DNA of 64,000 bases. It comes from Candidatus Magasanikiibacteriota bacterium (GTDB lineage Bacteria; Patescibacteriota; Patescibacteriia; Magasanikbacterales; 2-02-FULL-50-9b). Numbering within the stretch: position 1 is the first letter of the stretch; every line of letters starts with the position of its first letter. This document shows, in pieces, positions 1 to 64,000 of the stretch. Below the pieces are notes generated by a model. It was not told the origin of the DNA, searched no databases, and saw only the letters and a list, made by a program, of their open reading frames with translations. Location: positions 7,252 to 71,251 of the forward strand of contig CALRDW010000002.1 in the NCBI GenBank assembly GCA_943355025.1. The letters are read 5' to 3'. The position numbers and the translations under genes are program-made.

Positions 1-47
1 GGCTTGAAAATGAATTCCATGATGAATATCAGCGGCAGATAAATTTA

Positions 48-884
48 TTGGAGATGCGAGGGTTTTTGGAGACTCAGGGCGGAAGAAGGGGAATAGCGGA
101 CGAGCAGGGAAATTTTTATCCAGTGCCTTCGGTCGGCAGTGTCATCGGACGCATCAAAGAAAAAGCAGCGATAATTCAGGAAAAGCGTGCGCAAGGGTTT
201 GAGCGATTTTTACTCGTGCCGTTTGCGTGTAGTCCGAACAAATTCGTTGATGCATACAATGAATATGTAGAGGAACATCCAGATGATTTATTTCAGAGGA
301 ATGGCAAGCCTGTTTCATTGGGGCGAGGAACCGGTGATCCAGCAATGATGCAATCCACTATATTTGGATCGCCGGTCCGCGAGTCACATTATTTTCCAAC
401 GAATTATGATTTTGCGGAAGAGGGTGAACTGCCTACAAAAGAAGAGGTGCTTGCAAAAAAGCAGGGGTCATCAAACAGTTTGTCATTTCCTGGATTTCAG
501 ATGTTATTTCTAGAAAATGATTTAGAAATGGAAGAAAAGTACATGCCGGACATTCCGGACGGTGGCCGTTCTCGGATCAAAAAGGGTAAATCACCGGAAG
601 AATATATGCAACTGCTCGCCGGGTCTCAGCAGTATGCTCACGAGCGCGGACTGACGATTGAGGAATATTTAACGCTTGCGCTTAATGAGCTGGTTTATGG
701 GAGAAAAATCTTAGATGGTGATATAGGGGGTCATGCGTGCATGCTGTTGGGATCATTTTTTTTGAGCATTGATTGCGTTCCATATATTTCGAGCGATCGC
801 ACTGGCGTTGTTTTTATAGGCAGTAGAGTTTCGAATACGCTTATGAGCGAGGATGACGGAATTCGTACGGTGGTTCAACTCTAG
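48..884 (+). CDS. hypothetical protein; member of a two-copy paralog family (second copy 29790..30992)
   Basis: 278-aa ORF. Three collinear similarity blocks with the 29754..30992 product: FERFLLVPFACS~FTRLLIVPFGTS; KGKSPEEYMQLL..ERGLTIEEYLTLAL~AGKSPNDYLELL..ELGLTPEDWLTLFA; GSFFLSIDCVPY~GSYFPDSDDVP. No recognisable catalytic motif. In-frame stop at 18..20, so the start is at TTG 42 or ATG 48. Confidence 0.5.
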   Translation: MEMRGFLETQGGRRGIADEQGNFYPVPSVGSVIGRIKEKAAIIQEKRAQGFERFLLVPFACSPNKFVDAYNEYVEEHPDDLFQRNGKPVSLGRGTGDPAMMQSTIFGSPVRESHYFPTNYDFAEEGELPTKEEVLAKKQGSSNSLSFPGFQMLFLENDLEMEEKYMPDIPDGGRSRIKKGKSPEEYMQLLAGSQQYAHERGLTIEEYLTLALNELVYGRKILDGDIGGHACMLLGSFFLSIDCVPYISSDRTGVVFIGSRVSNTLMSEDDGIRTVVQL

Positions 885-921
885 CGCGTACGTTGACAAG
901 GACAATTTTGTGCGCTAGTCT

Positions 922-2421
922 TTGGGCTCACCACACACGGAGGTTTCGGTGACTGAGAACAGTAAAAAAACGAAGAAAGTTAGGCTGCGGGATTTTTTGC
1001 CATGGCAGGATCCCGATGTCTGTTTGCGGATTGTGCGCTCACCGCGGATGTTGGAGCGTGATGGGGCTGTGTTGCCGCTCGCGCTGCGACCTGTGCTCGA
1101 CCACCTGTATACGCATGTAAGTGCGATTCAACGCGCTCGTATCCCGCTTGAGGACGTTGGTGAGCATCGACGGCAACAAGTGCTCTCTGTGCTGAGCAAG
1201 GTCGCGGGTCGCCCGATTGTGGCGGAGGATTTGCAGGCGTCTATTGAGCAGATCATGGAAGTTGAGAACACTCTTGTGCGCGAATTCGTTTTGGGGCAAT
1301 TTGAGCATCAATACACGCCAGACGGGAAGTTGCATTTGTCAGATCCGCTCGGCCTTGCGCTCATCGCGTTTTATCCGGATTGGGAATTTCGTGGGGACAC
1401 GGTGCACCAGGTCAATCAGGATCAGCGCATCATGAGCATTCGTTCATATCGCGCGCTGTTTCGTTTGATTACCGGCGCATGGCTTCTCGGGCTGCAGCAG
1501 GAAGTTGAGCTCGCGAATACCCGGATCGAGATAATCACAAGTTATTTTGAAAGCGAATTGTTCGAAACACCTAACCACATCAACACCGACTGGGTGAGTG
1601 GCAAGAATCGCGAGATCCCTACAATGTATGTGCGAACAGATCCGGATCGCGGCTTTGCGTTTATGCAGCTCGTTTCCGCAGAGGAACTTCGACTCTTGCC
1701 AAAGGGCGCGGTTATCTCAAAAGTGTCTGCGATGTCGCGATTTGTGCCAGTTGCAAACGGAAATGCTGTTGCGTACATTCCGAATCTAAATTTATCGCGC
1801 CCAAAAGGCGTTGTACCTCAGATTCGCAAACATTTGTTGGGGCGCGCGATTAATGATGGCGTTGGTGTTCGCATTCTCGTGTTTTCACGCGCGGAGTATG
1901 AACGCTTGCAGCCAAAATTTAAGCGCGTTATCTACGACCATGGGATCGCGGAAACAGTTGATGGTGTGCTTCTTGCAAACGTGCGGCCCAATTTGACGAG
2001 TGTGGCGAGCGCGGGTGTTCATTGGCAGGGAAACGTCACAATTGGCAACGATACCGCCGAGGCGCAAATTGTTTCGTTTGAAACCGATTGGAATCGAACG
2101 AAATCGCTTCTTCCTGAAACCGAGGTGTGGTATAAATCGAAGCAATGGTTGTTGCAAGCGAAGGATGATCCGGACGTAATAAATCCATTGCCACCGCTCA
2201 TTCAACTCGTGTTTCCGCCAACGCTGCACCCCGAATGGACGCAGTGGGCCCATATCGTAGATGTGCTCTGTTATCGACTTGATCGCGCAGCGAGTAAACA
2301 TTTCCCCGGGCATTTTGTTGAACGTGGTGCGTGGATTAATCGTGTTCGCAGCGTTCTCATGCGCCGGCACCATGAATGGTCACTGGACGTTAAAGCGAAA
2401 GATTTGCTTCCTAAGAAGTAG
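922..2421 (+). CDS. hypothetical protein (499 aa) in GC-rich island 1
   Basis: Long uninterrupted ORF. Track start is TTG 922; a more likely start is GTG 949, which lies 5 nt after a GGAGG Shine-Dalgarno at 939..943. GC clearly above the window average. No motif I can assign. Confidence 0.5.
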   Translation: MGSPHTEVSVTENSKKTKKVRLRDFLPWQDPDVCLRIVRSPRMLERDGAVLPLALRPVLDHLYTHVSAIQRARIPLEDVGEHRRQQVLSVLSKVAGRPIVAEDLQASIEQIMEVENTLVREFVLGQFEHQYTPDGKLHLSDPLGLALIAFYPDWEFRGDTVHQVNQDQRIMSIRSYRALFRLITGAWLLGLQQEVELANTRIEIITSYFESELFETPNHINTDWVSGKNREIPTMYVRTDPDRGFAFMQLVSAEELRLLPKGAVISKVSAMSRFVPVANGNAVAYIPNLNLSRPKGVVPQIRKHLLGRAINDGVGVRILVFSRAEYERLQPKFKRVIYDHGIAETVDGVLLANVRPNLTSVASAGVHWQGNVTIGNDTAEAQIVSFETDWNRTKSLLPETEVWYKSKQWLLQAKDDPDVINPLPPLIQLVFPPTLHPEWTQWAHIVDVLCYRLDRAASKHFPGHFVERGAWINRVRSVLMRRHHEWSLDVKAKDLLPKK

Positions 2422-2427
2422 GAGGTG

Positions 2428-2458
2428 GCGCGTTTCTTAACCGAAGCGCGTTTTTTTA
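2428..2458 (+). terminator. rho-independent terminator after ORF 922..2421
   Basis: Stem cgcgtttc (2429..2436) / gaagcgcg (2443..2450): 8 bp including one G-U pair. Loop ttaacc. Followed by a T7 run at 2451..2457, directly after the stop codon. Confidence 0.5.
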
Positions 2459-2647
2459 TTTTCAACAGGATTCGGAGGTTTGCGAGCAATACAAAAACAG
2501 CGATTCAACAGAGGCCCAAAGAAAATAAAGTTGCCTCTCAGGGGGAGATGAACACGAGCCCCCGTCGAGACAACTTTATTTTCTTTGGGTATACGTTCAT
2601 TCGGGTGTTATACTGCTCCCATGCTTCCTAATCCTTTTGAAAAACTA
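2451..2647 (+). repeat. copy 1 of a ~195-bp direct repeat containing a nested covarying hairpin, an extended -10 box and an MLPNPF start codon
   Basis: Aligns base-for-base at ~80% identity with 29622..29818. Outer palindrome arms are cccaaagaaaataaagttg (2515..2533) and caactttattttctttggg (2571..2589). Inner stem is ggggg (2541..2545) / ccccc (2559..2563) around the loop agatgaacacgag. Downstream lie TGTTATACT (2606..2614) and an ATG at 2621 that opens a truncated MLPNPFEKLL... ORF ending at 2744..2746. Confidence 0.7.
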
Positions 2648-2650
2648 TTG

Positions 2651-2681
2651 CCGCAGAGCATATTGCGGCATTTTTGTTTTT
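2651..2681 (+). terminator. terminator-like hairpin plus T-run inside the repeat-derived short ORF, upstream of the epimerase gene
   Basis: Stem ccgca (2651..2655) / tgcgg (2664..2668) with loop gagcatat, followed by catttttgttttt. Only a 5-bp stem, so a weak intrinsic terminator or attenuator. Confidence 0.35.
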
Positions 2682-2705
2682 GTATTACACTCCAATCAAC
2701 GAATT

Positions 2706-3641
2706 ATGTCAGAGACTGCACCAAAAACGATACTCCTTACCGGGAGTAGTGGAACCATAGGAACTCGGCTCGCAGAGCGCTTAATTGAGCGTGGATTCGA
2801 TTGTATCGCCGCCGATATCGTGCCGAATAGATGGAGTCGAATTGTAAATAAAAAAACAATTCACGTTGATCTGCGTGATGCGCGGGCGACGTTGAAAAAA
2901 TTACCGCGGGCTGTTGATTTGATCATGCACCTCGCCTCACATGCTCGTGTTTATAATTTGATACAAGAGCCGCGCTTGGCATTTGAAAATGTTCAAACCA
3001 CGGGGAATATTTTGGAGTATGCGCGCGAGCGCTCAATTTCACGGCTTATGTTTGCGTCATCGCGAGAGGTGTACGGAACGTTGGACAAAAAACAGACGCA
3101 CCACGGGGAAACAGATGTGAATATAGAACGCTGTGAAAATCCGTATGCTGCATCGAAAATTGCAGGCGAGGCGTTTATGCATGCGTATAAGCGGTGCTTT
3201 GGACTACGACCCGTGCTGTTTCGTTTCTCAAATGTTTATGGGAGATATGACATTAGCGACCGCATCATTCCCACATTTATTAAACTCATGCGCAGGAATA
3301 AAGACGTTACGATTTTTGGACGCAATAAACAGATGGATTTTACGTATATTGACGACGTAGTTGACGGAGTTATCGATTCACTTTCACACTTTTCTGTGAT
3401 TGAAGGTAAAAGTATTAATCTTGCAACGGGATCGGGAACCTCACTTCATGAACTTGCGGGCCTCATTCGGCGGGAGACTAACGCAACCTCAAAAATTATT
3501 ATGAAGCCGCATCGTATTGGCGAGGTAATTGCACACGTCGCTGATATCAGCGCAGCAAAGAAATTACTTCGGTTTAAATCAAAAACCTCGATTGAAGATG
3601 GTATTAAAAAAACAGTAGCCTGGTATTTAGAAAATACGTAA
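2706..3641 (+). CDS. NAD-dependent epimerase/dehydratase (extended SDR family, UDP-glucose 4-epimerase-like)
   Basis: N-terminal Rossmann motif ILLTGSSGTIGTRLAERLIERG. Catalytic YxxxK as YAASK. The track ORF starts at 2637 inside the repeat element. ATG 2706 (MSETAPK) gives a standard-length N-terminus. Confidence 0.8.
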   Translation: MSETAPKTILLTGSSGTIGTRLAERLIERGFDCIAADIVPNRWSRIVNKKTIHVDLRDARATLKKLPRAVDLIMHLASHARVYNLIQEPRLAFENVQTTGNILEYARERSISRLMFASSREVYGTLDKKQTHHGETDVNIERCENPYAASKIAGEAFMHAYKRCFGLRPVLFRFSNVYGRYDISDRIIPTFIKLMRRNKDVTIFGRNKQMDFTYIDDVVDGVIDSLSHFSVIEGKSINLATGSGTSLHELAGLIRRETNATSKIIMKPHRIGEVIAHVADISAAKKLLRFKSKTSIEDGIKKTVAWYLENT

Positions 3642-3645
3642 TTGT

Positions 3646-4569
3646 ATGACAAAAGTATCCATAGTAATTCCCGTTTATAATGAAGAGGCGTGTATTGTTG
3701 AAACACACAAACGCTTGGTTGCTTCTTGTGGTAACGATCCGAGCGCTGTTGAGTTAATATACGTAAACGATGGAAGTAGAGACCGAACGCAAAAAATATT
3801 GAGAGATATTGCGCAAACAAATCCTTGCGTAAAAGTCATTTCTTTTTCTCGAAATTTTGGACATCAAACCGCTGTATCTGCAGGGATTTCATATGCAACT
3901 GGCGCGGCTGTTGTTGTAATTGATGGCGATCTGCAAGATCCACCAGAGATTATTGAAAAACTTGTTGCGAAATGGCGAGAAGGATTTGATGTTGTGTATG
4001 CTGTTCGTGAATCACGAAAGGAAAATATCGTGCTTCGGTTTATGTATTCGCTATTTTACCGCATCATGGCGAGGCTCTCATACGTTGCCATTCCTCTCGA
4101 CAGCGGTGATTTTGCACTCATGGACCGCAAGGTTGTTGATGTTCTTAAAAAAATGCCAGAGCACAATCGGTTTGTGCGCGGTCTCCGTTCGTGGATTGGA
4201 TTTAAACAGATCGGTGTTGCGTATGCGCGCGACGCACGAGTGCTTGGTGAATCAAAATATTCAATAATGAAATTATTTAAGCTCGCATATGATGGAATTA
4301 TTTCATTCTCCTTCGTACCGCTCAAAATGGTTTCTGTCGCGGGGTTTGTAATCTCGTCTGTTGCTTTTCTGTCGATTTTTATCGTTTTATTTTTTCGGAT
4401 ATTTACCGAGTATTCAATTCCTGGTTTTGCATCGACCGCAACAATCGTTTTGTTTTTAGGCGGTGTTCAATTACTGTCGCTTGGTATGATCGGCGAGTAT
4501 GTATCACGAATTTTCGATGAGGTAAAAGGGCGGCCGCTCTTTGTTGTCGACGAGCTCATTAATTTTTAG
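3646..4569 (+). CDS. family 2 glycosyltransferase, polyprenyl-phosphate sugar synthase type (DPM1/ArnC/GtrB-like)
   Basis: IVIPVYNEE start. DGSRD and the DxD-containing VVIDGDLQDP motif. C-terminal pair of TM helices typical of Und-P/Dol-P glycosyltransferases. Confidence 0.85.
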   Translation: MTKVSIVIPVYNEEACIVETHKRLVASCGNDPSAVELIYVNDGSRDRTQKILRDIAQTNPCVKVISFSRNFGHQTAVSAGISYATGAAVVVIDGDLQDPPEIIEKLVAKWREGFDVVYAVRESRKENIVLRFMYSLFYRIMARLSYVAIPLDSGDFALMDRKVVDVLKKMPEHNRFVRGLRSWIGFKQIGVAYARDARVLGESKYSIMKLFKLAYDGIISFSFVPLKMVSVAGFVISSVAFLSIFIVLFFRIFTEYSIPGFASTATIVLFLGGVQLLSLGMIGEYVSRIFDEVKGRPLFVVDELINF

Positions 4570-4576
4570 CAGCACT

Positions 4577-5329
4577 ATGGAGGACACATACGTTGCTCAA
4601 TATTTAGAGGCTGAAAAAAAACATTGGTGGTGGATTGCGCGAAGAAAAATTATTGAACGCCTCGTTTTAAAGGTTTTAAAGATTAAACAGGAATCAGCGT
4701 TTCGCAGAGCGCTTGAGATCGGTTGTTTCAGCGGCATGAATGTTCAGGCATTGTTGCCTCTTGCTCGTCAGTGGGTTGGAATTGAGCCATCACGTGTCGC
4801 GATTAGTCAGGCGCGTTCCAACGCACCAGAGTTAGAAGTGCATGAAGGTCTGTTTCCAGATGTGCATCCGTCAGGGTCGTTTGATGCTGTTTTTATGCTT
4901 GATGTTCTTGAACACACAGAAGACGCGAGTGTAACCCTTAAAAATGTTTTTTCATGTGTGGAGCCAGGCGGCTATTTTTTCGTTACAGTTCCAGCGTATA
5001 TGTGGTTATGGTCACAGTTTGATATCATTAATCAGCACTATCGACGCTATACACGCCGCCAGTTGGTTAAAGAATTGACGGCCGCGGGTTTCGTGATTGA
5101 GTACGCAGGGTATTTTAATTCATTGCTCTTTGTGCCGGCCGCTGCTCAGCGTCTCTTGAAAAAGAGAGGAGCTTCAAATGTCTCGAACATAGATACAGGT
5201 GCAAAAATTCCGTCGAGCCCCATTAATCTTTTTCTAGGCTTTATTTTTACGCTTGAAAAATATATATTACCGTATGTCAAATTTCCTTTCGGGTTATCCG
5301 TCATTGCAATCGCTCGGCGCCCGCGTTAA
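4577..5329 (+). CDS. class I SAM-dependent methyltransferase
   Basis: Motif I LEIGCFSGMN. The acidic post-I/II motif is LDVLEH. Start moved from the overlapping 4541 to ATG 4577. Confidence 0.7.
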   Translation: MEDTYVAQYLEAEKKHWWWIARRKIIERLVLKVLKIKQESAFRRALEIGCFSGMNVQALLPLARQWVGIEPSRVAISQARSNAPELEVHEGLFPDVHPSGSFDAVFMLDVLEHTEDASVTLKNVFSCVEPGGYFFVTVPAYMWLWSQFDIINQHYRRYTRRQLVKELTAAGFVIEYAGYFNSLLFVPAAAQRLLKKRGASNVSNIDTGAKIPSSPINLFLGFIFTLEKYILPYVKFPFGLSVIAIARRPR

Positions 5330-7028
5330 AAAAAATATTTTAACTAAGACATTGGTTGAGCCAGTTATTTTTTTTCTGCTGTTTATTTATTTTGTTTTTA
5401 CACGCGCCCTTGGGTTTCATCAGACATATCATCAAGATGAATATAAATGGGCGATGATTGTTGACCCTGTAAATGGTTTGCGTGGAACGGTTCCGCATCC
5501 ACCGCTCGCTGAAAATCTTTATCACATTGCCGGCAGGTATTTTGGGTACAATCATTTAAGAATTGTTCCCATTATTGTGAGCCTTCTGCTCGGGGTTCTT
5601 ATAATTTATTTTGTACGCAAACAATACGGAAGACGAGCTGCCATTATTGCAGCTGGTATTTTTACGATAACAATTTATTCCGTTATAGCTTCCATACAAA
5701 TTGATATTGATGGTGCTCTTCTGCCATTTTTTGTTTGTGCGGCGATTGGGAGTTATGAACAAATTCGTCTTACTGCGTCAGCGGGTGCACAAAAAAAATG
5801 GGCCGCCTTATTCTTGGTTGCATGTATTGGCGGTTTTTTTACTAAACTCAGTTTCGTTCTTGTTCCTGTTGCAATACTGTGCGACGTCGCGCCGAGTCTG
5901 CTCGGTTCACTATCATTATATAAAAAACGCGCAGCTACTTTTCTGTGGGCAGCCGCATGCTGTGTGGTATTGGGAGGTATAGTTGTTGTGTTGGTTCTTA
6001 TTCGTCATGCAATATTTATTGAGTATGTAAAAAACTTTGTTGCATTTTCACATAGAGATTTTCAGCAAGAAGCGATTCAAATTATCAAAGCATTAATTTT
6101 TTCTTCGCCCCTCATCATTGGCGGGGTTATTTTGGGAGTGCGCCATTTCCGACAGCTTCGCATTTGGTACTATTTGATCGGAGCTAGTTTTTTATTCTAT
6201 TTAGTTATTTTCGATTTTACACATCGAACGCTTGATCGGTATTTGATGTTTATTATTTTGCCTGGATCAGTTATCGCAGGTGTCGCTCTCGCACATGAAA
6301 TCAAATCGATGCGAATTGTAGGATCGGAAGCACGCAAGTTTTTGCTGTTTCTAGGATCTTCAATCGTTGTGTTTGGTACCCTCATGCATTATTTATTGCG
6401 TGGGACATATGAAATATTACCATTCATTCCGAAATCAGTATTTTTCGAGCATGTTAAGAATTTAAATTTTTCTTTTCTTGTTCCACTTACGGGCGGATCG
6501 GGTCCAGCTGGATTTTATTTGTCTGCGCGCGCTCTAATTATTTTTTGGTGTCTAGGATTGCTGTCGGTCGCTGTTATATTATTGAAGCTTCATGCGCGAA
6601 CGATTGCTCTCGCTATATTTATATCAGCAGGCCTCATTTATAATGTGTATGGTGATCTTGAATTATTAACTGGTGCCTATTTTGGCTCGATGTCAAAAGT
6701 GATTGAACAAACGACGGACTATGTTGTAAATGCAGGGGATATACCAGGAGTCATCACGTTCAACGATACCGGCACATGGCAGCTTGAACAAGCGCACAAA
6801 TATATTCGACGATTTTATATACACCCGATGTTTGCTGTGGGGAATACAAATTTTTTCAGAGCATTCCACGGCTACTTTATGATCGTTGATTTTCCACCAA
6901 TCGGCACGAGTGGTCCGTATGCGGAGTATTTTAGTGGGTGCGCTGTTGTGTATCATGTGCAAGATAAATTGATCTCAGGCAGCGTATATGATTGCAGGAA
7001 GGCGCCATTTACCGTAAAGTTTCAGTGA
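5253..7028 (+). CDS. polytopic membrane protein, putative GT-C fold glycosyltransferase (ArnT/PMT-like)
   Basis: >=12 predicted TM helices. Conserved DE dipeptide (HQDEYKW) in the first extracytoplasmic loop after TM1, as in GT39/GT83 enzymes. Sits immediately downstream of the polyprenyl-P sugar synthase. Alternative start at ATG 5274. Confidence 0.5.
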   Translation: MKNIYYRMSNFLSGYPSLQSLGARVKKNILTKTLVEPVIFFLLFIYFVFTRALGFHQTYHQDEYKWAMIVDPVNGLRGTVPHPPLAENLYHIAGRYFGYNHLRIVPIIVSLLLGVLIIYFVRKQYGRRAAIIAAGIFTITIYSVIASIQIDIDGALLPFFVCAAIGSYEQIRLTASAGAQKKWAALFLVACIGGFFTKLSFVLVPVAILCDVAPSLLGSLSLYKKRAATFLWAAACCVVLGGIVVVLVLIRHAIFIEYVKNFVAFSHRDFQQEAIQIIKALIFSSPLIIGGVILGVRHFRQLRIWYYLIGASFLFYLVIFDFTHRTLDRYLMFIILPGSVIAGVALAHEIKSMRIVGSEARKFLLFLGSSIVVFGTLMHYLLRGTYEILPFIPKSVFFEHVKNLNFSFLVPLTGGSGPAGFYLSARALIIFWCLGLLSVAVILLKLHARTIALAIFISAGLIYNVYGDLELLTGAYFGSMSKVIEQTTDYVVNAGDIPGVITFNDTGTWQLEQAHKYIRRFYIHPMFAVGNTNFFRAFHGYFMIVDFPPIGTSGPYAEYFSGCAVVYHVQDKLISGSVYDCRKAPFTVKFQ

Positions 7029-7029
7029 T

Positions 7030-8061
7030 ATGCGACTCCTGCTTATAACACAAACAATTGACGAAGATGATGGCGTGCTCGGATTTATGCACGGTTGGAT
7101 CAGTACCTTTGTCAGTACCTACGATTCAATTGTGGCCGTGTGTTTGCAGCAAGGGACGATACACCTACCGAAAAACGTACAGGTAGTGTCGCTCGGAAAA
7201 GAGTCTCATGCATCTCGCATTTCAATGCTTGTGCGTTTTTTTCGTGCCGTGTGGTTAACCCGCAATAAATGCGATGCTGTTTTTGTTCACATGAATGTCG
7301 AGTATGTTTTACTTGCTGGGTGGTTTTGGAAGCTTCGCGGTAAAAAGGTTTCGCTTTGGTATAACCACAAACAAGGTGGGTTAAAGTTGTGGCTCGCGCG
7401 CCCTTTTTTGGACACAATTTTTTATACTTCATCGCAGGCATATACTGTGCGGTTTTCAAATGCGGTTCGCATGCCTGTTGGAATTGATACGCGAGTATTT
7501 AAATGTTGTACCAAACTTCAGGCACAAAAAAAATCTATCGTGTACATTGGACGAATCGCACCAGTTAAACATTTAGAAATTTTTATCAACGCTGTTAAGG
7601 AATTGGTAAATCGCGGTGCTGCAATTAGTGCGCATATTTATGGAGATGCGCTCGAGCGGGATAAAAAATATTATGAGGAGCTTCGTCAAAGCAGTGTTGA
7701 GCTTGAGTCTCGCGGTGCTATTACTTTTCACTCGCAAGTTCCTAATATTAAAAGTCCTGCTGTGTATAATTCGCATGATATTGTTGTGAACATGACTCCA
7801 GATGGCTCTTTTGATAAAGTTATCATTGAAGGAATGGCATGCGAGCGATTAGTTTTGGTTTCAAATACCGTGCTCAAAGATGTGTTGCCCGCGGAGTGTA
7901 TTTTTTTGCAGAATGACGCGAATGATATGGCGAATAAATTACAGAAGCTGCTTGAGCTTCCTTCGGAGCAGGCAGCTGTGCTTGGCGCGGAGTTTCGGTC
8001 TTATGTAGTTGAACACGAAAGCCTAGATGCATTGATTAAAAAAATTCATCGGTATATTTGA
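7030..8061 (+). CDS. glycosyltransferase family 4 (GT-B fold)
   Basis: C-terminal GT1/GT4 domain signature: GRIAPVKHLEIFINAV....EGMACERLVL. Confidence 0.75.
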   Translation: MRLLLITQTIDEDDGVLGFMHGWISTFVSTYDSIVAVCLQQGTIHLPKNVQVVSLGKESHASRISMLVRFFRAVWLTRNKCDAVFVHMNVEYVLLAGWFWKLRGKKVSLWYNHKQGGLKLWLARPFLDTIFYTSSQAYTVRFSNAVRMPVGIDTRVFKCCTKLQAQKKSIVYIGRIAPVKHLEIFINAVKELVNRGAAISAHIYGDALERDKKYYEELRQSSVELESRGAITFHSQVPNIKSPAVYNSHDIVVNMTPDGSFDKVIIEGMACERLVLVSNTVLKDVLPAECIFLQNDANDMANKLQKLLELPSEQAAVLGAEFRSYVVEHESLDALIKKIHRYI

Positions 8062-8087
8062 GTGCTTTGAGAAAAGTAGTCTATAAA

Positions 8088-8118
8088 AAAGCCGAGCCCC
8101 CATGAGCTCGGATTTTTT
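8088..8118. terminator. bidirectional rho-independent terminator between the 7030..8061 gene (+) and rpmB (-)
   Basis: ccgagc (8092..8097) / gctcgg (8106..8111) stem. A-run upstream and a T6 run (8113..8118) downstream. Confidence 0.6.
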
Positions 8119-8138
8119 AACCGCTGTATTTTTATGAA

Positions 8139-8324
8139 TTACGTGGTGCTTTTTGCAAGCTTTGTCATTGTTTTTGTACAGCGTGTGCATACGAGGATTC
8201 GCTGACCAAACATTCGGCGGGGCTGAACATTAATGCCAACCCAGCGTTTTGATTGGACGTTTGAGTGACTGCGTGTCGCTCCTCGAGTTGGAGCACGTAA
8301 GCAGAGTTTACAGATTTGTGCCAT
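8139..8324 (-). CDS. rpmB: 50S ribosomal protein L28
   Basis: 61 aa, MAQICKLCLRAPTRGATRSHSNVQSKRWVGINVQPRR. Matches the L28 signature (C..CGK.P..G...SHS...TKRRF.PNLQ..R) followed by VCTRCTK. Confidence 0.8.
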   Translation of the reverse strand: MAQICKLCLRAPTRGATRSHSNVQSKRWVGINVQPRRMFGQRILVCTRCTKTMTKLAKSTT

Positions 8325-8404
8325 ACTGTTACAGTTAACAAACTAGAGTTTGAAGTGCCAGCACTGTATCAAATTAGTCTTTTTTTTGCAAGGAGCCCCT
8401 ATAT

Positions 8405-9007
8405 ATGGACCTATTTATCACAATTTTACTCATTGTCGTCGTTGGTTTTTCAGCCATTCTTCATGAAGTGGCTCACGGGCTTGCGGCTCGTGCGCTTGGC
8501 GACAAAACAGCTGAATATGCGGGACGTCTTACGCTTAACCCACTCAAACATCTTGATTGGTTCGGTTCGGTTATCATGCCGTTTTTTTTGAGCCTCGCGC
8601 ATCTTCCTTTGTTTGCATACGCAAAACCAGTTCCGTATAATCCATATAATTTGAGCAATCAGAAATTGGGACCAGCGCTCGTGAGCGCCGCAGGGCCGGG
8701 AACAAATCTGCTTATCGCTATCATCATGGCTGGTTTAATTCGAACAAATTTATTGCCGCTAGGGATACAAAGTTTTTTATTTTTAGTGCTTGAGGTAAAT
8801 GTTTCGCTCGGTATTTTTAATTTGCTGCCAATCCCGCCACTCGATGGATCAAAACTTTTGTATGCTTTTTTGCCGAGACGATTTGATCATATAAAATATA
8901 CGCTCGAACGGTACGGCATCTTCATCGTTTTTATTTTTATTTATTATTTCAGCTGGATTCTTCTTCCAATACTCAATTTCGTAGAGCGAATACTTATTGG
9001 CTCTTAG
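8405..9007 (+). CDS. site-2 protease family zinc metallopeptidase (M50)
   Basis: HEVAH (HExxH) in TM helix 1. LLPIPPLDGSKLL (LDG motif) in a later TM helix. AGGAG Shine-Dalgarno upstream of the ATG. Confidence 0.75.
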   Translation: MDLFITILLIVVVGFSAILHEVAHGLAARALGDKTAEYAGRLTLNPLKHLDWFGSVIMPFFLSLAHLPLFAYAKPVPYNPYNLSNQKLGPALVSAAGPGTNLLIAIIMAGLIRTNLLPLGIQSFLFLVLEVNVSLGIFNLLPIPPLDGSKLLYAFLPRRFDHIKYTLERYGIFIVFIFIYYFSWILLPILNFVERILIGS

Positions 9008-10194
9008 GAATTAAGTGTCTTGCAACGCAATATCTCAGTCATGATTGTTTCTGAACGCTCTGCCCAACTATATTTTTTTACTCGTTCAAACGCGGCAGCG
9101 ACTCGATTCAGGTACAACTCGGGATGCTCCGCTGCGCTACGGATTGCATTTACAAGTGCGGTTGGATTATTAGGTTCAATTAAAATTGCTGAAGAGTCAT
9201 CTACTATTTCACAAATAGAGGGTAGTCGTGATGCAATAATAAGACGTTGTGCCGCCATGTATTCGAAAAGCTTCAGTGGCGAGGTGTGGTGTTCTGAAAT
9301 GCGTGAGCCGGATTTGTTTGGCAGAATCGCCATGTCCGCTGCTGCAAGGTACATGCGAACCATGTCGGTATTCGAATGACCAACAAGGGTAATGTGCGGG
9401 AACGCTTTATATTCATCCATAAGAATAAGTTCCTCTGGATGGCCACCAATAAGTATTATGCGGATGTGATCATGCGCGAGTATTTTTGCAGCTTCAAGTA
9501 AAATATCCACGCCCTTCCAGGAATGTTGAAAAAAACTTCCAGTGTAAACAGCAACAACATCTTCCGGCGGAATGTTGAGACTGAGACGTGCTACTTTTTT
9601 GTTTGTTGCCACATCAAATTTCTTCAAGTCAATTCCATCAGGAGCAACTAAAATATCATTAGGCGCGACACCAAGCGAAATCAAATCTTGTTTTAAGCCA
9701 TGTGTGATCGCAACAATCATCCCTACGCGTCGTAATAACAATCGAAATATTCTCGATGGTCGCGCTGGCAGTGTGTGCGCTTCCCAAATTGCATTTCGAA
9801 ACAGTGCGGCAACAAATAATTCTCGGCTGTAAATAATCCGCTGCGTTTTTCGATGGCATATACAGTAAATTATGAGGCTCAGCATAAACGTACTTGCCTG
9901 TATCCAATATGCTAATCGGCCAAGCCATATCGCGCTAAAAATAGTGTCGATACACCAGAGACGAATTATTGTAAAAGTTTTTTCAAATCCGTAATAAGTA
10001 AACGCATCCGTCCCAAGAGCGTTTTTTCGATTTGGAATAATGAGCGCGAAATCAATTTTTTTTTCCGCGCAGATTTTTTTTAGCTCTGCACACATCGACA
10101 TGATTTGTATCCCGTGCGCCCGCTCAACAGGCAGACGGTTGTTAGTAATGTACAGAAACTCGGCTATATTTTTTTCTTTAAAGGCTTGTTGCAT
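9004..10194 (-). CDS. glycosyltransferase family 4 with N-terminal hydrophobic region
   Basis: GT4 C-terminal motif EHHTSPLKLFEYMAAQRLIIAS (E-x7-E). N-terminal TM-like segment. Confidence 0.8.
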   Translation of the reverse strand: MQQAFKEKNIAEFLYITNNRLPVERAHGIQIMSMCAELKKICAEKKIDFALIIPNRKNALGTDAFTYYGFEKTFTIIRLWCIDTIFSAIWLGRLAYWIQASTFMLSLIIYCICHRKTQRIIYSRELFVAALFRNAIWEAHTLPARPSRIFRLLLRRVGMIVAITHGLKQDLISLGVAPNDILVAPDGIDLKKFDVATNKKVARLSLNIPPEDVVAVYTGSFFQHSWKGVDILLEAAKILAHDHIRIILIGGHPEELILMDEYKAFPHITLVGHSNTDMVRMYLAAADMAILPNKSGSRISEHHTSPLKLFEYMAAQRLIIASRLPSICEIVDDSSAILIEPNNPTALVNAIRSAAEHPELYLNRVAAAFERVKKYSWAERSETIMTEILRCKTLNS

Positions 10195-10204
10195 GGATTT
10201 GGAT

Positions 10205-11209
10205 TTATGCTACGGGTGTCGGTGTAATTCCGAGCTCTGCACATTCGTGCTCAACCATGATGCGGACCAATTCTTTGAAGTGTACTTTTGGTTTCCACCC
10301 CAGTTTTTCCGCTGCTTTTGTTGCATCACCAATAAGTAAATCAACTTCTGTTGGGCGGTAGAGGCGTTCTTCGGTAATAATGTAAGGCATCCAATCTGTG
10401 ATACCAACAAGACGAAAAGCTTCTTCAACGAATTCTCGAACACTATGTGTTTCGCCAGTCGCTATAACAAAGTCTCCTGGTTCGGGTTGTTGAAGCATGA
10501 GCCACATTGCCTCAACATATTCTGGAGCATAGCCCCAGTCACGCTTTGCATCAAGATTACCAAGGTCCAGAATCGTTCGTTTTCCCGCCGCTATCTCAGC
10601 GACCGCACGAACAATTTTTTTTGTTACAAAATTTTCTCCACGTCGGGGTGACTCGTGATTAAATAAAATGCCATTGCTGATGAACATGCCATAAGCTTCT
10701 CTATAATTTACGCCGATCCAATACGCGTAGAGTTTTGAAACGCCATATGGACTTCGTGGATAAAAAGGTGTCGTTTCTTTCTGTGGCACTTCTTGAGCTT
10801 TTCCAAACATCTCAGAAGAAGACGCTTGATAAATTTTTGTTTTTAATCCAAGCACCTGAACGGATTCGATAAGTTTCATTGCGCCGAGCGCAACGGTTTG
10901 TGCTGTATAGAACGGTAAATTAAAACTGATACGCACGTGGCTTTGAGCCCCAAGATTATAAATCTCGTCTGGTTTAACAGTTTGAAGGATACTGAAAATG
11001 CTTGAGTCATCTGTCAAATCGCCGTAGTGTAAAATTACAAAATTTTCTGGATTATCAGCGCTCAGCAAATGTTCAACTCGACTTCGATTAAATGTGCTTG
11101 CGTGGCGGACCATTCCGTGCACCTCATAGCCTTTTGCAAGCAAAAATTCAGCAAGATATGAGCCGTCTTGGCCTGTAATTCCGGTTATGAGCGCTCTTTT
11201 TTTGTTCAT
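10205..11209 (-). CDS. gmd: GDP-mannose 4,6-dehydratase
   Basis: [36 protein letters not shown] is a near-canonical Gmd N-terminus. SDR catalytic tetrad context present. 334 aa. Confidence 0.9.
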
Positions 11210-11367
11210 ATGGTTGGATTTGCAGCTGAATAGTTGTGTGTGCGTTGGAATATTACGCTAAAAAGACGGCTGCAGTCAACACCTTGTTGGGCCGTCTAAC
11301 CCAGTAAAGTTTAAATACCAAGGTTTACAATCGTGCCCATAAATGCTACTCTTTATGGAACTTCTGT

Positions 11368-12843
11368 ATGAATGAGCGTGGTATTTTTTCGAAATCAATT
11401 CACGGTGGGAAATGGTTATTGATGAGCGTTGTTGCGAATAAAGTAATCAATCTCGCTCCTTTTTTCGTTTTAACACGACTGTTATCTCCTATAGATTACG
11501 GTATTATAAACATAGCTTTTCTGGTTTCTTCGTTGGGAGATAAATTATTTAATATTAATTTTGATCAGGCTTTAATTAGAAAACGTGGCTCGATTGACGA
11601 AGAGCTGGCGACTGTGTGGACTTTTGGGCTGCTCCGCTCAGCATTCATAGCGTGTCTAATTTTTTTTCTGTCGGGCTGGGTTTCGGTTCAGCTGCATGTA
11701 CCATCAAGTTACATAAATATTATTCGGTATAGCGGACTTTTTTTGATTCTGAGCGCCTGTGCGAATCCTCAGCAGACAAAACTCTTTAGAGATTTGGACA
11801 TGCGCCCTTATTTTTGGCGCGATTTTGTTGCTGCAATTGTCTACGCAGTAGTATCGATAGGGTGGGCAGTTTTTGTAAGCGCAACCGTGTGGGCTTTATT
11901 TATTGGTTACGTTGCACGATTGCTCGCAGGAGTATTCATGACTTATTTTTTCGTGCCAATAATTCCAAGAATCAAATGGAATGTTCGGCATTTGTTGCCG
12001 CATGTGCGACAAGGTCTCCTATATTATTTTCAAGATTTGGGGAGCTATTTATTGTCTGCTACTGACGCGTTTATTGTTGCGCATCTTTTTACAGTAACGG
12101 ACGTTGGATTTTTTACTCGCGCACAAGATACTGCATCAATGGTATCGTCCTCGCTTCTATCAGTTATAAATAAATTAGCTTTTTCCGCCTACGCAAATTT
12201 ACAAACTCAGTTAGAAAAAGTCAGAGATGGTTTTTTAAAAAATCTGGATGTGTTTTTAATGCTGAGTCTACCTTTTTGCGTGCTCATCATTTTAGATGGT
12301 GGTGAAATTGTGCGCATTCTTTTTGGAGAAAAATGGTTAGCGCTTGTTTTACCTCTCAAGATTTTTTCATTTGGAACAATTTTTATCAACATTTCAAATA
12401 GTATAACACCGATATTAAACGCATTGGGTTACGCAAGGTATGTTGTAAAAATAAATGCTGTTCAGCTTTGTGCGATGGTAATTGCCGTTGTGTTCGGCGC
12501 TCATTTCGGTGGCCTTATTGGTTCCGTGATTGGGGTCGTGTGTGCAAGCATCATTACATTCGGTATCGGATTTTTTAAATTGAATGCAGTATTAAAAATT
12601 GATTTTAGTCATTACAGTGCGCCAATAATCAGCGGTTTCGCGGCTTCATTAGCGACCGTTCTCGCCTCCATTTTTCTGAGGCATTATTATTTTAACTCAG
12701 GTTCGAAAATTTTGTTTGTTGTTTTGATGAGCCTTCTCAGTAGTATTTACTACTCGGTTTTATTTATTACAAGTTATAAATTGCAAGCGGGCCCGTGGTT
12801 TACGCTACGCAAAGTCTTTACTGAATTCATCAGACTTCACTAG
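11368..12843 (+). CDS. polysaccharide biosynthesis protein, Wzx-like oligosaccharide flippase (MOP superfamily)
   Basis: 491 aa with ~12-14 TM helices and the typical length and topology of O-antigen/teichoic-acid flippases. Divergent from gmd. Confidence 0.65.
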   Translation: MNERGIFSKSIHGGKWLLMSVVANKVINLAPFFVLTRLLSPIDYGIINIAFLVSSLGDKLFNINFDQALIRKRGSIDEELATVWTFGLLRSAFIACLIFFLSGWVSVQLHVPSSYINIIRYSGLFLILSACANPQQTKLFRDLDMRPYFWRDFVAAIVYAVVSIGWAVFVSATVWALFIGYVARLLAGVFMTYFFVPIIPRIKWNVRHLLPHVRQGLLYYFQDLGSYLLSATDAFIVAHLFTVTDVGFFTRAQDTASMVSSSLLSVINKLAFSAYANLQTQLEKVRDGFLKNLDVFLMLSLPFCVLIILDGGEIVRILFGEKWLALVLPLKIFSFGTIFINISNSITPILNALGYARYVVKINAVQLCAMVIAVVFGAHFGGLIGSVIGVVCASIITFGIGFFKLNAVLKIDFSHYSAPIISGFAASLATVLASIFLRHYYFNSGSKILFVVLMSLLSSIYYSVLFITSYKLQAGPWFTLRKVFTEFIRLH

Positions 12844-12891
12844 TTGACGTACTGTAGATCACAGATTACTATATAATAAATAAATGATCCT

Positions 12892-14022
12892 ATGATCCCG
12901 TACGGTCGCCAAACAATAGATGAAGATGATATCGCTGCAGTTGTTTCTGTATTGAAATCGGATTGGTTGACGCAAGGTCCTCATATTTTAGAATTTGAAA
13001 AAGCGCTCGCTGAATATTGCGGTGCGCGGTTTGCAGTTGTAGTTTCAAATGGAACAGCAGCGCTTCATACCGCATACCATACACTTCATCTCAAGCCAGG
13101 CGATGAAATTATTACATCGCCACTTACATTTGCTGCAACAACCAATGCAGCGTTGTGGGAAGGCGCCCGCCCTATTTTTGTAGATATTGATCCGACGACA
13201 GGGAATTTAGATCCGAAGCTCATCGAAGAAAAAATAACAGAAAAAACGCGCGCGATTGTACCGATTCATTTTAGCGGACGGCCAGCTGACATGGATTCAA
13301 TTCGAGAAATTGCAGATCGACACAAACTCGCGATTATCGAAGATGCGTGTCACGCTCTCGGCGCAGTATATAAAGGAAAAAAAATCGGCTCGAGTAGCGG
13401 GTTAGTCGCGTTTAGTTTTCATCCTGTAAAAGGAATTACTACTGGCGAGGGTGGTGCGGTACTCACAAATGATGAGGATGTGTATAAAGAGATGAAACGT
13501 TTTGCATCACATGGAATTTCAAAAGAAAATTTTGTTCGAGAATCTCCGGGTGCTTGGTATCATGAGATGCAAATATTGGGAAATAATTATCGCATGACAG
13601 ACATGCAAGCGGCACTTGGCACAAGCCAGCTTAAAAAAATCGATTCATTTATTTCACGTCGTCGTGAAATTGCACGGCGGTATAGAGCAGAACTTTCTGC
13701 AGGTTCAAATTTTGAACTTCCACCAGCGGATACTGCGGACTATCAATCTGCGTGGCATTTATATGTAATTCGGTTGCGCGGAAAAAATACATCTCGGCGT
13801 GCGGAAGTTTTTGGGAAACTTCGGGACGCAGGCATTGGTGTGCAGGTACATTATATCCCTGTGTACCTACATCCGTATTATGAGTCACTGGGGTATGTGA
13901 AGGGACTGTGTCCGTTAGCAGAGAATTATTACGAAGCTGAAATTTCTTTGCCGATTTTTCCAAGCCTGACTGACGCTGAACAGGATTTTGTGATACGCAC
14001 TCTGCGTATAGTGCTCGCATAA
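12892..14022 (+). CDS. DegT/DnrJ/EryC1/StrS family PLP-dependent sugar aminotransferase
   Basis: N-terminal IPYGRQTIDEDDIAAV...GPHILEFEKALAEYCG...VVSNGTAALH. The SFHPVKGITTGEGGAV motif holds the Schiff-base lysine context. Confidence 0.85.
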   Translation: MIPYGRQTIDEDDIAAVVSVLKSDWLTQGPHILEFEKALAEYCGARFAVVVSNGTAALHTAYHTLHLKPGDEIITSPLTFAATTNAALWEGARPIFVDIDPTTGNLDPKLIEEKITEKTRAIVPIHFSGRPADMDSIREIADRHKLAIIEDACHALGAVYKGKKIGSSSGLVAFSFHPVKGITTGEGGAVLTNDEDVYKEMKRFASHGISKENFVRESPGAWYHEMQILGNNYRMTDMQAALGTSQLKKIDSFISRRREIARRYRAELSAGSNFELPPADTADYQSAWHLYVIRLRGKNTSRRAEVFGKLRDAGIGVQVHYIPVYLHPYYESLGYVKGLCPLAENYYEAEISLPIFPSLTDAEQDFVIRTLRIVLA

Positions 14023-14027
14023 ATAAT

Positions 14028-15122
14028 ATGGATTTATTTAAGCCAGATAATTTTTCCTCGTCAGAGGTTGTTTTTAAAAAAAATTTAAACCATAGCCTTG
14101 ATTTTTTTTTAAAGGTGTTTAATTATTATTTTAAATCGCCAGTACTAATCAGTATTGAGGAGTTGGGCGGGCGTGCGATTAACTCTCAGAATTTTCGTAT
14201 TAAGCTCGAAACTGACGACGGTATTTTACATGATGTGCTATTTCGTCGATGCATTTTTTTCTCGGACCAGATTCAAATTATCTCATGTCTCAAGGTTATC
14301 GCAGCAAGCCGCATCTATGGAGCAGCCGTTCCGGAGGTTCTAAAAACAATTGAGGGGCTTCAATTCATAACACATGCAGGTGAGTTTTTCGTTCTATTTA
14401 ATTTTATATCAGGGAATTATTTTGTTCCTCATATTCTCGCCTACAGCTCTCTTGCGCAATCACTTGCTAGATTGCATCGTTCATTCGTGATCTTAGATGA
14501 GGATCTCGTGAACGCTATTCGAACAGAAAGTCAGAAAAATATAAAAGCGTATTATAATAAGGTAACGGAGTATTCGCGTGCTGATTTTGAATTTTTTTTG
14601 AATATGGTTGATCCAGAAATTCGAGTGGAATTAACAAATTTAATGCCACTTATAGATACGACAGCGCGGACTGTGGGCAAACTTAATGAATGCTATTCAC
14701 AAATTATCCATTCGGACATGCACCCGCATAATGTCCTGTTTGAGGGAGATGCACTCGAAGCGATACTCGATTTTGATGCACTTCGATATGCAGAGCGAGC
14801 GCGCGATGTTGGTATGGCGCTCTATCGATTCGGTCGACAATTTTTTGTTGCAACACACGCAATAGACTCGTGTGATCTGCATGATCAGGCACACGAATAT
14901 ACGAAGAGATTCATACAAGAGTATGCTGCAGTGAATCCATTGACACAAATAGAATTAGAGTATATGCCGTTCATTGTCGCTGATGAATTTATAAAAAAAT
15001 TGCTTTTTGTACTCAGAAGTGTGTATATTGAGAAGAATACGGTGTGGGCGGCAGACATTAGTAAGTTTTGTAGCGCGTTATCAGAAATTACTTTTTTTTG
15101 GGATTATGACACACAAAACTAA
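14028..15122 (+). CDS. aminoglycoside/choline-kinase-like phosphotransferase (APH fold)
   Basis: Catalytic loop IHSDMHPHNVLF and Mg-binding ILDFD. 364 aa. Confidence 0.6.
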   Translation: MDLFKPDNFSSSEVVFKKNLNHSLDFFLKVFNYYFKSPVLISIEELGGRAINSQNFRIKLETDDGILHDVLFRRCIFFSDQIQIISCLKVIAASRIYGAAVPEVLKTIEGLQFITHAGEFFVLFNFISGNYFVPHILAYSSLAQSLARLHRSFVILDEDLVNAIRTESQKNIKAYYNKVTEYSRADFEFFLNMVDPEIRVELTNLMPLIDTTARTVGKLNECYSQIIHSDMHPHNVLFEGDALEAILDFDALRYAERARDVGMALYRFGRQFFVATHAIDSCDLHDQAHEYTKRFIQEYAAVNPLTQIELEYMPFIVADEFIKKLLFVLRSVYIEKNTVWAADISKFCSALSEITFFWDYDTQN

Positions 15123-16401
15123 ACGCGAGCAGATTAGCGATATTTTGCAATTTATTCCGGCTGCATCACAAACGCTTAGTAAAAATCCGACACAATTCGT
15201 TGTGGGTGTTTCACCAGTAACTGCATCATACGCAAAGGGCGCGTATCTGTGGGATATCGAAGGTAAGCCATACTTAGATTTGATACTTGCGCTTGGGCCC
15301 ATGATTTTTGGTTATGGAAACGAGAGAATTGATAGTGCGGCACATAAACAAATCGAGCGCGGGACAATTTTTTCATTGCCGTCTGAAAATGAAATCGTGC
15401 TTGCACGATTGCTTGCTGATGTCGTTCCGTGTGCAGAAATGAGTCGATTTGTTTTAAATGGTGCTGATGCGACAACGGGGGCAGTTCGTTTAGCACGACA
15501 CATTACGAAGCGGGATCACGTTGCTGTTTGCGGCTATCACGGCTATGAGGATTGGAGCATTTGCGTGCGTAATGGTCGGAGTGCTGGGGTGCCTCAAATT
15601 AACAAAACACTGACACACGAATTTGTTTATAACGATATCGCATCACTCAGGCAGATTTTTTTAGATAATCCGGGAGAGATTGCGGCTGTTGTTCTTGAGC
15701 CTGTTGCAAGCGAAAAACCACTTGACGGTTTTTTGGAGGCAGTAAAAAATGTGGCACATGAGCACGGTGCCATTTTAATTTTTGATGAAATGGTCACTGG
15801 TTTTAGATGGGCGATTGGTGGCGCACAAGAATATTTTGGTGTCGTGCCCGATATTGCATGCTTTGGAAAAGCGATATCCTGTGGGTATCCGCTCGCGGCA
15901 ATTTGTGGGAAGCGTGAATACATGCGACATATGGATGAGGTATTTGTTTCGATGACGTTCGCAGGATTTACACTCGGAATTGCTTCTGCACTTGAAGCGA
16001 TAACAATGATGCGTGAGCTAGGTGACGTTCATACGCACATGCATCGGACAGGAGAGTATCTCATTGGAAAAGCGAATGAAGTTTTTACCGCAAATAATTT
16101 ACCGATAGAATTTATTGGGTACGGGCCTCATCCTGTCATGCGCGTGAAACTTCCAGAGGGCGATTCGCGTTTAGTAAAAACATACATCATGCAGGAGATG
16201 CATAAGGCGGGTATATTATTTAATTCATCGATGATGATTGGGTATATTCACACAGAACAGCACATGAACGAAGTTATTGCTGTGTTGCAGAGTGCGTGCT
16301 TGGTTATTGCATCAAATAGGGTCGGAGATTCATTTGAAAATCTGCGTGGATTTTTTGAGGGCGACATTGTTGCACCACGATCAGTGCGTGTTGAACAATA
16401 G
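15106..16401 (+). CDS. class-III PLP aminotransferase (glutamate-1-semialdehyde aminomutase-like)
   Basis: FDEMVTGFRWAIGGAQEYFGVVPDIACFGKAISCGYPLAA is the class-III AT lysine region. Start moved to ATG 15106 (MTHKTKR), overlapping the upstream stop by 17 nt. Confidence 0.8.
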   Translation: MTHKTKREQISDILQFIPAASQTLSKNPTQFVVGVSPVTASYAKGAYLWDIEGKPYLDLILALGPMIFGYGNERIDSAAHKQIERGTIFSLPSENEIVLARLLADVVPCAEMSRFVLNGADATTGAVRLARHITKRDHVAVCGYHGYEDWSICVRNGRSAGVPQINKTLTHEFVYNDIASLRQIFLDNPGEIAAVVLEPVASEKPLDGFLEAVKNVAHEHGAILIFDEMVTGFRWAIGGAQEYFGVVPDIACFGKAISCGYPLAAICGKREYMRHMDEVFVSMTFAGFTLGIASALEAITMMRELGDVHTHMHRTGEYLIGKANEVFTANNLPIEFIGYGPHPVMRVKLPEGDSRLVKTYIMQEMHKAGILFNSSMMIGYIHTEQHMNEVIAVLQSACLVIASNRVGDSFENLRGFFEGDIVAPRSVRVEQ

Positions 16402-16402
16402 T

Positions 16403-17026
16403 ATGTTTGACGATAAAAAAATTCGTGCAATAATTTTTGATTGGGGGGGCACGTGCGGTGAAGACAGTGAACCGTTTGCTTTACAAAGTTTGTTGCAGAC
16501 ACTCGGGAAAACCCCAGATGAAATTTCGTATGTCGTGCGCGATTTACTAGATGATTTTTATAAAGGGAAAATTTCATCAGATTTGTTTTGGCCACGTGTG
16601 CTTGAGCGCTTCGGTTTATTGGAAACACAAGATATGAACTGTGTGTTATTAAGCGCTGCGTATCTCTCGACATGCCGCCCGTTTGATGAAATATTGGGCA
16701 GTATTATAGAGCTAAGAAAAAAATATAAAACAGGACTTTTATCCAATCTAACGCCACTTATGCGTGATCATATTCGTAAACAAGAGAGTTGGTTTGATTA
16801 TTTTGATGCCGAAGTATATAGTTGCGACTCTAATATTATGGAGAGGAAGCCAGATATATCCATGTATAATGCGATTACAAAAAAACTCGGTGTTTCTCCA
16901 GAGAACTGTTTATTCATTGATAACACTTCACACAACGTAATCGCAGCCAAGGATTTCGGGATGCAAGGACTATTATTTACATCTGTTGCACAGTGTCTCG
17001 CAGATACTGCCGCGCTGCTACAATAG
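16403..17026 (+). CDS. HAD-superfamily hydrolase / phosphatase
   Basis: Motif I IIFDWGGT immediately after start ATG 16403. A downstream GLLSN block is consistent with HAD motif II. The HAD assignment is tentative (confidence 0.55), and the product could instead be a mutase-type HAD. Confidence 0.55.
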   Translation: MFDDKKIRAIIFDWGGTCGEDSEPFALQSLLQTLGKTPDEISYVVRDLLDDFYKGKISSDLFWPRVLERFGLLETQDMNCVLLSAAYLSTCRPFDEILGSIIELRKKYKTGLLSNLTPLMRDHIRKQESWFDYFDAEVYSCDSNIMERKPDISMYNAITKKLGVSPENCLFIDNTSHNVIAAKDFGMQGLLFTSVAQCLADTAALLQ

Positions 17027-17029
17027 TTT

Positions 17030-18016
17030 ATGAGATTTATTATTATTGGCGGAGGATCAATAGGCAAACGGCATCTCAGGAATCTGTTATCGCTTGGCGA
17101 ATCCGATATTGCTGTCGTTGAGCAGAACGCCGAACGCATGTCAGCCATTGCGGCGGAATTTAATATCAAAACATTTTCTTCGATGCGGCAAGCATTTGAA
17201 TCTGAAACATTTGAGTGCGCTTTTATTTGCTCACCTTCCCGATTCCATCAAGAACAAGCGTTGTATTGCGCTGACCATAAGTGCGATTTATTTATTGAAA
17301 AACCTCTTTCACATACAATGGATGGAATTTTTGAATTAAAAAATGTAATTGAAAAAAATAAATTAATAACAATGGTCGGGAGTAATTTTAAATTTTATCC
17401 ATCATTACAGAAAATTAAAAGCTTGTTGGATGCTGGGGCCATTGGAAAAATTCTTTCCGCGCGATTGCAGTTTGGACAATATTTGCCTGATTGGCATCCG
17501 TGGGAAGATTACCGACAGGGCTACAGTGCGAATGAGCGCCTCGGTGGTGGGGTGCTTCTTGATTCACACGAATTTGATTATGCGACCTGGCTGCTCGGGG
17601 ATGTGTCTAAAGTTACGTGCGTAGCAAAAAAAATAAGTGACCTTGAAATTGATGTTGAAGATGTTGCGGCAGTTATTTTGCACCTAAAAAGCGGAGCACT
17701 TGTTGAACTTCATCTCGATTATGTTCAGCGATTTTATAGCCGCTGTTATGAGTTTTTTGGTGAAACAGGGACAATCATGTGGGACATAAAAGAAAAAAAA
17801 GTTTTACTCAAAACCAAAGAAGCGGGCGAACAAATTTTTGAGCTCATTTCTGAATACGATTTTAATACCATGTATATAGATGAACTCAAACATTTTTTGG
17901 CGTGTGTTGAAGCGCGAAGTAATACAGTTTCAAGTGTAATTGTCGGAGCGCGCGTGCTCGAAATTATCACTGCAGCAAAAGAATCTTCGCTGAAAGAAAA
18001 AACGATTGAAGTATGA
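17030..18016 (+). CDS. Gfo/Idh/MocA family NAD(P)-dependent oxidoreductase
   Basis: MRFIIIGGGSIGKRHL Rossmann N-terminus and the C-terminal alpha/beta domain typical of this family. Confidence 0.8.
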   Translation: MRFIIIGGGSIGKRHLRNLLSLGESDIAVVEQNAERMSAIAAEFNIKTFSSMRQAFESETFECAFICSPSRFHQEQALYCADHKCDLFIEKPLSHTMDGIFELKNVIEKNKLITMVGSNFKFYPSLQKIKSLLDAGAIGKILSARLQFGQYLPDWHPWEDYRQGYSANERLGGGVLLDSHEFDYATWLLGDVSKVTCVAKKISDLEIDVEDVAAVILHLKSGALVELHLDYVQRFYSRCYEFFGETGTIMWDIKEKKVLLKTKEAGEQIFELISEYDFNTMYIDELKHFLACVEARSNTVSSVIVGARVLEIITAAKESSLKEKTIEV

Positions 18017-18765
18017 AAATTGCAGTGATTATTCAAGCGCGTATGGGATCGAAACGCTTGCCAGGAAAAACGCTTATGATGATCGGTGGTAAACCTGCGA
18101 TCGCTCACGTTGTAGATCGTGTACGGCGCTCAAAACTCATGACGCACTATTGTGTGGCAACGACAACCAATGTAGAAGATGATACACTTGTTGCGTGGGC
18201 GGCTGAATACGGCGCACCCTGTTTTCGAGGGAATGAGCTTAATGTGCTTGATCGGTATTATGAAGCAGCACGATCAGTGTGTGCAGATGTCGTTGTTCGT
18301 GTCACAGGGGATTGTCCGCTCGTGGACCCCACCGTCATTGATTCGGTAATCAATCGTTATTTGAAGGGTGATAAAATTTTTGATTATGTTTCAAATATAC
18401 ATCCGCCAACATTTCCGGATGGTTTGGATGTCGAAGTTTTTTCATTCAAGTCATTAGAATGTGCATGGCGAGAGGCGCAGTTATTGTCGGAACAGGAGCA
18501 TGTGACGCCGTACATATGGAAACATCCGGAGCTGTTTAATCAAACATCAATTTCTTCTGAGGTTGATCTGTCAAATAATCGATGGACGTTAGATTCCTCT
18601 GAAGATCTGGTTTTTTTTCAACAATTAGCTTTGCACTGTGCGTTTCTTGAGAACGCAACGACAGAAGAGATTTTGGAAATTATTCAAAATAATCCTGTTC
18701 TGCCCACATTGAATTGCCAACACATTCGTAATGAGGGGTATGAGAAATCGCTTTTAATTGATTGA
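18013..18765 (+). CDS. cytidylyltransferase of the CMP-NeuAc synthetase / PseF / SpsF family
   Basis: IAVIIQARMGSKRLPGKTL is the acylneuraminate cytidylyltransferase N-terminal motif. 250 aa. Confidence 0.75.
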   Translation: MKIAVIIQARMGSKRLPGKTLMMIGGKPAIAHVVDRVRRSKLMTHYCVATTTNVEDDTLVAWAAEYGAPCFRGNELNVLDRYYEAARSVCADVVVRVTGDCPLVDPTVIDSVINRYLKGDKIFDYVSNIHPPTFPDGLDVEVFSFKSLECAWREAQLLSEQEHVTPYIWKHPELFNQTSISSEVDLSNNRWTLDSSEDLVFFQQLALHCAFLENATTEEILEIIQNNPVLPTLNCQHIRNEGYEKSLLID

Positions 18766-18827
18766 TCAATAAGTGGTACGTTATTGCAAAAAAAATTTCC
18801 CCGTGTTAGTCTTGCCGATATCAACAT

Positions 18828-19811
18828 ATGTCATACGAATGTTTCAGCCAAAAAGTAGTTTTAGTTACTGGTGCCACAGGATCTTTTGGGCGTAAATTTA
18901 TTACAACACTGCTTGCAGAAAGTTGTGCAAAAAAAGTAATTGTTTTTAGTCGGGATGAATTGAAGCAATCGCACATGCAGGTTGAAATTTCTGATCCAGA
19001 AAATCGCCTTCGTTTTTTTATCGGAGATGTGCGTGATCTCGATCGTTTGCGCCGTGCATTTCATGGTGTCGATATTGTTGTTCATGCGGCAGCACTGAAA
19101 CAAGTGCCAGCACTCGAATACAATCCGTATGAGGCTGTTAAGACTAATGTGCTGGGTTCACAGAACGTAATTGATGCCGCAATTGATTGTGGCGTTAAAC
19201 AGGTGGTTCTTATTTCAACAGACAAGGCAGCTAATCCAGTTAATTTGTATGGGGCCACAAAGATGACTGCTGAGCGATTGTTCATTCAAGGCAATGTGTA
19301 CAGCGGAGGGACTACAAAGTTCGCTGTTGTACGATACGGAAATGTTGTTGGAAGTCGCGGAAGCATCGTTGATATTTTAAAAAACAGAAAAGAAGGAGGT
19401 TCTGTTAGAATCACTGATGAGGCGATGACTCGGTTTTGGATCACACTTGATCAAGGCGTGGCAATCGTTGTTCATGCAATCGAAACCATGCGTGGTGGCG
19501 AAATTTTCATTCCAAAAATTCCGAGCATGCGAGTTGTTGATTTGATGGAAGCGATTGCGCCAGGCTGCCAGCGAGAAATAATCGGCATTCGTCCGGGTGA
19601 AAAAATCAACGAAGTTTTGATTACAGAAGAGGAATCACGCACTGGCAGAGAATTTGATGGCCACTTTGTAATTATTTCAGGTATTGAAATTGGAAATTCG
19701 CCGTGGTTGGAAGGATCGCCGCTGCCCGCTGATTTTCGTTATGCAAGTCACACTAATACGCACTGGCTCTCAGTTGAGGATATTAAGAAGATTGTTTATC
19801 CCGAGAAGTGA
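18828..19811 (+). CDS. UDP-N-acetylglucosamine 4,6-dehydratase (inverting), PseB/FlaA1/CapD-like
   Basis: VLVTGATGSFGRKFI N-terminus. ~330 aa. YGATKMTAERL is the SDR YxxxK. Confidence 0.75.
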   Translation: MSYECFSQKVVLVTGATGSFGRKFITTLLAESCAKKVIVFSRDELKQSHMQVEISDPENRLRFFIGDVRDLDRLRRAFHGVDIVVHAAALKQVPALEYNPYEAVKTNVLGSQNVIDAAIDCGVKQVVLISTDKAANPVNLYGATKMTAERLFIQGNVYSGGTTKFAVVRYGNVVGSRGSIVDILKNRKEGGSVRITDEAMTRFWITLDQGVAIVVHAIETMRGGEIFIPKIPSMRVVDLMEAIAPGCQREIIGIRPGEKINEVLITEEESRTGREFDGHFVIISGIEIGNSPWLEGSPLPADFRYASHTNTHWLSVEDIKKIVYPEK

Positions 19812-21303
19812 TCTCGGTGTATTTTTCCATGAGATAGTCGGTATAGGGCATTATTTTTTTGACTATCGTTGCGAAGTCTGATTCGTTATCGCTCCACAAT
19901 TTTATTATATCGACCGGGGTGGATTCTTTTAGGAGCGCGGATATAAAATTAACAATCTCTTGTTCATTATAAGAATGCCGTTCCAATTTCTCCTTAATTA
20001 TAGTTGGAAGCTCATATAAATTTGTACACCGTGTCGCGCCAGACAAAATATTGTAGAATACGCTGCCAAATGTGACGACTGGCTTTTTGAACAGAAGCGC
20101 CTCCCATCCTGCAGAACCTGTAATCGTGGTAATAATCTTTGCTTTTTCAATGATCGCAAAACTTTTAAATTCTGGACGGATAAGTTTAACGTTCGGCATT
20201 TTTTTTATTTTTTTGTAGAAAGAGCGTGGACGATAACCCATCATTGCGGGGTGCTCTTTGACATAGAGCTTATAATTAAATGGCAACGATTGAGCGATTT
20301 GAAGGATAAGCGCAGCTTGGTCTGTATTATATGGTGCGAGTAAAAGAGTCGCTATTTCTGGATCGTAATGAAGTGGGTAAAAAGCAAATGGTTCATTCCA
20401 TTTTGGTTCGTCATATAAATCTTCGAAACCACGCATGACGCGACACTTGCGTTTAATTCTGTCGATCAAAAACCAGAACGGATTTTCATCCATGTAGGTT
20501 CTTTTGGTGCTTCTGATGTACCGTATTACTATGGTTACAAACCATCGAATCGAACGAATTAATTTTGATGGCAGTAAAAAACTCATTTGGCGCCGACGAT
20601 TTATCGGCTGCATATCAGGGCTGCAATTATCAAGTGGTGGTGTAGGCGCATCTTGAAATTCTTTTAATTTTTTTCTTCCCGCGTTTTCAAAATCATTTTT
20701 TTCAACCCCATTATTTATTTTTAAAAAGTATTCCTCAGCAAATGTAAGATGCTTGTAGTCTTCAGTTAATGAATAAAAACCATTGAGGCGTGTTTCATTC
20801 TGAACCAGTGTCGGGATGCCCATTTTTTTAGCGATTTGATATAGAAGATAACTGTAGTGGCCGCCAATGACAAAAATAAAAACAAAATCGGGCCTTTCTT
20901 TTTTGAGCATTTCAATAATGGCGCGCGCCTTAATCTGAAGAATGCGTTTTAAATCGTCATGATCATACATTGGTTCTGAATAAGGATATTCACGAACCAG
21001 CTGGCTCTGCATAAGAACACGGTCCAATGTCATGAGCGGCCACAAAGAGGGGATACCGTACTCTCTCTCGAGTGAATTAATAAATTCAGTATCAATCTCT
21101 TCCGTTCGATACTTTTCGTGTAGGTCAACGTCTACAAGCAGTGTTGAGTATAAGATTTCCGATTGATTTTTTAGAAAACTAAGAGCCGCGTGCGTGTCTG
21201 TGTAGCCGCAGAATTCCGTAACACCATATTTATCTCTAAGGCCAATTGCCATGGCATGTCCAAGCATCGAATAGTTTCGGTGTAAAAGAAAGCATGCTTT
21301 CAT
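19783..21303 (-). CDS. hypothetical protein, possibly a TagF/KpsS-like GT-B transferase
   Basis: 506 aa. LYVKEHPAMMG resembles the K-x-HP motif of CDP-glycerol glycerophosphotransferases and capsule KpsS/KpsC proteins. TITGSAGWEALLFKKPVV looks like a GT-B donor-binding end. Assignment is tentative. Confidence 0.4.
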   Translation of the reverse strand: MKACFLLHRNYSMLGHAMAIGLRDKYGVTEFCGYTDTHAALSFLKNQSEILYSTLLVDVDLHEKYRTEEIDTEFINSLEREYGIPSLWPLMTLDRVLMQSQLVREYPYSEPMYDHDDLKRILQIKARAIIEMLKKERPDFVFIFVIGGHYSYLLYQIAKKMGIPTLVQNETRLNGFYSLTEDYKHLTFAEEYFLKINNGVEKNDFENAGRKKLKEFQDAPTPPLDNCSPDMQPINRRRQMSFLLPSKLIRSIRWFVTIVIRYIRSTKRTYMDENPFWFLIDRIKRKCRVMRGFEDLYDEPKWNEPFAFYPLHYDPEIATLLLAPYNTDQAALILQIAQSLPFNYKLYVKEHPAMMGYRPRSFYKKIKKMPNVKLIRPEFKSFAIIEKAKIITTITGSAGWEALLFKKPVVTFGSVFYNILSGATRCTNLYELPTIIKEKLERHSYNEQEIVNFISALLKESTPVDIIKLWSDNESDFATIVKKIMPYTDYLMEKYTEITSRDKQSS

Positions 21304-21456
21304 ATATTAGGTCGTTTAGCTGAAGAGCCCAGGCTCATTAGGTTTAAGATAATGTCTATCATAACGCTTCTCACTGCAAATTTCAAGAGTTTGGGGCCCT
21401 AGACATTTGACAGCAGAGCCGTCTCAAATTACTATAGAGCAGTATTTTATTAGATT

Positions 21457-22671
21457 ATGATTGCGGTTGTTTGTCGACTCTGTGGTTCAACAAAGCTCGA
21501 AACAGTTATTGACCTTGGATTTCATCCCATCGCTGATACTTTTTTGCTTGCAGAGCATTTGAATCAGCCGGAACTTACCTATCCGCTTCGTGCGGCACTG
21601 TGTGCGGAGTGTGGGTATGTTGGTCTTGAATATCTGGTGCCTGCAGAAACACGGTATCAGGGAATTGATTATAGTTACACCTCCGCGAACTCCGCGGTTT
21701 CAATACGCCATTTTGCAGAAGTAGCCCAGGAGGTGTGTGAATTTGCAGATGTAACATCAGACGATTTGGTAATTGACGCGGGCAGTAATGACGGCACGCT
21801 TTTGAAAGCGTTTCATGAAAAGAGCGGATGTTCAATTTTAGGAATTGATCCTGCGCCGAACATTGCTGAGCTCGCGATTGCCGATGGTGTTCCAACGATA
21901 GTTGATTTTTTTTGCGCAGCTATTGTTCCTGAGGTGTTGAAGCTCAAAAAACCAAAAGTTATTTTTAGCGCGAACGCATTAAATCATGCGTCTGATCCTC
22001 GAGGTTTTTTGGAGCCACTCAAAAGTTTAATGAACCAGGATAGTATTTTTGTTTTTGAGGTTCCGTACCTTTTAAATTTCGTAGAGAAGACCGCATTTGA
22101 TACCATGTATCTCGAACATGTTTCGTATTATGGAGTTAAGCCGTTAAAAAAACTCCTTGAATCTTTCGGACTGACCATCGTTCGTATCGAATGGACTGAT
22201 TATATGCTCGGTTCAATTCGAGTTTATGCGGGAAACGGTGCGGAAGATTCGCGTGTGTCAGAAATGATATCTGTTGAAGAGGTTGCGGGTTTGTACAGCG
22301 CTCAGGCGTATAGTGAATTCATGCAGCGCGTGCATCATGTGCGCCTGAGCTTGTGCAAGAAATTATATGACGCAAAAGCACAGGGCAAGCGCATCGCTGC
22401 TATTGGCGCCGCAACAAAAGGAAATACCTTACTTAATTTTTGCAAACTTGATTCGGCTGTAATTGATTTTATTACAGATGTTTCGCCGCTCAAGCTTGGA
22501 AAATTTACACCAGGGTCGCACATCTTTATCAAATCTGATGATGCCCTGGATGATAAAATTGATGTAGCTCTAATCTTGCCGCGCAATCTTGCTGGCGCAC
22601 TGAATAAAAAATTACAGCATCTCGAGTGTATATTTGTTGTATCGCACGAAGGAATTGACTCAAGTCTATGA
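21457..22671 (+). CDS. zinc-ribbon + class I SAM methyltransferase + C-terminal C-methyltransferase domain protein (NDP-hexose C-methyltransferase-like)
   Basis: N-terminal CxxC...CxxC (CRLCGS...CAECG). Motif I VIDAGSNDG. ~400 aa architecture as in TylCIII-type sugar C-methyltransferases. Confidence 0.55.
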   Translation: MIAVVCRLCGSTKLETVIDLGFHPIADTFLLAEHLNQPELTYPLRAALCAECGYVGLEYLVPAETRYQGIDYSYTSANSAVSIRHFAEVAQEVCEFADVTSDDLVIDAGSNDGTLLKAFHEKSGCSILGIDPAPNIAELAIADGVPTIVDFFCAAIVPEVLKLKKPKVIFSANALNHASDPRGFLEPLKSLMNQDSIFVFEVPYLLNFVEKTAFDTMYLEHVSYYGVKPLKKLLESFGLTIVRIEWTDYMLGSIRVYAGNGAEDSRVSEMISVEEVAGLYSAQAYSEFMQRVHHVRLSLCKKLYDAKAQGKRIAAIGAATKGNTLLNFCKLDSAVIDFITDVSPLKLGKFTPGSHIFIKSDDALDDKIDVALILPRNLAGALNKKLQHLECIFVVSHEGIDSSL

Positions 22672-23057
22672 TAAAACAAAAAAAAACAAAAACCCGAGCA
22701 AATTTTACAGATGTGCGTGGAGAAATTCGCGACTTGGTTGTTGGCGAGAAGATTGATACGGTTACACTTATTACTTCAAAAAAAGGAGCTATTCGTGCTA
22801 ACCATTATCATAAGAAGACATCGCAGTTTGACTACATTATCAGCGGGCTCATTGAATGCCGCACCAAGCTCATGCCAAAAGGGCGTGTTGTAAAACATAT
22901 TTTGAAGGCCGGAGATTTATTATACCATCCCGCGAATGAAGCGCATGCGTTATTGGCACTGGAAGATTCAGTATTTTTATCGATTACCTGTGGACCACGA
23001 CGCGGCGGAAAATATGAAAGTGATACCTATCGACTCGAAAAACCTTTAATTGTTTAG
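22668..23057 (+). CDS. cupin-fold sugar ketoisomerase/epimerase-like protein (WxcM/FdtA-like)
   Basis: 129 aa with ANHYHKKTSQFDYIISG, a cupin His pair. Typical size and position next to a DegT aminotransferase. Confidence 0.5.
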   Translation: MIKQKKTKTRANFTDVRGEIRDLVVGEKIDTVTLITSKKGAIRANHYHKKTSQFDYIISGLIECRTKLMPKGRVVKHILKAGDLLYHPANEAHALLALEDSVFLSITCGPRRGGKYESDTYRLEKPLIV

Positions 23058-24186
23058 AACTATGTTTGTGCCTGTATCAAAACCACTGATTGGTGAAATT
23101 GAAGAGCAGTATGTTGGGGATGCAATTCGTCGAAAGGAAATTTCTGGTCTTGTTGGGACATATTTAAAAGAGTTTGAAAGTGGGTTTGCAAAGTTTTGCA
23201 AAGTAAAACATGCGGCAACGCTCAATAGTGGTACAACAGCGATTCATCTTGCTGTTGCTGCACTTGGCATCGGCGCGGGAGATGAGGTGCTTGTGTCGAC
23301 ATTGACGAACATGGCAACATTTTTTGCGGTGCTCTATCAGGGTGCGGTGCCAGTCCCCGTTGATTCTGAACCTGAGACACTTAATATTGATCCGGCCTTG
23401 ATTGAAGCAAAGATAACGTCGAAAACAAAAGCGATTATCGTTGTACATTTATACGGCCATCCTGCGGATATGGATCCGATCATGGAAATTGCGCGTCGAC
23501 ACAAGTTATTTGTGATTGAAGATGCGGCAGAGGCTCACGGCGCGCGCTATAAAGATAGGATGGTGGGTTCAATCGGAGACATTGGATGTTTCAGTTTTTA
23601 TTCGAATAAAATTATCACAACAGGTGAGGGTGGAATGGTGACAACAAATAGTGATGAATTAGACGAGCGGATGAGATCCATAAAAAATTTGGCGTTTGGA
23701 ACAGACAACAAGTTCATGCATGTTGCGGTTGGTTTCAAATATCAAATGACGAATTTGCAAGCAGCTCTTGGTGCTGCGCAGCTAACGCGGATCGAGGATA
23801 TTATCAGTCGTAAGCGCTCGCTTGCGAGTTTTTATACCGAAGCATTTTCGCAGGAAAAAGATATTCAAACGCCAGTCGAAAAACCTTATGCATTTAATGT
23901 GTATTGGATGTACAACATTGTTCTGCGTGGGGCGCTCGAAGGAAAGCGCGCTGCATTTATGGAAGAGTTGAAAAAAAGAGGCGTTGAATCGCGCGAGGAT
24001 TTTGTCCCATTCAATCAGCAAAAGATTTTTATTGATCAGGGAATTGTTGATCCAGAAAGCTGTCCTGTTGCAAACCGAATAGGTGCGAATGGATTGTATC
24101 TTCCAAGCGGAAATGATATTTCGGAGGAAGAGCTTGAGTATGTTGCGAAAAACGTTGTTGAAGTTGCACATTTGTTGAAAGGCTAA
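23050..24186 (+). CDS. DegT/DnrJ/EryC1/StrS family PLP-dependent sugar aminotransferase (second copy)
   Basis: PLIGEIEEQYVGDAIRR...GTYLKEFESGFAKFCKV...LNSGTTAIHLAV and FSFYSNKIITTGEGGMV. Confidence 0.85.
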   Translation: MFRTMFVPVSKPLIGEIEEQYVGDAIRRKEISGLVGTYLKEFESGFAKFCKVKHAATLNSGTTAIHLAVAALGIGAGDEVLVSTLTNMATFFAVLYQGAVPVPVDSEPETLNIDPALIEAKITSKTKAIIVVHLYGHPADMDPIMEIARRHKLFVIEDAAEAHGARYKDRMVGSIGDIGCFSFYSNKIITTGEGGMVTTNSDELDERMRSIKNLAFGTDNKFMHVAVGFKYQMTNLQAALGAAQLTRIEDIISRKRSLASFYTEAFSQEKDIQTPVEKPYAFNVYWMYNIVLRGALEGKRAAFMEELKKRGVESREDFVPFNQQKIFIDQGIVDPESCPVANRIGANGLYLPSGNDISEEELEYVAKNVVEVAHLLKG

Positions 24187-24197
24187 TTCTCATTCGT

Positions 24198-24971
24198 ATG
24201 AGCACATTTCAAGTTGACTATTCTCGGATGTATGATGCGCTCTACGCAAAAAAAGATTATCCGCGCGAAGCTACGGCTGTCCATGAGCTACTGCAGAAGT
24301 TTTGTAGCACTGCGCCACAGCGGCTTCTCAGCATTGGTGCAGGTACACTAGGTCATGAGCAATTGCTTTTGCCTCACGGATATAATATTACATGCATTGA
24401 TAGTTCATCAGAGATGGTTCGCATCGCGCAGCAAAAAATTTCTCAGCAGGAATTAAAAAATATTACCATTGCTGAAGGAGACATGGAAGATCTTCAGTTT
24501 GTCGGCGCGGAATTTGATGCAGCGGTATCGCTCTTCAATGTTATTTCTTATTGTTCGAATGATGAAGCTCTTGAAAAAGTTTTTTCCGGCGTCGCTTCCG
24601 CACTGAAGCCGAACGGAATATTTATTTTTGATTGTTGGAATGGAGAGTCGGTACGTAAAGACCCGCCACATGACAAATTTGCAAAATTTATTGATGGCGA
24701 TTCTAAACTTTATCGGTATACACGAGCAATTCCTGAGATAGAAAAAGGTGTTGTTACAATCCAGTTTGATGTTTTACATACACAGGGCAGTGCGATTATT
24801 AGTGAAACGCAGGAGACACATGCCGTTCATTTTTGGGACGCAGCACAGTTGAAAATTTTACTCGCGCATCATGGGTTTGAGATTGTGCACGTCAGTAATT
24901 TTCCGGACATTGGCAATATGAATATCGATAATTCTTGGACGATGTGCGTAGTTGCACGTAAATTAAGTTAA
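24198..24971 (+). CDS. class I SAM-dependent methyltransferase
   Basis: Motif I LLSIGAGTLGHE and the post-I acidic residue. 257 aa. Confidence 0.7.
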   Translation: MSTFQVDYSRMYDALYAKKDYPREATAVHELLQKFCSTAPQRLLSIGAGTLGHEQLLLPHGYNITCIDSSSEMVRIAQQKISQQELKNITIAEGDMEDLQFVGAEFDAAVSLFNVISYCSNDEALEKVFSGVASALKPNGIFIFDCWNGESVRKDPPHDKFAKFIDGDSKLYRYTRAIPEIEKGVVTIQFDVLHTQGSAIISETQETHAVHFWDAAQLKILLAHHGFEIVHVSNFPDIGNMNIDNSWTMCVVARKLS

Positions 24972-24972
24972 T

Positions 24973-26271
24973 ATGAGTGAACGCATTCTTGTTGTTGGGA
25001 CCGTTGGAGTATCGTTGCCGCCGCCATACGCGGGTATTCCAAAATTAACACTGCTTGTTGCACGTCTATGGCGCGAAAAAGGAGCTGCTGTTGCGGTTTC
25101 GTTTGTTGAGAAACGAACGCCCGCGGACGATCTTGGGGCAGGTGCGGAGTATTTTTTTGAATTCTCATCGGAGAATCCAACAAAGTTTGATAAGTTGGTT
25201 TTTTTATTTAAATATTTTTTCTGCAACCCAATTCTTTATTTTAAATTATTTTTTTTGTATCACCATGCGGACCCGGTAATTACAAGAGAGGTGTTTTTAT
25301 ATTCGGCATATGGAGTTTTTGTCGATCAGATTGTTCAGAATTTTAAACCAACGGTAATTGTTTGCGAAGCCGCACTTATTAAAGGGTTCATGGCAATGCA
25401 GGTTGGAAATTTACGTGGCACCCCTGTTGTAATTGATACATATGCGGAAGTCCATGACGACTCCATGTGGGTAAATAAACGAATGAGCGAATCGGAACGC
25501 GAAATTTTTTGGAAATATTTTTTAAATCGTGCTGCACTTATTATTGCACCAAGTTATTATTGCGCAAAAGGGCCGTTAAAATATCTTGCCAAAGAAAATG
25601 TTAAGGTTGTGTATCCAGGAATAGATATCGCACTCTCTAATTCACAAGAAATTGGAGCGCAAAAAAGCGCTCGTGAATATTTTAAGCTGCCGCAGGAGCC
25701 ATTTTTTGTTACAGCTGTTGGTGCATTCTCATTGCGAAAAGGGCACGATCATTTGATACGCGCTGTTGCAGAGGCGCGTCGCGCAGGCCACGCGATTTCA
25801 TTGACACTGTGTGGACCAGGACCACAAGAGCAGTGGCGGGAGCTTGCTCGAACGGAAAATATTTCAGAACATGTTTATTTTTTCACAGCCTTATCTGAAC
25901 TCGAGTTGTATCGACTCTACCGTGCGTGTGATATATATTGTGATGCGTCAAACACACCGCGAGCGTGTCTGGGCATGTCACTTACGGAAGCGGCGCTCAT
26001 GGAGTTGCCTGTTGTTGCATATGATGCAGGAGGTCTTCCCGAAGTTGTTCGTGAAGGAGAGACGGGTTTTCTGGTTCCGCTTAACGATGTCTCTGCCTTG
26101 TCGCGAGCATTGATCCGCGCCTCAGAAATGCCACGCGAAGACCTCCATCAGTTCGGCGTCCGCGGTAGGGAATGGATGCTTGGATTGGTTGACATTGAAT
26201 TGATGGCAATAAATAAATTATCTATACTCACCGAAGTCAGCAAAAGCTTCGTGAAGACATCTGAAAAATAA
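24973..26271 (+). CDS. glycosyltransferase family 4
   Basis: EAALMELPVVAYDAGGLPEVVREGETGFLV is the canonical GT4 E-x7-E region. Confidence 0.8.
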   Translation: MSERILVVGTVGVSLPPPYAGIPKLTLLVARLWREKGAAVAVSFVEKRTPADDLGAGAEYFFEFSSENPTKFDKLVFLFKYFFCNPILYFKLFFLYHHADPVITREVFLYSAYGVFVDQIVQNFKPTVIVCEAALIKGFMAMQVGNLRGTPVVIDTYAEVHDDSMWVNKRMSESEREIFWKYFLNRAALIIAPSYYCAKGPLKYLAKENVKVVYPGIDIALSNSQEIGAQKSAREYFKLPQEPFFVTAVGAFSLRKGHDHLIRAVAEARRAGHAISLTLCGPGPQEQWRELARTENISEHVYFFTALSELELYRLYRACDIYCDASNTPRACLGMSLTEAALMELPVVAYDAGGLPEVVREGETGFLVPLNDVSALSRALIRASEMPREDLHQFGVRGREWMLGLVDIELMAINKLSILTEVSKSFVKTSEK

Positions 26272-26341
26272 TAAGACAGGCTTAACTTGTATTATTATTT
26301 GAGATACGATAAGCTCTAAGGGAATTTTTAGTCTCACAAGT

Positions 26342-27166
26342 ATGAAAATTGGAATTATCGGTGTCGGTGTTGTCGGTGGCGCAGTAAAACATGGTTTTGA
26401 GCGTCTTGGCCACCACGTTATTGGGCACGACATTAAAATTCAAGATTCAAAAATAGAGCACGTTATCCCTACCGATATTTCGTTTATTTGTGTACCAACA
26501 CCGCAGACGGCGAGTGGTGCTTGTGATGTATCGTATGTTGTCGGGGTTATTCGTGAGCTTGAAGAACAAAATTATACCGGTGTCGTTGTTATCAAATCAA
26601 CGGTAACGCCAGGAACAACGGAGCGCCTTTCAAAGATGACAAAACTACGACTCGCTTTTTGTCCAGAATTTCTGCGCGAGCGAGCAGCAATTACTGATTT
26701 TGCAGAAAATCACGACGTGTGTGTTATCGGGACAGAAGATGAGGAAATTTATAAAATGGTTGTAGAAGCGCACGGGCGTTATCCAAAAAAATTTGTTCGG
26801 TTGACGCCGACTGAAGCGGAATTTACAAAATATTTTTCAAATGTATTCAACGCGCTTCGTATTACATTCGCGAATGAGTTTTTTGAAGTATGTCGCACTG
26901 CGGGTGTTAATTATAATAATATAAAAACAGCAATGGTAAATCGTGACACGATCATGGATGTATATTTGGACTGCAATGAAAACCTTCGAGGTTTCGGCGG
27001 CGTTTGTTTGCCAAAGGACACAAGTGCTTTTGCACACTATGTTGAATCACTCGGGCTCGATCTCAAATTGTTTCAGCTCATCGTTGAAGAAAATAAAAAG
27101 TTTAAAAGGACTGTTTTAGATGGGATGCGTGATTTTGATCCGACAACCGACGCGAACCCGCTATAA
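26342..27166 (+). CDS. UDP-glucose/GDP-mannose 6-dehydrogenase-family protein lacking the C-terminal nucleotide-sugar-binding domain
   Basis: MKIGIIGVGVVGGAV Rossmann N-terminus. CPEFLRERAAITDF matches the NPEFLREG motif. The catalytic Cys is present in GGVCLPKD. The ORF ends ~45 aa later at 274 aa, whereas family members are 390-440 aa. Confidence 0.65.
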   Translation: MKIGIIGVGVVGGAVKHGFERLGHHVIGHDIKIQDSKIEHVIPTDISFICVPTPQTASGACDVSYVVGVIRELEEQNYTGVVVIKSTVTPGTTERLSKMTKLRLAFCPEFLRERAAITDFAENHDVCVIGTEDEEIYKMVVEAHGRYPKKFVRLTPTEAEFTKYFSNVFNALRITFANEFFEVCRTAGVNYNNIKTAMVNRDTIMDVYLDCNENLRGFGGVCLPKDTSAFAHYVESLGLDLKLFQLIVEENKKFKRTVLDGMRDFDPTTDANPL

Positions 27167-28162
27167 TTTACGCGGGTGTGCGATGTACCAATCGTAGGTT
27201 TTTTTAAGCCCATCTTTAAGAGATGTTCGAGGCTCCCATCCGACGAGTGATTTGATTTTTGAAATATCCGCACAGCGGCGCATTACGCTTCCTGCAGGTG
27301 ATTCCTTGATTTCAATATTGGTCGGGCGCCATCCGCCAATTTCGAATAGAAGATCTGCCAAGCCTCCCATCGTAATTTCGTCTGACGCTCCAATGTGGAC
27401 TGTTTCGACAGGGTGTCCATCGGTTTTTGAACTTCGCATTAATTCTGACATTGCTTCAACCGCATCAGTAATGTAGCAAAATGTGCGCGTCTCTTCTACA
27501 CCAAAGATAGGAAACGGATCTGTATGCGCGGCAATGCGACCTGACATTTCCGGTATCACATGGTCATAGCCTGCACGCGGTCCATAAAAATTATGTGGCC
27601 GAACAATGAGCGCACGAAAATTATATTGAGCCGCATAATGAATGACGAAACATTCACCGATTAATTTTGTTGCTGCATATGTCCACCGCGGATTGTAGGG
27701 ATCTTCAATAACAAGTGGCACAGCTTCTGGCGTTGGAATCGGAAGCTGATTAAATGCGCTGAGGCCACCAGCATATGCCTCGTTTGACGAGGTAAAACAA
27801 AATTTGCCGGCTGCATTTTTTGTGCGGTGCCAATCGAGCATGTTCATCAAACTTTGCATGTTGATACGGAGCACTTCGTGTGGCATTGTATAAAATAATT
27901 TTGTTCCGTTTACTGCTGCAAGGTGGTACACATGTTCATAGTCAGAATCGAGTTGCGTATAAAAAGAATTGTCCGTCAAGTCGCCGCGCAAAAGAGTGAC
28001 GCGCGGGTTTGACGAAATTTCAGCAAAATCAGAATCATCTTTTCCGCGTGAAAAATTATCAACAATCGTTATGGCAGTCTCCGGCTCGGTTGCTAAAAGA
28101 TGGCGTGTTAGGTGTAAGCCAATAAAACCAGAGCCACCAGTGATCAAGACTTTTTTAGTCAT
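27161..28162 (-). CDS. NAD-dependent epimerase/dehydratase (extended SDR; UDP-glucuronate decarboxylase/dTDP-glucose dehydratase-like)
   Basis: KVLITGGSGFIGLHLTRHLL N-terminus. YAATK catalytic YxxxK. 333 aa. Confidence 0.8.
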   Translation of the reverse strand: MTKKVLITGGSGFIGLHLTRHLLATEPETAITIVDNFSRGKDDSDFAEISSNPRVTLLRGDLTDNSFYTQLDSDYEHVYHLAAVNGTKLFYTMPHEVLRINMQSLMNMLDWHRTKNAAGKFCFTSSNEAYAGGLSAFNQLPIPTPEAVPLVIEDPYNPRWTYAATKLIGECFVIHYAAQYNFRALIVRPHNFYGPRAGYDHVIPEMSGRIAAHTDPFPIFGVEETRTFCYITDAVEAMSELMRSSKTDGHPVETVHIGASDEITMGGLADLLFEIGGWRPTNIEIKESPAGSVMRRCADISKIKSLVGWEPRTSLKDGLKKTYDWYIAHPRKL

Positions 28163-28295
28163 AGGATTATTTAATATTTGCAGTTTAACTCAATTGATTG
28201 ACCTTGACTAGGTGCCTTATTTATCGTATTGTCTCTTCGAACCTTTGCACTGTGCACAGGGGTCCTGCGTGGAAACACACATAAATAGGCTAAAA

Positions 28296-28973
28296 ATGGA
28301 AGTCAAGATTGGAGCGCGGTTGCGTCGAAGCAAGCGGCTGGGCGGTGTTCAGCACGTCGTCTTTACCGAAAACGGTGTGGATAAACCTGACAAAGTCGCA
28401 TTTTCTGGGGAAACAGTGCGCAGTATCTTTGATGATTACTGCGAAAGGTTGCTGCGCGACAAGGTAATGTTACCTAGTGCCGCACCCTTGGTAGAGCGTC
28501 TTGAAGCTTTGTTGGAGGCGGCGGCTGACTACCGAGCCATGATTGAGCTCCGAACAGTGATCGACAAGTGGGTTTCGGATGGTTCGCTTGCGGACGCCGG
28601 AATGCTCGATGAGATGTTTACGGCCTACGCTGCGGCGCATCCGGACAAAGTGTTCGACATCGGCGAAGATTTGCCAGAAGAAGTGCCGAAAATCATTTCG
28701 ACGCACGGACCACTGCAGCAAGCGGGTTTGCGACGCATGGGGTCCTCACCGGGCTCAACCGAGGTTGGCGGGGCCGTTGACGCAGCGGCTCTCGCAGCCC
28801 TCGCAGTTCTTCCTCCACGCGGGGATCGGTCTGCCGCGCGCACGTCCCAGGTTGTGCGTGGAATTCCAAGCGCGGATGATGGGAATGAGGATTTGCATGA
28901 GCTTGGGGAAGAGGATATCAAGGAACTTGGAAAGAACCCTAGCATTGGTGTGGGTTCTGGTGGCGAGCAATAG
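28296..28973 (+). CDS. hypothetical protein in GC-rich island 2 (tandem paralog of 29149..29562)
   Basis: ORF with ~57% GC in a ~40% GC background. N-terminal ~100 aa align with the next ORF (RLRRSKRL..VQHVVFTENG ~ QLRKTPRL..MPYVVFYENG). Ala/Gly-rich acidic C-terminus. Confidence 0.4.
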   Translation: MEVKIGARLRRSKRLGGVQHVVFTENGVDKPDKVAFSGETVRSIFDDYCERLLRDKVMLPSAAPLVERLEALLEAAADYRAMIELRTVIDKWVSDGSLADAGMLDEMFTAYAAAHPDKVFDIGEDLPEEVPKIISTHGPLQQAGLRRMGSSPGSTEVGGAVDAAALAALAVLPPRGDRSAARTSQVVRGIPSADDGNEDLHELGEEDIKELGKNPSIGVGSGGEQ

Positions 28974-29148
28974 CAAACATGGGCAAACCCTGTTGGGAGC
29001 ATGGTTCAATTCCGTCGCGTGTCACTTATTTGTGGCTCACGACGGTTTTTTTATTTTGCAGCTCCGTTGACAAAAAACAATGTTTATACTAGTATCCAAA
29101 AAGAACTTTAACTGCCGCCACATTGTGTGGTCACACTCCGAGGACACG

Positions 29149-29562
29149 ATGAAGAACCGATTGAGTGTTCAATTGCGCAAAACGCCACGACTTCCGATGC
29201 CCTATGTCGTTTTCTATGAAAATGGCGAGGCGGTTCCACTTTTGTGTGTAACGTGGCAGACAGCGATGGCACGGCTCGACGAAATGTTCCGCATGCCGGA
29301 CAGTAAATTGTTTCGCGGTGATATGACATACGCCGAGGCGTATCACATCGCGTCGCTTCTCGAAAGTTTTCTTGAACTTGGGCTGGTCAAAGCGCGCGGC
29401 TTCATTGACGAGATGATCGAAGATCGTATCGCGCGCGGCATCTCAACTGATGTTGGCGACGCGGTGAGCGTGCTCGTTGTTCCGGTGCCGACTGCATCTG
29501 AAAAAATGGTGGCTGAAGATTATGCTGTAGGGGCAACTGGCGAAAAAAAATCTCAGTGGTGA
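29149..29562 (+). CDS. hypothetical protein (tandem paralog of 28296..28973)
   Basis: See previous entry. Start moved to ATG 29149. GC-rich. Confidence 0.35.
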   Translation: MKNRLSVQLRKTPRLPMPYVVFYENGEAVPLLCVTWQTAMARLDEMFRMPDSKLFRGDMTYAEAYHIASLLESFLELGLVKARGFIDEMIEDRIARGISTDVGDAVSVLVVPVPTASEKMVAEDYAVGATGEKKSQW

Positions 29563-29621
29563 AAGCTCAGGCGTAGAAGTTTGATAGCGTGCAATGGTAA
29601 CCTGATTGGTTGCTCTGCACG

Positions 29622-29818
29622 TTTTTTATTTTCAACAGAATTCGGAAGTTTATGAGTAGTTCAATACAGTGATTCAACATGCACCCAAAGAATTAAATAT
29701 TACTTCTCAGGGAGAGATGAACATGAGCTCCCGTCGAAGTAATATTTAATTCTTTGGGGATACGTTCATTCAGGTGTTATACTACTCCCATGCTTCCCAA
29801 TCCTTTTCAAAAACCTCT
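29622..29818 (+). repeat. copy 2 of the ~195-bp direct repeat / structured leader
   Basis: Arms cccaaagaattaaatattacttc (29684..29706) and gaagtaatatttaattctttggg (29736..29758) are perfect reverse complements. Inner stem gggag (29710..29714) / ctccc (29728..29732) surrounds the loop agatgaacatgag. TGTTATACT lies at 29775..29783 and the ATG at 29790. Confidence 0.7.
29775..29792 (+). promoter_or_regulatory. extended -10 promoter (TGnTATACT) positioned for a leaderless transcript starting at ATG 29790
   Basis: TG-T-TATACT, then 6 nt, then ATG. No Shine-Dalgarno is present. An identical arrangement is found at 2606..2623. Confidence 0.4.
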
Positions 29819-30992
29819 CACAGAGTTTAAAGACACAGATCCTCTTAAGAACAGAGAGATTGTTAGAGAACTTCTCGGACCAGAGGGAGTACATAAATAT
29901 AGAAAGATATTAGGAGACACTTCAGACCCTACTCCAAAGCGAGACAAAGAACTCTCTAAAGAAGATCTCCTTGCCATGGCGGCAGAAGCCCACTCTAAAA
30001 TAGATACACTGTCCAGAGACTCAGTAAAGCCAATCCTCGAGCGCCTCATAGAGCGCCAATACACTTCTCAGATCCAATCTCTGCAAGAGATTGGATTCCT
30101 AGAACCTCTCGTACCACAAAAAAAGAAAGGCTTTACCATTTTCAAATCAAAAGAACCAGAAGAAACTACACCAGAGAAACTAGGGGCTACAGACATCCTC
30201 GGTACCTTCCGAGAAGTTCCAACCGAAGAAGCCATCAAAAATCACTTCCTCTCCATTCCTAACATCAAACAAAAGATAGATCAAGGATTCACCCGACTTC
30301 TCATCGTTCCATTCGGAACTTCTCTCGACACCCTCCGCTCTAAAACAGGAGAGCTTATCAAGAAGCATAAGAAAGAAAACAAACTTCTCGCAGAAGATGG
30401 AACAGAATTAGAACTCGACACTACAACACCACTCTGGGCATGGGACGGCTATAACAACGCAGACAAGAGCGGGAAACTCGTCTATTACCCAGAGCAATTC
30501 AATAAAGAAAATCACAACGGTACAACTAAAACAGAACTCCTTTCGTCCACCCCGTCAAACCAAGCAAACTCTTCCACACCAAACACCAATCCATTCCCCG
30601 GCTACCATATTCTTCTTATTCAGGAAGACACACAGATTCCACGAGAAGGAAAGGGAACAGCAAAAGCAGGGAGAGATAAAATAGAAGCAGGTAAGTCTCC
30701 AAACGACTATTTAGAACTTCTAAGAACTGATCCTAACTACTCAAAAGAACTCGGTCTCACTCCAGAAGATTGGCTCACTCTCTTTGCAACGAATCTTAAT
30801 CAGAAGAACAAAGTTATTAATGACTGGCAGTCAAATAAAGACAGTATTAATTATCTAGTCGGTAGTTATTTTCCAGATTCTGACGACGTCCCGAACGCGT
30901 GCTGGGACCGTGGCGCTCGGCGGGCGCACTTGTACGGGGGCGAGCCGACGAACGCGTACGAGCATTTTGGCGTTGCTGGCGCGGTGGGGTGA
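29790..30992 (+). CDS. hypothetical protein; second member of the paralog family (see 48..884)
   Basis: Homology blocks listed under 48..884. The ATG at 29790 (MLPNPFQKP) is the one conserved in both repeat copies; track start 29754 lies inside the structured element. The last ~130 nt (DDVPNACWDRGARRAHLYGGEPTNAYEHFGVAGAVG) are sharply GC-rich, unlike the rest of the gene. Confidence 0.5.
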   Translation: MLPNPFQKPLTEFKDTDPLKNREIVRELLGPEGVHKYRKILGDTSDPTPKRDKELSKEDLLAMAAEAHSKIDTLSRDSVKPILERLIERQYTSQIQSLQEIGFLEPLVPQKKKGFTIFKSKEPEETTPEKLGATDILGTFREVPTEEAIKNHFLSIPNIKQKIDQGFTRLLIVPFGTSLDTLRSKTGELIKKHKKENKLLAEDGTELELDTTTPLWAWDGYNNADKSGKLVYYPEQFNKENHNGTTKTELLSSTPSNQANSSTPNTNPFPGYHILLIQEDTQIPREGKGTAKAGRDKIEAGKSPNDYLELLRTDPNYSKELGLTPEDWLTLFATNLNQKNKVINDWQSNKDSINYLVGSYFPDSDDVPNACWDRGARRAHLYGGEPTNAYEHFGVAGAVG

Positions 30993-31218
30993 ATTAAACT
31001 TTAATTTTTCATTCTTTCTTTAACTTTTATTTTTATTTTTACGGCGAAAAGTAACCTGCTGTGATGTAGGCTGCCGTAAATTCCGACGCTAGAGCAGTGT
31101 GGAAATTGTAAATATAAATATATTTTTACACCACTGAAGCCTAGGAGCAAAAGTAATTATAATCCCCACCGCTCCGTTGTGAAAAACATAAATCAACAGT
31201 AGTTGAGATTTCGGCAGA

Positions 31219-31248
31219 TTGACAAAAAGATAAAAGGATGCTAATCTC
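31219..31248 (+). promoter_or_regulatory. sigma70-like promoter for the 31328 gene
   Basis: TTGACA (31219..31224), 18-nt spacer, TAATCT (31243..31248). Confidence 0.4.
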
Positions 31249-31327
31249 CGAATCGCTTCTGCTCTGCGCTGTGCACGCTGAAGTGGTCGGTTTAGGTCCT
31301 ACACAATTGGTTTTTGAGGAGAGTACG

Positions 31328-31999
31328 ATGGCAGGCCAGGAAAAAATTAATGGCGAGAATCCGGAGGTGTATTTTGCCGCGTGCTCCGCGGGACATCCGA
31401 AGCATCCGGATGGGCGATGTACGCCACACAAGTTTTCGATCGAGTTTTTCCCATTTGGAAGCAAGCTGTTTCCCGGTGAGCCAGTTGTGCTGCTTAACGA
31501 TGGTTTTAACATCGTTGACTTTAGTCCATCGTGGTCAAAGAGTAGCGCGATCGAATTGATTCGTCGGCTGACGAATTTACCGTGCGGCGGAAGCATCGAA
31601 CCATCGGATGTGATCGAGCTGGAAAAAAAGTTGGACACCTGGGATATGCCCCAAGAGGCAACCTTGTCCGATAAGTTGTATGCAGCTCATTGCGTTACTC
31701 TAAAGAACCATCGAGCCATCTGTGCAAAAATCAAAAGTCTTGAGCTGAGTTTGGGCGGTATGGCTGAGTCGTTTGATGGTATAAAACAACTCATCGCCAA
31801 CGCACAGGCAGCTACAGAACAGCAGATTAGCGTACTCCAAGCCAGCAATGATAATCTTACGACGAAGAATGCGCAACTCGAAGACGAACTACGGCGCGTT
31901 CGTACGGCGAATGAACTAGCTCATCAGGCCAATCGAGAGCTGAGGGCGCAGCTCGGCGCTCACACAGAAATCGAAGGATGTAGATCTTGGAACGAATAA
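31328..31999 (+). CDS. hypothetical protein with C-terminal coiled coil
   Basis: Start moved to ATG 31328 (MAGQEKING). Cys/His-rich N-terminal half (CSAGHPKHPDGRCTPH). C-terminal heptad-like QQISVLQASNDNLTTKNAQLEDELRRVRTANELAHQANRELRAQL. GC-richer than background. Confidence 0.4.
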   Translation: MAGQEKINGENPEVYFAACSAGHPKHPDGRCTPHKFSIEFFPFGSKLFPGEPVVLLNDGFNIVDFSPSWSKSSAIELIRRLTNLPCGGSIEPSDVIELEKKLDTWDMPQEATLSDKLYAAHCVTLKNHRAICAKIKSLELSLGGMAESFDGIKQLIANAQAATEQQISVLQASNDNLTTKNAQLEDELRRVRTANELAHQANRELRAQLGAHTEIEGCRSWNE

Positions 32000-32014
32000 C
32001 ATAAACGAGGTAAT

Positions 32015-32064
32015 GCGCGCCCCAAATTGTTCTGCGGAACAAGGGTGGGCGCGCTGTTTTTATT
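32015..32064 (+). terminator. rho-independent terminator after 31328..31999, overlapping the stop codon of the convergent acyl-CoA synthetase gene
   Basis: gcgcgccc (32015..32022) / gggcgcgc (32047..32054) stem followed by tgtttttattt. Confidence 0.5.
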
Positions 32065-34039
32065 TCGCGATATTTTTTATTTCATTGAATATTTCTGAGT
32101 GCTGAATATGTGCGAGTGCGCCGACATCACGGCCGAGATACGCAGCAACGTATTTTTTTCGTGGAATTTTTCCAGATAATGTTCGAGGCGCCGCGGTAAT
32201 TATAAAAAATTCATCGGGCTTTGCAAGCGGATCGTATACTTCGCCAACACGGCGGCGAAGCCCGGGGATCGCCGCCTCAGCATCTGCTGTTGAAACTTCC
32301 GTGGCCGCAACAAGAAAACATACGATTTTTTGGCCCCATTCGTTGTGCGGAACTCCGATCGCAATAGCCTCTTTAATTAGATGCTCTGGCGCACTCGTGA
32401 GCGCCGCTTCGATTTTAACCGGATCAATCTTTACAGCTTTGCGTACGATTAAATCATCTGCGCGTCCCGTCAAAAACCAGTAACCATCCTCATCACTATA
32501 TCCACGATCACCGTGGCGCCACTCATTTTTATTTTCTGAAAAGTACGTCTCTTCAAAGAGACTCTGATTTTTAAAAAACCCACGCGACATCGAAGGAAAT
32601 GGTTTTCGGCACACAAGAAATCCCTCCTCATTTGTTTTTGCATCAATATCTTCGTCTGTTACGATTGCAACATCCATTCCAAGTCCGCGTGTGCCGACGC
32701 TTGAAATTTTTTGCGGCATAATCGGGAGCGGTGAAACAAAGCATCCGATCAATTCTGTGCCGCCAGAAATATTCATGATGGGGCAGCGGCTGCCACCTAT
32801 TTTTTCGAAAAACCATCGGTACTCTTTTTCGCCGAGCGGCATGCCGGTTGATCCGAGAATGCGTAGATCTGGAAAACGCGTGTTTTCGTATGCACCAGAA
32901 TGCATGAGCTGTGAAATTTGCGGTGGCGTTGTTCCAAAAATAGTAACGCGATAATCCGTCAGGATTCGTTCGAGTCTGTGGGGTTTTGGGTGGAGGAGCG
33001 AGCCAGTTGCGATTACAATCGTGCCGCAAAAAAAATGTACACCAACAAGTTCCCACGGCGCCATCATCCATCCGAAATCTGTTGTCCAAAAAAAGACATC
33101 ATTTTTTTCTGTTTGATAATCAAATATATATCCGATTTCTTTTGCAGTTTGCGCGATCACTCCACCATGCGTGTGCACAATCATTTTTTGTTTTCCGGTT
33201 GTACCGGAAGAAAATAAAATGAGCGCAACAGTTTCAGCGGCAAGATTTTTTGTCGCGGGCGTTTTTGTGTGCGCGCTGGCGACCAAAAATTGTTCCCACG
33301 TTTTTGTGTGCGCAAGATTTTTAAATGGAGTGTCGACTGCCGGAAAAATTATTTGTTCAAGATTATTTTCTGAGAGTAACGCGTGTGTGCGGTCAAGTGA
33401 AAAAATTCGTCCCGCGTTTTGATATCCGTTGTCAACAAAAATGACATGTGCGTCGCCAGCATGCGCAAATTCCGCAACTTGTTCTGCACCAAGACGCGGA
33501 GAAATTTGCATGACTGCGACGCCGAGTTTAAAACCCGCATACATGAGTGCAACAGACTCTGGCGAGAGGCTCATACAGGAACATATCACGTCGCCAGAAG
33601 AAATTCCTCGTGCCGTGAGCCCTCGTGCGACCTCGTCAATTTTTTGTGCGAGCCTTGTATAAGTTATGGTTTCATTAACGCCGTTTTCTGTATCAAAAAT
33701 GAGCGCGACCGCATCGCCTCGACCTTCTGCATTGTGTCGGTCGACACAATTATCCGTAATATTTAATTCACCGCCGCTGAACCAGGTTGCGCGTGAAAAA
33801 CCGCCAGAGGCATCAAGAAGAGTGGTGTATGGTTTTTGCCACGAAACGCCGAGATCGTCGAGTGCTGCGCGCCAAAACCACTCAGTATTGTTGCATGATC
33901 GGTTGACGAGTTCTTGCCAGCTTGCAATAGTGTGTGTACGTATGAAACGAGCGACGCGGCTCGTCTCCAGCAGCTCTTTTGTTGGTTGCCACACGAATTT
34001 ATGCATAAGAATTGGCTTAATGCTACCAAATATGTACAA
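32060..34039 (-). CDS. AMP-forming acyl-CoA synthetase, acetoacetyl-CoA synthetase-like (Acs/AACS family)
   Basis: SSGTTGKQK AMP-binding motif. NCVDRH N-terminal block. KFVWQPTKELLETSRVARFI resembles the AACS N-terminus. 659 aa. Track start is TTG 34039; ATG 34006 (MHKFVWQP) is an alternative. Confidence 0.75.
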   Translation of the reverse strand: MYIFGSIKPILMHKFVWQPTKELLETSRVARFIRTHTIASWQELVNRSCNNTEWFWRAALDDLGVSWQKPYTTLLDASGGFSRATWFSGGELNITDNCVDRHNAEGRGDAVALIFDTENGVNETITYTRLAQKIDEVARGLTARGISSGDVICSCMSLSPESVALMYAGFKLGVAVMQISPRLGAEQVAEFAHAGDAHVIFVDNGYQNAGRIFSLDRTHALLSENNLEQIIFPAVDTPFKNLAHTKTWEQFLVASAHTKTPATKNLAAETVALILFSSGTTGKQKMIVHTHGGVIAQTAKEIGYIFDYQTEKNDVFFWTTDFGWMMAPWELVGVHFFCGTIVIATGSLLHPKPHRLERILTDYRVTIFGTTPPQISQLMHSGAYENTRFPDLRILGSTGMPLGEKEYRWFFEKIGGSRCPIMNISGGTELIGCFVSPLPIMPQKISSVGTRGLGMDVAIVTDEDIDAKTNEEGFLVCRKPFPSMSRGFFKNQSLFEETYFSENKNEWRHGDRGYSDEDGYWFLTGRADDLIVRKAVKIDPVKIEAALTSAPEHLIKEAIAIGVPHNEWGQKIVCFLVAATEVSTADAEAAIPGLRRRVGEVYDPLAKPDEFFIITAAPRTLSGKIPRKKYVAAYLGRDVGALAHIQHSEIFNEIKNIAK

Positions 34040-34072
34040 GAAAGGGAAGTTGTGTTAGACTCTTCAGTTGTT

Positions 34073-35191
34073 ATGACACCAAACAAAGTTTTTATTTTTG
34101 GTTACGCACGAACACCTTTTGGAAAATTTCAGGGTATTTTTAAGGATGTTTCGGCGCGAGACTTGGGCGCGGCCGCTGTTCGGGAGGCAATTATACGCGC
34201 TGGTGTTCCAGTCACAAACATTGACGCTGTTTATTTTGGAAATGCGCTTCAAGCACGCGGGGGACAAAATCCAGCGCGACAAATTTTGTTAGCAGCTGGA
34301 ATTCCGGAAACGGCTGCTGCTGAGACAATTAATAAAGTGTGTTCATCATCGCTCGCAGCGCTTGCACACGGGCTGCGTGAAATTCAGGATGGCCACGCAA
34401 CGTACGTTGTTGTTGGCGGCGTTGAAAGCATGAGCACTGCACCGTTTTTGAACGAGGATGGTTTGTCGGATGCATATGGGGAACACAAATCCATGGGTGA
34501 ACTTGCGGAAATTTTTGCGCAGGACAAAAAAATTTCTCGCGCTGATCAAGATGCGTGGGCCATTCGAAGTAATGCACGCGCGTATGCTGCGATGCAGAAC
34601 AATATTTTAAAAAAAGAAATTATACCGTTTGAACTCAAAGGTAAAATATTCGAGACTGATGAATGTGTTCGTGAATCGGCGCCAGAAAAAATAAAATCCT
34701 TGCCTCCAATCTTTGATGCATCGACCGGAATGATAACGGCGGCGTCAGCTTCTAAAATATGCGACGGTGCAGCAGCACTGGTGCTTGGCGGCGAGAACGC
34801 GCGAGAATTATTTTCTGCAGAGCCACTTGCCCGAGTTGTCGATGTTGTTTCATTTTCAACACGCCCCGCCGAATACACAGGCGCTCCTGTCGGCGCGATT
34901 CGTAAACTGTTAGAAAAAAATAATTTGCGCGTCGAGGAGATCGATGCATTTGAAATACATGAGGCGTTTGCAGCGACAGCTTGTTTCGCGGTGCGTGAGC
35001 TCGGAATTTCAGAGGCTCGTGTAAATATTTTTGGTGGTGCACTTGCAATCGGTCATCCGCTTGCGACGTCTGGTGCGCGACTCGTTGGCAGCCTAGCTCT
35101 TCGAATTGCTCGCGCTGAATGCACACGCGCAATCGCTGTAACGTGTAATGGCGGTGGCGAAGCCGTTGCCGCACTACTTGAAAAAATATGA
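34073..35191 (+). CDS. acetyl-CoA C-acetyltransferase (thiolase II)
   Basis: VFIFGYARTPFGKFQG N-terminus, the active-site Cys region NKVCSSSLAAL, and the C-terminal CNGGGEAVAALLEKI. Start moved to ATG 34073. Confidence 0.9.
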   Translation: MTPNKVFIFGYARTPFGKFQGIFKDVSARDLGAAAVREAIIRAGVPVTNIDAVYFGNALQARGGQNPARQILLAAGIPETAAAETINKVCSSSLAALAHGLREIQDGHATYVVVGGVESMSTAPFLNEDGLSDAYGEHKSMGELAEIFAQDKKISRADQDAWAIRSNARAYAAMQNNILKKEIIPFELKGKIFETDECVRESAPEKIKSLPPIFDASTGMITAASASKICDGAAALVLGGENARELFSAEPLARVVDVVSFSTRPAEYTGAPVGAIRKLLEKNNLRVEEIDAFEIHEAFAATACFAVRELGISEARVNIFGGALAIGHPLATSGARLVGSLALRIARAECTRAIAVTCNGGGEAVAALLEKI

Positions 35192-35871
35192 AAATAACAT
35201 ACGTAATTTCAACGATCAAATCATGGAATATCGATGCAGCACTCGAGCTGCAAAAGAATGATCTTGATCATAATTGGGTAATTATTTCAGACAAAAAAGA
35301 TTTGACTACCGAATCTCTTAAAGAATTAAATCCGCGATATATTTTTTTCCCACACTGGTCATGGATTATTCCGGAGGATATTTTTTCTACATACGAATGC
35401 GTTGTCTTTCATATGACAGACCTGCCGTATGGTCGTGGTGGGAGTCCTCTTCAAAATTTAATTGTGCGCGGACACGACAAAACTTTCGTGAGTGCGATTC
35501 GAGTTGTGCGCGAGATGGATGCGGGCGACGTCTATATGAAACAACCTGTTTCACTTGCGGGAACGGCTGATGATATTTTGCAGCGCGTATCAAAATGTTC
35601 GTTTGAAATGATTAAAGAAATAATTGTATCAGAACCAGTGCCATCGCCTCAGGTTGGCGACGTAACAGAGTTTAAACGACGCAAACCAGAAGAAGGATCG
35701 TTGGCACCACTTGCATCGCTGCAAGAAGTTTATAATCATATTCGGATGCTCGACGGCGAGGGGTATCCGCGCGCATTTTTAGAGACGGAACACATGCGTT
35801 TTGAATTTGAGGATGCGGAAATTACAAATGAGAAACTTGTTGCGCGAGTCACGATCAAGAAAAAAATATGA
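35188..35871 (+). CDS. formyltransferase-fold protein, putative sugar N-formyltransferase
   Basis: VVFHMTDLPYGRGGSPLQNLI matches the HxSLLPxxRG catalytic loop of Fmt/PurN/ArnA-N domains. 227 aa. Confidence 0.55.
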   Translation: MKITYVISTIKSWNIDAALELQKNDLDHNWVIISDKKDLTTESLKELNPRYIFFPHWSWIIPEDIFSTYECVVFHMTDLPYGRGGSPLQNLIVRGHDKTFVSAIRVVREMDAGDVYMKQPVSLAGTADDILQRVSKCSFEMIKEIIVSEPVPSPQVGDVTEFKRRKPEEGSLAPLASLQEVYNHIRMLDGEGYPRAFLETEHMRFEFEDAEITNEKLVARVTIKKKI

Positions 35872-36539
35872 AGAAAATAATTTTAGTTATTGCAGCGCAT
35901 CCGGATGACGAATTATTGGGCGTGGGCGCAACTCTTGCTGCGCATGTACGGGACGGCGACGATGTTTTTTGTGTAATCCTTGGTGAAGGAATGAATTCGC
36001 GTGAAGGCGCGCAGAGTGAAGAGCTTGCAGCGCTTCACGCCAACGCGCGCACGGCTGGTGCGATTATTGGTTTTAAGGAAATGTATTTTTGCAATGTACC
36101 TGACAACGCATTCGATACCGTTAGTTTACTTTCGATCACACAAAGGGTTGAAAAATATATCGCGGAAATTAAACCAGAAGTAATCTATACGCATCACGGT
36201 GGCGACCTCAACATTGATCACCGCCTAACGTTTCAGGCTGTACTCACAGCATGCCGACCCTGTAATGAACATGCTCCGCAGATTTTATATACATTTGAAA
36301 CTGTTTCGTCGACTGAATGGCAAAGCAAAGATGCACAACAATTTAAACCAACGTCGTATAAAAATATCGAAGCAACATTTGAAATTAAATTGCGCGCGCT
36401 TCGATGTTATGTTTCTGAGATGCGTGAGTTTCCACATTCACGATCGGAAAAAGGTCTCGAAGTTTTGGCGCAGTATCGCGGCATGGAATCGGGAATGCTT
36501 CTCGCTGAGGCATTTTGTCTTGTACGTCAAAAAATATGA
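35868..36539 (+). CDS. PIG-L/LmbE family N-acetyl-sugar deacetylase
   Basis: ILVIAAHPDDELLGVGATLA (the AHPDDE zinc-binding motif). 223 aa. Confidence 0.85.
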   Translation: MKKIILVIAAHPDDELLGVGATLAAHVRDGDDVFCVILGEGMNSREGAQSEELAALHANARTAGAIIGFKEMYFCNVPDNAFDTVSLLSITQRVEKYIAEIKPEVIYTHHGGDLNIDHRLTFQAVLTACRPCNEHAPQILYTFETVSSTEWQSKDAQQFKPTSYKNIEATFEIKLRALRCYVSEMREFPHSRSEKGLEVLAQYRGMESGMLLAEAFCLVRQKI

Positions 36540-37018
36540 ATCAGAAAAACAGCTTTATAGCACCACAATTAAATTTTCGCCGCGCGTGTTTGAGTGACTC
36601 AGACCGATTGCTTGGTTGGAGAAACGACCCAGATGCGCGCATCAATTTTTTTAATACCAATGAGGTTTCACAGGCTAATCATGAGGCATGGTTTTTTGAT
36701 GTTTTGCAAAATAAAAATCAGATTCTTTATATCATTGAGACACGGGGCTGTTTGCCGATTGGACAAATGCGTTTTGATATTGACGGAGAATGTGCAGAGA
36801 TTAGCATTACGATAGGAAAAAAATATCGTGGCCGCGGCTATGGCAGCGAAGCAATAAGGCAGGGGACACGGCTTTTTTTTCAAGAAAATATAGGTGTTAA
36901 GAGTATAATTGCACAGATAAAAAATATAAACGAGATCTCTATCCGCTCTTTCATTCGTGCTGGGTTTATGATGAGTGCCTCAATGGCTAATACAACAAAA
37001 TTGATTTTGATGAAATAA
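36536..37018 (+). CDS. GNAT family N-acetyltransferase (PseH-like size)
   Basis: ISITIGKKYRGRGYGSEAI is GNAT motif A (R/Q-x-x-G-x-G/A). ATGA start/stop overlap with the deacetylase gene. Confidence 0.6.
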   Translation: MNQKNSFIAPQLNFRRACLSDSDRLLGWRNDPDARINFFNTNEVSQANHEAWFFDVLQNKNQILYIIETRGCLPIGQMRFDIDGECAEISITIGKKYRGRGYGSEAIRQGTRLFFQENIGVKSIIAQIKNINEISIRSFIRAGFMMSASMANTTKLILMK

Positions 37019-37185
37019 TCTCTTTATTTTGAACGGCGGATCCGCAAATTTGTCGCGTACGTCGCTCTGGGATCACGAAGAAGTTTCATTTTTTGTTGCT
37101 GGTGGAACCCCGCTGCAGGCGCAAATTAATACGCAAACGAGGGCAACGATTGAGAGGTTGAGGTCTGGGCGAGGTAGTGCCCCGT

Positions 37186-37271
37186 CTTCGGCGTAGCCTG
37201 TTTAGCTGTATAATTAGCCCATAAATTGACCGATTCGCCCCGTTGACACAGAGGGTTGTTGTACTGTAAGC
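37186..37271 (+). promoter_or_regulatory. candidate promoter region for the str operon (perfect TATAAT at 37209..37214; TTGACA at 37243..37248)
   Basis: A perfect TATAAT with a TG two nt upstream but a poor -35. A second TTGACA is followed 16 nt later by TGTAAG. The 330-nt untranslated region upstream of rpsL is GC-richer than its surroundings. Confidence 0.3.
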
Positions 37272-37349
37272 TAGGCCAATCATTCCAAACTCATAAACTC
37301 TCATCTGCTGGACCCTCGGAATGTTTGGGCCCACAGAGTAACCAATTGT

Positions 37350-37817
37350 ATGCCAACAATCAGTCAACTGATTCGAAAAGGGCGTACGTCGGCGAAGAAG
37401 AAGAGCAAGTCTCCTGCAATGCAGTGGACTTTGGATTCTCTCCACCGTCGTCGTCACGAAATTAAGGGCGGCGCGCCATATAAGCGCGGCGTTTGTACAA
37501 AGGTCACAACCATGACCCCAAAGAAACCTAACTCAGCTATCCGTAAGATCGCTCGTATTCGGTTATCAAACGGCATGGAAGTCACAGCGTATATTCCAGG
37601 TGAAGGTCATAATCTTCAAGAGCACTCAATCGTTATGATTCGTGGTGGTCGTGTTAAGGATTTGCCAGGTGTTCGCTACCACGTTGTTCGTGGTGTATTT
37701 GATGCACAAGGTGTTGCGGGTCGTCGTCGCAGCCGTTCAATCTACGGTGTAAAGCGTCCAAAAGCAGGCGCAGCAGCTCCAGCAGCTAAGGGAGCCCCAA
37801 AAAAAGGTAAGAAATAA
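37350..37817 (+). CDS. rpsL: 30S ribosomal protein S12
   Basis: [12 protein letters not shown]...[16 protein letters not shown]...[22 protein letters not shown]. Carries a ~12-aa N-proximal insertion and a 17-aa Ala/Lys-rich C-terminal extension. Confidence 0.95.
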
Positions 37818-37820
37818 TAT

Positions 37821-38288
37821 ATGCGAGGTAAACAAGCTCCAAAGCGCGACATCGCGCCAGACCCAATGTTCAACGACCCATCTCTCGGTAAGTTTATCAA
37901 TTTCTTGATGCTTGATGGCAAAAAAGTAACGGCACAAAAAATTGTGTACGGTGCATTCGCGATTATCAAAAAAGCAGAAGACAAAGAGCCTCTCGAAGTA
38001 TTTGAAGAAGCTCTTCGCAATGTTGGTCCGTCAGTTGAGGTTAAAACAAAACGCGTTGGTGGCAGCAACTACCAGGTGCCAATTCCAGTAAAGCCAGAGC
38101 GCAAAAATTCTCTTGCAATGCGTTGGATTATTAATGCAGCACGCGCAAAGAAGGGTCGTGCAATGACGGAAAAGCTCGCAGAAGAAATTACACTCGCAGC
38201 AAAAGGAGAGGGCGACGCAATGCGCAAGAAAACCGATGTGCACAAAATGGCAGAATCAAATCGCGCCTTTGCTCACTTCGCCTACTAA
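37821..38288 (+). CDS. rpsG: 30S ribosomal protein S7
   Basis: Start MRGKQAPKRDIAPDPMF. S7-family central block KRVGGSNYQVPIPVKPERKNSLAMRWII. Confidence 0.95.
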   Translation: MRGKQAPKRDIAPDPMFNDPSLGKFINFLMLDGKKVTAQKIVYGAFAIIKKAEDKEPLEVFEEALRNVGPSVEVKTKRVGGSNYQVPIPVKPERKNSLAMRWIINAARAKKGRAMTEKLAEEITLAAKGEGDAMRKKTDVHKMAESNRAFAHFAY

Positions 38289-38300
38289 TCGCTCACTCTT

Positions 38301-40379
38301 ATGCCACGAGATTATTCTCTCTTGCACACTCGTAATTTTGGTATTATCGCGCATATTGATGCAGGTAAAACCACCGTGTCAGAACGCATCTTGTTTTACA
38401 CGGGTAAGAAACATAAGATCGGCGAAGTTCACGAAGGAGAAGCAACGATGGATTGGATGGAGCAGGAACGCGAACGTGGTATTACAATTACCGCTGCTGC
38501 GACAACCTGTTTTTGGAAAGACACCCGCATGAACTTGATTGACACGCCAGGACACATTGACTTCACGGTTGAAGTTAAGCGCTCGCTCCGCGTGCTTGAC
38601 GGGGCTGCTGTTATTTTTGACGGCGTTGCCGGTGTTGAACCGCAGTCTGAAACAAATTGGCGCTATGCTGATGAGCTAAACGTTCCGCGGCTTTGTTTCA
38701 TCAACAAGCTCGACCGCACAGGCGCAGATTTTTACAAGGACGTGAAATCGATTCACGATCGTTTGACGAAGGTTGCAATTCCTATGCAGCTTCCAATCGG
38801 ACAGGAAGGCGGTTTTCGCGGTTTTGTTGATTTACTCCGCATGCGTTCAGAGGTGTACTACGATGAAATGGGTCAGGATGTTCGCGAAGAAGATGTGCCG
38901 GCTGACATGCTCGAAATATGTACAGAATATCGTGCGAATCTGATTGAGAAAATTGTTGAGAATGACGAAAGCGCGATGGAGCGTTACTTGGCAGGCGAGG
39001 AAATTCCTCTTGCTGAGCTCAAAGCAATTATTCGTAAGGCAACGATTGCTGGCGCGTTTATTCCAATTTTGTGTGGTAGCGCGCTTAAGAACAAGGGTGT
39101 TCAATTTTTGCTCGACGCGATTGTTGACTATCTTCCTTCGCCGCTCGACGTGCCACCAATTGTTGGGCATGATCCAGACGACGAAACTGTGGAAATTCTT
39201 CGCCATGCTGATGACAGCGAACCGTTTACAGCTCTCGCGTTTAAAGTTGCGGCAGATCCATTCGTGGGTAAGCTGACTTTTTTCCGTGTGTATTCTGGTA
39301 CTCTCAAGGCTGGTTCGTATGCGCTCAACTCATCAACGGGTGAAAAAGAGCGTTTTGGCCGTATCGTGCGCTTGCACGCAAACACACGTGAAGATGTGGA
39401 TGAGGTGTTTGCGGGTGACATTGCTGCTGCAGTAGGTCTCAAATCAACCACAACGGGTAACACTCTGTGTGATATTGATAAACCAGTGCTGCTCGAAAAG
39501 ATTATTTTTCCTGAGCCGGTTATTTCGCTTGCGATTGAACCAAAAACAAAACAAGATCAAGAGAAAATGGGTATCGCACTCCAAAAACTCGCTGAAGAAG
39601 ATCCAACATTCCGTGTGCACACAGATGATGAAACCATGCAGACAATTATTGCGGGTATGGGTGAGCTTCACCTTGACATTATCGTTGATCGCATGAAGCG
39701 CGAATTTAAAGTTGAAGCAAACGTGGGCGCACCGCAAGTTGCGTTCAAGGAAGCGATCCGCGGTACAGCAGAAGCAGAAGGAAAGTATGTAAAACAGTCT
39801 GGTGGCCGTGGTCAGTACGGACATTGCTGGCTTAAGGTTGAGCCAAATGAAGCGGGCAAAGGGTTCGAATTCGTTGACGCAGTTAAGGGCGGCTCAATTC
39901 CAAAGGAATACATCGCACCAATTGAAAAAGGTGTTAAGGAAACGATGGCGCGCGGTGTTTTGGCTGGGTATCCAATGCTCGACATCATTGCAACAGTATT
40001 TGACGGTTCGTATCATGAGGTTGATTCGAATGAAGCAGCGTTTAAGATTGCAGGCTCCATGGCATTCAAAGAAGCGTGTCAAAAAGCAGGCATGATGCTT
40101 CTCGAACCAGTTATGAAAGTTGAGGTTTTGACGCCAGAAGCAAATATGGGCGATGTTATTGGTAACATTTCCTCAAAGCGTGGTGTTGTTCGCGAAATGC
40201 GCGACCGTGTCGGCATCAAAGTTGTGGATTCAGAAATTCCACTCGCCTCAATGTTTGGCTATGCAACAGAACTTCGTTCGATGACGCAGGGCCGTGCATC
40301 ATATTCTATGGAATTTTCTCATTATGCAGAAGTTCCCCAGAATGTTGCGAAGGAAGTTATCGAAGGACGAAAGAAATAA
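38301..40379 (+). CDS. fusA: elongation factor G
   Basis: [15 protein letters not shown]1 motif, DTPGH and NKLD. 692 aa. Confidence 0.95.
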
Positions 40380-40431
40380 AAATAAAAAATTAGCATCTAC
40401 ACTCAGAACATAAAAAGTTAATTGGATTAGT

Positions 40432-41388
40432 ATGCCTGTTCTTCAATCAATCAAAAATGGACTGCGTGATAATTTGCCCCAGGAAGTATTTCAAACCGTT
40501 CGCCGCTTGAAGCGAACGGTAACGGGCAACGGGACGCTCGTTGAACGCAAGCACATTACATTGTTGGAAAAAATGGTGCGTGGACTCATACGATTTATTC
40601 TCGTTGAGCGGTTTCCCGATGTTGCTCGTCCACGCGACGCGCGAAGTGAGATCAACAAACACGAATTCAAATTGTATTCGCAAAATGGGGAGGACGGTAT
40701 TTTGCTCCATATTTTTAATGCGATAGGAGTTACTAATCGAACGCTCGTTGAATTTGGAATCGGAGATGGCAGAGAAAATAATGCCGCAAATTTACTTTTG
40801 AATTTTGGATGGGGCGGCTTGCTCATGGACAGCTCGTTCGATAATTGCGCTTCAGCAGATTTGTTTTACAGAACTCTCATCGATAATTCGGATGTAAAAC
40901 ACATTAAAGTTGCTCAAGAGTTAGTAACGAAAGAAACCATTAATGCTTTGTTAGAAAAGTATAACGTAACCGGCGAGATTGATTTATTGTCCATCGATAT
41001 TGATAGCAATGACTATTGGGTGTGGGACGCAATCAGTTCTATAAACCCCCGCGTTGTTGTTGTTGAATATAACGCATCATTTGGCGCAACCCAGTCCGTT
41101 ACCATGCCAAACACTGATGAATTTGATCGATTCGAACATCACGAAAAGGGTTATTATCATGGAGTTTCTGTTGCGGCTCTCGTAAAACTCGGCGAGAAAA
41201 AAGGGTATGTATTCGTGGGCTGTGATAGTTCCGGATGCAATACATTCTTTATTAGAAAAGATATTGCGACTCAATTCACAGGTGTTTCTTCAAGTCAGGC
41301 GTATTATCCGCACGCACGACGGTTGAAAAAAAGCACTGAAGCTGAGCAGATTAAGATTGTTGGTCAGTATCCCGTTGTAACTATTTGA
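40432..41388 (+). CDS. hypothetical protein with a class-I methyltransferase-like glycine motif, inserted between fusA and tuf
   Basis: 318 aa. YSQNGEDGILLHIF followed by LVEFGIGDGRENNAANL, a motif-I-like E/D-x-G-x-G-x-G. No other assignable motif. Confidence 0.4.
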   Translation: MPVLQSIKNGLRDNLPQEVFQTVRRLKRTVTGNGTLVERKHITLLEKMVRGLIRFILVERFPDVARPRDARSEINKHEFKLYSQNGEDGILLHIFNAIGVTNRTLVEFGIGDGRENNAANLLLNFGWGGLLMDSSFDNCASADLFYRTLIDNSDVKHIKVAQELVTKETINALLEKYNVTGEIDLLSIDIDSNDYWVWDAISSINPRVVVVEYNASFGATQSVTMPNTDEFDRFEHHEKGYYHGVSVAALVKLGEKKGYVFVGCDSSGCNTFFIRKDIATQFTGVSSSQAYYPHARRLKKSTEAEQIKIVGQYPVVTI

Positions 41389-41395
41389 TCGGTAA

Positions 41396-42592
41396 TTAAA
41401 GGGTCGCAGCGATTTTTTTTATTCCTGCATGCAGCTCTTTCAGTTTAATTTCGTAGTTCAGTTCATCTTCTTTTAATCGCGCGAAACAGTTTGAGGATAA
41501 TTGTGCACGCAGTTCAGGATCAGCGCCGAGCTGCTTGATTTTTTCAGCCAGTTCTGCCACATCGCCATCCTTAAAATAAAGTGCGCTATTTTTAGCAACC
41601 CACTGGAGCCCGCCACCAGCAGGTAAAATACAGGGTAAGCCGAATGTCATCGCTTCTAAAACGGTAATCGACGTAAGTTCTGTTCGCCAACGCGCCTGGA
41701 TAAAAATATCGGCGGTTTTGAAATATTCAAACACACGTTCTTTTGTTACCCAACCAGGAAATTCAACGTAGGATTCAATACCTAATTCTTTTACGCGCGA
41801 TCTGATGAGCGCCTCTTCGGGGCCGTCGCCGCCGAGAATCAATTTGAATTGATTTTTGTTTTTTAATCTTGAAAACGCTTCGATTAAGATGTCATATCCC
41901 TTGCCCGGCACCATGCGCCCCGAATAAAAAATTTTGAGCGGGGAGTGGGGAGTAGTATTTCGTTCCTTATAGGAATCTTCCGTTACAGCGCCTTCTTTCA
42001 ATACAGTTTTAAAATCGTAAGGGTCGCCGAGGATCATGCTTTTTTGTGCGGTCACAAGACCAAACGTTTCATAACATTTTTGTAGCACAGGATTGGTAAA
42101 TGATAACCAATCGATATGGTTTGCGAGCCACATGCCAATATTTTTTTCAATCAGCCAGCGAATTTTTTTCTTCGCTCGTCGCAGCGCGTTGTCCGCCATG
42201 CGTATAAAAAGATCAGAGTTGCTCAGCGGCCAGCACGTAAGCTCACGATTAAAGAATGCAGAGATGGGGGTTTTGCCGCCAAGCGCGCGATAGAGTCCCG
42301 CGCCATAGAGAAAGAGGTGACCGTCAACGTGGAATACATCGGCCTGACCCTCATTTTTTTTGAGTATTTTGTAGCTTCCCCAGAGGATTGTAAGCAGGCG
42401 CGTTGAAGAAATATGTTCTTCGATAACATCATAGGGTAGGCCACCGAGATTACTATTGTTATCTGAAAACGCAGTGATGACTCGCACCGACTCGCCAAAT
42501 TTTTGGAGCGTTCGAAATTTTAAATCGAATTCTCCGATTGATCCGCCAGAGGAAATAAAATTAAGTTTAGATGTGAGAAAAATTATGCGCAT
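41396..42592 (-). CDS. glycosyltransferase family 4 (antisense to the ribosomal operon)
   Basis: VLEAMTFGLPCILPAGGGLQWV within an E-x7-E region. GT-B N-terminal domain. 398 aa. Confidence 0.8.
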   Translation of the reverse strand: MRIIFLTSKLNFISSGGSIGEFDLKFRTLQKFGESVRVITAFSDNNSNLGGLPYDVIEEHISSTRLLTILWGSYKILKKNEGQADVFHVDGHLFLYGAGLYRALGGKTPISAFFNRELTCWPLSNSDLFIRMADNALRRAKKKIRWLIEKNIGMWLANHIDWLSFTNPVLQKCYETFGLVTAQKSMILGDPYDFKTVLKEGAVTEDSYKERNTTPHSPLKIFYSGRMVPGKGYDILIEAFSRLKNKNQFKLILGGDGPEEALIRSRVKELGIESYVEFPGWVTKERVFEYFKTADIFIQARWRTELTSITVLEAMTFGLPCILPAGGGLQWVAKNSALYFKDGDVAELAEKIKQLGADPELRAQLSSNCFARLKEDELNYEIKLKELHAGIKKIAATL

Positions 42593-42668
42593 ATGAATTT
42601 GGAAAGTTTAACAAGGAAGCGTTGGTCGCGCAAATGAGTTTTAGAGTTGTGGTATACTGCCGCGTACT

Positions 42669-42968
42669 ATGGAGCAATTATTACAACGTGCGCTTGAGCT
42701 TTCACAAAAAACAGGAGAACGGCTGATCGTGTGTGATCAAAAAACAGGAGCTGCTTTTGTCATCCTGTCCTTGGAGGCCTATGAGGCTTTCGTGAATAAG
42801 GCCGATTTTCAGCAAAAAAAACACACAATTTCGACTAAAAAAGAACCAGAAGTGGCGCGCTTGACAAACACCTCGCTTCTCGATAAAATAAACCGCGAAC
42901 TTGGAGAAGCAGTCGAAACACCAACTCCAGAGGCTAGTGAGTTCTTAACAGAGTCCCTAGACATTTAA
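42669..42968 (+). CDS. small hypothetical protein with Phd/YefM-antitoxin-like N-terminal segment
   Basis: 99 aa. GERLIVCDQKTGAAFVILSLEAYEAF resembles the YefM core ([23 protein letters not shown]). Acidic C-terminus. No adjacent toxin-like ORF. Confidence 0.3.
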   Translation: MEQLLQRALELSQKTGERLIVCDQKTGAAFVILSLEAYEAFVNKADFQQKKHTISTKKEPEVARLTNTSLLDKINRELGEAVETPTPEASEFLTESLDI

Positions 42969-42997
42969 AAGGCGATAAATAGGGGAATTATCCCCAC

Positions 42998-43026
42998 TTG
43001 CACCTTTTTAAAAGTTCTGTTATAGT
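42998..43026 (+). promoter_or_regulatory. sigma70-like promoter upstream of tuf
   Basis: TTGCAC (42998..43003), 17 nt, TATAGT (43021..43026). Preceded by the palindrome ggggaattatcccc. Confidence 0.45.
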
Positions 43027-43081
43027 ACTGCTCACTTTCGGACCAACAAATTTTCTCTTAATTAAGCCAACGTAAAGCCCT

Positions 43082-44269
<1,188 letters not shown>

Positions 44270-44347
44270 CAGGGATAGAGTTAGCTAGTCGAAGATCGGC
44301 TTCGACTAGTTGTACTCCACCACTGTGGAGAGTTAGATAAGAATCAC

Positions 44348-44698
44348 ATGACTACAGTCCTTGCAGACGAAAAGCAAAAGAAGGTAGAGGAAACTGGGCA
44401 ACGTATTCGCCTTAAAGTTCGTGCATACGATCACAAGATTATCGACGCGGCAACGCGCACGATCATTGAAGCGGTTGAGCGTTCGGGCGCTAAGGTGCGC
44501 GGTCCTGTGCCACTCCCGACCAATATCAAAAAGTTCACTGTGAACCGGTCGACGTTTGTGCACAAAGATGCTCGAGAGCAGTTTGAAATGCGTATTCATA
44601 CGCGTCTCATCGATATTTTGGAGCCATCCAGTAAAACGGTTGACCTGCTTATGTCGTTATCCTTACCAGCTGGCGTGGACGTAGAGATTAAAATGTAA
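44348..44698 (+). CDS. rpsJ: 30S ribosomal protein S10
   Basis: Q+[39 protein letters not shown] is the S10 signature. Confidence 0.9.
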
Positions 44699-44820
44699 GA
44701 TTGATTTCTTTTGGGGGGAGAGAAATCAGAAGCTGCGCATGGCGCGTCCAATAGTGGATACGGCCATACACAACTTCTGGTTTTTTGTTACCGTAAATAA
44801 CCAACGGTTACCGAAGCGAT

Positions 44821-45546
44821 ATGAAATTCATAATTGGCAGAAAATTAAACATGACGCAGATCTTCCGCCCCGACGGTTCGGTGGTGCCAGTGACGCGTAT
44901 TCAGGCGGGGCCACTCACGGTCACGCAAATTAAGAATGAGGGTGGTAAACAGGTTGCTGTCCAGGTGGGTTTTGATACCACAGCGAAACATCAAAGCAGA
45001 TCAGTCGCAGGCCATCTTAAGGGCTTGCCAATGTTCCGCGTGCTTCAAGAGTTCCGTACAGAGCAATCTGTAAACCGTGGCGATATGATTACCGTTGAAA
45101 CGTTTTCACCGGGCGACCATGTTGATGCAGTTGGAACTTCAAAGGGTAAGGGTTTCGCAGGTGTAGTTAAACGCCATCATTTTCGCGGTGGTCCTGCTTC
45201 ACACGGTCACAAAGACAATCTTCGCGCCCCAGGTTCAATTGGTGCGGGCGGTGTACAGCGTGTGTTTAAGGGAATGCGCATGGCAGGTCACATGGGTGAT
45301 GAGCGTGTAACCGTAAAAAATTTAGAAATTGTTGCAATTGATCCAGAAAATAACGAAATTCTTGTTAAGGGCGCGGTGCCTGGTGCTCGAAATTCAGTTA
45401 TTACTCTTTCAACTCCGACGGGCGAGCTTGTTATCAAGCAAACAGGATCGGCAGTTGTTATTGAAGAATCACAGCCTGCTGAAACTGTTGACGTCGCTCA
45501 AACGGACGAAGTAGCGGAAGTCGTTGCTGAAGAAGTAACCGCATAA
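44821..45546 (+). CDS. rplC: 50S ribosomal protein L3
   Basis: MKFIIGRKLNMTQIF...KGKGFAGVVKRHHFRGGPASHG. Confidence 0.93.
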   Translation: MKFIIGRKLNMTQIFRPDGSVVPVTRIQAGPLTVTQIKNEGGKQVAVQVGFDTTAKHQSRSVAGHLKGLPMFRVLQEFRTEQSVNRGDMITVETFSPGDHVDAVGTSKGKGFAGVVKRHHFRGGPASHGHKDNLRAPGSIGAGGVQRVFKGMRMAGHMGDERVTVKNLEIVAIDPENNEILVKGAVPGARNSVITLSTPTGELVIKQTGSAVVIEESQPAETVDVAQTDEVAEVVAEEVTA

Positions 45547-45548
45547 AT

Positions 45549-46181
45549 ATGTCAGTCATTCTCAAAACCTACAACGTAAAAGGAGAAAGTGTCGGGGAGT
45601 TGAAATCTGACAGCATTTTGTTTAACGAAGTTGTTCACCCAAGTCTTGTGCATGAAGTGTACACATTGCTCAGCTCGAGCATGCGTCAGGGTGGTGCAAA
45701 CACGAAGACACGCGGTGAAGTTCGTGGTGGTGGTAAGAAGCCATGGAAACAGAAAGGTACTGGTCGCGCACGTCATGGTTCAACACGTTCACCAATTTGG
45801 GTGGGTGGTGGTATTACTTTTGGTCCACAAAAAGAAAAGAACTGGAGACGTAAGATCAACAAGCAGACCATGCGCAAAGCACTTCGTATGATTCTTAGCC
45901 AGCGCGCTGCGAGTAGCACTGTGTTTGTGATTAATGATTGGAACACCGCAGGAAAGACGAAGGGTTTTTCAGCCCTTCTTTTAGCGCTCGGCATCAAAGG
46001 ACGCTCTGTGCTTGTCGTAACGCCAGCAAAAGAAGACATGACATTCCGCGCAGCTCGAAACGTTGGACGCGTAGATGTTGTGCCAGCAAATGCGGTTAAT
46101 GTAGTAGAACTCCTCGAGCACCAGTATGTGGTGATCCATCCGGATACGGTTGGTGCGCTCGAGAAACTGTTTGTGAAGTAA
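45549..46181 (+). CDS. rplD: 50S ribosomal protein L4
   Basis: RGEVRGGGKKPWKQKGTGRARHGSTRSPIWVGGG. Confidence 0.93.
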   Translation: MSVILKTYNVKGESVGELKSDSILFNEVVHPSLVHEVYTLLSSSMRQGGANTKTRGEVRGGGKKPWKQKGTGRARHGSTRSPIWVGGGITFGPQKEKNWRRKINKQTMRKALRMILSQRAASSTVFVINDWNTAGKTKGFSALLLALGIKGRSVLVVTPAKEDMTFRAARNVGRVDVVPANAVNVVELLEHQYVVIHPDTVGALEKLFVK

Positions 46182-46182
46182 T

Positions 46183-46731
46183 ATGAGTATTTTGAGCAAA
46201 GTTAAAAAATTAGTTTCCGCTGATGGTGCCGCAGAAGAGAAGCCACAGAAAAAGGCTGCTTTGGAAGCAAAACCTAAGCGTGTAGCTGCAAAGAAGGCTC
46301 CTACAAAAACAGTCGCAAAAATTGCGGCAGCTTCGGAGCACACACATAATGAAAATGATGGGCATGATCACGCGGGCCACAACCATGCGCCACAAACACC
46401 GGCAGCTCGCCAATCGCAGCCGCAGGCAGTGAGCGCAGCAGTTGGCATTGGTGCGGCGCACTATATTCTTCGTCCACTCATTACTGAGAAAGGAACAACC
46501 ACAGCGCAGCACGGCACATACATGTTTGCGGTAAAGCCGGAAGCAGGTAAGGCTGCGATTAAGCAGGCGATTGAAAAACTCTACGGCGTAACAGTTGTGA
46601 AAGTTCGTACTTCACGCTACGACGGTAAAGTTGTTCGCACCGGTAAAATTTCGGGTCGCCGTTCAAATTTCAAGAAAGCTTTTGTGACTGTGGCAGATGG
46701 CCAACAGATCTCAATTCATAACGGGGTATAA
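46183..46731 (+). CDS. rplW: 50S ribosomal protein L23 with ~90-aa N-terminal Lys/Ala- and His-rich extension
   Basis: C-terminal 90 aa (HYILRPLITEKGT...VKVRTSRYDGKVVRTGKISGRRSNFKKAFVTVADGQQI) is L23. The N-terminal part contains HTHNENDGHDHAGHNHAP. The frame is continuous from 46183. An internal GTG (~46427) is a possible alternative start. Confidence 0.8.
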   Translation: MSILSKVKKLVSADGAAEEKPQKKAALEAKPKRVAAKKAPTKTVAKIAAASEHTHNENDGHDHAGHNHAPQTPAARQSQPQAVSAAVGIGAAHYILRPLITEKGTTTAQHGTYMFAVKPEAGKAAIKQAIEKLYGVTVVKVRTSRYDGKVVRTGKISGRRSNFKKAFVTVADGQQISIHNGV

Positions 46732-46736
46732 CGCAT

Positions 46737-47585
46737 ATGGCAATCCGACGCTACAACCCAACAACAAATGCACGACGCAACAGCAGTGTCGATGCGTTTT
46801 CTGATATTACAAAAACAGAGCCGGAAAAATCACTTGTTCGTTTCCGCAAATCTTCGGGTGGTCGTAATAACCAAGGTAAAATTACAGTTCGTCATCGTGG
46901 AGGCGGCGCTCGCCGATACATGCGTGATGTCGATTTTCTCTCGCAGAAGTTTGACATGCCTGCAACACTTGCTGCAATTGAATACGATCCAAATCGCGGC
47001 GCGCGTCTCGGTCTGCTCGAATATGCTGGCGGCGAAAAGGCATACATGGTTTTGCCAGCAGGACTCTCTGTTGGAGATGTGATTGTTTCATCTCAGAATT
47101 TGATTGAAGCAAAACCAGGAAACCGCATGCCACTCAAGTTTATTCCAATCGGTATCATGGTGAGCAACGTTGAGCTTCGCCCAGGCCAAGGTGGTAAATT
47201 GGTGCGTGGCGCTGGCGTTGGTGCACAGCTCATGGCAGTTGAAAATAACATGGCAACACTTCGTATGCCCTCAACTGAGGTTCGAATGATCTCAGCAGAC
47301 GCGTGTGCGACAGTTGGTGCAGTTGGTAATTCAGACCACAACCTCATTCGCTGGGGTAAGGCAGGACGCATGCGTCACAAGGGTTTCCGTCCAACTGTGC
47401 GTGGTAAGGCTATGAATCCAGTTGATCACCCACACGGTGGTGGTGAAGGACGAAATCCAATTGGTATGAAGGCGCCGAAGACACCATGGGGAAAGAAGGC
47501 GCTCGGTGTTAAAACCCGTGACGCGAAGAAGCACAGCAGTAAGTTTATTATTGCTCGTCGCAAGAACAAGAACAAGAAAAAGTAA
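46737..47585 (+). CDS. rplB: 50S ribosomal protein L2
   Basis: GRNNQGKITVRHRGGG... NPVDHPHGGGEGR. Confidence 0.95.
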   Translation: MAIRRYNPTTNARRNSSVDAFSDITKTEPEKSLVRFRKSSGGRNNQGKITVRHRGGGARRYMRDVDFLSQKFDMPATLAAIEYDPNRGARLGLLEYAGGEKAYMVLPAGLSVGDVIVSSQNLIEAKPGNRMPLKFIPIGIMVSNVELRPGQGGKLVRGAGVGAQLMAVENNMATLRMPSTEVRMISADACATVGAVGNSDHNLIRWGKAGRMRHKGFRPTVRGKAMNPVDHPHGGGEGRNPIGMKAPKTPWGKKALGVKTRDAKKHSSKFIIARRKNKNKKK

Positions 47586-47591
47586 ACCACT

Positions 47592-47903
47592 ATGTCACGA
47601 AGTAGCAAAAAAGGACCATACGTTGATGAGAAGCTCATGGAGAAAGTCGGAAAGCTCCGCGCTGGAGATAAGACTGTTATCAAAACATGGGCTCGCGCAA
47701 GTACGATCACACCAGCAATGGTGGGATTCACCTTTGCTGTTCATAACGGTAAAGATTTCCTTCAGGTATACGTGGTTGAAAACATGGTTGGCCACAAACT
47801 TGGCGAATTTTCACTCACCCGCAAGTTCATCCGCCATGGCGGCAAGCTTGCAAAGGATGATGGCAAAGGCGCAAAGCCAGCAGCTGCTCCAGCTAAGAAG
47901 TAA
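47592..47903 (+). CDS. rpsS: 30S ribosomal protein S19
   Basis: [14 protein letters not shown]...[12 protein letters not shown]. Lys/Ala-rich C-terminal tail. Confidence 0.93.
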
Positions 47904-47906
47904 TCT

Positions 47907-48329
47907 ATGAAAACACAGGCAAGCGCAAATACAATCCGAATGTCATGTCGCAAAGTGCGGCTCATTGCTGATATGGTTCGCGGTATGAACGCGCTCGAGG
48001 CGATTTCGCGCCTCCAGTTTGTTCGTCGCGATGCTTCAGCGCCGGTTGCACAGCTGATTAAATCAGCTATTGCAAATGCAGGGCACAACCACAAAGTAGA
48101 GCCGGAAGTATTGTGGATTTCAGAGATTAGCGTTGACAATGCAGGTTTTCTTAAGCGATTCCGTCCACGTGCAATGGGCCGTGCTGCGGAAATTCACAAG
48201 CATCTTGCACATATTCAACTGACTGTGTCAGATGAACCACGTACAGGACGCGCTGCGAAATTGCTTGCAAAGAAGGCTGATAAAACAGCGCGGGCTGCTG
48301 CTAAAAAAGTTGTAAAAGCTGTTAAGTAA
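47907..48329 (+). CDS. rplV: 50S ribosomal protein L22
   Basis: A..IRMS.RKVRLIADMVRGMNALEAI..L.F, with an extended C-terminus. Confidence 0.9.
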   Translation: MKTQASANTIRMSCRKVRLIADMVRGMNALEAISRLQFVRRDASAPVAQLIKSAIANAGHNHKVEPEVLWISEISVDNAGFLKRFRPRAMGRAAEIHKHLAHIQLTVSDEPRTGRAAKLLAKKADKTARAAAKKVVKAVK

Positions 48330-48335
48330 AATCCT

Positions 48336-49028
48336 ATGGGTCATAAAGTACATCCAAAAATCTACCGAATGGGCGAACTCTGGACATGGGATTCGCAGTG
48401 GTTTCGTTCAAAGAACAAATTCGCGGAAGCTCTTGAAATTGATGTAGCAATCCGTAAGTTTCTCCGAAAGGAACTTAAAGGTGCTGCGCTTGACGCAATT
48501 AAAGTTGAAATGAGCCCACGCGACGTAACGATCACCCTTCTTTCAGGTAAGCCGGGTATGATCATTGGTCGTGGTGGCGCAGGTATCGAAGACATGCGCA
48601 AGAAAATCCAAAAGAAGTTTTTTGCAGCAAAAAAGAATTTTCAGGTCCGCCTCAACGTACAGGAACTTGCTAACGCAAGTCTTTCTTCAACCGTTGTAGC
48701 AGAACAGATGGCACTTGATCTCGAAAAGCGCATGCCGTTTCGCCGCGTACTTAAGGGTACAATCGAACGTGCACAGCGGGCAGGTGCGCTTGGTATCAAA
48801 GTCGCAGTGTCTGGCCGACTCAATGGCGCAGAAATTGCACGTCGCGAGTGGTTGACGTGGGGCAAGGTGCCTCTCCAGACGATTCGTGCTGATATCGACT
48901 TCGCATATGGCGAAGCGCACACGATTTACGGTGCAATCGGTATCAAGGTCTGGATTTATAAGGGCGAACGCTTTGGCCGCAAGGATCGGTTTACGGACGA
49001 TGCCAAAGAAAAAACATTTAGCAAATAA
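48336..49028 (+). CDS. rpsC: 30S ribosomal protein S3
   Basis: MGHKVHPKIYRMG... KH domain ... GAEIARREW. Confidence 0.95.
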   Translation: MGHKVHPKIYRMGELWTWDSQWFRSKNKFAEALEIDVAIRKFLRKELKGAALDAIKVEMSPRDVTITLLSGKPGMIIGRGGAGIEDMRKKIQKKFFAAKKNFQVRLNVQELANASLSSTVVAEQMALDLEKRMPFRRVLKGTIERAQRAGALGIKVAVSGRLNGAEIARREWLTWGKVPLQTIRADIDFAYGEAHTIYGAIGIKVWIYKGERFGRKDRFTDDAKEKTFSK

Positions 49029-49039
49029 TCAGGATTAGT

Positions 49040-49456
49040 ATGTTGATTCCACGAAAGGTCAAACATCGCAAGTGGCACAAAGGGCGCCGTCGCAACACTG
49101 GTGTTGCAACCAGTAAAGTAACCGTAGCATTCGGTACTTTTGGCATGCGTGCAACCACCTATGCGTGGGTTACATCGCGTCAGATTGAGTCAGTACGTAA
49201 AGTTTTGACTCGTTACGTTAAGAAAGGTGGCAAGATTTGGATCCGCATCTTTCCAGACAAACCGATTACCCAAAAGGGCGCAGAAACCCCTATGGGTAAG
49301 GGTAAAGGTGCTGTTGATCACTATGTGTGTATCATCAAGCCAGGAACAGTGATGTTTGAAATGGATGGTATTACGGAAACCGCAGCAAAAGAAGCTTTCA
49401 ACTTCGCTACATACAAGCTTCCGCTTAAGACGCAGTTTGTCAAACGTCACGTATAA
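49040..49456 (+). CDS. rplP: 50S ribosomal protein L16
   Basis: [16 protein letters not shown]... and the [13 protein letters not shown].. block. Confidence 0.95.
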
Positions 49457-49460
49457 TCCT

Positions 49461-49661
49461 ATGAAAACCACTGAGCTTCAGGATAAAACAGTTGAAGAAC
49501 TCGAATCGCTGGCAGCAGAGACTGCTGAGCAGCATCGGGCAATCAAAACCGCACTTCGTTCGAGCACGTACAAGCGCTCGCATGAGCTCGGGGGTCTTGC
49601 AAAAAAACGTGCACAGATCTTGACGATTCTTGCAAACAAGCGTACAATAACGCATTCGTAA
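49461..49661 (+). CDS. rpmC: 50S ribosomal protein L29
   Basis: MKTTELQDKTVEELESL.... Start set to ATG 49461; the track ORF 49356 overlaps rplP. Confidence 0.85.
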   Translation: MKTTELQDKTVEELESLAAETAEQHRAIKTALRSSTYKRSHELGGLAKKRAQILTILANKRTITHS

Positions 49662-49662
49662 T

Positions 49663-49905
49663 ATGGAACAGACTAAAGTACACAAACGCCAACTGACCGG
49701 GACAGTCGTCTCGAACGCAATGAATAAAACCATTGTTGTTAAGGTTGACCGCGTTAAGACTCATCCAAAGTACGGCAAGCAGTTTGTACAGTCAAAAAAA
49801 TACCATGTTCACGATGAGAAAGAGTCTCATAAGGTCGGTGAAGTGGTAACGTTTGTTGAGTGCCGTCCACTTTCTAAAACAAAGTGCTGGCGCGTTCTCG
49901 CTTAA
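49663..49905 (+). CDS. rpsQ: 30S ribosomal protein S17
   Basis: LTGTVVSNAMNKTIVVKVDRVKTHPKYGK. Confidence 0.93.
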   Translation: MEQTKVHKRQLTGTVVSNAMNKTIVVKVDRVKTHPKYGKQFVQSKKYHVHDEKESHKVGEVVTFVECRPLSKTKCWRVLA

Positions 49906-49914
49906 CTTTCCTAT

Positions 49915-50286
49915 ATGGTACAGCATCGTTCAATGCTAAAGGTTGCAGATAACTCAGGGGCTAAAAAGTTCTATGTTATTCGCGTACTCGGCGGCTACAA
50001 AAAACACTACGCAACTATCGGCGACCTCGTCGTGTGCAGTGTGAAAGAAGCGGAACCGCACGGGCAGGTTAAGAAAGGTGACGTGGTAACCTGCGTTATC
50101 GTTCGCCAGTGCAAAGAAACACGCCGTACTGATGGAACGTATATTCGTTTTGACGAGAATGCAGCGGTGATTATCGATAAGAAAACAAAAGAACCGAAAG
50201 GCACACGTATCTTTGGTCCAGTTGCACGTGAACTTCGTAACCTTGGTTACCAAAAGATCGTGTCGTTAGCCCCTGAAGTACTCTAA
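49915..50286 (+). CDS. rplN: 50S ribosomal protein L14
   Basis: [18 protein letters not shown]...GD.V....K. Confidence 0.95.
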
Positions 50287-50287
50287 T

Positions 50288-50602
50288 ATGGCAAACTATA
50301 AGATTAAAACCGGAGACACTGTGAAAGTCATGGCCGGCAAAGATAAGGGCAAGATCGGTAAAGTACTTCAGATTTTTAGTGAAACCAACCGCATTGTGGT
50401 TGAGGGCGCGAACATCATGAAAAAGCACGTAAAGGCAAAAGGTTCTGATCAGAAGGGTCAGATTATCCAGCTCTCAGCGCCGATGCACGTATCAAACGTG
50501 ATGATCGTTGATCCATCAAACAGCAAACCGACACGCGTCCGCTACGAAACGCGAGACGGCAAAAAAGTTCGTGTCGCTAAGAAATCAGGAACTGTCATCT
50601 AA
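50288..50602 (+). CDS. rplX: 50S ribosomal protein L24
   Basis: KIKTGDTVKVMAGKDKGKIGKVLQ (KOW motif). Confidence 0.93.
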   Translation: MANYKIKTGDTVKVMAGKDKGKIGKVLQIFSETNRIVVEGANIMKKHVKAKGSDQKGQIIQLSAPMHVSNVMIVDPSNSKPTRVRYETRDGKKVRVAKKSGTVI

Positions 50603-50603
50603 T

Positions 50604-51152
50604 ATGAAGGGACTTCAAGAAATCTATCGCACAGACATCGCTCCAAAGCTCGGTAAAGAGCTGAAGATCGATAATATCATGGCCATTCCAAAAGTGGTCA
50701 AGGTTGTTGTCTCTGTTGGTGTCGGTAAAATCGGCAAGGACAGTAAAATGATTGAGGCTGTTGAGAACACACTTACGCGTATTACTGGTCAAAAGCCGGC
50801 ATCAACGCGTTCGCGTGTCTCAATCTCGAACTTCAAACTTCGTGAAGGTCAAGTTGTTGGCTACAAAGTTACGCTTCGTGGCGCAAAGATGTGGGACTTT
50901 CTTCAGAAATTAACCACAATTACTTTCGCACGTGTGCGTGATTTCCGCGGCATTTCAGTCAAGCATATTGATAACAACGGTAATTTGTCGATTGGTTTCA
51001 AGGAACAGCTTTCGTTCCCTGAGATTCGTAACGACGAACTCGACAATGTGCACGGCCTCGAAGTAACGATTCATTCAACAGCGGGAACTCGTCAGAACGG
51101 TGAGGCGCTTTATCGCGCGCTCGGATTCCCATTTAAAGAAGGTGTAAAATAA
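50604..51152 (+). CDS. rplE: 50S ribosomal protein L5
   Basis: From ATG 50604: [13 protein letters not shown]...[15 protein letters not shown]. The track ORF 50508 overlaps rplX. Confidence 0.93.
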
Positions 51153-51157
51153 ACGCT

Positions 51158-51343
51158 ATGGCAACTGAGGCAATGATCGCAAAAGCAAAGATGAAGCCAA
51201 AGTTCTCGAGTCGTAAAGTGAACCGCTGCTTTCGCTGCGGCCGCAAACACGGCTACATTAGAATGTTTAATTTGTGCCGTATTTGTTTCCGTGAACTCGC
51301 GAACCGCGGCGAGATCCCGGGTGTTCGCAAATCAAGCTGGTAA
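51158..51343 (+). CDS. rpsZ: 30S ribosomal protein S14, zinc-binding type Z
   Basis: 61 aa. C..CGR..G..R.F.LCR.CFRE.A. Four Cys. Confidence 0.93.
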
Positions 51344-51348
51344 ACGCT

Positions 51349-51744
51349 ATGCATACAGATCCAATCGCAGACATGCTCACACGAATCCGTAATGGATACA
51401 TGGCCCGTAAACACGAGGTTTCCATGCCATTCTCCAAAGCGAAATTCGCAATTGCCGGAATCCTTTCCGAGGAAGGTTTTATATCCTCACTTGAAAAGGT
51501 TGAAGGCAAGAACGGATTCCCAGAACTTAAAATTCGCTTAAAATATGCAGGCGGCCGACCGGCTGTAACAAATGTAAAGCGTGTTTCATCCCCAGGTCTT
51601 CGTGTATATAAAAAGCACGACGAACTCAGACCCGTACAAAGCGGTTATGGTATCGCAATCATCTCAACACCACAGGGTGTGATGACCAACAAAAAAGCAC
51701 GAAAGCTTGGTGTTGGTGGCGAACTCGTTTGTACAGTTTGGTAA
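51349..51744 (+). CDS. rpsH: 30S ribosomal protein S8
   Basis: DPIADMLTRIRNG. Confidence 0.95.
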   Translation: MHTDPIADMLTRIRNGYMARKHEVSMPFSKAKFAIAGILSEEGFISSLEKVEGKNGFPELKIRLKYAGGRPAVTNVKRVSSPGLRVYKKHDELRPVQSGYGIAIISTPQGVMTNKKARKLGVGGELVCTVW

Positions 51745-51755
51745 TATTAGCCCAT

Positions 51756-52301
51756 ATGTCACGTATCGGTAAAAAAACAATTCAAATTCCAAGCGACGTT
51801 GATGTAAAAATCAATGGTCAGCACGTTGCGGTTAAGGGCCCGAAAGGCGCACTTTCGCTCGATCTTCATCCGCATGTAACTGCAACAAAAACTGATGCAG
51901 GCATCATGGTTACGGTTGCAGATGAAACCGTAAAGAAGGACCGTTCACTCTGGGGTTTGTCAGCAACTTTGATCAATAATATGATCATTGGCGTGACGAA
52001 GGGCTATGCAAAGAAGCTCGAGCTCGTGGGTGTTGGATATCGCGTTTCTATGCAGGGACCAGACCTCAAAATTGAGGTTGGTTACTCACATCCAGTTATC
52101 TTTCCACTTCCTGCAGGAATTGCAGCGCTTGCGGATAAGACATTTATCACAATTTCAGGTATTGATAAGCAAGCAGTTGGCGAGGTTTCGGCGCAGATTC
52201 GTCGGCTTCGTCCGCCAGAGCCTTATAAAGGTAAGGGTATTAAGTATGAGGGCGAACAGATTCGTCGCAAGGCTGGTAAGGCAGCTAAATCTGCGAAGTA
52301 A
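51756..52301 (+). CDS. rplF: 50S ribosomal protein L6
   Basis: MSRIGKKTIQIP..V.V.I....V.VKGPKG from ATG 51756. Confidence 0.93.
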   Translation: MSRIGKKTIQIPSDVDVKINGQHVAVKGPKGALSLDLHPHVTATKTDAGIMVTVADETVKKDRSLWGLSATLINNMIIGVTKGYAKKLELVGVGYRVSMQGPDLKIEVGYSHPVIFPLPAGIAALADKTFITISGIDKQAVGEVSAQIRRLRPPEPYKGKGIKYEGEQIRRKAGKAAKSAK

Positions 52302-52307
52302 ACCACT

Positions 52308-52676
52308 ATGAAACAGACAGCATCCTACAAACGAGAACGTCGCGTGCGCCGCCACACAAAAATTCGCGCGCGTATAACTGGCACAGAAGAGCGTCCGCGC
52401 TTATCCGTGTATCGTTCGCTTTCTCAAATTAGCGCTCAAATTATCGATGATGCAACCGGTAAAACACTGGTTTCCGTTGCAACAGCAGATTTGAAGGGCG
52501 ACGCTGGAGAGCGTAAGGGCAAAGTTGCTCAGAGTTTTCTCGGTGGCAAACAGATTGCAGAGCTTGCAAAAGCTAAAAAAATTAGCGCGGTCGTTTTTGA
52601 CCGAGGCGGTTTTCGTTTCCATGGCCGTGTTCGTGCCTTTGCTGAAGGTGCGCGCGAAGGTGGTCTTGTATTTTAA
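52308..52676 (+). CDS. rplR: 50S ribosomal protein L18
   Basis: RRHTKIRARITGTEERPRLSVYRS..QI.AQIID. Confidence 0.93.
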   Translation: MKQTASYKRERRVRRHTKIRARITGTEERPRLSVYRSLSQISAQIIDDATGKTLVSVATADLKGDAGERKGKVAQSFLGGKQIAELAKAKKISAVVFDRGGFRFHGRVRAFAEGAREGGLVF

Positions 52677-52681
52677 TTCGT

Positions 52682-53389
52682 ATGCCGGAAGATAAGCAGT
52701 TAGAAAACCAAGCAGAAGGTACAGAAACGAGCGTTACCGCTTCGCCTGAAGATGCAGCTCCAGCAGCACAGGTTGAAATTATGGTACGCGGATCTTTGCC
52801 AGAAGAAGGAAAGGGTGGAACTGGTGGGCAACAGCGCGGTGGCCGAGGTGGAGGCGGACGCGGTGGTGCTGGTGGTGCGGGGGGTAGAGGCGGACGTCGC
52901 GATGATCGTGGTGGCCGTGATCGAGAGCCAAGCGAATTTAATCAGGTAACACTTGACCTTGCGCGCGTTACGCGTGTGACAAAGGGTGGTAAGCGTATGC
53001 GTTTCCGCGCAACAGTTGTTGTTGGTGACGGCAAAGGACGTGTTGGTTTTGGAACAAGTAAGGGCGTTGATGTACAAGCATCAGTCATGAAAGCGACGAA
53101 CCAGGCAAAAAAACATCTGATCACCGTTCCGATGGTTGATGAAACCATTCCACACACCGTTCGTTTTAAATCTGGTGCTGCTGACGTGCTTATCATGCCA
53201 GCTCCACGAGGTTCTGGTATTATCGCAGGTGGCCCAGTACGCGTTGTATTGCAGCTCGCCGGTGTTCCGAATGCCTCATCCAAAATTTTGGGTGCAAATA
53301 ATAAAATCAATAATGTTCGTGCTGCGGTTTCTGCGCTTGCACAGCTCAAGCCTGTCCGAGTACGCACACCAAAGCCAATCGCTGAATAA
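52682..53389 (+). CDS. rpsE: 30S ribosomal protein S5 with ~75-aa N-terminal RGG/Gly-Arg-rich extension
   Basis: S5 dsRBD plus C-terminal domain from ~residue 76 (VTLDLARVTRVTKGGKRMRFRA...GSGIIAGGPVR). N-terminus: GGTGGQQRGGRGGGGRGGAGGAGGRGGRRDDRGGRDRE. Confidence 0.9.
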   Translation: MPEDKQLENQAEGTETSVTASPEDAAPAAQVEIMVRGSLPEEGKGGTGGQQRGGRGGGGRGGAGGAGGRGGRRDDRGGRDREPSEFNQVTLDLARVTRVTKGGKRMRFRATVVVGDGKGRVGFGTSKGVDVQASVMKATNQAKKHLITVPMVDETIPHTVRFKSGAADVLIMPAPRGSGIIAGGPVRVVLQLAGVPNASSKILGANNKINNVRAAVSALAQLKPVRVRTPKPIAE

Positions 53390-53394
53390 TTCCT

Positions 53395-53838
53395 ATGTTA
53401 CAAGCGCATACAATCAAAGCTAATCACGGTGCACGCAAGAAAGCGGGAGTCGTTGGTCGTGGCGCAAGTTCGGGTTGGGGTACAACAGCGGGCCGCGGTA
53501 CAAAGGGTCAAAAGGCACGTTCTGGTGGTAGCCATCGTTTGACATTTAAGGGCAGTAAAGCTCTTATTCAGAGCATGCCAAAGCTGCGTGGTTTCAAGTC
53601 AATGCATAAAAAGCCAGTGACAATCACACTTGTACAATTGCAGAAGAATTTTGAGGATGGTACAATCGTGACACACGAGGGCTTGATAAAGGCAGGACTC
53701 GTTGTAAACGCAAAGCGCGCTGCTAAAATTATTGGCAACACGAAGGTTGAAAAGAAATTTACAGTTAAGGATTTGCCAGTGTCAGCGGGTGCGCAAAAAG
53801 CGATCGAGGCAGCTGGTGGCAGTATCGACAACAAATAA
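53395..53838 (+). CDS. rplO: 50S ribosomal protein L15 (no L30 gene between rpsE and rplO)
   Basis: L..L....GARKK..RVGRG.GSG.GKT.GRG.KGQK.R.G. Confidence 0.93.
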   Translation: MLQAHTIKANHGARKKAGVVGRGASSGWGTTAGRGTKGQKARSGGSHRLTFKGSKALIQSMPKLRGFKSMHKKPVTITLVQLQKNFEDGTIVTHEGLIKAGLVVNAKRAAKIIGNTKVEKKFTVKDLPVSAGAQKAIEAAGGSIDNK

Positions 53839-53847
53839 TCTTCTCGT

Positions 53848-55122
53848 ATGTGGGAACGCTTAAAGCAAGTCTGGAGCATCCATGATCTCCGGAAGAGCCT
53901 GTTATTTATCGTTTTTGTTTTGGTCCTTGACCGCGTTGCGGCGCATATTCCAATTCCTGGAATTAATGCAGAGGCGCTCCGTGCGTTCGTAGGTCAAAAT
54001 CAAATCGTTGGTCTGCTTAACGTATTTTCGGGTGGCACACTCCAGAGTTTTTCAGTTATTATGATGGGTGTTGGTCCGTATATTACGGCATCCATTATTT
54101 TTCAGTTGCTCGGCATGATTGTTCCTTCAATTGAAGAGCTTCAAAAAGAAGGGGAGCAGGGGCAGCAGCGCATTAATCAGTGGACACGTCTTGCTACTGT
54201 GCCACTCGCGCTTCTTCAATCATTTGGCATGATCAATTTGCTCCGTCAATCGCAAGCAAATATTTTCATAAATCTAACGCCGTTCAAACTCATTACGATC
54301 ATGGTCACGGTAACTGCCGGTACCATGTTTTTGGTGTGGCTTGGTGAACTTATTTCAGAAAGGCATGTAGGAAATGGTATCTCGATCCTCATCTTTGCCG
54401 GTATTATTAGCGCGCTTCCAACGGCAATCGAACGAATGATTGCAACGTTTGATCAGTCACAGCTTGTTAATCTGATCGCGTTTGTCGGACTCGCAATCGT
54501 GACCATTATCGGTGTTGTGTTTATTTCCCAAGGCCAGCGCATTATTCCGATTCAGTATGCACGACAAATGCGTGGCAGTCGTATGTATGGTGGTGTTTCA
54601 ACACATCTTCCAATCCGCGTAAATATGGCCGGCGTTATCCCAATCATTTTTGCGATTTCTCTCGTTTTGTTTCCGCCTCTTATTGCTCAATTCTTCATCA
54701 AGGCGCATACAGCCTGGGTTGCGAGTGCAGCGCAACATGTGATTACGTTTTTTAGCGATCGGCTGATCTACGGGATTCTATATTTTTGTTTGGTGTTTGG
54801 TTTTACATTCTTCTATACATCAATTGTGTTTCAGCCGGAAAAAGTTGCTGAAAATCTTCAGAAGCAAGGTGGTTTTGTTCCGGGTATTCGTCCTGGAACA
54901 GCAACCGCTGAGTATCTTTCGCGTGTAACAAACCGTGTCATGCTCGCAGGTGCGTTGTTTCTTGCAATTATCGCTGTACTTCCACTCATCGTTCAAGAGT
55001 TCATGGGTACCCGAACTCTTCTTATCGGCGGCACAAGTCTTCTCATCGTTGTATCCGTTGTTATTGAAACAATGAATAAAATCGAGTCGCAAATCACTAT
55101 GCGCGAATACGATAAGTTGTAA
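53848..55122 (+). CDS. secY: preprotein translocase subunit SecY
   Basis: 10 TM helices, LRKSLLFI... and the GISIL.F.GI plug/TM motifs. 424 aa. Confidence 0.95.
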   Translation: MWERLKQVWSIHDLRKSLLFIVFVLVLDRVAAHIPIPGINAEALRAFVGQNQIVGLLNVFSGGTLQSFSVIMMGVGPYITASIIFQLLGMIVPSIEELQKEGEQGQQRINQWTRLATVPLALLQSFGMINLLRQSQANIFINLTPFKLITIMVTVTAGTMFLVWLGELISERHVGNGISILIFAGIISALPTAIERMIATFDQSQLVNLIAFVGLAIVTIIGVVFISQGQRIIPIQYARQMRGSRMYGGVSTHLPIRVNMAGVIPIIFAISLVLFPPLIAQFFIKAHTAWVASAAQHVITFFSDRLIYGILYFCLVFGFTFFYTSIVFQPEKVAENLQKQGGFVPGIRPGTATAEYLSRVTNRVMLAGALFLAIIAVLPLIVQEFMGTRTLLIGGTSLLIVVSVVIETMNKIESQITMREYDKL

Positions 55123-55128
55123 TTTTTT

Positions 55129-55767
55129 ATGCCAGACATCGGGGAGCATCGCCTGATTTTAATTGGACCACAAGGTTCAGGCAAAGGTACACAAGGTGAA
55201 CTTTTGCAGGTGTATTTGCAAATACCGACGATTTCAACAGGTCAGCTCTGCCGCGCTGAAATTGAAAAGGGAACAGACATTGGAAAAAGTATTGAAGGAT
55301 TTGTGCATGATGGGGCATTGGTGCCTGATGCGATTGTCATTGCGCTTTTGAAGGAACGTATTCGTGAGTACGATGCTCAAGAAGGTTTTATTATTGATGG
55401 ATTTCCGCGCACAGTTGAACAGGCTCGTGATGCTGAGGGATGGCTCCATCCAACAAAAGTTATCGTGATTGAAATTAGTAAGAAACTCGCGATTGATCGC
55501 ATGTCCGCGCGTCGTGCATGCAGTCAGTGTCGATATAAAACAACTGCCAGTAATGTTGGACTGCATGGAAGTCAGTGTCCGCGCTGTCCCGGCAAACTTA
55601 TCCAGCGCGATGATGATCGTCCAGAAGCGATTCAAAAACGACTCGACATGTACAGCGCTGTGACCGAGCCCGTTGTCGAATATTACAAACAGACAGGCCT
55701 TGCGGAACGTTTCAACGGATCTCTTTCGATTCCGCTTGTGTTCATGGAAATCGCGCACGTGCTATAA
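55129..55767 (+). CDS. adk: adenylate kinase (zinc-lid type)
   Basis: ILIGPQGSGKGTQ P-loop. Lid CSQC...CPRC zinc knuckle. Confidence 0.93.
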   Translation: MPDIGEHRLILIGPQGSGKGTQGELLQVYLQIPTISTGQLCRAEIEKGTDIGKSIEGFVHDGALVPDAIVIALLKERIREYDAQEGFIIDGFPRTVEQARDAEGWLHPTKVIVIEISKKLAIDRMSARRACSQCRYKTTASNVGLHGSQCPRCPGKLIQRDDDRPEAIQKRLDMYSAVTEPVVEYYKQTGLAERFNGSLSIPLVFMEIAHVL

Positions 55768-55775
55768 TTAATTAC

Positions 55776-56588
55776 ATGCGCAAAACATTTATAAAAACTC
55801 CTGAGGCTTTGGTTGCAATCCGCGAAGGCGGAAAAATTCTTGGTGAAATTTTAGAGCGCGTTGCGGCACTCGTACGTGTCGGCGCAACAACTCTGGAACT
55901 TGATCAAGCTGCCGAAAAATTTATTCGTGAATGTGGTGGCCGCCCAGCTTTTTTAGCATATCAAATTTCACCGCGCTATCCCGCTTACCCTGCATCGCTG
56001 TGTGTTTCAGTGAACGACGAGGTTGTCCACGGAATTCCAAAAGAATCCGTGGTTCTTCGCGATGGGGATATCGTTGGTCTTGATATTGGTATGGAATGGC
56101 CTTACAAAAAAGGTGGTGTTGCGGGTTTTTATACGGACACAGCATTAACGGTTGGTGTGGGAGAGGTTTCATCATCAAATAAAGCGCTTATGACACGGAC
56201 GCATGACTCCCTTTTCACTGGGATTGCTGCAGCGCGCGCGGGTAGCGAAATTCGCGATATAAGTCGTGCTGTTGAAAATGCGCTTCGTCCATTTGGTTAT
56301 GGAATTGTTCGGGATCTTGTTGGACACGGTGTTGGATACGCAGTTCACGAAGATCCGCAGGTTCCAAATTTTTTCGATCGAAATTCTCCGCGCGTTCCTC
56401 TTGAAGCAGGAATGGTTCTTGCGCTTGAACCAATGGTAAATCTTGGGCACGCCGATGTTTATACGGAGCGCGATGGCTGGACAATCAAAACGGAAGATGG
56501 TTCGCGGTCGGCACATTTTGAACACACAATAATTATTACCGAGCAGGGTGCAGAAATAGTTACGCTGCGTCCACAGGAATTATCGTAG
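55776..56588 (+). CDS. map: type I methionine aminopeptidase
   Basis: Pita-bread metal ligands in the contexts D..G.D.G, HGVGY..HE, E.. 270 aa. Confidence 0.93.
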   Translation: MRKTFIKTPEALVAIREGGKILGEILERVAALVRVGATTLELDQAAEKFIRECGGRPAFLAYQISPRYPAYPASLCVSVNDEVVHGIPKESVVLRDGDIVGLDIGMEWPYKKGGVAGFYTDTALTVGVGEVSSSNKALMTRTHDSLFTGIAAARAGSEIRDISRAVENALRPFGYGIVRDLVGHGVGYAVHEDPQVPNFFDRNSPRVPLEAGMVLALEPMVNLGHADVYTERDGWTIKTEDGSRSAHFEHTIIITEQGAEIVTLRPQELS

Positions 56589-56593
56589 TTTTT

Positions 56594-56998
56594 ATGCCTA
56601 TTTTAGGTTTTGATTTTGGATCTAAGCGTATCGGAGTTGCAATTGTACCAGACGACATGAATTTTGCGCTCCCTCTTTTAACGATTGATGGCACAGTCGA
56701 AGAACAATGGCGCAAAATTGATGAGTTAATAAAAAAACAATCACCACGCTCAATCGTTGTTGGCTTACCATACACGATGTCAGGTGCCGAAGGAGAGCAG
56801 GCGGATGCAGCACGGGCTTTTTCAAATCAATTGTTTGAGCGATATAATATCCCTGTTAATTTGGTTGATGAACGATTATCATCGGTCGAAGCAGCACGTG
56901 CCGGCGCGGTCGATATTGATGCGTCGTCAGCTGCAATTATTTTAGATACGTTTATTACAAAAAATGTTAAGCCCGGCGACGATCTGTTCGATTTATAA
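56594..56998 (+). CDS. ruvX: Holliday-junction resolvase-like putative pre-16S rRNA nuclease YqgF/RuvX
   Basis: ILGFDFGSKRIGVAI N-terminus (RNase H-like fold). 134 aa. Confidence 0.8.
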   Translation: MPILGFDFGSKRIGVAIVPDDMNFALPLLTIDGTVEEQWRKIDELIKKQSPRSIVVGLPYTMSGAEGEQADAARAFSNQLFERYNIPVNLVDERLSSVEAARAGAVDIDASSAAIILDTFITKNVKPGDDLFDL

Positions 56999-57010
56999 TC
57001 GTGTACTGGT

Positions 57011-57652
57011 GTGCCTCAAACAATAACAGATCGGGCAATTGTTTTATATCGTGAGCAGTGGCGCGAATCCGACAAGCGCGTTATTTTTTATACGGAGCAT
57101 CATGGAAAACGGAGCGCTGTTGCTATTGGCGCAGCTAAAATTCGAAGCAAACTCGCGGGCCATTTAGAACCGTTGCGTTCAACGCGTGTAATGATAGCGT
57201 CTGGAAAACAGACCGATAAAATTGCGCAAGCACTCACGATCGAATCGTTTGTTCCGGATCCGTTTGATGCTCAGCGGATAGTATATCTTGGAGCTGTAAC
57301 TCGATTTATTTCGCGCGCAGTCGAATCAAATGCACCGGACGAAGAATTGTTTGGTCTTTTGTATAGTGCACTCGTGGATATTTCAGGCGCTTCTTTTTCA
57401 GAGCCTGGTGCCGTTGATGGTATTTTTGGTGCGCATCTGTTTGCGCTCGCAACACATGTTGGATATGCGCCAGAGTTTATGCAGTGCGTTGTTTGTAGCC
57501 GCGGGGAAGAATTGATAAAATTTTCTCCTAGTCAAGGTGGCGTTGTTTGTCGAACATGCGTTGTTCCGGGCGTAAGCATGGTTTATGAACCAGCGCCGGA
57601 GAAGGCGCACACATTTGTATTTGAACATTTGCGCTGGAGGGGGCTTATTTAA
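57011..57652 (+). CDS. recO: DNA repair protein RecO
   Basis: N-terminal OB-fold block AIVLYREQWRESDKRVIFYTEHHGK. C-terminal Cys4 zinc finger CVVCS....VCRTC. 213 aa. Confidence 0.7.
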   Translation: MPQTITDRAIVLYREQWRESDKRVIFYTEHHGKRSAVAIGAAKIRSKLAGHLEPLRSTRVMIASGKQTDKIAQALTIESFVPDPFDAQRIVYLGAVTRFISRAVESNAPDEELFGLLYSALVDISGASFSEPGAVDGIFGAHLFALATHVGYAPEFMQCVVCSRGEELIKFSPSQGGVVCRTCVVPGVSMVYEPAPEKAHTFVFEHLRWRGLI

Positions 57653-57667
57653 TTTACGCTTTGAGAT

Positions 57668-58270
57668 TTACTTTCCCTTCGGAGTTCCAAGCAATTTCAT
57701 TTTTGTAAAATGAGAAACAATGTGGCTGAGAAGCAATACAACTATGATGCCACCGAGCAAAAATAGTTCAACGTAGTGCAATGATTTTCCCACGAATTGA
57801 AGTGATTGCCACGAAGCATATGAGGCGAGCGTGATTACAGAAATCCAAACCGCAGAAGTGATGAGATTGATTTTTAAAAGTTTTCGAAAGGGAATATGGA
57901 TCATGCCCGAGCGAATAAGAACAGCGCGATGAAATCCATACGTAAATTTAGAAATCATATATACCGCAAGCGACAAGCTATGGAGCCGATCATCCATGGG
58001 TGATGTTAAGCCTCCATAAAATTTCGCGAGGCGCGGAAAAAATTTGTGACCATGTTTTCCAATTTGATATGAAATAAAATCTGTCGCAACAACACTACCT
58101 ATAATTACTGGAATTGAAATGTATGCTGAAAGCACCCCCTGAAAAACGAGGAACATCACGCCGTATATAACCGCCTCACCTTCGAAAAAAATAGCGACTG
58201 CGATTAGTGGGTAGATTGCCGGCCCGAACGTTGCAACATATTCGAGCAATTGTGCGTGTCGGTAGACCAT
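57668..58270 (-). CDS. DedA/SNARE-associated family membrane protein
   Basis: 200 aa, 4-5 TM helices, AIFFEGEAVIYG near the N-terminus. Confidence 0.5.
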   Translation of the reverse strand: MVYRHAQLLEYVATFGPAIYPLIAVAIFFEGEAVIYGVMFLVFQGVLSAYISIPVIIGSVVATDFISYQIGKHGHKFFPRLAKFYGGLTSPMDDRLHSLSLAVYMISKFTYGFHRAVLIRSGMIHIPFRKLLKINLITSAVWISVITLASYASWQSLQFVGKSLHYVELFLLGGIIVVLLLSHIVSHFTKMKLLGTPKGK

Positions 58271-58380
58271 AAGTATGATTCGTTCTAGTATAGCGCATAT
58301 TTGTTAGGGCGTGAAGACCATGTTTGTTGTCAACTGAGCGGTTATCCGCTATACTGGGGCTACCTATTAATTTCTATAGT

Positions 58381-59670
58381 ATGGTTGATATTGCAGTACT
58401 TAAGCCAAAAATTGGCGAAACTCTTGAGCTCACTGGGTGGGTGTTTAATTTCCGTTCGTCGGGCAGTATTTATTTTTTGCAGCTACGAGATGGCACAGGG
58501 CGAATCCAGATTGTGTTCTCGAAGAGTGAGGTTGACGACGCAACATGGGAAGCATTGCAATCAATAACAATGGAAACCTCTGTTGTCGTATCCGGTCTCG
58601 TTAAGGCAGAACCGCGTGCTCCGTCTGGTATTGAAATGCAGGGCGTATCGTGTCGCATTCTTTCACTAGCGGGGGAGTATCCAATTTCAAAAAAAGAACA
58701 CGGGATTGAATTTTTGATGGATAATCGTCACTTATGGTTGCGGTCAGTTCGTCAAGAAGCAATTATGCGTATACGAAGTGAGATAGAATTTGCACTGCGC
58801 GAATTTTTTTATGTGCGTAACTTTATTTTGACGGATTCTCCAGAATTCACGCCGAATGCATGCGAAGGAACAACAGATTTGTTTGAGGTGAAATATTTTG
58901 ATGATGTTGCGTATTTATCGCAGTCTGGTCAATTATACCTTGAGGCAACATCATCAGCACTCAAACGAACATATTGTTTTGGCCCAACGTTCCGCAGCGA
59001 AAAATCAAAAACACGTCGACATCTTACAGAGTTTTGGATGCTTGAGGCTGAAGCAAGCTTCATGAATCAGGCAGAAAATATGCAGCTTCAAGAAGAGATG
59101 TTATCTTTTGTTATATCGCGCGTTCTTGAGCGTCGCGATGATGATTTGAAAACATTGGAGCGAGATACAACGTTTCTGAAAAATGCAGCGGAAGGAAATT
59201 ATCCGCGTATTAAATATATTGATGCGATTAAGGAGTTACAAAAGTTGGGTTCTGATATTAAAGAAGGTGATGATCTTGGTGCTGACGATGAAACAATTTT
59301 GACAAAGCAATATGACCGTCCAATTTTCGTCACAGAGTATCCTGTTGAGATAAAATCATTTTATATGAAGCCGGATCCGGAAAATCCAAGTTATGTTTTG
59401 AATGCAGATATGTTAGCACCGGAAGGGTATGGTGAAATTATCGGCGGCTCAGAGCGTATTGATGATTTAAAATTGCTTGAGGAGCGGATTAAGCAACACA
59501 ATTTACCTGCTGAGGCATTTAGTTGGTATACCGATATCCGTCGGTATGGCAGTGTGCCGCACTCAGGTTTTGGTATTGGTCTCGAGAGAACCGTTTCATG
59601 GGTCTGCGGTCTTGAACACGTGCGCGAGTCCATCCCGTTTCCACGCCTTATTAATCGTTTATCACCGTAA
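58381..59670 (+). CDS. asnS: class IIb aminoacyl-tRNA synthetase, asparaginyl-tRNA synthetase-like
   Basis: N-terminal OB-fold anticodon-binding domain and class II motifs (FRSE...R; GGSERIDD; GFGIGLER). ~430 aa, matching the size of AsnRS or archaeal-type AspRS. Start set at ATG 58381. Confidence 0.75.
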   Translation: MVDIAVLKPKIGETLELTGWVFNFRSSGSIYFLQLRDGTGRIQIVFSKSEVDDATWEALQSITMETSVVVSGLVKAEPRAPSGIEMQGVSCRILSLAGEYPISKKEHGIEFLMDNRHLWLRSVRQEAIMRIRSEIEFALREFFYVRNFILTDSPEFTPNACEGTTDLFEVKYFDDVAYLSQSGQLYLEATSSALKRTYCFGPTFRSEKSKTRRHLTEFWMLEAEASFMNQAENMQLQEEMLSFVISRVLERRDDDLKTLERDTTFLKNAAEGNYPRIKYIDAIKELQKLGSDIKEGDDLGADDETILTKQYDRPIFVTEYPVEIKSFYMKPDPENPSYVLNADMLAPEGYGEIIGGSERIDDLKLLEERIKQHNLPAEAFSWYTDIRRYGSVPHSGFGIGLERTVSWVCGLEHVRESIPFPRLINRLSP

Positions 59671-59672
59671 GT

Positions 59673-61055
59673 ATGACAGAACAGCGCTCCTTTATTTATG
59701 CAAGTTTATTCTGCTGCTTTGTTTTTGTTGGCGCAGGCTGCTCCAACATGCGTGTGCTGGGTGTTCAGCGACCGTCTGTATCTAATACAGCGACCTCAAC
59801 AGTAAGCTCTGAACACGCCAAACCCGGCATATTTTTAGTTCCCGTGCGACCCGATATTACAACATCGACAAATGTTTTTGATCAGGCTCTTCGAGATCGC
59901 GATGCTTCGGGGTTAGAGCGAGAGATTGCGGTGAGCGTACATCAGCGAATTGGAGACGAGCTTGCGGATGATGAATTTTTAGCGCTTGAAACTACATCGA
60001 CGCAAGCTACCCGATATAGTTATTTTAGTGTGCACTGCGCGCATGAATGTTCTGGCGGACGATTATTTGTATTTGATAAAGTGACGCAACAATTCTTGAA
60101 TTCGGGGATTGGTGGACAGTTGCGTAGCGGCGCAGGAGTTACGCTATTTTTTTCGCCAGATCGCAATAAAATAGCGCGTGTAACTAATGAGGAATCAGGT
60201 AGAGAAATGGTTTCTATTATTGACTCTAACTTGCTTAGAATCACGGAGCAATTCGTAGTCCCATCAAATGAAATTCTGCTCAGCACAGAAACAAGTACTA
60301 CAACTAATAAATTAATTGGGGTTCAAGCCTCGTGGATTAATAATTCTGATTTTGAATTTTCAGTGTATAATGCTGCTCTAAAAAAAGATGGATCGCACGA
60401 ATTAAAGGAAAAGAAGTTGATTGATACTACTGAAACATTAGAAAATCTAAAAGATTCTGAAAAAAAAGACGAAGTCTCCTTCATATATGATGGGGCGAGC
60501 GACACATTATTTAACGAGGCAACATCAAGCCTGCGCGTCGCTGTAAAATATGATGTTTTTGGCGAAGACTCTGCGCATGGCGAATGCACAGTGATTGGTG
60601 CAACAGCGTCGCAGATCCCATATGTTGTTTTTGAGTGTTTTATTGGCGTCGGAGATGGGCCAGCAATGTATGGAATAAAAATAATGGACAAAAAAACATT
60701 TGAATTTTCTACGAAAGAGCTTCCGGCTGTTGCGCAAGGAAATTTTTTAGGTAATACATTCTTGTCACCTGACAAAAGCGCGCTTGCAATCGTTGGTGTA
60801 CCGCGTGACGATGGAGTGGTTCAGGTTTCTGTTTTAGATTTGACAACGCTGAGTCAGATTGCCACATATTCGTTTGCGTCAGGGGACACGCCGCTAGCAA
60901 CACTTGAAAATACGTACACACCAGCACCACCTTTTGGAAAAGAAACCAAATGGAAAGGACAGACTGTTTTTGCAATCGGAAGATATCACGGAGAGCCGAC
61001 GCACAAATCGCGTAAGCCGCTTCAAGTTATCGAACTCAAAACAAAAAATAAATAG
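59673..61055 (+). CDS. hypothetical secreted/lipoprotein
   Basis: N-terminal hydrophobic segment ending FVGAGCS (lipobox-like). 460 aa. No assignable domain. Confidence 0.45.
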   Translation: MTEQRSFIYASLFCCFVFVGAGCSNMRVLGVQRPSVSNTATSTVSSEHAKPGIFLVPVRPDITTSTNVFDQALRDRDASGLEREIAVSVHQRIGDELADDEFLALETTSTQATRYSYFSVHCAHECSGGRLFVFDKVTQQFLNSGIGGQLRSGAGVTLFFSPDRNKIARVTNEESGREMVSIIDSNLLRITEQFVVPSNEILLSTETSTTTNKLIGVQASWINNSDFEFSVYNAALKKDGSHELKEKKLIDTTETLENLKDSEKKDEVSFIYDGASDTLFNEATSSLRVAVKYDVFGEDSAHGECTVIGATASQIPYVVFECFIGVGDGPAMYGIKIMDKKTFEFSTKELPAVAQGNFLGNTFLSPDKSALAIVGVPRDDGVVQVSVLDLTTLSQIATYSFASGDTPLATLENTYTPAPPFGKETKWKGQTVFAIGRYHGEPTHKSRKPLQVIELKTKNK

Positions 61056-61060
61056 TCGGC

Positions 61061-61750
61061 ATGTTTACTTTTGTACAGGAACAATTTAGCGGACCACTTG
61101 ATTTACTGCTGCAGGTTATTGAGGAGCAGAAATTAAAAATCACTGAAGTTTCACTTGCAAAAGTTACCGATGGATACCTTAAATATGTTCAGTCGAGCGG
61201 CTTGGTTGACGAGTGGGAAATGGTTGATTTTTTGCTAACTGCAGCAAAATTATTGTATCTAAAATCCAAGGAGCTGCTGCCGATTTCATTACCCGATGAT
61301 GAATCTGCAACCGATCTTGCGGGGCAGCTCAAGATGTATGCGCAGTTTGTTCGTGCGGCTGAAGAAGTAAAAGAGATGCTGCTCCGTCGAAATTTTATGT
61401 ATGCGCGTGAGATGATTACGATTAAAGCAACAGGATTTCAGCCGCCTAAAATGATTACTTCGCATAAAATCCACTCCGTGTTTGCTCAAATCATTGAGCG
61501 CTTTAAGCCGCAGAAACTTGAGGAGGTTGAAGTAAAAAAAATCATGTCTATAAAAGAGAAAATTGATGCGGTACAAGATTTGCTCTCGACATTCAAGCGC
61601 ACAACATTTAAGGATTTAATTGCTGATCCAAAATCGCGTGCTGATGTTATTGTTACGTTTCTTGCGCTCCTCGAACTTGTTAAACAACGAACGGTATTTA
61701 TTTCTCAACAAGCACATTTCGATCATATTCATGTTGAACGAACACTATGA
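61061..61750 (+). CDS. scpA: segregation and condensation protein A
   Basis: F.GPLDLLLQVIEEQKLKITEVSLAKVTDGYLKYV is the ScpA N-terminal signature. Confidence 0.85.
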   Translation: MFTFVQEQFSGPLDLLLQVIEEQKLKITEVSLAKVTDGYLKYVQSSGLVDEWEMVDFLLTAAKLLYLKSKELLPISLPDDESATDLAGQLKMYAQFVRAAEEVKEMLLRRNFMYAREMITIKATGFQPPKMITSHKIHSVFAQIIERFKPQKLEEVEVKKIMSIKEKIDAVQDLLSTFKRTTFKDLIADPKSRADVIVTFLALLELVKQRTVFISQQAHFDHIHVERTL

Positions 61751-62283
61751 CAAAAGCACATCTTGAAGCATTACTTTTTGTTTCATCAAAACCATTTACG
61801 ACTAAAGGATTATCAAAAATGTTGAATGTTGGTGAAGATCAAATCGACGCCTGGCTTGACGAACTTACAGAAATGTATAACGATGAAGCACGAGGAATGC
61901 GAGTTGTTCGAAATGGAGCCGAAGTTCAGATGTTCAGCGCGCCAAATTGTCGCGAGCTTGTCGAAGAATTTCTGAAAGAGGAAATTACCGGAGAGCTCAC
62001 ACGGCCACAACTTGAAACATTAACGATTGTCGCGTATCGCGGGCCGATATCAAAACCAGACATTGAGCAGATTCGAGGAATTAACTGCACACTCATTTTG
62101 CGTAATCTGGAGTGGCGTGGATTGGTTGAAGAGACCGATATGTCAACGCCCGAAATTCCGGCGTACCGCGTTACGCTTGATTTTGTGAGGTATCTTGGGC
62201 TAACTTCAGTTGAGGAGTTGCCACAGTATGAAGCAATGAATGTATGCGAAGTTTTGTCACCATCATCATCCTCGCTGCAATAA
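61747..62283 (+). CDS. scpB: segregation and condensation protein B
   Basis: LEALLFVSSKPFT and tandem winged-helix domains. 4-nt overlap with scpA. Confidence 0.85.
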   Translation: MTKAHLEALLFVSSKPFTTKGLSKMLNVGEDQIDAWLDELTEMYNDEARGMRVVRNGAEVQMFSAPNCRELVEEFLKEEITGELTRPQLETLTIVAYRGPISKPDIEQIRGINCTLILRNLEWRGLVEETDMSTPEIPAYRVTLDFVRYLGLTSVEELPQYEAMNVCEVLSPSSSSLQ

Positions 62284-63233
62284 TCGGTTTATTTACTGCG
62301 CGACAACAGTTCGCCTTGCATACAAGGGATAATGGCGCGATAGGCACGCTTGTTAAGTTGTCGGATATTGCCGCAGGACCACTGCAACAATTTGTTCCGC
62401 AGCAAGCGAAGCCAAAGCCCGAGCCACTTCCTCCTGTTAACGAGGCCGGTATTTTATTTGAAAAAAAAATTTCAGCACAATCCGCAATCGTTGTTGATGA
62501 GGTAACCGATGCGGTGCTTTATGAAAAAAATGCTGATGAGGCGCGGCCACTCGCCTCTATTTCAAAATTAATGAGCGCGCTTATTATTGTCGAACATATT
62601 GATGATTGGAGTGCGACAACAACGATTGAAGCAGAAGACATTGGAGAGGGAAATCAAACTATCGCGGTCGGTGAAGTTTACACGCTGCATGATTTATTTA
62701 ACGCAGCACTTGTTGGTTCTTACAATACTGCAATAAATACCTTGGTGCGCGCAACGGGTTTGTCGCGCACGGCGTTTGCAGGGGAGATGAACCAAAGGGC
62801 GCTAGACTTAGGCATGCGCAAAATGCATTTTGCTGAGGCAACGGGTCTTTCTCCAGAAAATGTTGCGAGTGCTAGAGACGTTGCTCGATTAACAAAGATA
62901 ATTTTATCTGAGCCGCGAATTAAAATTACAACGCTTACAGAACACACAACGATTACAGATTTACATACACATAAGAAAAAAATCGTGAAGGCAACCGATT
63001 GGCTTGTGAGCTCCGTCGTAAAATTAGATATCGCGGCAGTTGAAGGCGGTAAAACCGGTTATATTCCCGAATCAGGATACAATTTTACTGTCGAGCTTAA
63101 AAATCATGAAGGTCACGAGATACGCGTCGTCGTTCTTGGTTCAAAAGATGTGTTCAGTCGTTTTACAGAAACAGCCGATTTAGCAACCTGGGCATTTCAG
63201 AATTATTCTTGGGAAAATATTTTGAGCGAATAA
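62244..63233 (+). CDS. D-alanyl-D-alanine carboxypeptidase (peptidase S11, PBP5/6-like)
   Basis: SxxK as SISKLM, SxN as SYNTA, KTG as GKTGY. N-terminal signal/TM segment. Confidence 0.8.
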   Translation: MRSFVTIIILAAIIGLFTARQQFALHTRDNGAIGTLVKLSDIAAGPLQQFVPQQAKPKPEPLPPVNEAGILFEKKISAQSAIVVDEVTDAVLYEKNADEARPLASISKLMSALIIVEHIDDWSATTTIEAEDIGEGNQTIAVGEVYTLHDLFNAALVGSYNTAINTLVRATGLSRTAFAGEMNQRALDLGMRKMHFAEATGLSPENVASARDVARLTKIILSEPRIKITTLTEHTTITDLHTHKKKIVKATDWLVSSVVKLDIAAVEGGKTGYIPESGYNFTVELKNHEGHEIRVVVLGSKDVFSRFTETADLATWAFQNYSWENILSE

Positions 63234-63260
63234 AAAACTGATTCAATGAATCAGTTTTGG

Positions 63261-63818
63261 CTAGTTATCGTTTTCAAGATCCTCAAGCCACAGATCGGAT
63301 GTTGAGTAAGAATTTTGTTCAGCCCACTCTCGCTCAGTAAATTTATTCAGACGACGCATCACTTCAAGAAGTGATGATTTTGCTTGTCGTCGAACAATCA
63401 TTGCTTCGAGTGGCTTACGCTGAAACGTTTTTGGGTTGATATATTCGGTATTTGCATACGTAGCATCAACGCGCTGTATGAATTTACGAAGTCCCATATG
63501 CGAAATGCCTTTACCAAGAAATAAGAATCGCTCCTTGCTCAAGATTACGATTTCATCCATCGTGGTGCTCGGCAGATGTCTGCGGGTGACGAGCATGCTT
63601 TTGGTAGAGGTATTGATAATAGCATAAAGTCCTTCGCGAGAAAGCCAACGAAGACTGTGTGAAATATCATGCCAGCCAAAGCTGTTTACGATGTCGTAAA
63701 TGTCCGCAAGAAGAGATGGATTAAGATATGGATCAAGAACCGCAATGAGCTCCAGCGGAAAAAGAGCCAACTCCATTTCAGTTATTTTTCGGTGCGGCAC
63801 GTATTGTTCAGCGTCCAT
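63261..63818 (-). CDS. hypothetical protein
   Basis: 185-aa ORF with no assignable motif. A tRNA gene lies immediately downstream. Confidence 0.4.
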   Translation of the reverse strand: MDAEQYVPHRKITEMELALFPLELIAVLDPYLNPSLLADIYDIVNSFGWHDISHSLRWLSREGLYAIINTSTKSMLVTRRHLPSTTMDEIVILSKERFLFLGKGISHMGLRKFIQRVDATYANTEYINPKTFQRKPLEAMIVRRQAKSSLLEVMRRLNKFTEREWAEQNSYSTSDLWLEDLENDN

Positions 63819-63860
63819 CAGTTCCTCTCGCAGCTAAATTTTTTTGCTGCTTTTTAAAAT

Positions 63861-63933
<73 letters not shown>

Positions 63934-64000
63934 GCCTTGAGGAAAAATCAAAAGCATATTTTTCCTATTTAAATTTTTCGAATGCCCAGAGAGAGAATCG

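Follow-up and report, generated by a model that had tools for sequence, protein, structure and literature searches.

A 197-nt element that occurs at 2451-2647 and 29622-29818 of the window, by which we mean the whole 64-kb stretch of DNA analyzed here, raises the question of whether a long hairpin with mirrored changes in its two arms is a structured RNA leader, a device working in the DNA or a palindrome without function. The two segments had been described as ~80% identical, and pairwise alignment gives 81%; they are the sole copies of the element within the window, and their hairpins are the longest local inverted repeats of the 64 kb by a wide margin. Folded as RNA, the two 197-nt copies reach -78.8 and -67.7 kcal/mol (z = -8.4 and -8.1), and none of 200 shuffles folded as well, and z = -7.9 to -11 was obtained for DNA folds of the 75-77-nt hairpins. 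The structured part is not confined to the ~90 nt of the original prediction, since all 197 nt of the element form a quasi-palindrome that yields one rod extending to the start codon. The 3′ end of the element consists of the promoter and first codons of a real gene.

All features of the two copies are given on the plus strand. Copy 1 begins within the intrinsic terminator of the preceding 499-aa gene (2427-2462), in which a 10-pair stem (2427-2452) is followed by a T-run that forms the first bases of the element. A GC hairpin of differing sequence followed by the conserved TTTTTTATTTT also stands 5′ of copy 2, L024 and L001 12503. The 5′ flank of copy 1, or block A (2451-2514), holds TTCAAC repeats as well as the T-run, and ATTCAAC lies at 2503-2509. 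No other part of the element has diverged as far, the mean identity of the flank over four stem types being 65%, and block A is partly complementary to the promoter block. The outer stem is formed by the 5′ arm CCCAAAGAAAATAAAGTTGCCTC (2515-2537) and the 3′ arm GAGACAACTTTATTTTCTTTGGG (2567-2589), and consists of 19 bp, one C·A mismatch and 3 bp more. It encloses the apex (2538-2566), which reads TCA, GGGGG, the 13-nt loop AGATGAACACGAG, CCCCC and GTC. The final TTG of the 3′ arm begins a -35 hexamer, TTGGGT (2585-2590), and direct reading of the sequence places 18 nt between this hexamer and TATACT. The promoter block (2590-2620) carries GTTCATT at 2595-2601 and the extended -10 TGTTATACT at 2606-2614, which is followed by a 6-nt spacer. 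The orphan start of a family gene (2621-2656) then provides an ATG plus 12 codons (MLPNPFEKLLPQ), where homology to the paralog starts stops, and directly after it come a terminator-like hairpin and T-run (2648-2680; 8 pairs, then TTTTTGTTTT). An epimerase gene (2706-3641, Pfam Epimerase) has its ATG at 2706, downstream of the terminator-like hairpin, and copy 1 heads a glycosylation gene cluster.

In copy 2, block A (29622-29683) carries ATTCAAC at 29672-29678, and the 5′ arm CCCAAAGAATTAAATATTACTTC (29684-29706) pairs with the 3′ arm GAAGTAATATTTAATTCTTTGGG (29736-29758) in a perfect 23-bp stem around the apex (29707-29735), which reads TCA, GGGAG, the loop AGATGAACATGAG, CTCCC and GTC. The 3′ arm leads into a -35-like TTGGGG at 29754-29759, and the promoter block (29759-29789) has GTTCATT at 29764-29770 and TGTTATACT at 29775-29783, again with a 6-nt spacer. 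The arm sequences first quoted for the two copies are exact, but the perfect complementarity claimed for both holds for copy 2 alone, copy 1 having the C·A mismatch. The inner stems, GGGGG/CCCCC and GGGAG/CTCCC, and the 13-nt apical loop are as first described, whereas GTTCATT, then placed 20 nt downstream of the stem, actually lies 5 nt past the outer stem in both copies.

The element was thought to have two copies, which is true for the window only. At least 13 loci of one gene family were found in one Patescibacteria/CPR-like organism, at least 11 of them with the hairpin, and every hairpin copy but copy 1, which has its 12-codon remnant, is immediately followed by a paralog of the 400-aa gene at 29790-30992. 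When 207 kb of the same organism was searched with nhmmer and a covariance model, only loci 5′ of family genes or of the remnant matched. All of the recovered contigs belong to the same sample set and are short-read metagenome assemblies with k = 141, in which repeats of more than 100 bp may produce chimeric joins. It is thus well supported that the element serves a paralogous gene family as its shared 5′ control module, and equally well supported that copy 1 is a member of this family truncated after 12 codons with its promoter and hairpin intact. The order of the module is a T-run corresponding to the U-tract of the upstream terminator, a drifting 5′ flank ending in ATTCAAC, the 5′ arm of the outer stem, the apex, the 3′ arm with the TTG of the -35 at its base, an 18-nt spacer, the extended -10, 6 nt and the ATG. 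The outer stem is AT-rich and free in sequence with complementary arms, and the apex comprises 29 nt, namely TCA, a 5-bp GC stem, the 13-nt loop and GTC.

Beyond this organism, DNA pattern scans with the promoter block and apex gave 0 matches in viral contigs and one random, unrelated match in JGI metagenomes, and viral contigs compared with the protein alignment of the family yielded no relatives. A protein-guided scan of GTDB species genomes gave distant homologs only (26-41% identity), none with the hairpin, in MAGs of Berkel-, Gottesman-, Magasanikii- and Saccharibacteria, and the Patescibacteria/CPR affiliation of the organism follows from this spread of homologs. Exact look-ups of the window's own protein and of P0011 gave no record. 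Because the pattern scans gave no true matches elsewhere, the element could not be traced beyond one organism, and its evolutionary depth is therefore small.

This distribution bears directly on the idea that the element is a miniature mobile element of the MITE, Correia or REP type, with terminal inverted repeats and a chance outward promoter. Its length of 195 bp, long hairpin, ~80% complementary ends (TTTTCAACAGGATTCGGAGG against CTTCCTAATCCTTTTGAAAA) and multiple copies in the genome would suit such an element. Nevertheless, all copies have one orientation and are attached to a family gene, and the "right end" encodes MLPNPF; the gene-less copy keeps codons 9-12, which lie past the palindrome, and hence represents a truncated gene. 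Furthermore, the flanks show no target-site duplication, the copies are 65-94% identical rather than near-identical, the pattern scans gave no matches in viral contigs and the single random match in JGI metagenomes, and every copy in the 207 kb searched is 5′ of a family gene or the 12-codon remnant, none being at an unrelated locus. A mobile origin of this kind is very improbable and can be regarded as largely refuted.

With more copies, the claim that stem complementarity is kept through mirrored changes became stronger. The outer stem exists in four independent full versions of 22-24 bp, perfect or with one mismatch, and at least two Watson-Crick pair types occur at 15 of the 29 pairs, which are thus changed on both sides. 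Folds of individual copies are perfect or near perfect in W1, W2, L001 (the same as in L017), L004 and L020, and have one C·A mismatch in L019 and L027b. Independent events are fewer than copies, because L001, L017 and L020 share identical arms. Stability is near constant among the four stem types (n = 4); their RNA folds range from -38.9 to -40.0 kcal/mol and their DNA folds from -24.3 to -24.5 kcal/mol. Segment identities among these types are 0.89 for the apex, 0.91 for the promoter block and 0.94 for the first 120 nt of the coding sequence, against 0.70-0.72 for the arms and 0.65 for the 5′ flank, so that the apex is a conserved island between drifting but complementary arms; across copies the apex is 89-94% and the promoter block 91-94% identical. 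The both-side change at position 4 of the inner stem, G-C against A-T, is unique to copy 1. The C·A mismatch of copy 1 occurs at the same stem position in the P0015 copy, while the arms of these two otherwise differ by several mirrored changes. Internal mismatches comprise three C·A (G·U on the minus strand) against one T·G, and plus- and minus-strand energies are within 1-4 kcal/mol of each other, so that neither strand is favored for a possible RNA.

The hairpin is not uniform throughout the family. The P0020 copy has a 110-nt GC-rich multibranch apex with a dG of -75 kcal/mol, P0019 has only a 10-bp stem, and P0017 and the second gene of the P0015 unit are without the hairpin. L016 combines an L004-type 5′ arm and an L001-type 3′ arm with a duplicated apex between them, and L001 12503 is a degenerate or half copy. 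An apparent "X" insertion at the loop of L016 and L001 12503 proved on inspection to be degenerate or duplicated apex and arm, and not a foreign element. An identical protein, P0016, stands behind two upstream contexts in L019 and L020, the last difference between them lying in the 5′ arm. Beside the hairpin, ~30 bp of upstream sequence and 120 bp of coding sequence are homogenized among paralogs that are otherwise 42-87% identical, and codons 2-8 have fixed synonymous codons (CTT CCY AAY CCT) in the element-bearing paralogs only.

The original prediction took the covariation as a signature of selection on secondary structure. The mirrored changes are real, but template-switch correction in palindromes can mimic "compensatory" evolution without any selection. 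Indeed, quasi-palindromes are template-switch mutation hotspots and grow more perfect (PMC7202029). The palindrome may be functionless, an ancestral inverted duplication of the promoter region that reached the various paralogs through gene conversion of their 5′ tract and whose arms are kept complementary by intramolecular template switching at replication. The 5′ flank indeed resembles a degenerate inverted copy of the promoter and gene start, complementarity, perfect close to the axis, falls off with distance from it, and the arms diverge about as much as the unconstrained 5′ flank. The concerted evolution of the 5′ tract, the retention of the hairpin with unique mirrored changes in the orphan copy 1, whose gene is gone, and the missing, shortened, expanded or duplicated hairpins of some paralogs would all be expected as well. 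However, patchy conversion poorly explains the 29-nt apex island (0.89-0.94) between diverged arms, and fast indiscriminate correction should have erased the C·A mismatch shared by copy 1 and the P0015 copy. Besides, stem length and stability are near identical in four versions of different sequence, and long palindromes are normally unstable, yet this one has been retained at at least 10 loci. Absence of function is therefore a credible but rather unlikely explanation.

Whether the structure would be part of the mRNA depends on where transcription begins. TGTTATACT stands 6 nt before the ATG in every hairpin copy, P0017 keeps TGCTATACT although it lacks the hairpin, and in several distant homologs of other phyla a TGTTAAAAT -10 box lies 7-8 nt before the ATG. 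Upstream of starts, the pattern TGnTAnn(A/C)T has a density of 2.27 per kb, 5.5-fold the overall figure of 0.41 per kb, and its gaps are 5-15 nt; Shine-Dalgarno sites are almost absent from the genome. These promoter calls apply E. coli-type consensus logic to an uncultured lineage. The ATG itself is real, as homologs as distant as 36% identity retain the family N-terminus MLPNPF. Since the -10 is 6 nt before the ATG, no Shine-Dalgarno sequence is present and other genes have gaps of 5-15 nt, the family mRNA is probably leaderless.

Upstream of the hairpin, a comparison of the copies found no copy-conserved -10 with T at position 6, and a terminator scan found intrinsic terminators adjoining the 5′ end of the element. 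A minus-strand TTGAAT-17-TATAAA box is present in the 5′ flank of 7 of 10 copies; because its position 6 is not a T and copy 1 does not conserve it, it was not counted as a promoter. Nor is the hairpin itself an intrinsic terminator, for what comes after the 3′ arm is TATACGTTC on the plus strand and CGTAAGTTG-type sequence on the minus strand, with no U-run, and around copy 1 the terminator scan called only the separate hairpins at 2427-2452 and 2649-2670. Because the -35 and -10 are downstream of it, terminators abut the element and no copy-conserved promoter precedes the hairpin, the latter, which spans -107 to -32 with its center near -70, is most likely promoter-upstream DNA outside the mRNA and not a 5′ UTR, judging from sequence features.

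The same features weigh on the structured cis-regulatory RNA leader that was originally proposed. In such a leader or 5′-terminal hairpin, a second promoter upstream or read-through would transcribe the whole rod; the stem might then act as an RNase III-type target or 5′ stabilizer, and pairing between the flank and the gene start would hide the AUG. A variable complementary helix with a conserved apex is typical of protein-binding RNA hairpins, RNA hairpins form readily whereas large-loop cruciforms do not, and the multibranch apex of the P0020 copy looks RNA-like; the synonymous codons fixed at positions 2-8 in element-bearing paralogs only would also be understandable. The outer rod, in which the 5′ flank pairs with the -10, start-site and first-codon region, makes 155-190 nt into one rod including the AUG, with 95% of its cells paired against 32-40% in slid controls and two both-side changes in copy 1, but its covariation is not significant, as 63 of 500 shuffles matched it. 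Against a leader, the conserved extended -10 and -35 follow the hairpin and put the ATG at the predicted +1, and terminators stand directly upstream in co-directional contexts. At L001, L004, L017 and L022 the upstream genes are divergent and provide no source of read-through, and the -10 candidates of the 5′ flank, TATAAG and TACAAT or TTCAAT, are either without key positions or unconserved, with none present in copy 1.

Comparison with known and predicted RNA structures likewise speaks against a leader. The original prediction could match the fold to no riboswitch or leader family, and no Rfam family fits: only the tRNA was detected over the whole window at the gathering threshold, and in E-value mode copy 2, L016, L022 and L024 gave only one weak P1 match and sub-threshold microRNA-precursor matches, which are generic hairpins (31 bits, where the gathering score is 59). 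The pseudoknot suggested between the loop (GATGAAC) and GTTCATT did not hold up either: six of its pairs are invariant, and the central pair is G-C in two copies and becomes A·C in the other five of seven, without compensation and with no both-side changes. Both parts of the RNA-leader reading, transcription of the rod and its action as an RNase III-type target, stabilizer or AUG-hiding structure, are accordingly unlikely.

The operator that had been offered as the alternative pointed in the direction now favored, a role at the DNA level; a duplex operator, however, leaves the need for complementary variable arms unexplained. Our preference, which is a tentative one, is for a structure-constrained palindrome in promoter-upstream DNA. 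In duplex form, the 3′ arm would supply the -35 and AT-rich upstream DNA, and the conserved apex, at about -70, would be a candidate protein site. Intrastrand pairing of the arms would remove the -35 and the upstream region from the duplex, either in a cruciform driven by negative supercoiling behind an active promoter or in a hairpin on transiently single-stranded DNA. The outcome might be a structure- or supercoiling-sensitive control common to the whole family, in which arm complementarity would be kept by selection on structure, aided by template-switch correction in the palindrome. Several points speak against this DNA-level role. First, cruciform extrusion is kinetically disfavored by the 13-nt non-palindromic loop and the 3 × 3 internal loops at the center, and we know of no natural bacterial promoter that is firmly established to use cruciform extrusion in this manner. 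Second, the outer-rod pairing across the element would suit an RNA spanning the whole element better. Third, P0017 and the second gene of the P0015 unit manage without the hairpin and P0019 with a 10-bp stem. Finally, the promoter calls lean on an E. coli-type consensus in an uncultured lineage.

What the promoter-upstream palindrome would control is a variable protein family. The family gene behind copy 2, P0001 (29790-30992, plus strand), encodes 400 aa with the N-terminus MLPNPFQKPL; its sequence has no match in Pfam, NCBIfam or PDB, but an AF2 model (pLDDT 83.6) gives a C-type-lectin-like fold in the C-terminal part, and the family alignment shows that the last ~45 aa are hypervariable. 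A lectin-fold protein with a C-terminal hypervariable region is what is found in targets of a diversity-generating retroelement (DGR), and DGR variable proteins with the C-type-lectin fold are known (PMC11661182, PMC8144416). The 3′ end of the gene resembles a DGR variable repeat (VR) with a tail like the IMH, the DGR homing signal (30875-31009, plus strand; tail GGGGTGAATTAAACTTTAATTTTT at 30986-31009), and aligns with L001 7355-7475, an AAC-rich, non-coding segment that is template-repeat-like (TR-like). This VR-like end lies outside the hairpin element and marks what the element controls. Compared with the ends of P0007 and P0002, 20 of 27 and 21 of 26 TR-like adenines are mismatched, against 15 of 72 and 11 of 72 other bases; for P0001 the bias is weaker (13 of 34 against 14 of 84), and with non-adenine mismatches present the pairs are not pristine. 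Such adenine-biased mismatches with a TR-like partner are the signature of a DGR, here a putative one, and a search of all frames of the window and the fetched loci for YxDD with an upstream SQ motif, as in a DGR reverse transcriptase, detected none. A distant paralog of the family, detected by tblastn and cut by the window edge, lies at 3-884 (plus strand); this gene, the second in a unit of two, lacks its own copy of the element, and its full context is found at L006 1226-2365, where it follows P0015 after 10 nt.

A further reading is that the element is a structure-specific recombination site or initiator, at which attC-like recognition or non-B cutting would start exchange or gene conversion among paralogs. 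Junctions at the apex in rearranged copies (the hybrid arms of L016 and the half copy L001 12503), the two upstream contexts of P0016 with their last difference in the 5′ arm, and the arm mismatch of L019 and L027b, which fits hybrid arms, would be consistent with it, as would the homogenized ~30 bp of upstream and 120 bp of coding sequence and the position of ATTCAAC, which lies 5 nt before the stem and fits the attC R″ consensus RYYYAAC. The R′ side does not follow, since GTTCATT/GTTCACT fails GTTRRRY at two of the three purine positions and R″/R′ pair at 5 of 7; the stems are without bulged, extrahelical bases, the loci are dispersed among housekeeping genes with no cassette arrays, and no integrase or recombinase was seen among the called genes of the window and fetched loci. 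Moreover, the rearranged copies come from the k = 141 short-read assemblies, in which such repeats may join chimerically, homologous recombination in the 39-bp identical apex would yield the same hybrids, and the matched arms of most copies mean that apex exchange must be rare. A recombination site is thus improbable. Slightly less so, but still distinctly unlikely, is a non-B DNA device serving the hypervariable family, in which a site upstream of every paralog, recognized by its stem shape and conserved 29-nt apex, would trigger gene conversion or exchange of the 5′ module, much as the pilE G4 or attC sites do, or in which all family promoters would be gated by supercoiling-driven cruciform extrusion that swallows the -35.

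If such a non-B device were true, it would tie a DNA secondary structure to how the DGR-type lectin-fold proteins of a CPR episymbiont are expressed or diversified. A functional hairpin would be a rare example from nature of intrastrand pairing in promoter DNA, or of a hairpin recognized by its shape, controlling a hypervariable surface or ligand-binding protein family, here in an organism from a group that has no cultures yet. It would also bring together at one family targeted variation of two kinds, in a DGR-like variable C-terminus and in a homogenized 5′ module prone to recombination. For genome scans, mirrored substitutions in a promoter-adjacent DNA palindrome do not by themselves prove RNA structure, and promoter position and template-switch correction should be weighed first.

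Several known systems share parts of this arrangement. Like integron attC sites, the element conserves structure and length while the stem sequence is free, has a conserved 7-mer outside the stem (ATTCAAC, resembling R″) with a small unpaired spacer between, and has a terminal structure that varies between copies, being a short loop in L024 and as elaborate as a branched domain in L022. Unlike in attC sites, the apex is conserved rather than variable, and the hairpin is 5′ of a gene and overlaps its promoter. Correia elements of Neisseria, ERIC and REP/BIME are multicopy quasi-palindromes of ~100-200 bp that may supply a -35 or -10 and form RNase III-sensitive hairpins when transcribed; they are autonomous repeats at scattered, unrelated loci with target duplications, whereas the present element is bound to one gene family, holds its first codons and has no independent copies. 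In the mpl family of Mycoplasma penetrans, inverted repeats flank an invertible promoter of at least about 135 bp that is found in both orientations. As in mpl, each member of a variable-protein family has its own promoter module bounded by inverted repeats, and the 5′ ends of the genes are homogenized. An invertible promoter was nevertheless rejected here, as only 29 bp separate the arms, these enclose no promoter and the apex has one orientation in all of the at least 11 copies.

Closer to the DNA-level reading favored here are promoters that themselves contain a hairpin or palindrome. The virion RNA polymerase of phage N4 recognizes hairpins with 5-7-bp stems as the promoter itself, and Horwitz and Loeb reportedly obtained in 1988 an engineered, artificial E. 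coli bla promoter with a palindromic -35 region. As in these, the palindrome overlaps core or upstream promoter DNA, and intrastrand pairing would alter its availability with supercoiling; unlike these, which have short loops, the present element has a 24-bp stem with a 35-nt apical domain, from which extrusion is putative. Cruciform- and hairpin-dependent promoters have been reviewed (PMC3176155, PMC9180970).

The final two parallels concern variable proteins, as the present family does. At pilE of Neisseria, a G4 lies upstream of the single pilin expression locus, to which silent donors belong. The element would likewise place a non-B DNA structure just 5′ of the promoter of a variable protein, where it could initiate gene conversion among paralogs; it differs in being a hairpin and not a G4 and in that each paralog has its own copy, and recombination is hinted at by assembly variants only. 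DGR targets need a nearby DNA hairpin or cruciform, and the DGR of Bordetella phage BPP-1 has a short (~8 bp) GC-rich hairpin 3′ of its variable repeat. The hairpin described here is, by contrast, 24 bp long and AT-rich and stands at the gene's 5′ end, ~1.1 kb distant, but as in DGR targets, the family downstream of it has the DGR-target fold and a TR-like partner with adenine-biased mismatches.

The segments at window positions 2451-2647 (copy 1) and 29622-29818 (copy 2) align at 81% identity, and the 64-kb window holds no further copies. The outer stem of copy 1 pairs 2515-2537 with 2567-2589 (19 bp, one C·A mismatch, 3 bp) and that of copy 2 pairs 29684-29706 with 29736-29758 over 23 perfect base pairs, with exactly the arm sequences given in the original prediction. 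Both stems enclose an apex of TCA, a 5-bp GC stem (GGGGG/CCCCC or GGGAG/CTCCC), a 13-nt loop and GTC. These hairpins are by a wide margin the longest local inverted repeats of the 64 kb; as RNA, the 197-nt segments fold with z = -8.4 and -8.1, and as DNA the 75-77-nt hairpins reach z = -7.9 to -11. In the folds, the entire 197 nt forms a single rod, the 5′ flank being partly complementary to the 3′ flank.

Copy 2 continues into an ORF of 400 aa, from ATG 29790 to 30992 (P0001), for which 27 homolog clusters were found. Because the homolog N-terminus, MLPNPF(Q/E)KPL..., is almost invariant even at 36% identity, ATG 29790 is the real start, and the final 28 nt of the "element" are therefore codons 1-9. 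All homolog contigs examined trace to a single sample set (ENA ERZ27280326 and ERZ27280297; Logan ERR5863107 and ERR5863128; MAG GCA_943359715.1), and on one of them, L004, the gene order extends the window beyond its right end. Sequence inspection, nhmmer and a covariance model of the element (R1) located the module upstream of the genes for P0007 (L001 5828-6029), P0008 (L004, GTG start), P0014 (L017), P0015 (L006, cut by the contig end) and P0016 (L019 and L020, in two differing upstream contexts) and of a cut gene (L027 6416-6516). Variant modules precede P0002 (L016), P0019 (L024) and P0020 (L022), and a degenerate copy lies at L001 12503. The family gene P0017 is without a module and keeps TGCTATACT with a leader of 38 nt; nor does one precede the second gene in the P0015 unit, the paralog that the window edge cuts (3-884). 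The covariance model over 207 kb found no copy apart from family genes, the 12-codon remnant included, pattern scans of viral contigs gave 0 matches, that of JGI metagenomes gave no element copy and 1 random match, and the hairpin is missing from distant homologs in other CPR phyla. The notion of a two-copy element thus holds for the window alone, as the module is common to many paralogs of the family; a mobile hairpin of the MITE type is effectively refuted.

Every hairpin-bearing copy has TGTTATACT (or TGCTATACT), 6 nt and then ATG or GTG. The hexamer 18 nt upstream of this -10 is TTGAGT, TTGGGT or TTGGGG, and the sequence shows its TTG to be the final paired bases of the 3′ arm; that this arm supplies the TTG of the -35 explains the conservation of the stem base CYCAAA/TTTGRG. 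Since Shine-Dalgarno sequences are almost absent from the genome and TGnTAnn(A/C)T, at 2.27 per kb in the 60 nt before starts vs 0.41 per kb overall, lies only 5-15 nt from the start codon (e.g., TGCTACAAT + 5 nt, TGCTATAAT + 7 nt), mRNAs with no leader or a very short one seem widespread in this organism. Extended -10 boxes (TGnTAnnnT) are seen 5-15 nt before starts across the window, e.g., at 17030, 55776 and 11368, and TGTTAAAAT stands 7-8 nt before the ATG in distant homologs of other phyla. We infer from sequence that the family mRNA is leaderless or nearly so, which would place the hairpin at -107 to -32 relative to a start at the ATG, with its center near -70. On the minus strand, the flank left of the hairpin carries TTGAAT-17 nt-TATAAA in 7/10 copies (e.g., L001 5862-5892; window 29648-29678), a mirror-image promoter-like box that is directed away from the family gene, is without T at position 6 and is not present in copy 1.

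Consistent transcription of the hairpin is unlikely, because in co-directional contexts the upstream terminator ends in the initial T-run of the element, the upstream gene is divergent at four loci, and the 5′ flank has no conserved -10 carrying the essential positions. An RNA leader or 5′ hairpin made from an upstream start would agree with the RNA-like architecture and with a rod that extends to the AUG, but the layout of promoter and terminator argues against it, and we regard it as unlikely. The original prediction of a structured cis-regulatory RNA is only partly right: it stands as to the maintained structure and probably not as to a transcribed riboregulator, and the element is instead a gene-family module lying upstream of the promoter.

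The stem occurs in four independent full-length versions (copy 1, copy 2, L001 and L004), with arms of 23-24 nt that are perfect or have one mismatch; the L017 stem equals that of L001, the L020 stem differs from it by one T·G, and those of L019 and L027b have one C·A mismatch each. Maintenance of the structure is borne out by the model-guided alignment, in which at least two Watson-Crick pair types occur at 15/29 pairs, 14 of them in the outer stem. The one inner-stem pair that varies reads G-C in copy 1 against A-T in the others, one indel is mirrored across both arms, and the stability of the four stem types is nearly constant (-38.9 to -40.0 kcal/mol as RNA, -24.3 to -24.5 kcal/mol as DNA). 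Mean identity among the four types is 0.65 in the 5′ flank, 0.70-0.72 in the arms, 0.89 in the 29-nt apex, 0.91 in the promoter block and 0.94 in the first 120 nt of coding sequence; the apex is thus a conserved island flanked by drifting yet complementary arms. The proposed pseudoknot between the loop and GTTCATT did not hold up, as covariation is absent and the central pair is A·C in 5/7 copies; GTTCATT lies 5 nt past the outer stem rather than 20 nt. In the outer rod, the 5′ flank pairs with the -10, start-site and first-codon region in 95% of cells, vs 32-40% in slid controls, and both-side changes number just two, both in copy 1, which 63/500 shuffles equalled. This complementarity is real and may be a mere trace of an old inverted duplication.

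Among the variants, P0019 has just the 10-bp stem base left, P0002 carries its apex twice, flanked by one arm each of two types, and P0020 has a 13-bp outer stem in which a 110-nt GC-rich multibranch domain (dG -75 kcal/mol) with no match in Rfam takes the place of the apex. In this copy (L022 2186-2320), the replacement forms a three-way structure with perfect local hairpins, CGATTTTCT/AGAAAATCG and GTCTTGC/GCAAGAC, enclosed by CTCTCGGCGCTG/CAGCGCC..CGAGAG. Quasi-palindromes are known template-switch hotspots (PMC7202029), and a functionless palindrome, perfected by template-switch correction and spread via gene conversion, would account for pairing that decays with distance from the axis, for a hairpin in the orphan copy 1 that is still perfect save one C·A mismatch, and for paralogs without the hairpin. 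Against this reading, which is somewhat unlikely, stand the conserved apex island, a persistent mismatch common to copies and the constant stem length. The hairpin might instead be a recombination site or initiator, in keeping with copies that are hybrid or duplicated and joined at the apex, and with P0016 behind two upstream contexts. Chimeras of short-read assembly or plain homologous exchange would give the same picture, and this role is improbable. At L019 9829-10029 and L020 3315-3509, identical P0016 genes with identical downstream genes have different upstream neighborhoods in two assemblies (an HD-domain gene vs the exonuclease VII small subunit), the last difference falling in the 5′ arm of the hairpin; the cause is either a genuine rearrangement at the element or a repeat that produced a chimeric assembly.

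Copy 1 has the same gene start, but its homology ends past codon 12 (MLPNPFEKLLPQ), directly followed by a terminator-like hairpin at 2648-2670. From the shared start and this loss of homology, copy 1 is a truncated family gene that retains the upstream module. The epimerase gene (ATG 2706) is the first of a ~25-kb glycosylation cluster with a GC content of 0.40-0.44, vs 0.47-0.49 in the flanks, and an apparently intact promoter, the 12-codon start and the terminator-like hairpin (2621-2706) precede its ATG. The orphan could be a candidate promoter or attenuator for this cluster or, alternatively, the source of a ~55-nt RNA with the 5′ end common to all family mRNAs. Its 5′ flank (2465-2499) is 74% complementary over 35 nt to 2675-2709, just 5′ of the epimerase start, where the sequence resembles a degenerate TGTTATACT..CCCAT promoter block; this may be meaningless, as chance pairs elsewhere in the window are similarly strong.

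The 5′ coding tract (first 120 nt, e.g., window 29790-29909, L001 6001-6120 and L022 2361-2480) is near-identical in nucleotides even where paralog proteins share just 42% identity, which points to concerted evolution. Paralogs 42-87% identical as proteins show ~94% nucleotide identity over codons 1-40 and a collapse beyond, and element-less paralogs encode the same MLPNPFEK with different synonymous codons. The final ~45 residues are hypervariable among paralogs. A non-coding AAC-rich segment, L001 7355-7475, 240 nt downstream of P0007 on the 90-kb contig that also holds the window, aligns to family gene ends with 74-81% of its adenines mismatched vs 15-21% of other bases (P0007, P0002), and its tail matches 23/24 positions at window 30986-31009, just past the P0001 stop. 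Judged from the alignments, such a partner with adenine-biased mismatches is the signature of a putative diversity-generating retroelement; the window and homolog loci contain no reverse transcriptase. Between P0007 and this template-repeat-like segment, immediately 5′ of a ATTATAAT box, an imperfect hairpin that shares the stem base CTCAAAAAG...TTTGAG (L001 7196-7265, fold z = -3.8) may be distantly related to the module. P0001 has no sequence match in Pfam, NCBIfam or PDB; the unnamed protein core (residues ~80-400) is widespread, with 886 representatives at 50% clustering (E below 1e-30 for 475), and is sometimes the C-terminal domain of 700-900-aa proteins. Family genes often adjoin envelope glycosylation genes (L024, L027, L019/L020 and window 2706-28162), including DegT aminotransferase and epimerase, GT1/GT4 and Bac_transf, methyltransferase, GT2 and NeuB, and PMT_2, a neighborhood that may tie these lectin-fold variable proteins to surface glycans.

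The element is firmly a family promoter module whose structure-constrained palindrome overlaps the -35. A role at the DNA level ranks as the most likely mechanism, if a tentative one. In duplex form, the module would present the -35 together with AT-rich DNA upstream of it and, at -70, a conserved candidate site. Intrastrand pairing would withdraw all three from the duplex, whether as a hairpin in single strands or as a cruciform under the negative supercoiling that trails an active promoter; the large apical loop disfavors cruciform extrusion. Compared with known systems, it matches no described family and is a promoter-associated palindromic element known from a single uncultured lineage.

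Follow-up and report, generated by a model that had tools for sequence, protein, structure and literature searches.

A probable truncated 5' module from a multi-copy gene family ahead of a glycan operon in a Magasanikbacterales bacterium

In the 64-kb window (the whole stretch of DNA analysed, 64,000 nucleotides), a glycan operon is preceded by a solo, truncated copy of the 5' module of the MLPNPF gene family. This copy (copy 1) lies at 2452..2657 of the forward strand, as delimited by alignment and an nhmmer match with an E-value of 2e-57. Because the remnant, about 205 bases of the family front end, is closed off by a terminator-like hairpin overlapping the operon promoter, its sequence marks it as what is left of a gene, and not as a leader-peptide or riboswitch control device. 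The explanation we regard as probable is that copy 1 is the orphaned module of a fast-evolving multi-copy family, generated by local duplication or deletion, and that the operon relies mainly on its own promoter.

The solo module and the MLPNPF family

Copy 1 consists of a left arm, a central palindrome, a promoter-like element and the first 12 codons of a family gene. A profile search found only one other copy of the module in the window, copy 2 (29622..29815, forward strand), which is intact and stands ahead of its gene. Positions 2452-2646 and 29622-29815 are approximately 82% identical (84% for 2452-2494 versus 29622-29664, 81% for 2494-2645 versus 29663-29814; blastn: 82% across 194-195 nt, E 6e-43), and the right boxes share 93% identity. 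The family ATG is retained at 2621, and codons 1-6 are common to copy 1 and the gene at 29790-30992, as the initial annotation had noted, but the homology reaches further than these six codons. With copy 2 it ends at 2646 (codon 8), and with an E-type paralog, gene B (beginning MLPNPFEKPLPQM), it continues through codon 12, TTGCCGCAGA, to about 2657. At this boundary the window reads GAAAAACTATTGCCGCAGAGC and gene B reads GAAAAACCGTTGCCGCAGATG, after which the match stops. The relic codons 1-12 (MLPNPFEKLLPQ) thus occupy 2621..2656 of the forward strand, and past ~2657 no homology was found to any sampled family gene or its downstream region. Collinear homology to the upstream region and first codons, with an abrupt end, is what a truncated paralog displays.

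Copy 1 has no visible decay: its stem is perfectly paired, and both the extended -10 element TGTTATACT and the ATG are intact, at a divergence of at least 18% from each sampled copy. This intactness could mean that the module is maintained for a function, or that it has been refreshed by gene conversion.

The copy 2 gene (29790..30992, forward strand; recognized by its homologs and an AF2 model with a pLDDT of 83.6) encodes a 400-aa protein starting with MLPNPFQKPL. It had previously been described as a 412-aa gene; the MLPNPF start is correct, but the longer ORF (29754-30992) begins at an upstream in-frame TTG. The protein has 27 homologs, and of the 26 that were aligned 22 begin with MLPNPF; the family members are ~370-400 aa long, lacking a signal peptide, a lipobox and repeats in the coding sequence. 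Scans of genome and metagenome contig collections with the pattern TATACT-N6-RTGCTNCCNAAYCCNTTY returned only chance matches (L006-L008), which suggests that the family is limited to a handful of ENA/NCBI/Logan assemblies; for three proteins (P0001, P0011 and P0013) exact look-up gave no record.

In related assemblies, nine distinct sampled family genes are preceded by the ~195-nt module, whose orientation never varies, and every sampled family gene with its own upstream region carries it. In six of nine comparisons the first 45 codons are 86-96% identical at the nucleotide level, synonymous sites included, even where the remaining coding sequence is only 48-54% identical. One and the same family gene was seen with two different upstream contexts, two half modules were found among the sampled loci, two contigs end inside modules, and fragments of gene 3' ends are located downstream of family genes. 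Judged from these alignments, the family 5' regions are recombination-prone, and gene conversion demonstrably homogenises the 5' ends.

Family members also lie upstream of copy 1. The window starts inside gene B, whose 3' part was located by tblastn at 48..884 of the forward strand (26% identity to the 400-aa protein, E 3e-19); it is full-length in a locus of the same strain (L013, 1226-2365), where it has no module of its own and its ATG is placed 10 nt past the stop codon of another family member, gene A. In this strain, genes A and B are situated 1.7-3.8 kb upstream of copy 1. The family array is separated from the solo module by an ORFan gene (922..2421, forward strand; 499 aa from a TTG, called as 457 aa) without any match in Pfam, PADLOC, PHROG or NCBIfam, and whose sole match among 5.8 billion proteins is itself. 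It is followed by an intrinsic-terminator-like hairpin with a T-run (2427..2458, forward strand; terminator scan, 10 pairs, 5 G-C). This T-run coincides with the left edge of the module, where the homology with copy 2 begins; the edge is sharp at TTTTCAAC in several distinct contexts, and in other copies the T-run is preceded by unrelated hairpins.

The module is composed of a left box, a stem of 21-25 bp and the extended -10 element, located 6 nt before the ATG. In copy 1 the left arm, or left box (2459..2513, forward strand), is an imperfect inverted repeat of 2591-2645, the whole module matching its own reverse complement at 72% across 185 nt, and the left arm gives a minus-strand profile match of E 1e-13 (1e-11 to 1e-17 across modules). 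The central palindrome (2514..2590) pairs 2514-2533 with 2571-2590, and contains inner helices (2535-2537/2567-2569 and 2541-2545/2559-2563) and a 13-nt loop; it folds at -43.4 kcal/mol (z -8.1) and is equally stable on the minus strand. Stem sequence differs among copies, yet the stems of eight copies are nearly all Watson-Crick over their 21-25 bp, and among five alleles 97 positions changed on both sides, with Watson-Crick pairing kept at 90 of them. The apex helices are 100% paired and the apex is conserved in most copies; elsewhere it is replaced and expanded (L004), deleted (L017) or broken (L009, L001). In the outer arms 80% of cells are paired, as compared with 33-46% in slid controls. 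Pairing of the left end with codons 1-8 was considered as a selected RNA structure and rejected, as variation in the main outer helix mostly breaks pairs (13/28) and does not compensate them. By reading of the printed copies, the left box holds no conserved TAnnnT promoter that could transcribe the hairpin.

The promoter-like element of copy 1 (2585..2614, forward strand, by sequence reading) comprises a -35-like TTGGGT, itself part of the stem's 3' end, and, after a spacer of 18 nt, TGTTATACT at 2606-2614. Of 11 modules, 9 have TGnTATACT exactly 6 nt ahead of the start codon, and a variant -10, TGCTATACT, occurs in three (L004, L010 and L013 gene A). A simple promoter scan leaves the putative promoter unflagged because its -35 is weak. 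The position of the -10 relative to the ATG suggests that the mRNA would be leaderless, with transcription starting at the A of the ATG (2621 in copy 1). A -10 spaced 6-8 nt from the start codon and no Shine-Dalgarno sequence, the signature of leaderless starts, were both found here. The genome as a whole is almost without Shine-Dalgarno sequences: such motifs were flagged upstream of 6 of 41 genes, only two at the typical distance, and some genes carry TATAAT ~7 nt ahead of the ATG. Nothing usable was found in the literature on leaderless translation in Patescibacteria.

The junction with the epimerase operon

The first operon gene encodes an NAD-dependent epimerase/dehydratase (2706..3641, forward strand; Pfam PF01370, 2.4e-43), and the second a GT2 protein (3646-4569; Pfam GT2, 3.6e-36); the previously given epimerase ATG at 2706 is correct. 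The same gene order is present in L013, from the same strain. The closest named relatives of the epimerase, at ~50% identity, come from Patescibacteria/Minisyncoccia and some archaeal MAGs. A single orthologous locus from another species, L016 (epimerase 77% identical), was available, the other loci being from the same strain, and its upstream region contains no family module. The only conserved block in the two upstream regions, which reads TTGCACCATTCTGTAAATTGTATTACACTC in L016, is TTGCnnCATT...TTGTATTACACTC, at 2663-2692 of the window; the match is exact over 13 nt, with a probability of arising by chance that we estimate at ~1e-3. From this comparison we infer that the operon has its own promoter at 2663..2691 of the forward strand, with TTGCGG (2663-2668), a 17-nt spacer and TACACT (2686-2691).

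Directly on this putative promoter lies an intrinsic-terminator-like hairpin (2649..2681, forward strand; terminator scan and fold), in agreement with the hairpin and T-run reported earlier at 2651..2681. Its G+C-rich stem (TGCCGCA/TGCGGCA, 2649-2655 with 2664-2670; 7-8 bp, 5 G-C, loop of 6-8) is followed immediately on the 3' side by T5GT5 (2671-2681), the sequence arrangement of an intrinsic terminator. The 5' arm corresponds to family codons 10-12 and the 3' arm to the epimerase -35 region, and on this evidence the stem is a product of the junction. Five terminator-like sites were observed in 2350-2800 against 0.8 expected, and the same simple scan showed no enrichment genome-wide. MFE and centroid structures of 2615-2710 hold only the terminator hairpin, and no antiterminator was found there. 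A deletion within a family gene, running from codon 13 to its 3' terminator, was also considered but found no support: nothing downstream of the sampled family genes is homologous to the terminator region (2641-2710).

From the relic ATG, a 42-codon ORF extends over 2621..2749 of the forward strand, with its stop at 2747-2749, and not over 41 codons to 2744..2746 as first annotated; it does read across the epimerase ATG, as originally stated. Only residues 1-12 of its peptide (MLPNPFEKLLPQSILRHFCFCITLQSTNYVRDCTKNDTPYRE) are homologous to anything. It has neither runs of regulatory codons nor the character of a conserved leader peptide, and it is absent at L016. Most likely this ORF is not a gene, but the relic start read through the terminator, the promoter and the start of the epimerase gene.

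These results bear on the initial proposals that copy 1 is a relic duplicate of a paralog 5' end which drives the glycan locus, and that the locus and the paralog share a regulatory module. The truncated duplicate is borne out, but the driving role lacks support, because a hairpin with a T-tract intervenes and a separate promoter-like block of the epimerase is conserved in L016. The module is likewise shared at the level of sequence, but not beyond it.

Origin of the arrangement and alternative explanations

The favoured scenario starts from the intact family module, in which a long palindromic hairpin abuts the -35 and the extended -10 TGTTATACT is so placed that transcription should begin with the A of the start codon. 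From the tandem array (gene A, gene B, the ORFan and the relic), local duplication or deletion probably left only the module with 12 codons, which now ends ~6 nt short of the putative epimerase promoter TTGCGG-17-TACACT. Here TGCCGCA, from family codons 10-12, can pair with TGCGGCA in the epimerase -35 region, and the T-rich spacer of this promoter provides the U-tract. Given this hairpin and U-tract, transcripts from the relic promoter should mostly end at ~2681 as an RNA of ~60 nt. No terminator is known to be 100% efficient, and part of the transcription may therefore continue into the operon.

Such read-through is central to a possible, if doubtful, alternative, in which transcription does start from the relic promoter and meets, in the hairpin, a leaky terminator or roadblock, so that read-through or interference couples the glycan operon to family-promoter control. 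Copy 1 has indeed kept its perfect stem, extended -10, ATG and a right box 93% identical to that of copy 2, and an RNA polymerase arriving from 2621 would occupy the epimerase promoter, since the terminator lies exactly on its -35 and spacer; a closely coupled ribosome could suppress termination, because the relic ORF crosses the hairpin. On the other hand, the L016 epimerase would be expressed without any such module, the T-tract is richer in the window (TTTTTGTTTTTG) than in L016 (TTCTGTAAATTG), which points to better termination and not to read-through, and the intactness is explicable by gene conversion of family 5' ends. We also consider it unlikely that the family module is a new kind of DNA-level (cruciform or hairpin) element for control or recombination, governing the expression or diversification of this rapidly evolving family, and that its intact solo copy has been recruited to bring surface-glycan synthesis under that control. 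Slightly less likely again is a mobile palindromic repeat, i.e. a ~195-bp MITE/ERIC-like unit with TIRs and an outward promoter that landed downstream of the ORFan terminator, ahead of the epimerase promoter. The imperfect palindromy of the whole unit, with its paired outer arms and minus-strand matches, the sharp left edge and the contig breaks at the module would fit such an element, and TIR-like ends are present. However, copy 1 homology extends four family codons past the right end of the palindrome, 9 of the 10 copies with a 3' half are actual starts of family genes, no target-site duplication was seen on reading the sequence, and there are just two copies in 64 kb and none elsewhere in either public-collection scan. 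Inversion of the promoter found no support either: the sampled modules have a single orientation in 12 loci plus the window, and no recombinase Pfam was detected among the called neighbours.

The ~60-nt RNA itself (2621-2681) might be the product of a small RNA gene, a decoy for a factor binding the 5' ends of family mRNAs. A promoter-like element, 60 nt and a canonical terminator do follow one another, the first 25 nt are those with which every family mRNA would begin, and the conservation of these ends at the nucleotide level, including synonymous sites, suggests recognition of the family RNA or DNA. We nevertheless judge this very unlikely: no second example and no equivalent at L016 were found, the fold z-score is only -1.97, Rfam gives no match, and the reading is purely inferential. 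Least plausible of all, and hardly to be expected, is the attenuator suggested in the initial annotation, in which the choice between termination at 2681 and read-through would depend on whether the 42-aa ORF is translated, or on a ligand bound by the big hairpin. The ORF does overlap a terminator upstream of an operon, and a very stable structured element is nearby. However, no alternative antiterminator pairing was found in the folds, the peptide past codon 12 is unconserved and devoid of regulatory codon runs, and transcription probably starts downstream of the big hairpin, which folds just as stably on the minus strand. Other copies have the apex of this hairpin expanded, deleted or broken, unlike what an aptamer for a ligand would show. 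Rfam yielded no match in the whole window at the gathering threshold, and at E up to 10 the region 2380-2780 matched only sub-threshold miRNA/sRNA hairpin families (at best E 0.011-0.02 and 23-25 bits, versus gathering scores of 99-176); the module is, moreover, absent from L016.

For annotation, the preferred reading of copy 1 as an orphaned front end means that the 42-codon ORF should not count as a gene, that co-regulation of the glycan operon with the paralog family is not to be assumed, and that 2663-2691 is the probable site of the operon promoter. As a relic, copy 1 is ordinary; more unusual is the palindromic module of the family. Through it an undescribed multi-copy family comes into view, the 5' ends of which (about -170 to +135) evolve in concert and carry an unusual palindrome, with arms that are hypervariable yet perfectly paired. 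The family is therefore a candidate system in which to study how palindromes are maintained, how leaderless promoters work and how gene families turn over, in a bacterium that is uncultivated and poor in Shine-Dalgarno sequences.

Comparison with known systems

Remnants of gene 5' ends and orphan promoters arise by recombination in multigene families, e.g. those encoding the variable surface proteins of mycoplasmas. The MLPNPF paralogs resemble these in having a conserved upstream region and early coding sequence in otherwise divergent genes, and in the fragments and solo pieces scattered near family members. Unlike them, the MLPNPF protein has no signal peptide, lipobox or coding-sequence repeats, no recombinase or inversion was observed, and the upstream region contains a long palindrome.

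The junction hairpin shares with intrinsic terminators and the trp/his attenuators a G+C-rich stem of 7-8 bp, a loop of 6-8 nt, the T5GT5 tract, a downstream operon and the overlap with a short ORF. It differs from the attenuators in lacking an antiterminator, an anti-antiterminator and regulatory codons, its ORF being the relic of another gene's start and the hairpin being built from a coding-sequence fragment and a promoter -35. As for the module promoter, extended -10 promoters of leaderless mRNAs are common in Actinobacteria, Deinococcus and others. The module's putative promoter is similar in its TGnTATACT 6 nt ahead of the start, in a genome almost without Shine-Dalgarno sequences; a departure from usual leaderless translation is that one family member starts with GTG.

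Invertible promoters are known from fimS, the Bacteroides capsule loci and mpl of Mycoplasma penetrans. Here too, inverted repeats bracket a promoter ahead of a variable family (in copy 1, ahead of the glycan locus), but in all 11 sampled modules the promoter faces the gene, assemblies possibly hiding minor orientations, the stretch that the repeats enclose is a palindrome in its own right, and no recombinase gene was seen next to the loci. With ERIC and MITE elements the module has in common its size of ~190 bp, its imperfect palindromy and the compensatory changes in its stem; it is distinguished from them by being tied to the start codon of one family, by low copy number and by having no terminal duplication.

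Long DNA palindromes show centre-directed instability (hairpin or cruciform processing, e.g. by SbcCD). The module matches this pattern, as its arms stay perfectly complementary while insertion (L004), deletion (L017) and breakage (L009, L001) all fall at its centre. It differs in keeping a conserved apex in most copies and in being retained over substantial divergence, which suggests that the palindrome has a function.

Module copy upstream of the epimerase gene

An ORFan gene (922-2421; a 499-aa ORF, called as 457 aa) and the gene of an NAD-dependent epimerase (ATG at 2706; Pfam PF01370, 2.4e-43) flank the intergenic region 2422-2705, and a GT2 gene follows the epimerase gene. The initial annotation placed here a repeat carrying the start of a paralog located further downstream, and as a whole this observation was confirmed with small corrections only. 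The segment 2452-2646 (copy 1) recurs at 29622-29815 (copy 2) with ~82% identity, and the ATG at 2621 with the codons MLPNPF is common to copy 1 and the 400-aa gene at 29790-30992. The short ORF opening at 2621 is present, but it comprises 42 codons and stops at 2747-2749, one codon more than had been reported. A hairpin followed by a T-run is present: 2649-2655 pairs with 2664-2670 (five G-C pairs), and T5GT5 follows (2671-2681). Five terminator-like sites fall within 2350-2800, versus 0.8 expected. In the 64 kb of the window, a profile built from eight module copies detected copies 1 and 2 and no others.

A locus of the same strain, L013, is identical to the window across the region read (2380-2720) and contains a tandem array of family genes, inside which the window begins. 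The array order is as follows: gene A (encoding P0015 and preceded by a module), gene B, the ORFan, copy 1 and the epimerase operon. Gene B (48-884) has its ATG 10 nt past the gene A stop and is devoid of a module. The sole match of the ORFan among 5.8 billion proteins was itself, with no family match; it is strain-specific, wedged between the array and the relic.

All family genes with an upstream region of their own are preceded by the ~195-nt module, in constant orientation. Its parts are, in order, a T-run with a left box (..GTTTATAAGTAGTTCAATACAGTGATTCAAC..), then a long hairpin, then TATACGTTCATTCARGTGTTATACT, followed by 6 nt and the start codon. TGTTATACT is a putative extended -10, and a weak -35 (TTGRGT) falls within the stem's 3' end. 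As this -10 sits 6 nt before the ATG, a leaderless mRNA would be implied, which is plausible because the genome is almost without Shine-Dalgarno motifs and other genes carry TATAAT ~7 nt before the ATG. An SD-like tetramer occurs within 20 nt upstream of only 6 of the 41 window genes, at the typical SD distance in only two of these. TATAAT-like hexamers were also seen 7-15 nt before the ATG of several genes, which suggests that leaderless or very short-leader mRNAs may be frequent; examples are found upstream of 55776, 12892 and 57668.

The module left edges consist of a T-run behind a G+C-rich hairpin whose sequence is unrelated between loci (2427-2458 and 29590-29630 in the window; ~9800-9840 in L010; ~16490-16520 in L001). 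The T-run of the module thus also belongs to an intrinsic-terminator-like hairpin, a different one at each locus, and every copy begins immediately after that hairpin.

The palindrome and recombination at the module

The copy 1 hairpin (2514-2590; -43.4 kcal/mol, z -8.1) is just as stable when the minus strand is folded. In the eight copies, the main stem of 21-25 bp is nearly all Watson-Crick, while its sequence varies. Among the five distinct stem alleles, both sides change at 4-15 of 23 positions per comparison, and Watson-Crick pairing is kept in 90 of the 97 such changes summed over comparisons. The apical part (CTTCTCAGGGAGAGATAAACAGGAACTCCCGTCGAAG) is conserved, with its two small helices 100% paired. 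Despite this conservation, the apex is dispensable or unstable: in L004 (2165-2330) the loop and apex are swapped for a structured insert of ~85 nt, and in L017 (1575-1612) the whole inner hairpin is deleted, leaving a 10-bp stem and a 10-nt loop. The outer stem adjoining the -35 is retained in both. Half modules, made up of the left box, the stem's 5' arm and one half of the apical loop, occur in L009 (9722-9851) and L001 (16511-16682). Their stem alleles differ, yet they break at the identical loop position, between GAGATA and CACAATAC..., and both are joined to one 78-nt sequence that is 100% identical between the loci; in L009, a complete module and a gene come after it. A site-specific event within the loop could account for this, as could breakage at the palindrome centre.

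The outer arms (2459-2513 and 2591-2645) form an inverted repeat, the right arm of which spans the -10 as well as codons 1-8. Paired cells make up 80%, versus 33-46% in slid controls, but variation mostly breaks pairs. A DNA-level palindrome fits better than a riboswitch-like RNA, because the Watson-Crick arms are perfect, the strands are equally stable, the palindrome precedes the inferred transcription start and its centre is fragile.

The 400-aa protein family has no model in Pfam, NCBIfam, PADLOC or PHROG. Its N-terminus, MLPNPF(Q/E)KPL..DTDPLKN.EIVR.LLG, opens 22 of 27 homologs and is much better conserved than the remaining protein. The family loci come from two ENA assemblies, one NCBI MAG (GCA_943359715.1) and the window's own strain; the comparisons as a whole draw on a handful of assemblies, probably of two or three strains, plus one other species. 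The ~290-aa core domain of the 29790-30992 protein occurs widely (886 cluster representatives at 50% identity, 757 of them at E <= 1e-10); of the 10 long homologs scanned, 6 carry an AAA_5 (MoxR/McrB-type) ATPase domain N-terminal to it. This core has no Pfam model, and a Foldseek search of PDB and BFVD with its confident AF2 model (pLDDT 83.6) gave no match.

In six of nine family comparisons, the first 45 codons are 86-96% nucleotide-identical to those of copy 2's gene, with identical codons for 71-91% of identical residues, also in cases where identity over the rest of the CDS is as low as 48-54%. This synonymous conservation, seen at 29790-29925 and in the family genes of L001, L004, L010 and L011, indicates either gene conversion or a nucleic-acid-level constraint that would reach ~135 nt into the CDS. 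The gene of P0016, another family protein, has an identical downstream methyltransferase gene and two upstream contexts, an HD_4 gene in one assembly and xseB in the other (L011 9831-10001 versus L012 3311-3481). The contexts diverge inside the left arm of the module, which places a rearrangement breakpoint there. Two contigs end within modules. Finally, fragments of family CDS 3' ends, further gene debris, lie just downstream of complete family genes (L009 11451-11565, L001 11358-11435) and are 74-77% identical to 30875-30989. Taken together, the 5' conservation, P0016 contexts, contig ends and 3' fragments point to the module as a substrate of recombination and gene conversion, of which solo module pieces are an expected by-product.

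Junction with the probable epimerase promoter and readings of copy 1

Homology of copy 1 to copy 2 ends at codon 8 and extends further against gene B (window GAAAAACTATTGCCGCAGAGC, gene B GAAAAACCGTTGCCGCAGATG). The relic thus retains 12 codons (MLPNPFEKLLPQ) and ends at ~2657; family codons 10-12 therefore supply the 5' arm (TGCCGCA) of the 'terminator'. L016, the sole orthologous epimerase locus from another species (protein 77% identical), has no module upstream of the epimerase. By reading of the sequence, a ribosomal protein L28-like gene lies there instead (1780-1930, minus strand), thus synteny upstream of the operon is not conserved. The best named epimerase relatives are from Patescibacteria/Minisyncoccia (~50% identity). 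One block is common to the upstream regions of L016 and the window (TTGCACCATTCTGTAAATTGTATTACACTC versus TTGCGGCATTTTTGTTTTTGTATTACACTC, 2663-2692), and we read it as the probable promoter of the epimerase itself (-35 TTGCGG, 17-nt spacer, -10 TACACT). The hairpin 3' arm would then be the -35 region and the T-tract the spacer, which is richer in T in the window than in L016.

Based on these observations, we favour, with some reserve, the view that copy 1 is a 5' module of the family that has been orphaned and is insulated by a terminator formed at the junction, and that the operon uses its own promoter. The hairpin would have been assembled where the relic meets the native promoter, and would stop relic-promoter transcripts directly atop the operon promoter. 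The main rival, which we hold to be rather unlikely, is that an active relic promoter acts on the operon, through leaky read-through or through interference, since the terminator overlaps the operon promoter. In favour of this rival, copy 1 is intact though at least 18% diverged from all sampled copies; gene conversion could also explain this intactness.

Insertion of a mobile palindrome is disfavoured more strongly, as homology passes the palindrome into family codons 9-12 and elsewhere the unit is always the start of a family gene. Lower still we rank a ~60-nt sRNA, which is possible but unsupported. The leader-peptide or riboswitch attenuator put forward in the initial annotation failed the available tests and seems highly improbable: neither an antiterminator nor a conserved peptide nor an Rfam family was found, and the structured element varies between copies and is located before the inferred start.

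The family module resembles nothing in Rfam and is only loosely similar to ERIC/MITE palindromes, invertible promoters and unstable DNA palindromes, for each of which a defining feature was looked for and not found. Objects that combine a truncated paralog start, an orphan promoter and an intrinsic terminator are known, and copy 1 adds a new instance from a family that is itself undescribed.

Follow-up and report, generated by a model that had tools for sequence, protein, structure and literature searches.

The locus raises the question of what a member of the Patescibacteria makes with a closely packed string of genes for a kinase, a class-III aminotransferase (AT3), a HAD hydrolase, a Gfo/Idh/MocA oxidoreductase (GFO), a cytidylyltransferase (CT) and a PseB-like dehydratase. 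The initial annotation could match this combination to no textbook pathway, a fair judgement, as the function of the cassette is undescribed in the searchable literature. Family assignment with profile HMMs across a 64-kb stretch of DNA (the window) indicates, with a probability of roughly 0.6, that the region encodes the core of a pseudaminic-acid-type pathway together with a tailoring module of uncharacterised function.

Organization of the locus

All seven genes of the string singled out by the initial annotation were recovered by the HMM check with the strands, coordinates and families given there, but the unit starts one gene further 5': the packed operon opens with pseC, directly upstream of the kinase gene, which the initial annotation had missed (Table 1). 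The intervals from pseC to pseB are, in gene order, 5, -17, 1, 3, -4 and 62 nt: the pseC stop codon lies 5 nt 5' of the kinase start, and CT shares its first 4 nt with the end of GFO. The pseB gene and the PF05159 transferase gene are convergent and overlap by 29 nt. The long open reading frame of AT3 starts at 15007, and the ATG at 15106 agrees with the public gene call; for the PF05159 transferase, the start of the public gene call (21267) is likely the true one. Genes annotated around the module include GT2, GT4, PMT_2 and GDP-mannose dehydratase, and because a Wzx-like flippase is encoded directly upstream, the module can be placed within a locus for assembly of a lipid-linked glycan (approximately 2637-28162).

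Table 1. Coordinates in the window of the module, the flippase gene upstream of it and the satellite genes
Feature	Coordinates	Strand	Family assignment
Wzx-like flippase (Polysacc_synt_3)	11368..12843	+	Pfam PF13440, E 4e-53
pseC	12892..14022	+	NCBIfam TIGR03588 equivalog
APH-fold kinase	14028..15122	+	APH, PF01636, E 5e-12
AT3, class-III aminotransferase	15106..16401	+	Pfam Aminotran_3, E 1e-40
HAD-IA hydrolase, putative phosphatase	16403..17026	+	Pfam Hydrolase, E 9e-15
Gfo/Idh/MocA oxidoreductase (GFO)	17030..18016	+	Pfam GFO_IDH_MocA N- and C-terminal domains
Cytidylyltransferase (CT)	18013..18765	+	CTP_transf_3, E 3e-35
pseB	18828..19811	+	NCBIfam TIGR03589 equivalog
PF05159 transferase	19783..21303	-	Capsule_synth, E 4.6e-10, 39.9 bits vs cutoff 20
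Formyltransferase-like protein	35188..35871	+	resembles ArnA and Fmt formyltransferases
PIG-L/BshB-type de-N-acetylase	35868..36539	+	NCBIfam BshB1- and BshB2-like
PseH-like GNAT N-acetyltransferase	36515..37018	+	TIGR03585 PseH, below cutoff

Predicted pseudaminic acid core, cytidylyltransferase and glycosyltransferase

Equivalog scores (499.6 bits versus a cutoff of 423.5 for PseC, 454.7 bits versus a cutoff of 407.75 for PseB) identify the pseC product as a predicted UDP-4-amino-4,6-dideoxy-N-acetyl-beta-L-altrosamine transaminase and the pseB product as a predicted inverting UDP-GlcNAc 4,6-dehydratase. All characterised CTP_transf_3 members known to us use the free acid as substrate and yield CMP-ulosonic acids. 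The CT of the window scores only 31.6 bits with the PseF equivalog model (cutoff 205.7), has as its best PDB match 6oew ('Cytidylyltransferase', 1e-38), and shares 39% identity over 231 aa (E 1e-41) with Caulobacter crescentus FlmC, the sequence of which was taken from the supplement of PMC7591256. It is predicted to be a CMP-nonulosonate synthetase of the FlmC/SpsF type, functionally analogous to PseF. FlmC, itself a non-PseF enzyme, completes the synthesis of CMP-pseudaminic acid, is required in Caulobacter, and belongs to a six-gene set sufficient for glycosylation with pseudaminic acid (Pse) in Escherichia coli (PMC7591256). As this reconstituted pathway works without AT3 or an oxidoreductase, CMP activation in itself does not depend on the trio of AT3, oxidoreductase and CT. 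A Bacillus subtilis spsF mutant still makes legionaminic acid, but delivery to the spore surface fails (PMC7439481).

The PF05159 protein matches KpsC structures (E 1.4e-6). In the family alignment, conservation reaches at least 90% at P315-E316, at K349 and P352 of the K-E-H-P motif, and at E401. Relatives include transferases of nonulosonic acids: the characterised pseudaminyltransferase KpsS1 is GT118, and Gtr59 is predicted to be a further member (PMC12887879, PMC4487303). Homologs are plentiful in Patescibacteria and in four loci (L121, L122, L041 and L087) adjoin PseB/DegT/GFO/CT genes. The suggestion of the initial annotation that this KpsS-like protein transfers a CMP- or CDP-activated unit to a glycan is plausible as regards a CMP-sugar, given its membership in the family of KpsS1 and Gtr59, and the protein (KpsS/KpsC/KpsS1/Gtr59-like) is the predicted transferase for the CMP-activated nonulosonic acid.

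A recurrent trio in pseudaminic acid clusters

Comparative genomics indicates that AT3, an oxidoreductase (either GFO or an aldo-keto reductase, AKR) and CT recur together as a conserved trio. A profile search found at least 595 relatives of AT3 in species-representative genomes. Among the 59 other AT3 loci that are well flanked (5 kb or more on each side), every one encodes PseI (59/59), and CT is encoded in 58, PseB in 55, PseC in 53, and GFO or AKR in 55. The trio is located in Pse clusters across many phyla and occurs without any kinase in thousands of proteins and loci; CT-AT3 fusions were annotated in 18 loci and GFO-CT-AT3 fusions in seven, and some cassettes place a second NeuB between GFO and CT. 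In Anoxybacteroides (L015), the neighbors of AT3 include curated equivalogs of PseB, PseG, PseH, PseI and PseC along with a PseD/Maf-like protein. The initial annotation's pointer toward a CMP-activated nonulosonic acid is borne out by the PseB and PseC equivalogs, the FlmC/SpsF-like CT and the constant presence of PseI.

AT3, the hub of the module, is by its sequence a class-III PLP enzyme similar to glutamate-1-semialdehyde aminomutase (GSAM) that is predicted not to be HemL. Both D227 and the PLP lysine K255 are fully conserved. Relative to solved GSAMs, the gating loop is shortened by approximately 8-10 residues, and the FEAG segment is deleted. An ordinary HemL of tetrapyrrole synthesis that merely happens to lie in a sugar locus is extremely improbable: GSAMs are the top matches among curated families and in the PDB, and many database records are so named, but AT3 scores far below the relevant cutoffs (245 bits versus 527 for TIGR00713 hemL, 302 versus 486 for PRK06209), has the shortened loop and has lost the Glu406 segment, and in its relatives is fused to cytidylyltransferase, oxidoreductase or kinase and is invariably Pse-linked.

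Among curated families, the oxidoreductase comes nearest to inositol 2-dehydrogenase and UDP-GlcNAc 3-dehydrogenase, though it reaches neither cutoff; related proteins in the PDB include two sialic-acid C4 oxidoreductases, YjhC and NanOx (E ~1e-12). About half of AT3 loci have AKR in place of GFO. The trio has been noticed in Aeromonas, Legionella and Vibrio, with no function assigned in the literature found. An AKR-CT fusion has been described in a Vibrio Pse cluster (PMC7371886), and the group I flagellin islands of Aeromonas have the order pseB-pseC-AKR-pseF-AT-pseG-pseI (PMC7874193). Aeromonas hydrophila AH-1, which from its position in the supplement appears to be in the strain list of subgroup IA, bears on its flagellin a Pse-like glycan of 403 Da, versus 316 Da for Pse5Ac7Ac (PMC4691044); the link between this glycan and the trio is a correlation only.

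The absent synthase and the satellite genes

The initial annotation saw no NeuB/PseI-type synthase, and this holds for the whole 64-kb window: tblastn with PseI proteins of the candidate phyla radiation (CPR) found no match, nor did local profiles for PseI, NeuB and PseG, even at E<=10. Approximately 10 kb of contig beyond the downstream end was likewise negative for PseI and PseG; a look-up upstream of the window gave short contigs, none reaching past its start. As every other well-flanked AT3 locus carries PseI, this locus is an outlier, with L111/L112 as a second CPR example that has no PseI nearby. Other CPR loci have pseI and acyltransferase genes exactly between pseC and the kinase gene.

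Three genes at 35188-37018 are probably satellite tailoring genes of the same pathway, as judged by their orthologs in AT3-type Pse clusters. The formyltransferase-like protein is 60% identical to the product of the gene following pseI in L007 and 47-50% identical to those of genes in five AT3-type Pse clusters (L052, L061, L062, L071 and L079), and the de-N-acetylase is 40-52% identical to products of genes within 13 such clusters. The GNAT protein has PseH (TIGR03585) as its sole NCBIfam match (40 bits versus a cutoff of 93), scores 128 bits with a PseH profile built from the loci, and is 30-40% identical to their PseH or PseG-PseH proteins.

The locus could in principle be a decaying or incomplete remnant that lost pseI, pseG and pseH between pseC and the kinase gene and has ceased to make a nonulosonic acid, or could belong to an episymbiont that does no more than activate and tailor host-derived Pse. 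The 5-nt gap at the site of pseI and the acyltransferase genes in other CPR loci, and the unique lack of PseI among well-flanked AT3 loci, would fit such an origin, but all eight open reading frames are intact and tightly coupled with catalytic motifs kept, assemblies of several samples gave the same sequence, and related tailoring genes are still present in another part of the window, so that the pathway genes seem dispersed rather than lost; loss or host supply is very improbable. PseI and the UDP-sugar hydrolase PseG are assumed to be encoded elsewhere in the genome, in the manner of the formyltransferase, deacetylase and PseH-like genes, which lie 14 kb away.

The kinase and HAD additions

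The predicted APH-fold small-molecule kinase belongs to a rare family, with scores >280 bits in approximately 35 of 1.84 billion representative clusters, and is confined to CPR/DPANN-type and metagenome loci. All 43 homologs keep H228-x-D230-x4-N235 and D248-F-D250 unchanged. The AF2 model has a pLDDT of 94, and in fold the kinase best matches homoserine kinase II, N-acetylhexosamine 1-kinase, amicoumacin kinase, APH(9) and aminopropanol kinase (6ef6). AT3 follows the kinase gene in every locus with downstream sequence, in most directly, and the HAD gene is found in the kinase-bearing loci for which sequence downstream of AT3 is available. Single fusions of kinase-AT3 (L100) and CT-kinase-AT3 (L102), together with a HAD-kinase fusion (P0005), tie the kinase and HAD to the trio; formyltransferase or GNAT domains are fused to the kinase in P0031 and P0035. 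The kinase-AT3-HAD-GFO-CT string is conserved elsewhere, as the initial annotation could not know: independent CPR contigs carry it with protein identities of 31-64%, well beyond a chance arrangement. The best NCBIfam match of the HAD protein is TIGR02247 (below cutoff), and it weakly matches a sugar-1-phosphatase family. Its motif I, FDWGG(T/V), keeps the nucleophile Asp but has no Asp at +2; absence of this second Asp, typical of phosphatases, counts against a phosphatase role.

A different chemistry, unlikely but to be reckoned with, is kinase-assisted elimination: a hydroxyl beside a free amine (for example O8 beside N7, or O4 beside de-acetylated N5, on a Pse precursor or Pse) would be phosphorylated, AT3 would act as a phospho-lyase eliminating the phosphate, and the oxidoreductase would reduce the resulting ketone to give a deoxygenated or deaminated nonulosonic acid, with the HAD clearing unused phospho-intermediate. 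APH-fold kinases are partnered with class-III-fold PLP lyases in the pairs of hydroxylysine kinase with 5-phosphohydroxylysine phospho-lyase, aminopropanol kinase with its phospho-lyase, and GenP with GenB3 in gentamicin dideoxygenation. The kinase-AT3 and CT-kinase-AT3 fusions, the kinase gene always ahead of AT3, the aminopropanol kinase fold match and the PIG-L deacetylase, which could free an amine, all agree with elimination, as does the interchange of aldo-keto and Gfo-type enzymes, seen likewise among the ketoreductases of deoxysugar pathways. However, the kinase is missing from 76 of 83 AT3 loci, and a phosphate can therefore not be a requirement of the ancestral AT3 reaction; the nearest relatives of AT3 are aminomutases and transaminases rather than known phospho-lyases; and we know of no deoxygenated Pse.

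It is improbable that the product is not a nonulosonic acid at all, but a modified hexosamine or amino-alcohol phosphate, derived from the PseB/PseC product via GFO and AT3 without NeuB-type condensation and activated as a CDP or CMP derivative by kinase, HAD and nucleotidyltransferase, a logic like that of ADP-heptose, CDP-glycerol and CDP-choline. The lack of PseI and PseG in the window and in L111/L112, the lack of NeuB within 9 kb of the CPR PF05159 loci L121 and L122, the N-acetylhexosamine 1-kinase and sugar-1-phosphatase matches and the CT-kinase-AT3 fusion would suit this route. Against it stand the FlmC/SpsF-like CT within CTP_transf_3, the PseI of the other well-flanked loci, kinase-bearing ones included except L111/L112, the second NeuB inside some cassettes, and the abundance of the trio without kinase. 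The initial annotation had itself drawn the kinase, aminotransferase, HAD and oxidoreductase toward phospho- or amino-substituted alcohols or sugars activated with CDP or CMP; this is not supported, as the trio is fixed and often fused in complete Pse clusters that lack the kinase, and as the CT is of the ulosonic-acid (CMP) type.

Proposed pathway

By homology, PseB and PseC would convert UDP-GlcNAc to UDP-4-amino-4,6-dideoxy-beta-L-AltNAc, the FlmC/SpsF-type CT would yield a CMP-activated nine-carbon acid, and the PF05159 enzyme would transfer it to a glycan assembled by the surrounding Wzx/glycosyltransferase locus. Linkage and fusions suggest that GFO and AT3 act with CT on the same nonulosonate, free or CMP-linked. 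Which atom is attacked, and in which direction the redox and PLP steps run, is guesswork; the favored guess is that oxidation of a hydroxyl to a ketone followed by transamination would introduce an extra amino group on the sugar skeleton or an N-acyl side chain, and that the product would be a modified Pse rather than Pse5Ac7Ac. Aldo-keto reductases more often reduce carbonyls than oxidise alcohols, and conversion of amine to ketone to alcohol, or elimination and then reduction, fits the exchange of AKR for GFO at least as well. Most speculatively, in the CPR/DPANN version the kinase may phosphorylate a hydroxyl of the same intermediate just before the PLP step, with the phosphate serving as a handle or leaving group and then being removed by the HAD. 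The locus is not an orphan: it is a CPR variant of the pathway to pseudaminic acid, a bacterial sialic-acid-like sugar.

Organization of the locus

The window (G+C content 41-49%) includes a large glycan-assembly locus that encodes epimerases, dehydratases, GT2 and GT4 glycosyltransferases, a PMT_2-type transferase, a Wzx-like flippase, a GDP-mannose 4,6-dehydratase and a second amino-sugar module. The nearest relatives of the window proteins are all from Patescibacteria (CPR), and several metagenome samples, as well as the metagenome-assembled genome GCA_943359715.1, yielded copies identical to the window genes. The initial annotation had recognized seven genes, for an APH-fold kinase, a class III pyridoxal phosphate (PLP) enzyme or aminotransferase (AT3), a HAD hydrolase, a Gfo/Idh/MocA oxidoreductase (GFO), a cytidylyltransferase (CT), a PseB-like dehydratase and a convergent TagF/KpsS-like transferase (PF05159 family); these genes are real, and profile matches at their positions bore out the family named for each, but the unit had been started one gene too late. 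The packed operon opens with pseC, and the successive gaps and overlaps from pseC to pseB are 5, -17, 1, 3, -4 and 62 nt, after correction of the starts of the AT3 and HAD genes. The pseB and PF05159 genes are convergent with a 29-nt overlap, and a GC-rich hairpin with a downstream T-run coincides with the pseB stop and may be their shared terminator; a promoter and terminator scan gave counts not above the shuffled expectation, with this hairpin as the sole plausible site.

The second amino-sugar module, directly after the PF05159 gene, encodes two methyltransferases, a C-methyltransferase with a zinc ribbon (Methyltransf_13/14) and a SAM methyltransferase, together with a small cupin and a DegT-family aminotransferase; these genes suggest an amino-deoxy sugar that is methylated on carbon and/or nitrogen. 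Near a PF05159 homolog in one CPR locus (L121), this C-methyltransferase again has a DegT aminotransferase as its partner, and it stands alone in the range shown of another (L122). Two paralogs without a Pfam match (27% identical, E 1e-21) bracket the whole glycan island, and three more ORFs without a Pfam match lie beside them. An ORF of the UDP-glucose/GDP-mannose dehydrogenase family (274 aa) retains its N-terminal and central domains, lacks the C-terminal one, and may be truncated or split.

Positions of features in the window and in loci recovered for comparison (L numbers)
Sequence	Feature	Position	Strand
Window	ORF without Pfam match, paralog 1	48-884	
Window	ORF without Pfam match	922-2421	
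Window	Glycan-assembly locus	~2.6-28.2 kb	
Window	pseC	12892-14022	+
Window	APH-fold kinase	14028-15122	+
Window	AT3 (start corrected)	15106-16401	+
Window	AT3 to CT	15106-18765	+
Window	HAD hydrolase (start corrected)	16403-17026	+
Window	GFO	17030-18016	+
Window	CT	18013-18765	+
Window	pseB	18828-19811	+
Window	Convergent overlap	19783-19817	
Window	PF05159 gene	19783-21303	-
Window	Hairpin and T-run	19801-19817	
Window	Second amino-sugar module	21457-24971	
Window	UDP-glucose/GDP-mannose dehydrogenase family ORF	26342-27166	
Window	ORF without Pfam match	28212-28973	
Window	ORF without Pfam match	29080-29562	
Window	ORF without Pfam match, paralog 2	29754-30992	
Window	AMP-binding enzyme (minus strand) and thiolase	32060-35191	
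Window	Formyltransferase-like, PIG-L deacetylase and GNAT genes	35188-37018	
Window	GNAT (PseH-like)	36515-37018	
L005	Second NeuB-type synthase	14841-15836	
L010	Second NeuB-type synthase	6408-7397	
L108	Second NeuB-type synthase	12739-13734	
L031	Second NeuB-type synthase		
L040	Second NeuB-type synthase		
L005	AP_endonuc_2 protein	11133-11900	
L009	AP_endonuc_2 protein	8043-8810	
L108	AP_endonuc_2 protein	9031-9798	
L104	AP_endonuc_2 protein	2021-2971	
L112	PduL-type phosphate propanoyltransferase	4466-4963	
L009	Two CotH-kinase-like proteins	13634-17556	
L012	PseG-PseH-like ORF	6286-7842	
L060	PseG-PseH-like ORF	11190-12842	
L074	PseG-PseH-like ORF	13204-14880	

Probable pseudaminic acid biosynthesis

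The window shares with the canonical pseudaminic acid (Pse) pathway of Campylobacter and Helicobacter (PseB, PseC, PseH, PseG, PseI, PseF) the enzymes of its first two steps, and it also encodes a PseH-like GNAT. The dehydratase had been placed in the right family under too weak a label, as it is a true equivalog of PseB (inverting UDP-GlcNAc 4,6-dehydratase; TIGR03589, 454.7 bits, cutoff 407.75), and the product of the operon's first gene is an equivalog of the UDP-4-keto sugar aminotransferase PseC (TIGR03588, 499.6 bits, cutoff 423.5). By homology, PseB and then PseC would convert UDP-GlcNAc to UDP-4-amino-4,6-dideoxy-L-AltNAc. The GNAT is the sole PseH candidate in the window, and PseH is its only NCBIfam match, a weak one (40 bits, cutoff 93). 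Unlike the canonical pathway, the window has no PseI and no PseG, its CT is not a PseF equivalog, and the kinase, class III PLP enzyme, HAD protein and Gfo/Idh/MocA oxidoreductase are four extras that have no role in the six-step scheme.

A local profile of the UDP-sugar hydrolase PseG matched nothing in the whole window at E ≤ 10. The absence of a NeuB/PseI-type synthase, already noticed from the sequence, was upheld by negative tblastn and HMM searches across the 64 kb, and no PseI is encoded in the ~10 kb of downstream flank, which carries housekeeping genes; on the upstream side, the contigs recovered were short and ended within the window. Every other well-flanked AT3 locus encodes PseI. 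Other CPR loci have pseI and acyltransferase genes between pseC and the kinase gene, an interval of 5 nt in the window. The pathway genes of this genome are plainly scattered: genes for a formyltransferase-like protein, a PIG-L deacetylase and the GNAT lie apart from the operon. They are 40-60% (GNAT 30-40%) identical to genes inside AT3-type Pse clusters elsewhere, and in one such cluster (L007) the formyltransferase-like and PIG-L deacetylase genes directly follow pseI. Because these tailoring genes are dispersed, and because a second CPR locus (L111/L112) likewise has no PseI within 10 kb on either side, pseI is assumed to be unlinked, elsewhere in the genome. A remnant locus or a salvage function is a very improbable reading of this gene set.

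The genes immediately upstream of this set of three encode an acetyl-CoA-synthetase-like AMP-binding enzyme and a thiolase (acetyl-CoA C-acyltransferase), which could be the source of an N-acyl group of the acetoacetyl or hydroxybutyryl type, such as Pse commonly carries. In many non-CPR loci, ORFs of ~500-560 aa occupy the place between AT3 and PseI where pseG and pseH are expected; their PseH-like region is 30-36% identical to the window GNAT, and they look like PseG-PseH fusions.

The cytidylyltransferase

The CT (Pfam PF02348, CTP_transf_3, E 3e-35), the only cytidylyltransferase in the nonulosonate cluster, fails the PseF model (TIGR03584, 31.6 bits, cutoff 205.7), and is instead 39% identical over 231/238 aa to FlmC of Caulobacter crescentus (E 1e-41; sequence taken from the published synthetic operon), which in the reverse check scores 253 bits on a profile built from the CTs of the annotated loci. 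The authors of the FlmC study describe it as unrelated to PseF, yet it is the last of six enzymes sufficient for Pse-dependent flagellin glycosylation in E. coli (PMC7591256), and a spsF mutant of B. subtilis still makes legionaminic acid (Leg) but loses its delivery to the spore surface (PMC7439481). The homology to FlmC, the role of FlmC in E. coli and the spsF mutant thus anchor the window CT as a predicted CMP-nonulosonate synthetase (CTP + nonulosonic acid to CMP-sugar) in the place of PseF. It resembles FlmC in full-length similarity, SpsF in Pfam family, and both in being the only cytidylyltransferase of a Pse or Leg cluster, but FlmC and SpsF are described as working with no partner aminotransferase or oxidoreductase (PMC7591256, PMC7439481), whereas the CTs of the window and of at least 595 other genomes are linked or fused to both. 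The expected end product is a CMP-activated 5,7-diamino-type nonulosonic acid; relatives have the cassette among PseH and PseI and, outside the CPR, PseG too. That the product is not a nonulosonic acid at all is unlikely.

A conserved trio of oxidoreductase, cytidylyltransferase and AT3

Searching species-representative genomes with the alignment-derived pattern CGYHGx[QED]DW identified relatives of AT3 in at least 595 of them, and the best 80 of these span more than 15 phyla, including Bacillota, Bacteroidota, Proteobacteria, Acidobacteriota, Planctomycetota, Nitrospirota, Omnitrophota and DPANN archaea. The profiles used to annotate all loci derive from the window and L015, a locus whose genes are curated equivalogs. 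Among the 59 AT3 loci with at least 5 kb on each side of AT3, all 59 have PseI, and the others present are a cytidylyltransferase (58/59), an oxidoreductase that is either GFO or an aldo-keto reductase (AKR; 55/59), PseB (55/59), PseC (53/59) and PseG (47/59). The usual gene order is pseB-pseC-(AKR or GFO)-CT-AT3-pseG-(pseH)-pseI; in the window, the stretch from AT3 to CT sits between pseC and pseB. CT and AT3 form a single protein in 18 annotated loci, and GFO, CT and AT3 form one of ~1028 aa in 7.

AT3 (Pfam Aminotran_3, E 1e-40) resembles glutamate-1-semialdehyde 2,1-aminomutase (GSAM, HemL) but scores below all HemL cutoffs (TIGR00713, 244.8 versus 527.3 bits; PRK00062, 246 versus 398; PRK06209, 302 versus 486). 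A profile alignment with four solved GSAMs revealed a deletion of 8-10 residues after the CGYHG motif and one of 4 residues at FEAG, which correspond to the active-site gating loop and the Glu406 segment of GSAM. A HemL identity was rejected on these scores together with the shortened gating loop and the loss of FEAG. The PLP lysine (K255) and the aspartate that contacts PLP N1 (D227) are invariant in 24 diverse members of the AT3 family.

The nearest relatives of GFO are inositol dehydrogenases and UDP-GlcNAc 3-dehydrogenases, and it is equally distant from the sialic-acid C4 oxidoreductases YjhC and NanOx. A PDB search gave generic relatives only; since their matches were no better than those of inositol dehydrogenases, NanOx and YjhC serve as a precedent rather than an assignment.

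The trio (in Aeromonas), or gene pairs resembling parts of it (in Legionella and Vibrio), has been noticed in known clusters, whose equivalence to the window proteins is by gene order and family, not direct alignment. Group I flagellin glycosylation islands of Aeromonas have the order pseB-pseC-aldo/keto reductase-pseF-class III aminotransferase-pseG-(pseH)-pseI (PMC7874193), and thus carry the trio inside a Pse cluster, with a HAD-IA hydrolase and no pseG in subgroup ID; they differ from the window in having AKR rather than Gfo, no APH kinase, a retained pseI, and flagellin glycosylation through Maf. The LPS cluster of Legionella pneumophila Sg6 is listed with a run of PseG, GSA-aminomutase and cytidylyltransferase, and the Pse cluster of Vibrio B9-25K2 contains an AKR-SpsF-like fusion noted as a possible replacement of NeuA (PMC7371886). 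A circumstantial lead is that the flagellin of A. hydrophila AH-1, a strain which appears from its position in a supplement to belong to subgroup IA (AKR and AT3, no pseH), bears a Pse-like sugar of 403 Da, versus 316 Da for Pse5Ac7Ac (PMC4691044). Mass arithmetic on the 403-Da glycan was abandoned, and no conclusion on its composition is drawn, because several isomeric compositions fit. The literature searched for a biochemical function of the trio gave genomic mentions only.

Kinase and HAD genes of the CPR/DPANN loci

A word-indexed search of 5.8 billion proteins returned 48 relatives of the kinase at E ≤ 1e-3, and a full scan of 1.84 billion cluster representatives with a kinase profile returned ~35 above 280 bits; a metagenome scan with the profile added ~20 kinase loci. 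A search for the same gene string in other genomes, as the initial annotation had proposed, established that the order kinase-AT3-HAD-GFO-CT recurs at 31-64% identity in Staskawiczbacteria, Magasanikbacteria, Peregrinibacteria and unbinned contigs, where the cassette lies beside pseB, pseC, a PseI-equivalog synthase and acyltransferases. AT3 follows the kinase gene in every locus with sequence downstream, and directly in most; permuted orders (GFO-kinase-AT3-HAD...CT; AKR-kinase-AT3-HAD-CT) also occur. The kinase is fused to AT3 (787 aa), to both CT and AT3 (CT-kinase-AT3, 1052 aa), and in other proteins to HAD, formyltransferase or GNAT domains. Among AT3 loci, kinase and HAD genes are confined to a CPR/DPANN and metagenome subset, and the trio is found in many phyla; the window cassette of five genes thus combines the widespread trio with a lineage-specific kinase/HAD extension.

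The kinase has invariant residues H228, D230, N235 and D248 and a nearly invariant D250 (HxDxxxxN catalytic loop and DFD/DFG metal-binding motif). Its sequence matched nothing in the PDB, and its AF2 model (pLDDT 94) matched bilobal APH-fold kinases with a Foldseek probability of 1.0: homoserine kinase II, N-acetylhexosamine 1-kinase, amicoumacin kinase, APH(9) and aminopropanol kinase, which do not pick out a single substrate. The HAD protein, which has generic relatives only in the PDB, retains the nucleophilic Asp of motif I (F-D-W-G-G-(T/V)), and has Gly or Ser in 7/7 homologs at the +2 position, where the DxDx(T/V) motif has its general acid/base; some sugar-1-phosphatases are without the +2 Asp.

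PseG is encoded in 0/7 of the kinase-bearing loci of the annotated set, and Aeromonas subgroup ID, likewise without pseG, has a HAD protein. Replacement of PseG by the kinase and HAD protein was rejected: two CPR/DPANN loci without the kinase (L031 and L087) are also without PseG, and a kinase makes no chemical sense for removal of UDP. For these reasons the link is kept as a correlation only.

Several cassettes have further members. A second, divergent NeuB-type synthase, below the PseI and NeuB cutoffs, lies in five loci between GFO and a divergent cytidylyltransferase, besides the upstream PseI equivalog, which hints at two different ulosonic acids per locus. A xylose-isomerase-like TIM-barrel protein (AP_endonuc_2, 255 aa) is an optional member of CPR cassettes, encoded just ahead of the kinase gene or between it and AT3. 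One locus (L112) has a PduL-type phosphate propanoyltransferase between HAD and CT, and another (L009) has two CotH-kinase-like proteins directly after the cassette. A distant kinase branch (L116-L119; 23-31% identity) is accompanied by a divergently oriented HAD gene and a PseH-like fusion protein of ~490 aa, with no AT3 in the stretch recovered.

Possible chemistry of the trio

Linkage and fusions suggest that GFO (or AKR), AT3 and CT share a single substrate molecule. The reading preferred here is that the oxidoreductase and AT3 would exchange a hydroxyl group for an amine by way of a ketone, at a site in the nonulosonate or in its N-acyl chain. By homology, FlmC-type CMP activation of the nine-carbon acid would come later than the PseB and PseC steps. 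A model is the synthesis of Kdo8N in Shewanella, in which the alcohol dehydrogenase KdnB and the aminotransferase KdnA act on Kdo before CMP activation. There too an oxidoreductase and a PLP aminotransferase swap a hydroxyl for an amino group on a 2-keto-3-deoxy sugar acid, beside a CMP-transferase, but the enzyme families and the sugar are different and there are no fusions, kinase or HAD protein, so that the likeness is one of analogy. A paper on acinetaminic acid gave no precedent for a dehydrogenase and an aminotransferase acting at the nonulosonate level. In the NanOx mechanism, a 4-keto group promotes loss of the C2 substituent; if C4 is the site of modification, oxidation and amination would therefore be expected before CMP activation.

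The most speculative step belongs to the CPR version, in which the kinase would act immediately before AT3 and the HAD protein would then strip the phosphate. A kinase, a 9-phosphate synthase, a HAD phosphatase and a CMP synthetase make up the sialic acid/KDN route of animals and Bacteroides, which thus likewise unites a kinase, a HAD phosphatase and a CMP-transferase in one nonulosonate pathway, and some cassettes have their own second NeuB between GFO and CT; the kinase of that route is of the ROK family, however, not APH, and its usual 6-/9-phosphate is impossible for Pse because Pse precursors are 6-deoxy.

The main mechanistic rival is that AT3 eliminates the phosphate and the oxidoreductase then reduces the resulting ketone, on the model of APH-fold kinases paired with class III-fold PLP phospho-lyases (hydroxylysine kinase and PHYKPL, aminopropanol kinase and its phospho-lyase, GenP and GenB3 of gentamicin biosynthesis). 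Such an elimination is favored by the fusions of kinase with AT3 and by the way AKR and GFO replace each other, and aminopropanol kinase is among the structural matches of the window kinase. The likeness is at the level of fold, not of a specific sequence relationship, and AT3 is far more widespread without the kinase: 76/83 AT3 loci do not have one, which argues against elimination as the ancestral reaction.

On the most far-reaching reading, the trio would be one catalytic unit, sometimes a single protein of 1028 aa and with the kinase fused on in CPR, which would define an unrecognized and very widespread branch of Pse biosynthesis leading to a structurally new nonulosonic acid, such as a tri-amino, amino-acyl or deoxygenated Pse; the 403-Da glycan of A. 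hydrophila AH-1 would be one product, and the CPR coupling of kinase and PLP enzyme a new form of sugar-acid editing. All parts taken jointly, this reading is tentative, with a probability of roughly one in three.

Predicted transfer to the glycan

The PF05159 protein (profile match 39.9 bits, cutoff 20) matches structures of KpsC (E 1.4e-6), and within its K-E-H-P motif the family conserves residues K349 and P352 to at least 90%. KpsS1 of this family is a characterized retaining pseudaminyltransferase (GT118), and Gtr59 and KpsS2 belong to the same family, with genes beside nonulosonate modules (PMC12887879, PMC4487303). The window protein shares with KpsS1, with Gtr59 and KpsS2 of Acinetobacter baumannii and with the Kdo transferases KpsC and KpsS (GT107) the family, an HP-containing motif and a gene beside a nonulosonic-acid synthesis module, but it is ~500 aa long, only ~100 residues align to PF05159 and KpsC, and its likeness to KpsS1 is at family level. 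Its CPR homologs are numerous and adjoin PseB, DegT, GFO and CT genes. This gene context makes it a plausible user of a CMP-nonulosonate or CMP-Kdo donor, and by homology it would transfer the CMP-activated acid to the glycan made by the surrounding Wzx/glycosyltransferase locus.

Significance of the tailoring module

The locus is a Pse-type cluster of a known kind, more than a routine sugar operon and not categorically new. Its tailoring module is conserved, and had been noticed before and never explained; the CPR-specific five-enzyme form was not found described in the literature searched. Flagella, capsules, LPS and S-layers can carry Pse and related acids, which affect motility, immune evasion and phage recognition. 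The Pse pathway is regarded as a solved six-step scheme, but many of the known Pse clusters, spread over at least 595 species-level genomes including those of Aeromonas, Legionella, Bacillus-type firmicutes, Acidobacteria and archaea, encode three extra, tightly coupled enzymes without an assigned reaction. Solving the chemistry of the trio would probably bring to light a new family of surface sugars in bacteria, and would explain orphan glycan masses and correct many annotations of 'glutamate-1-semialdehyde aminomutase'. As for the CPR organism that carries it, the locus indicates that even such very small episymbionts put resources into a surface glycan that is elaborate and sialic-acid-like.
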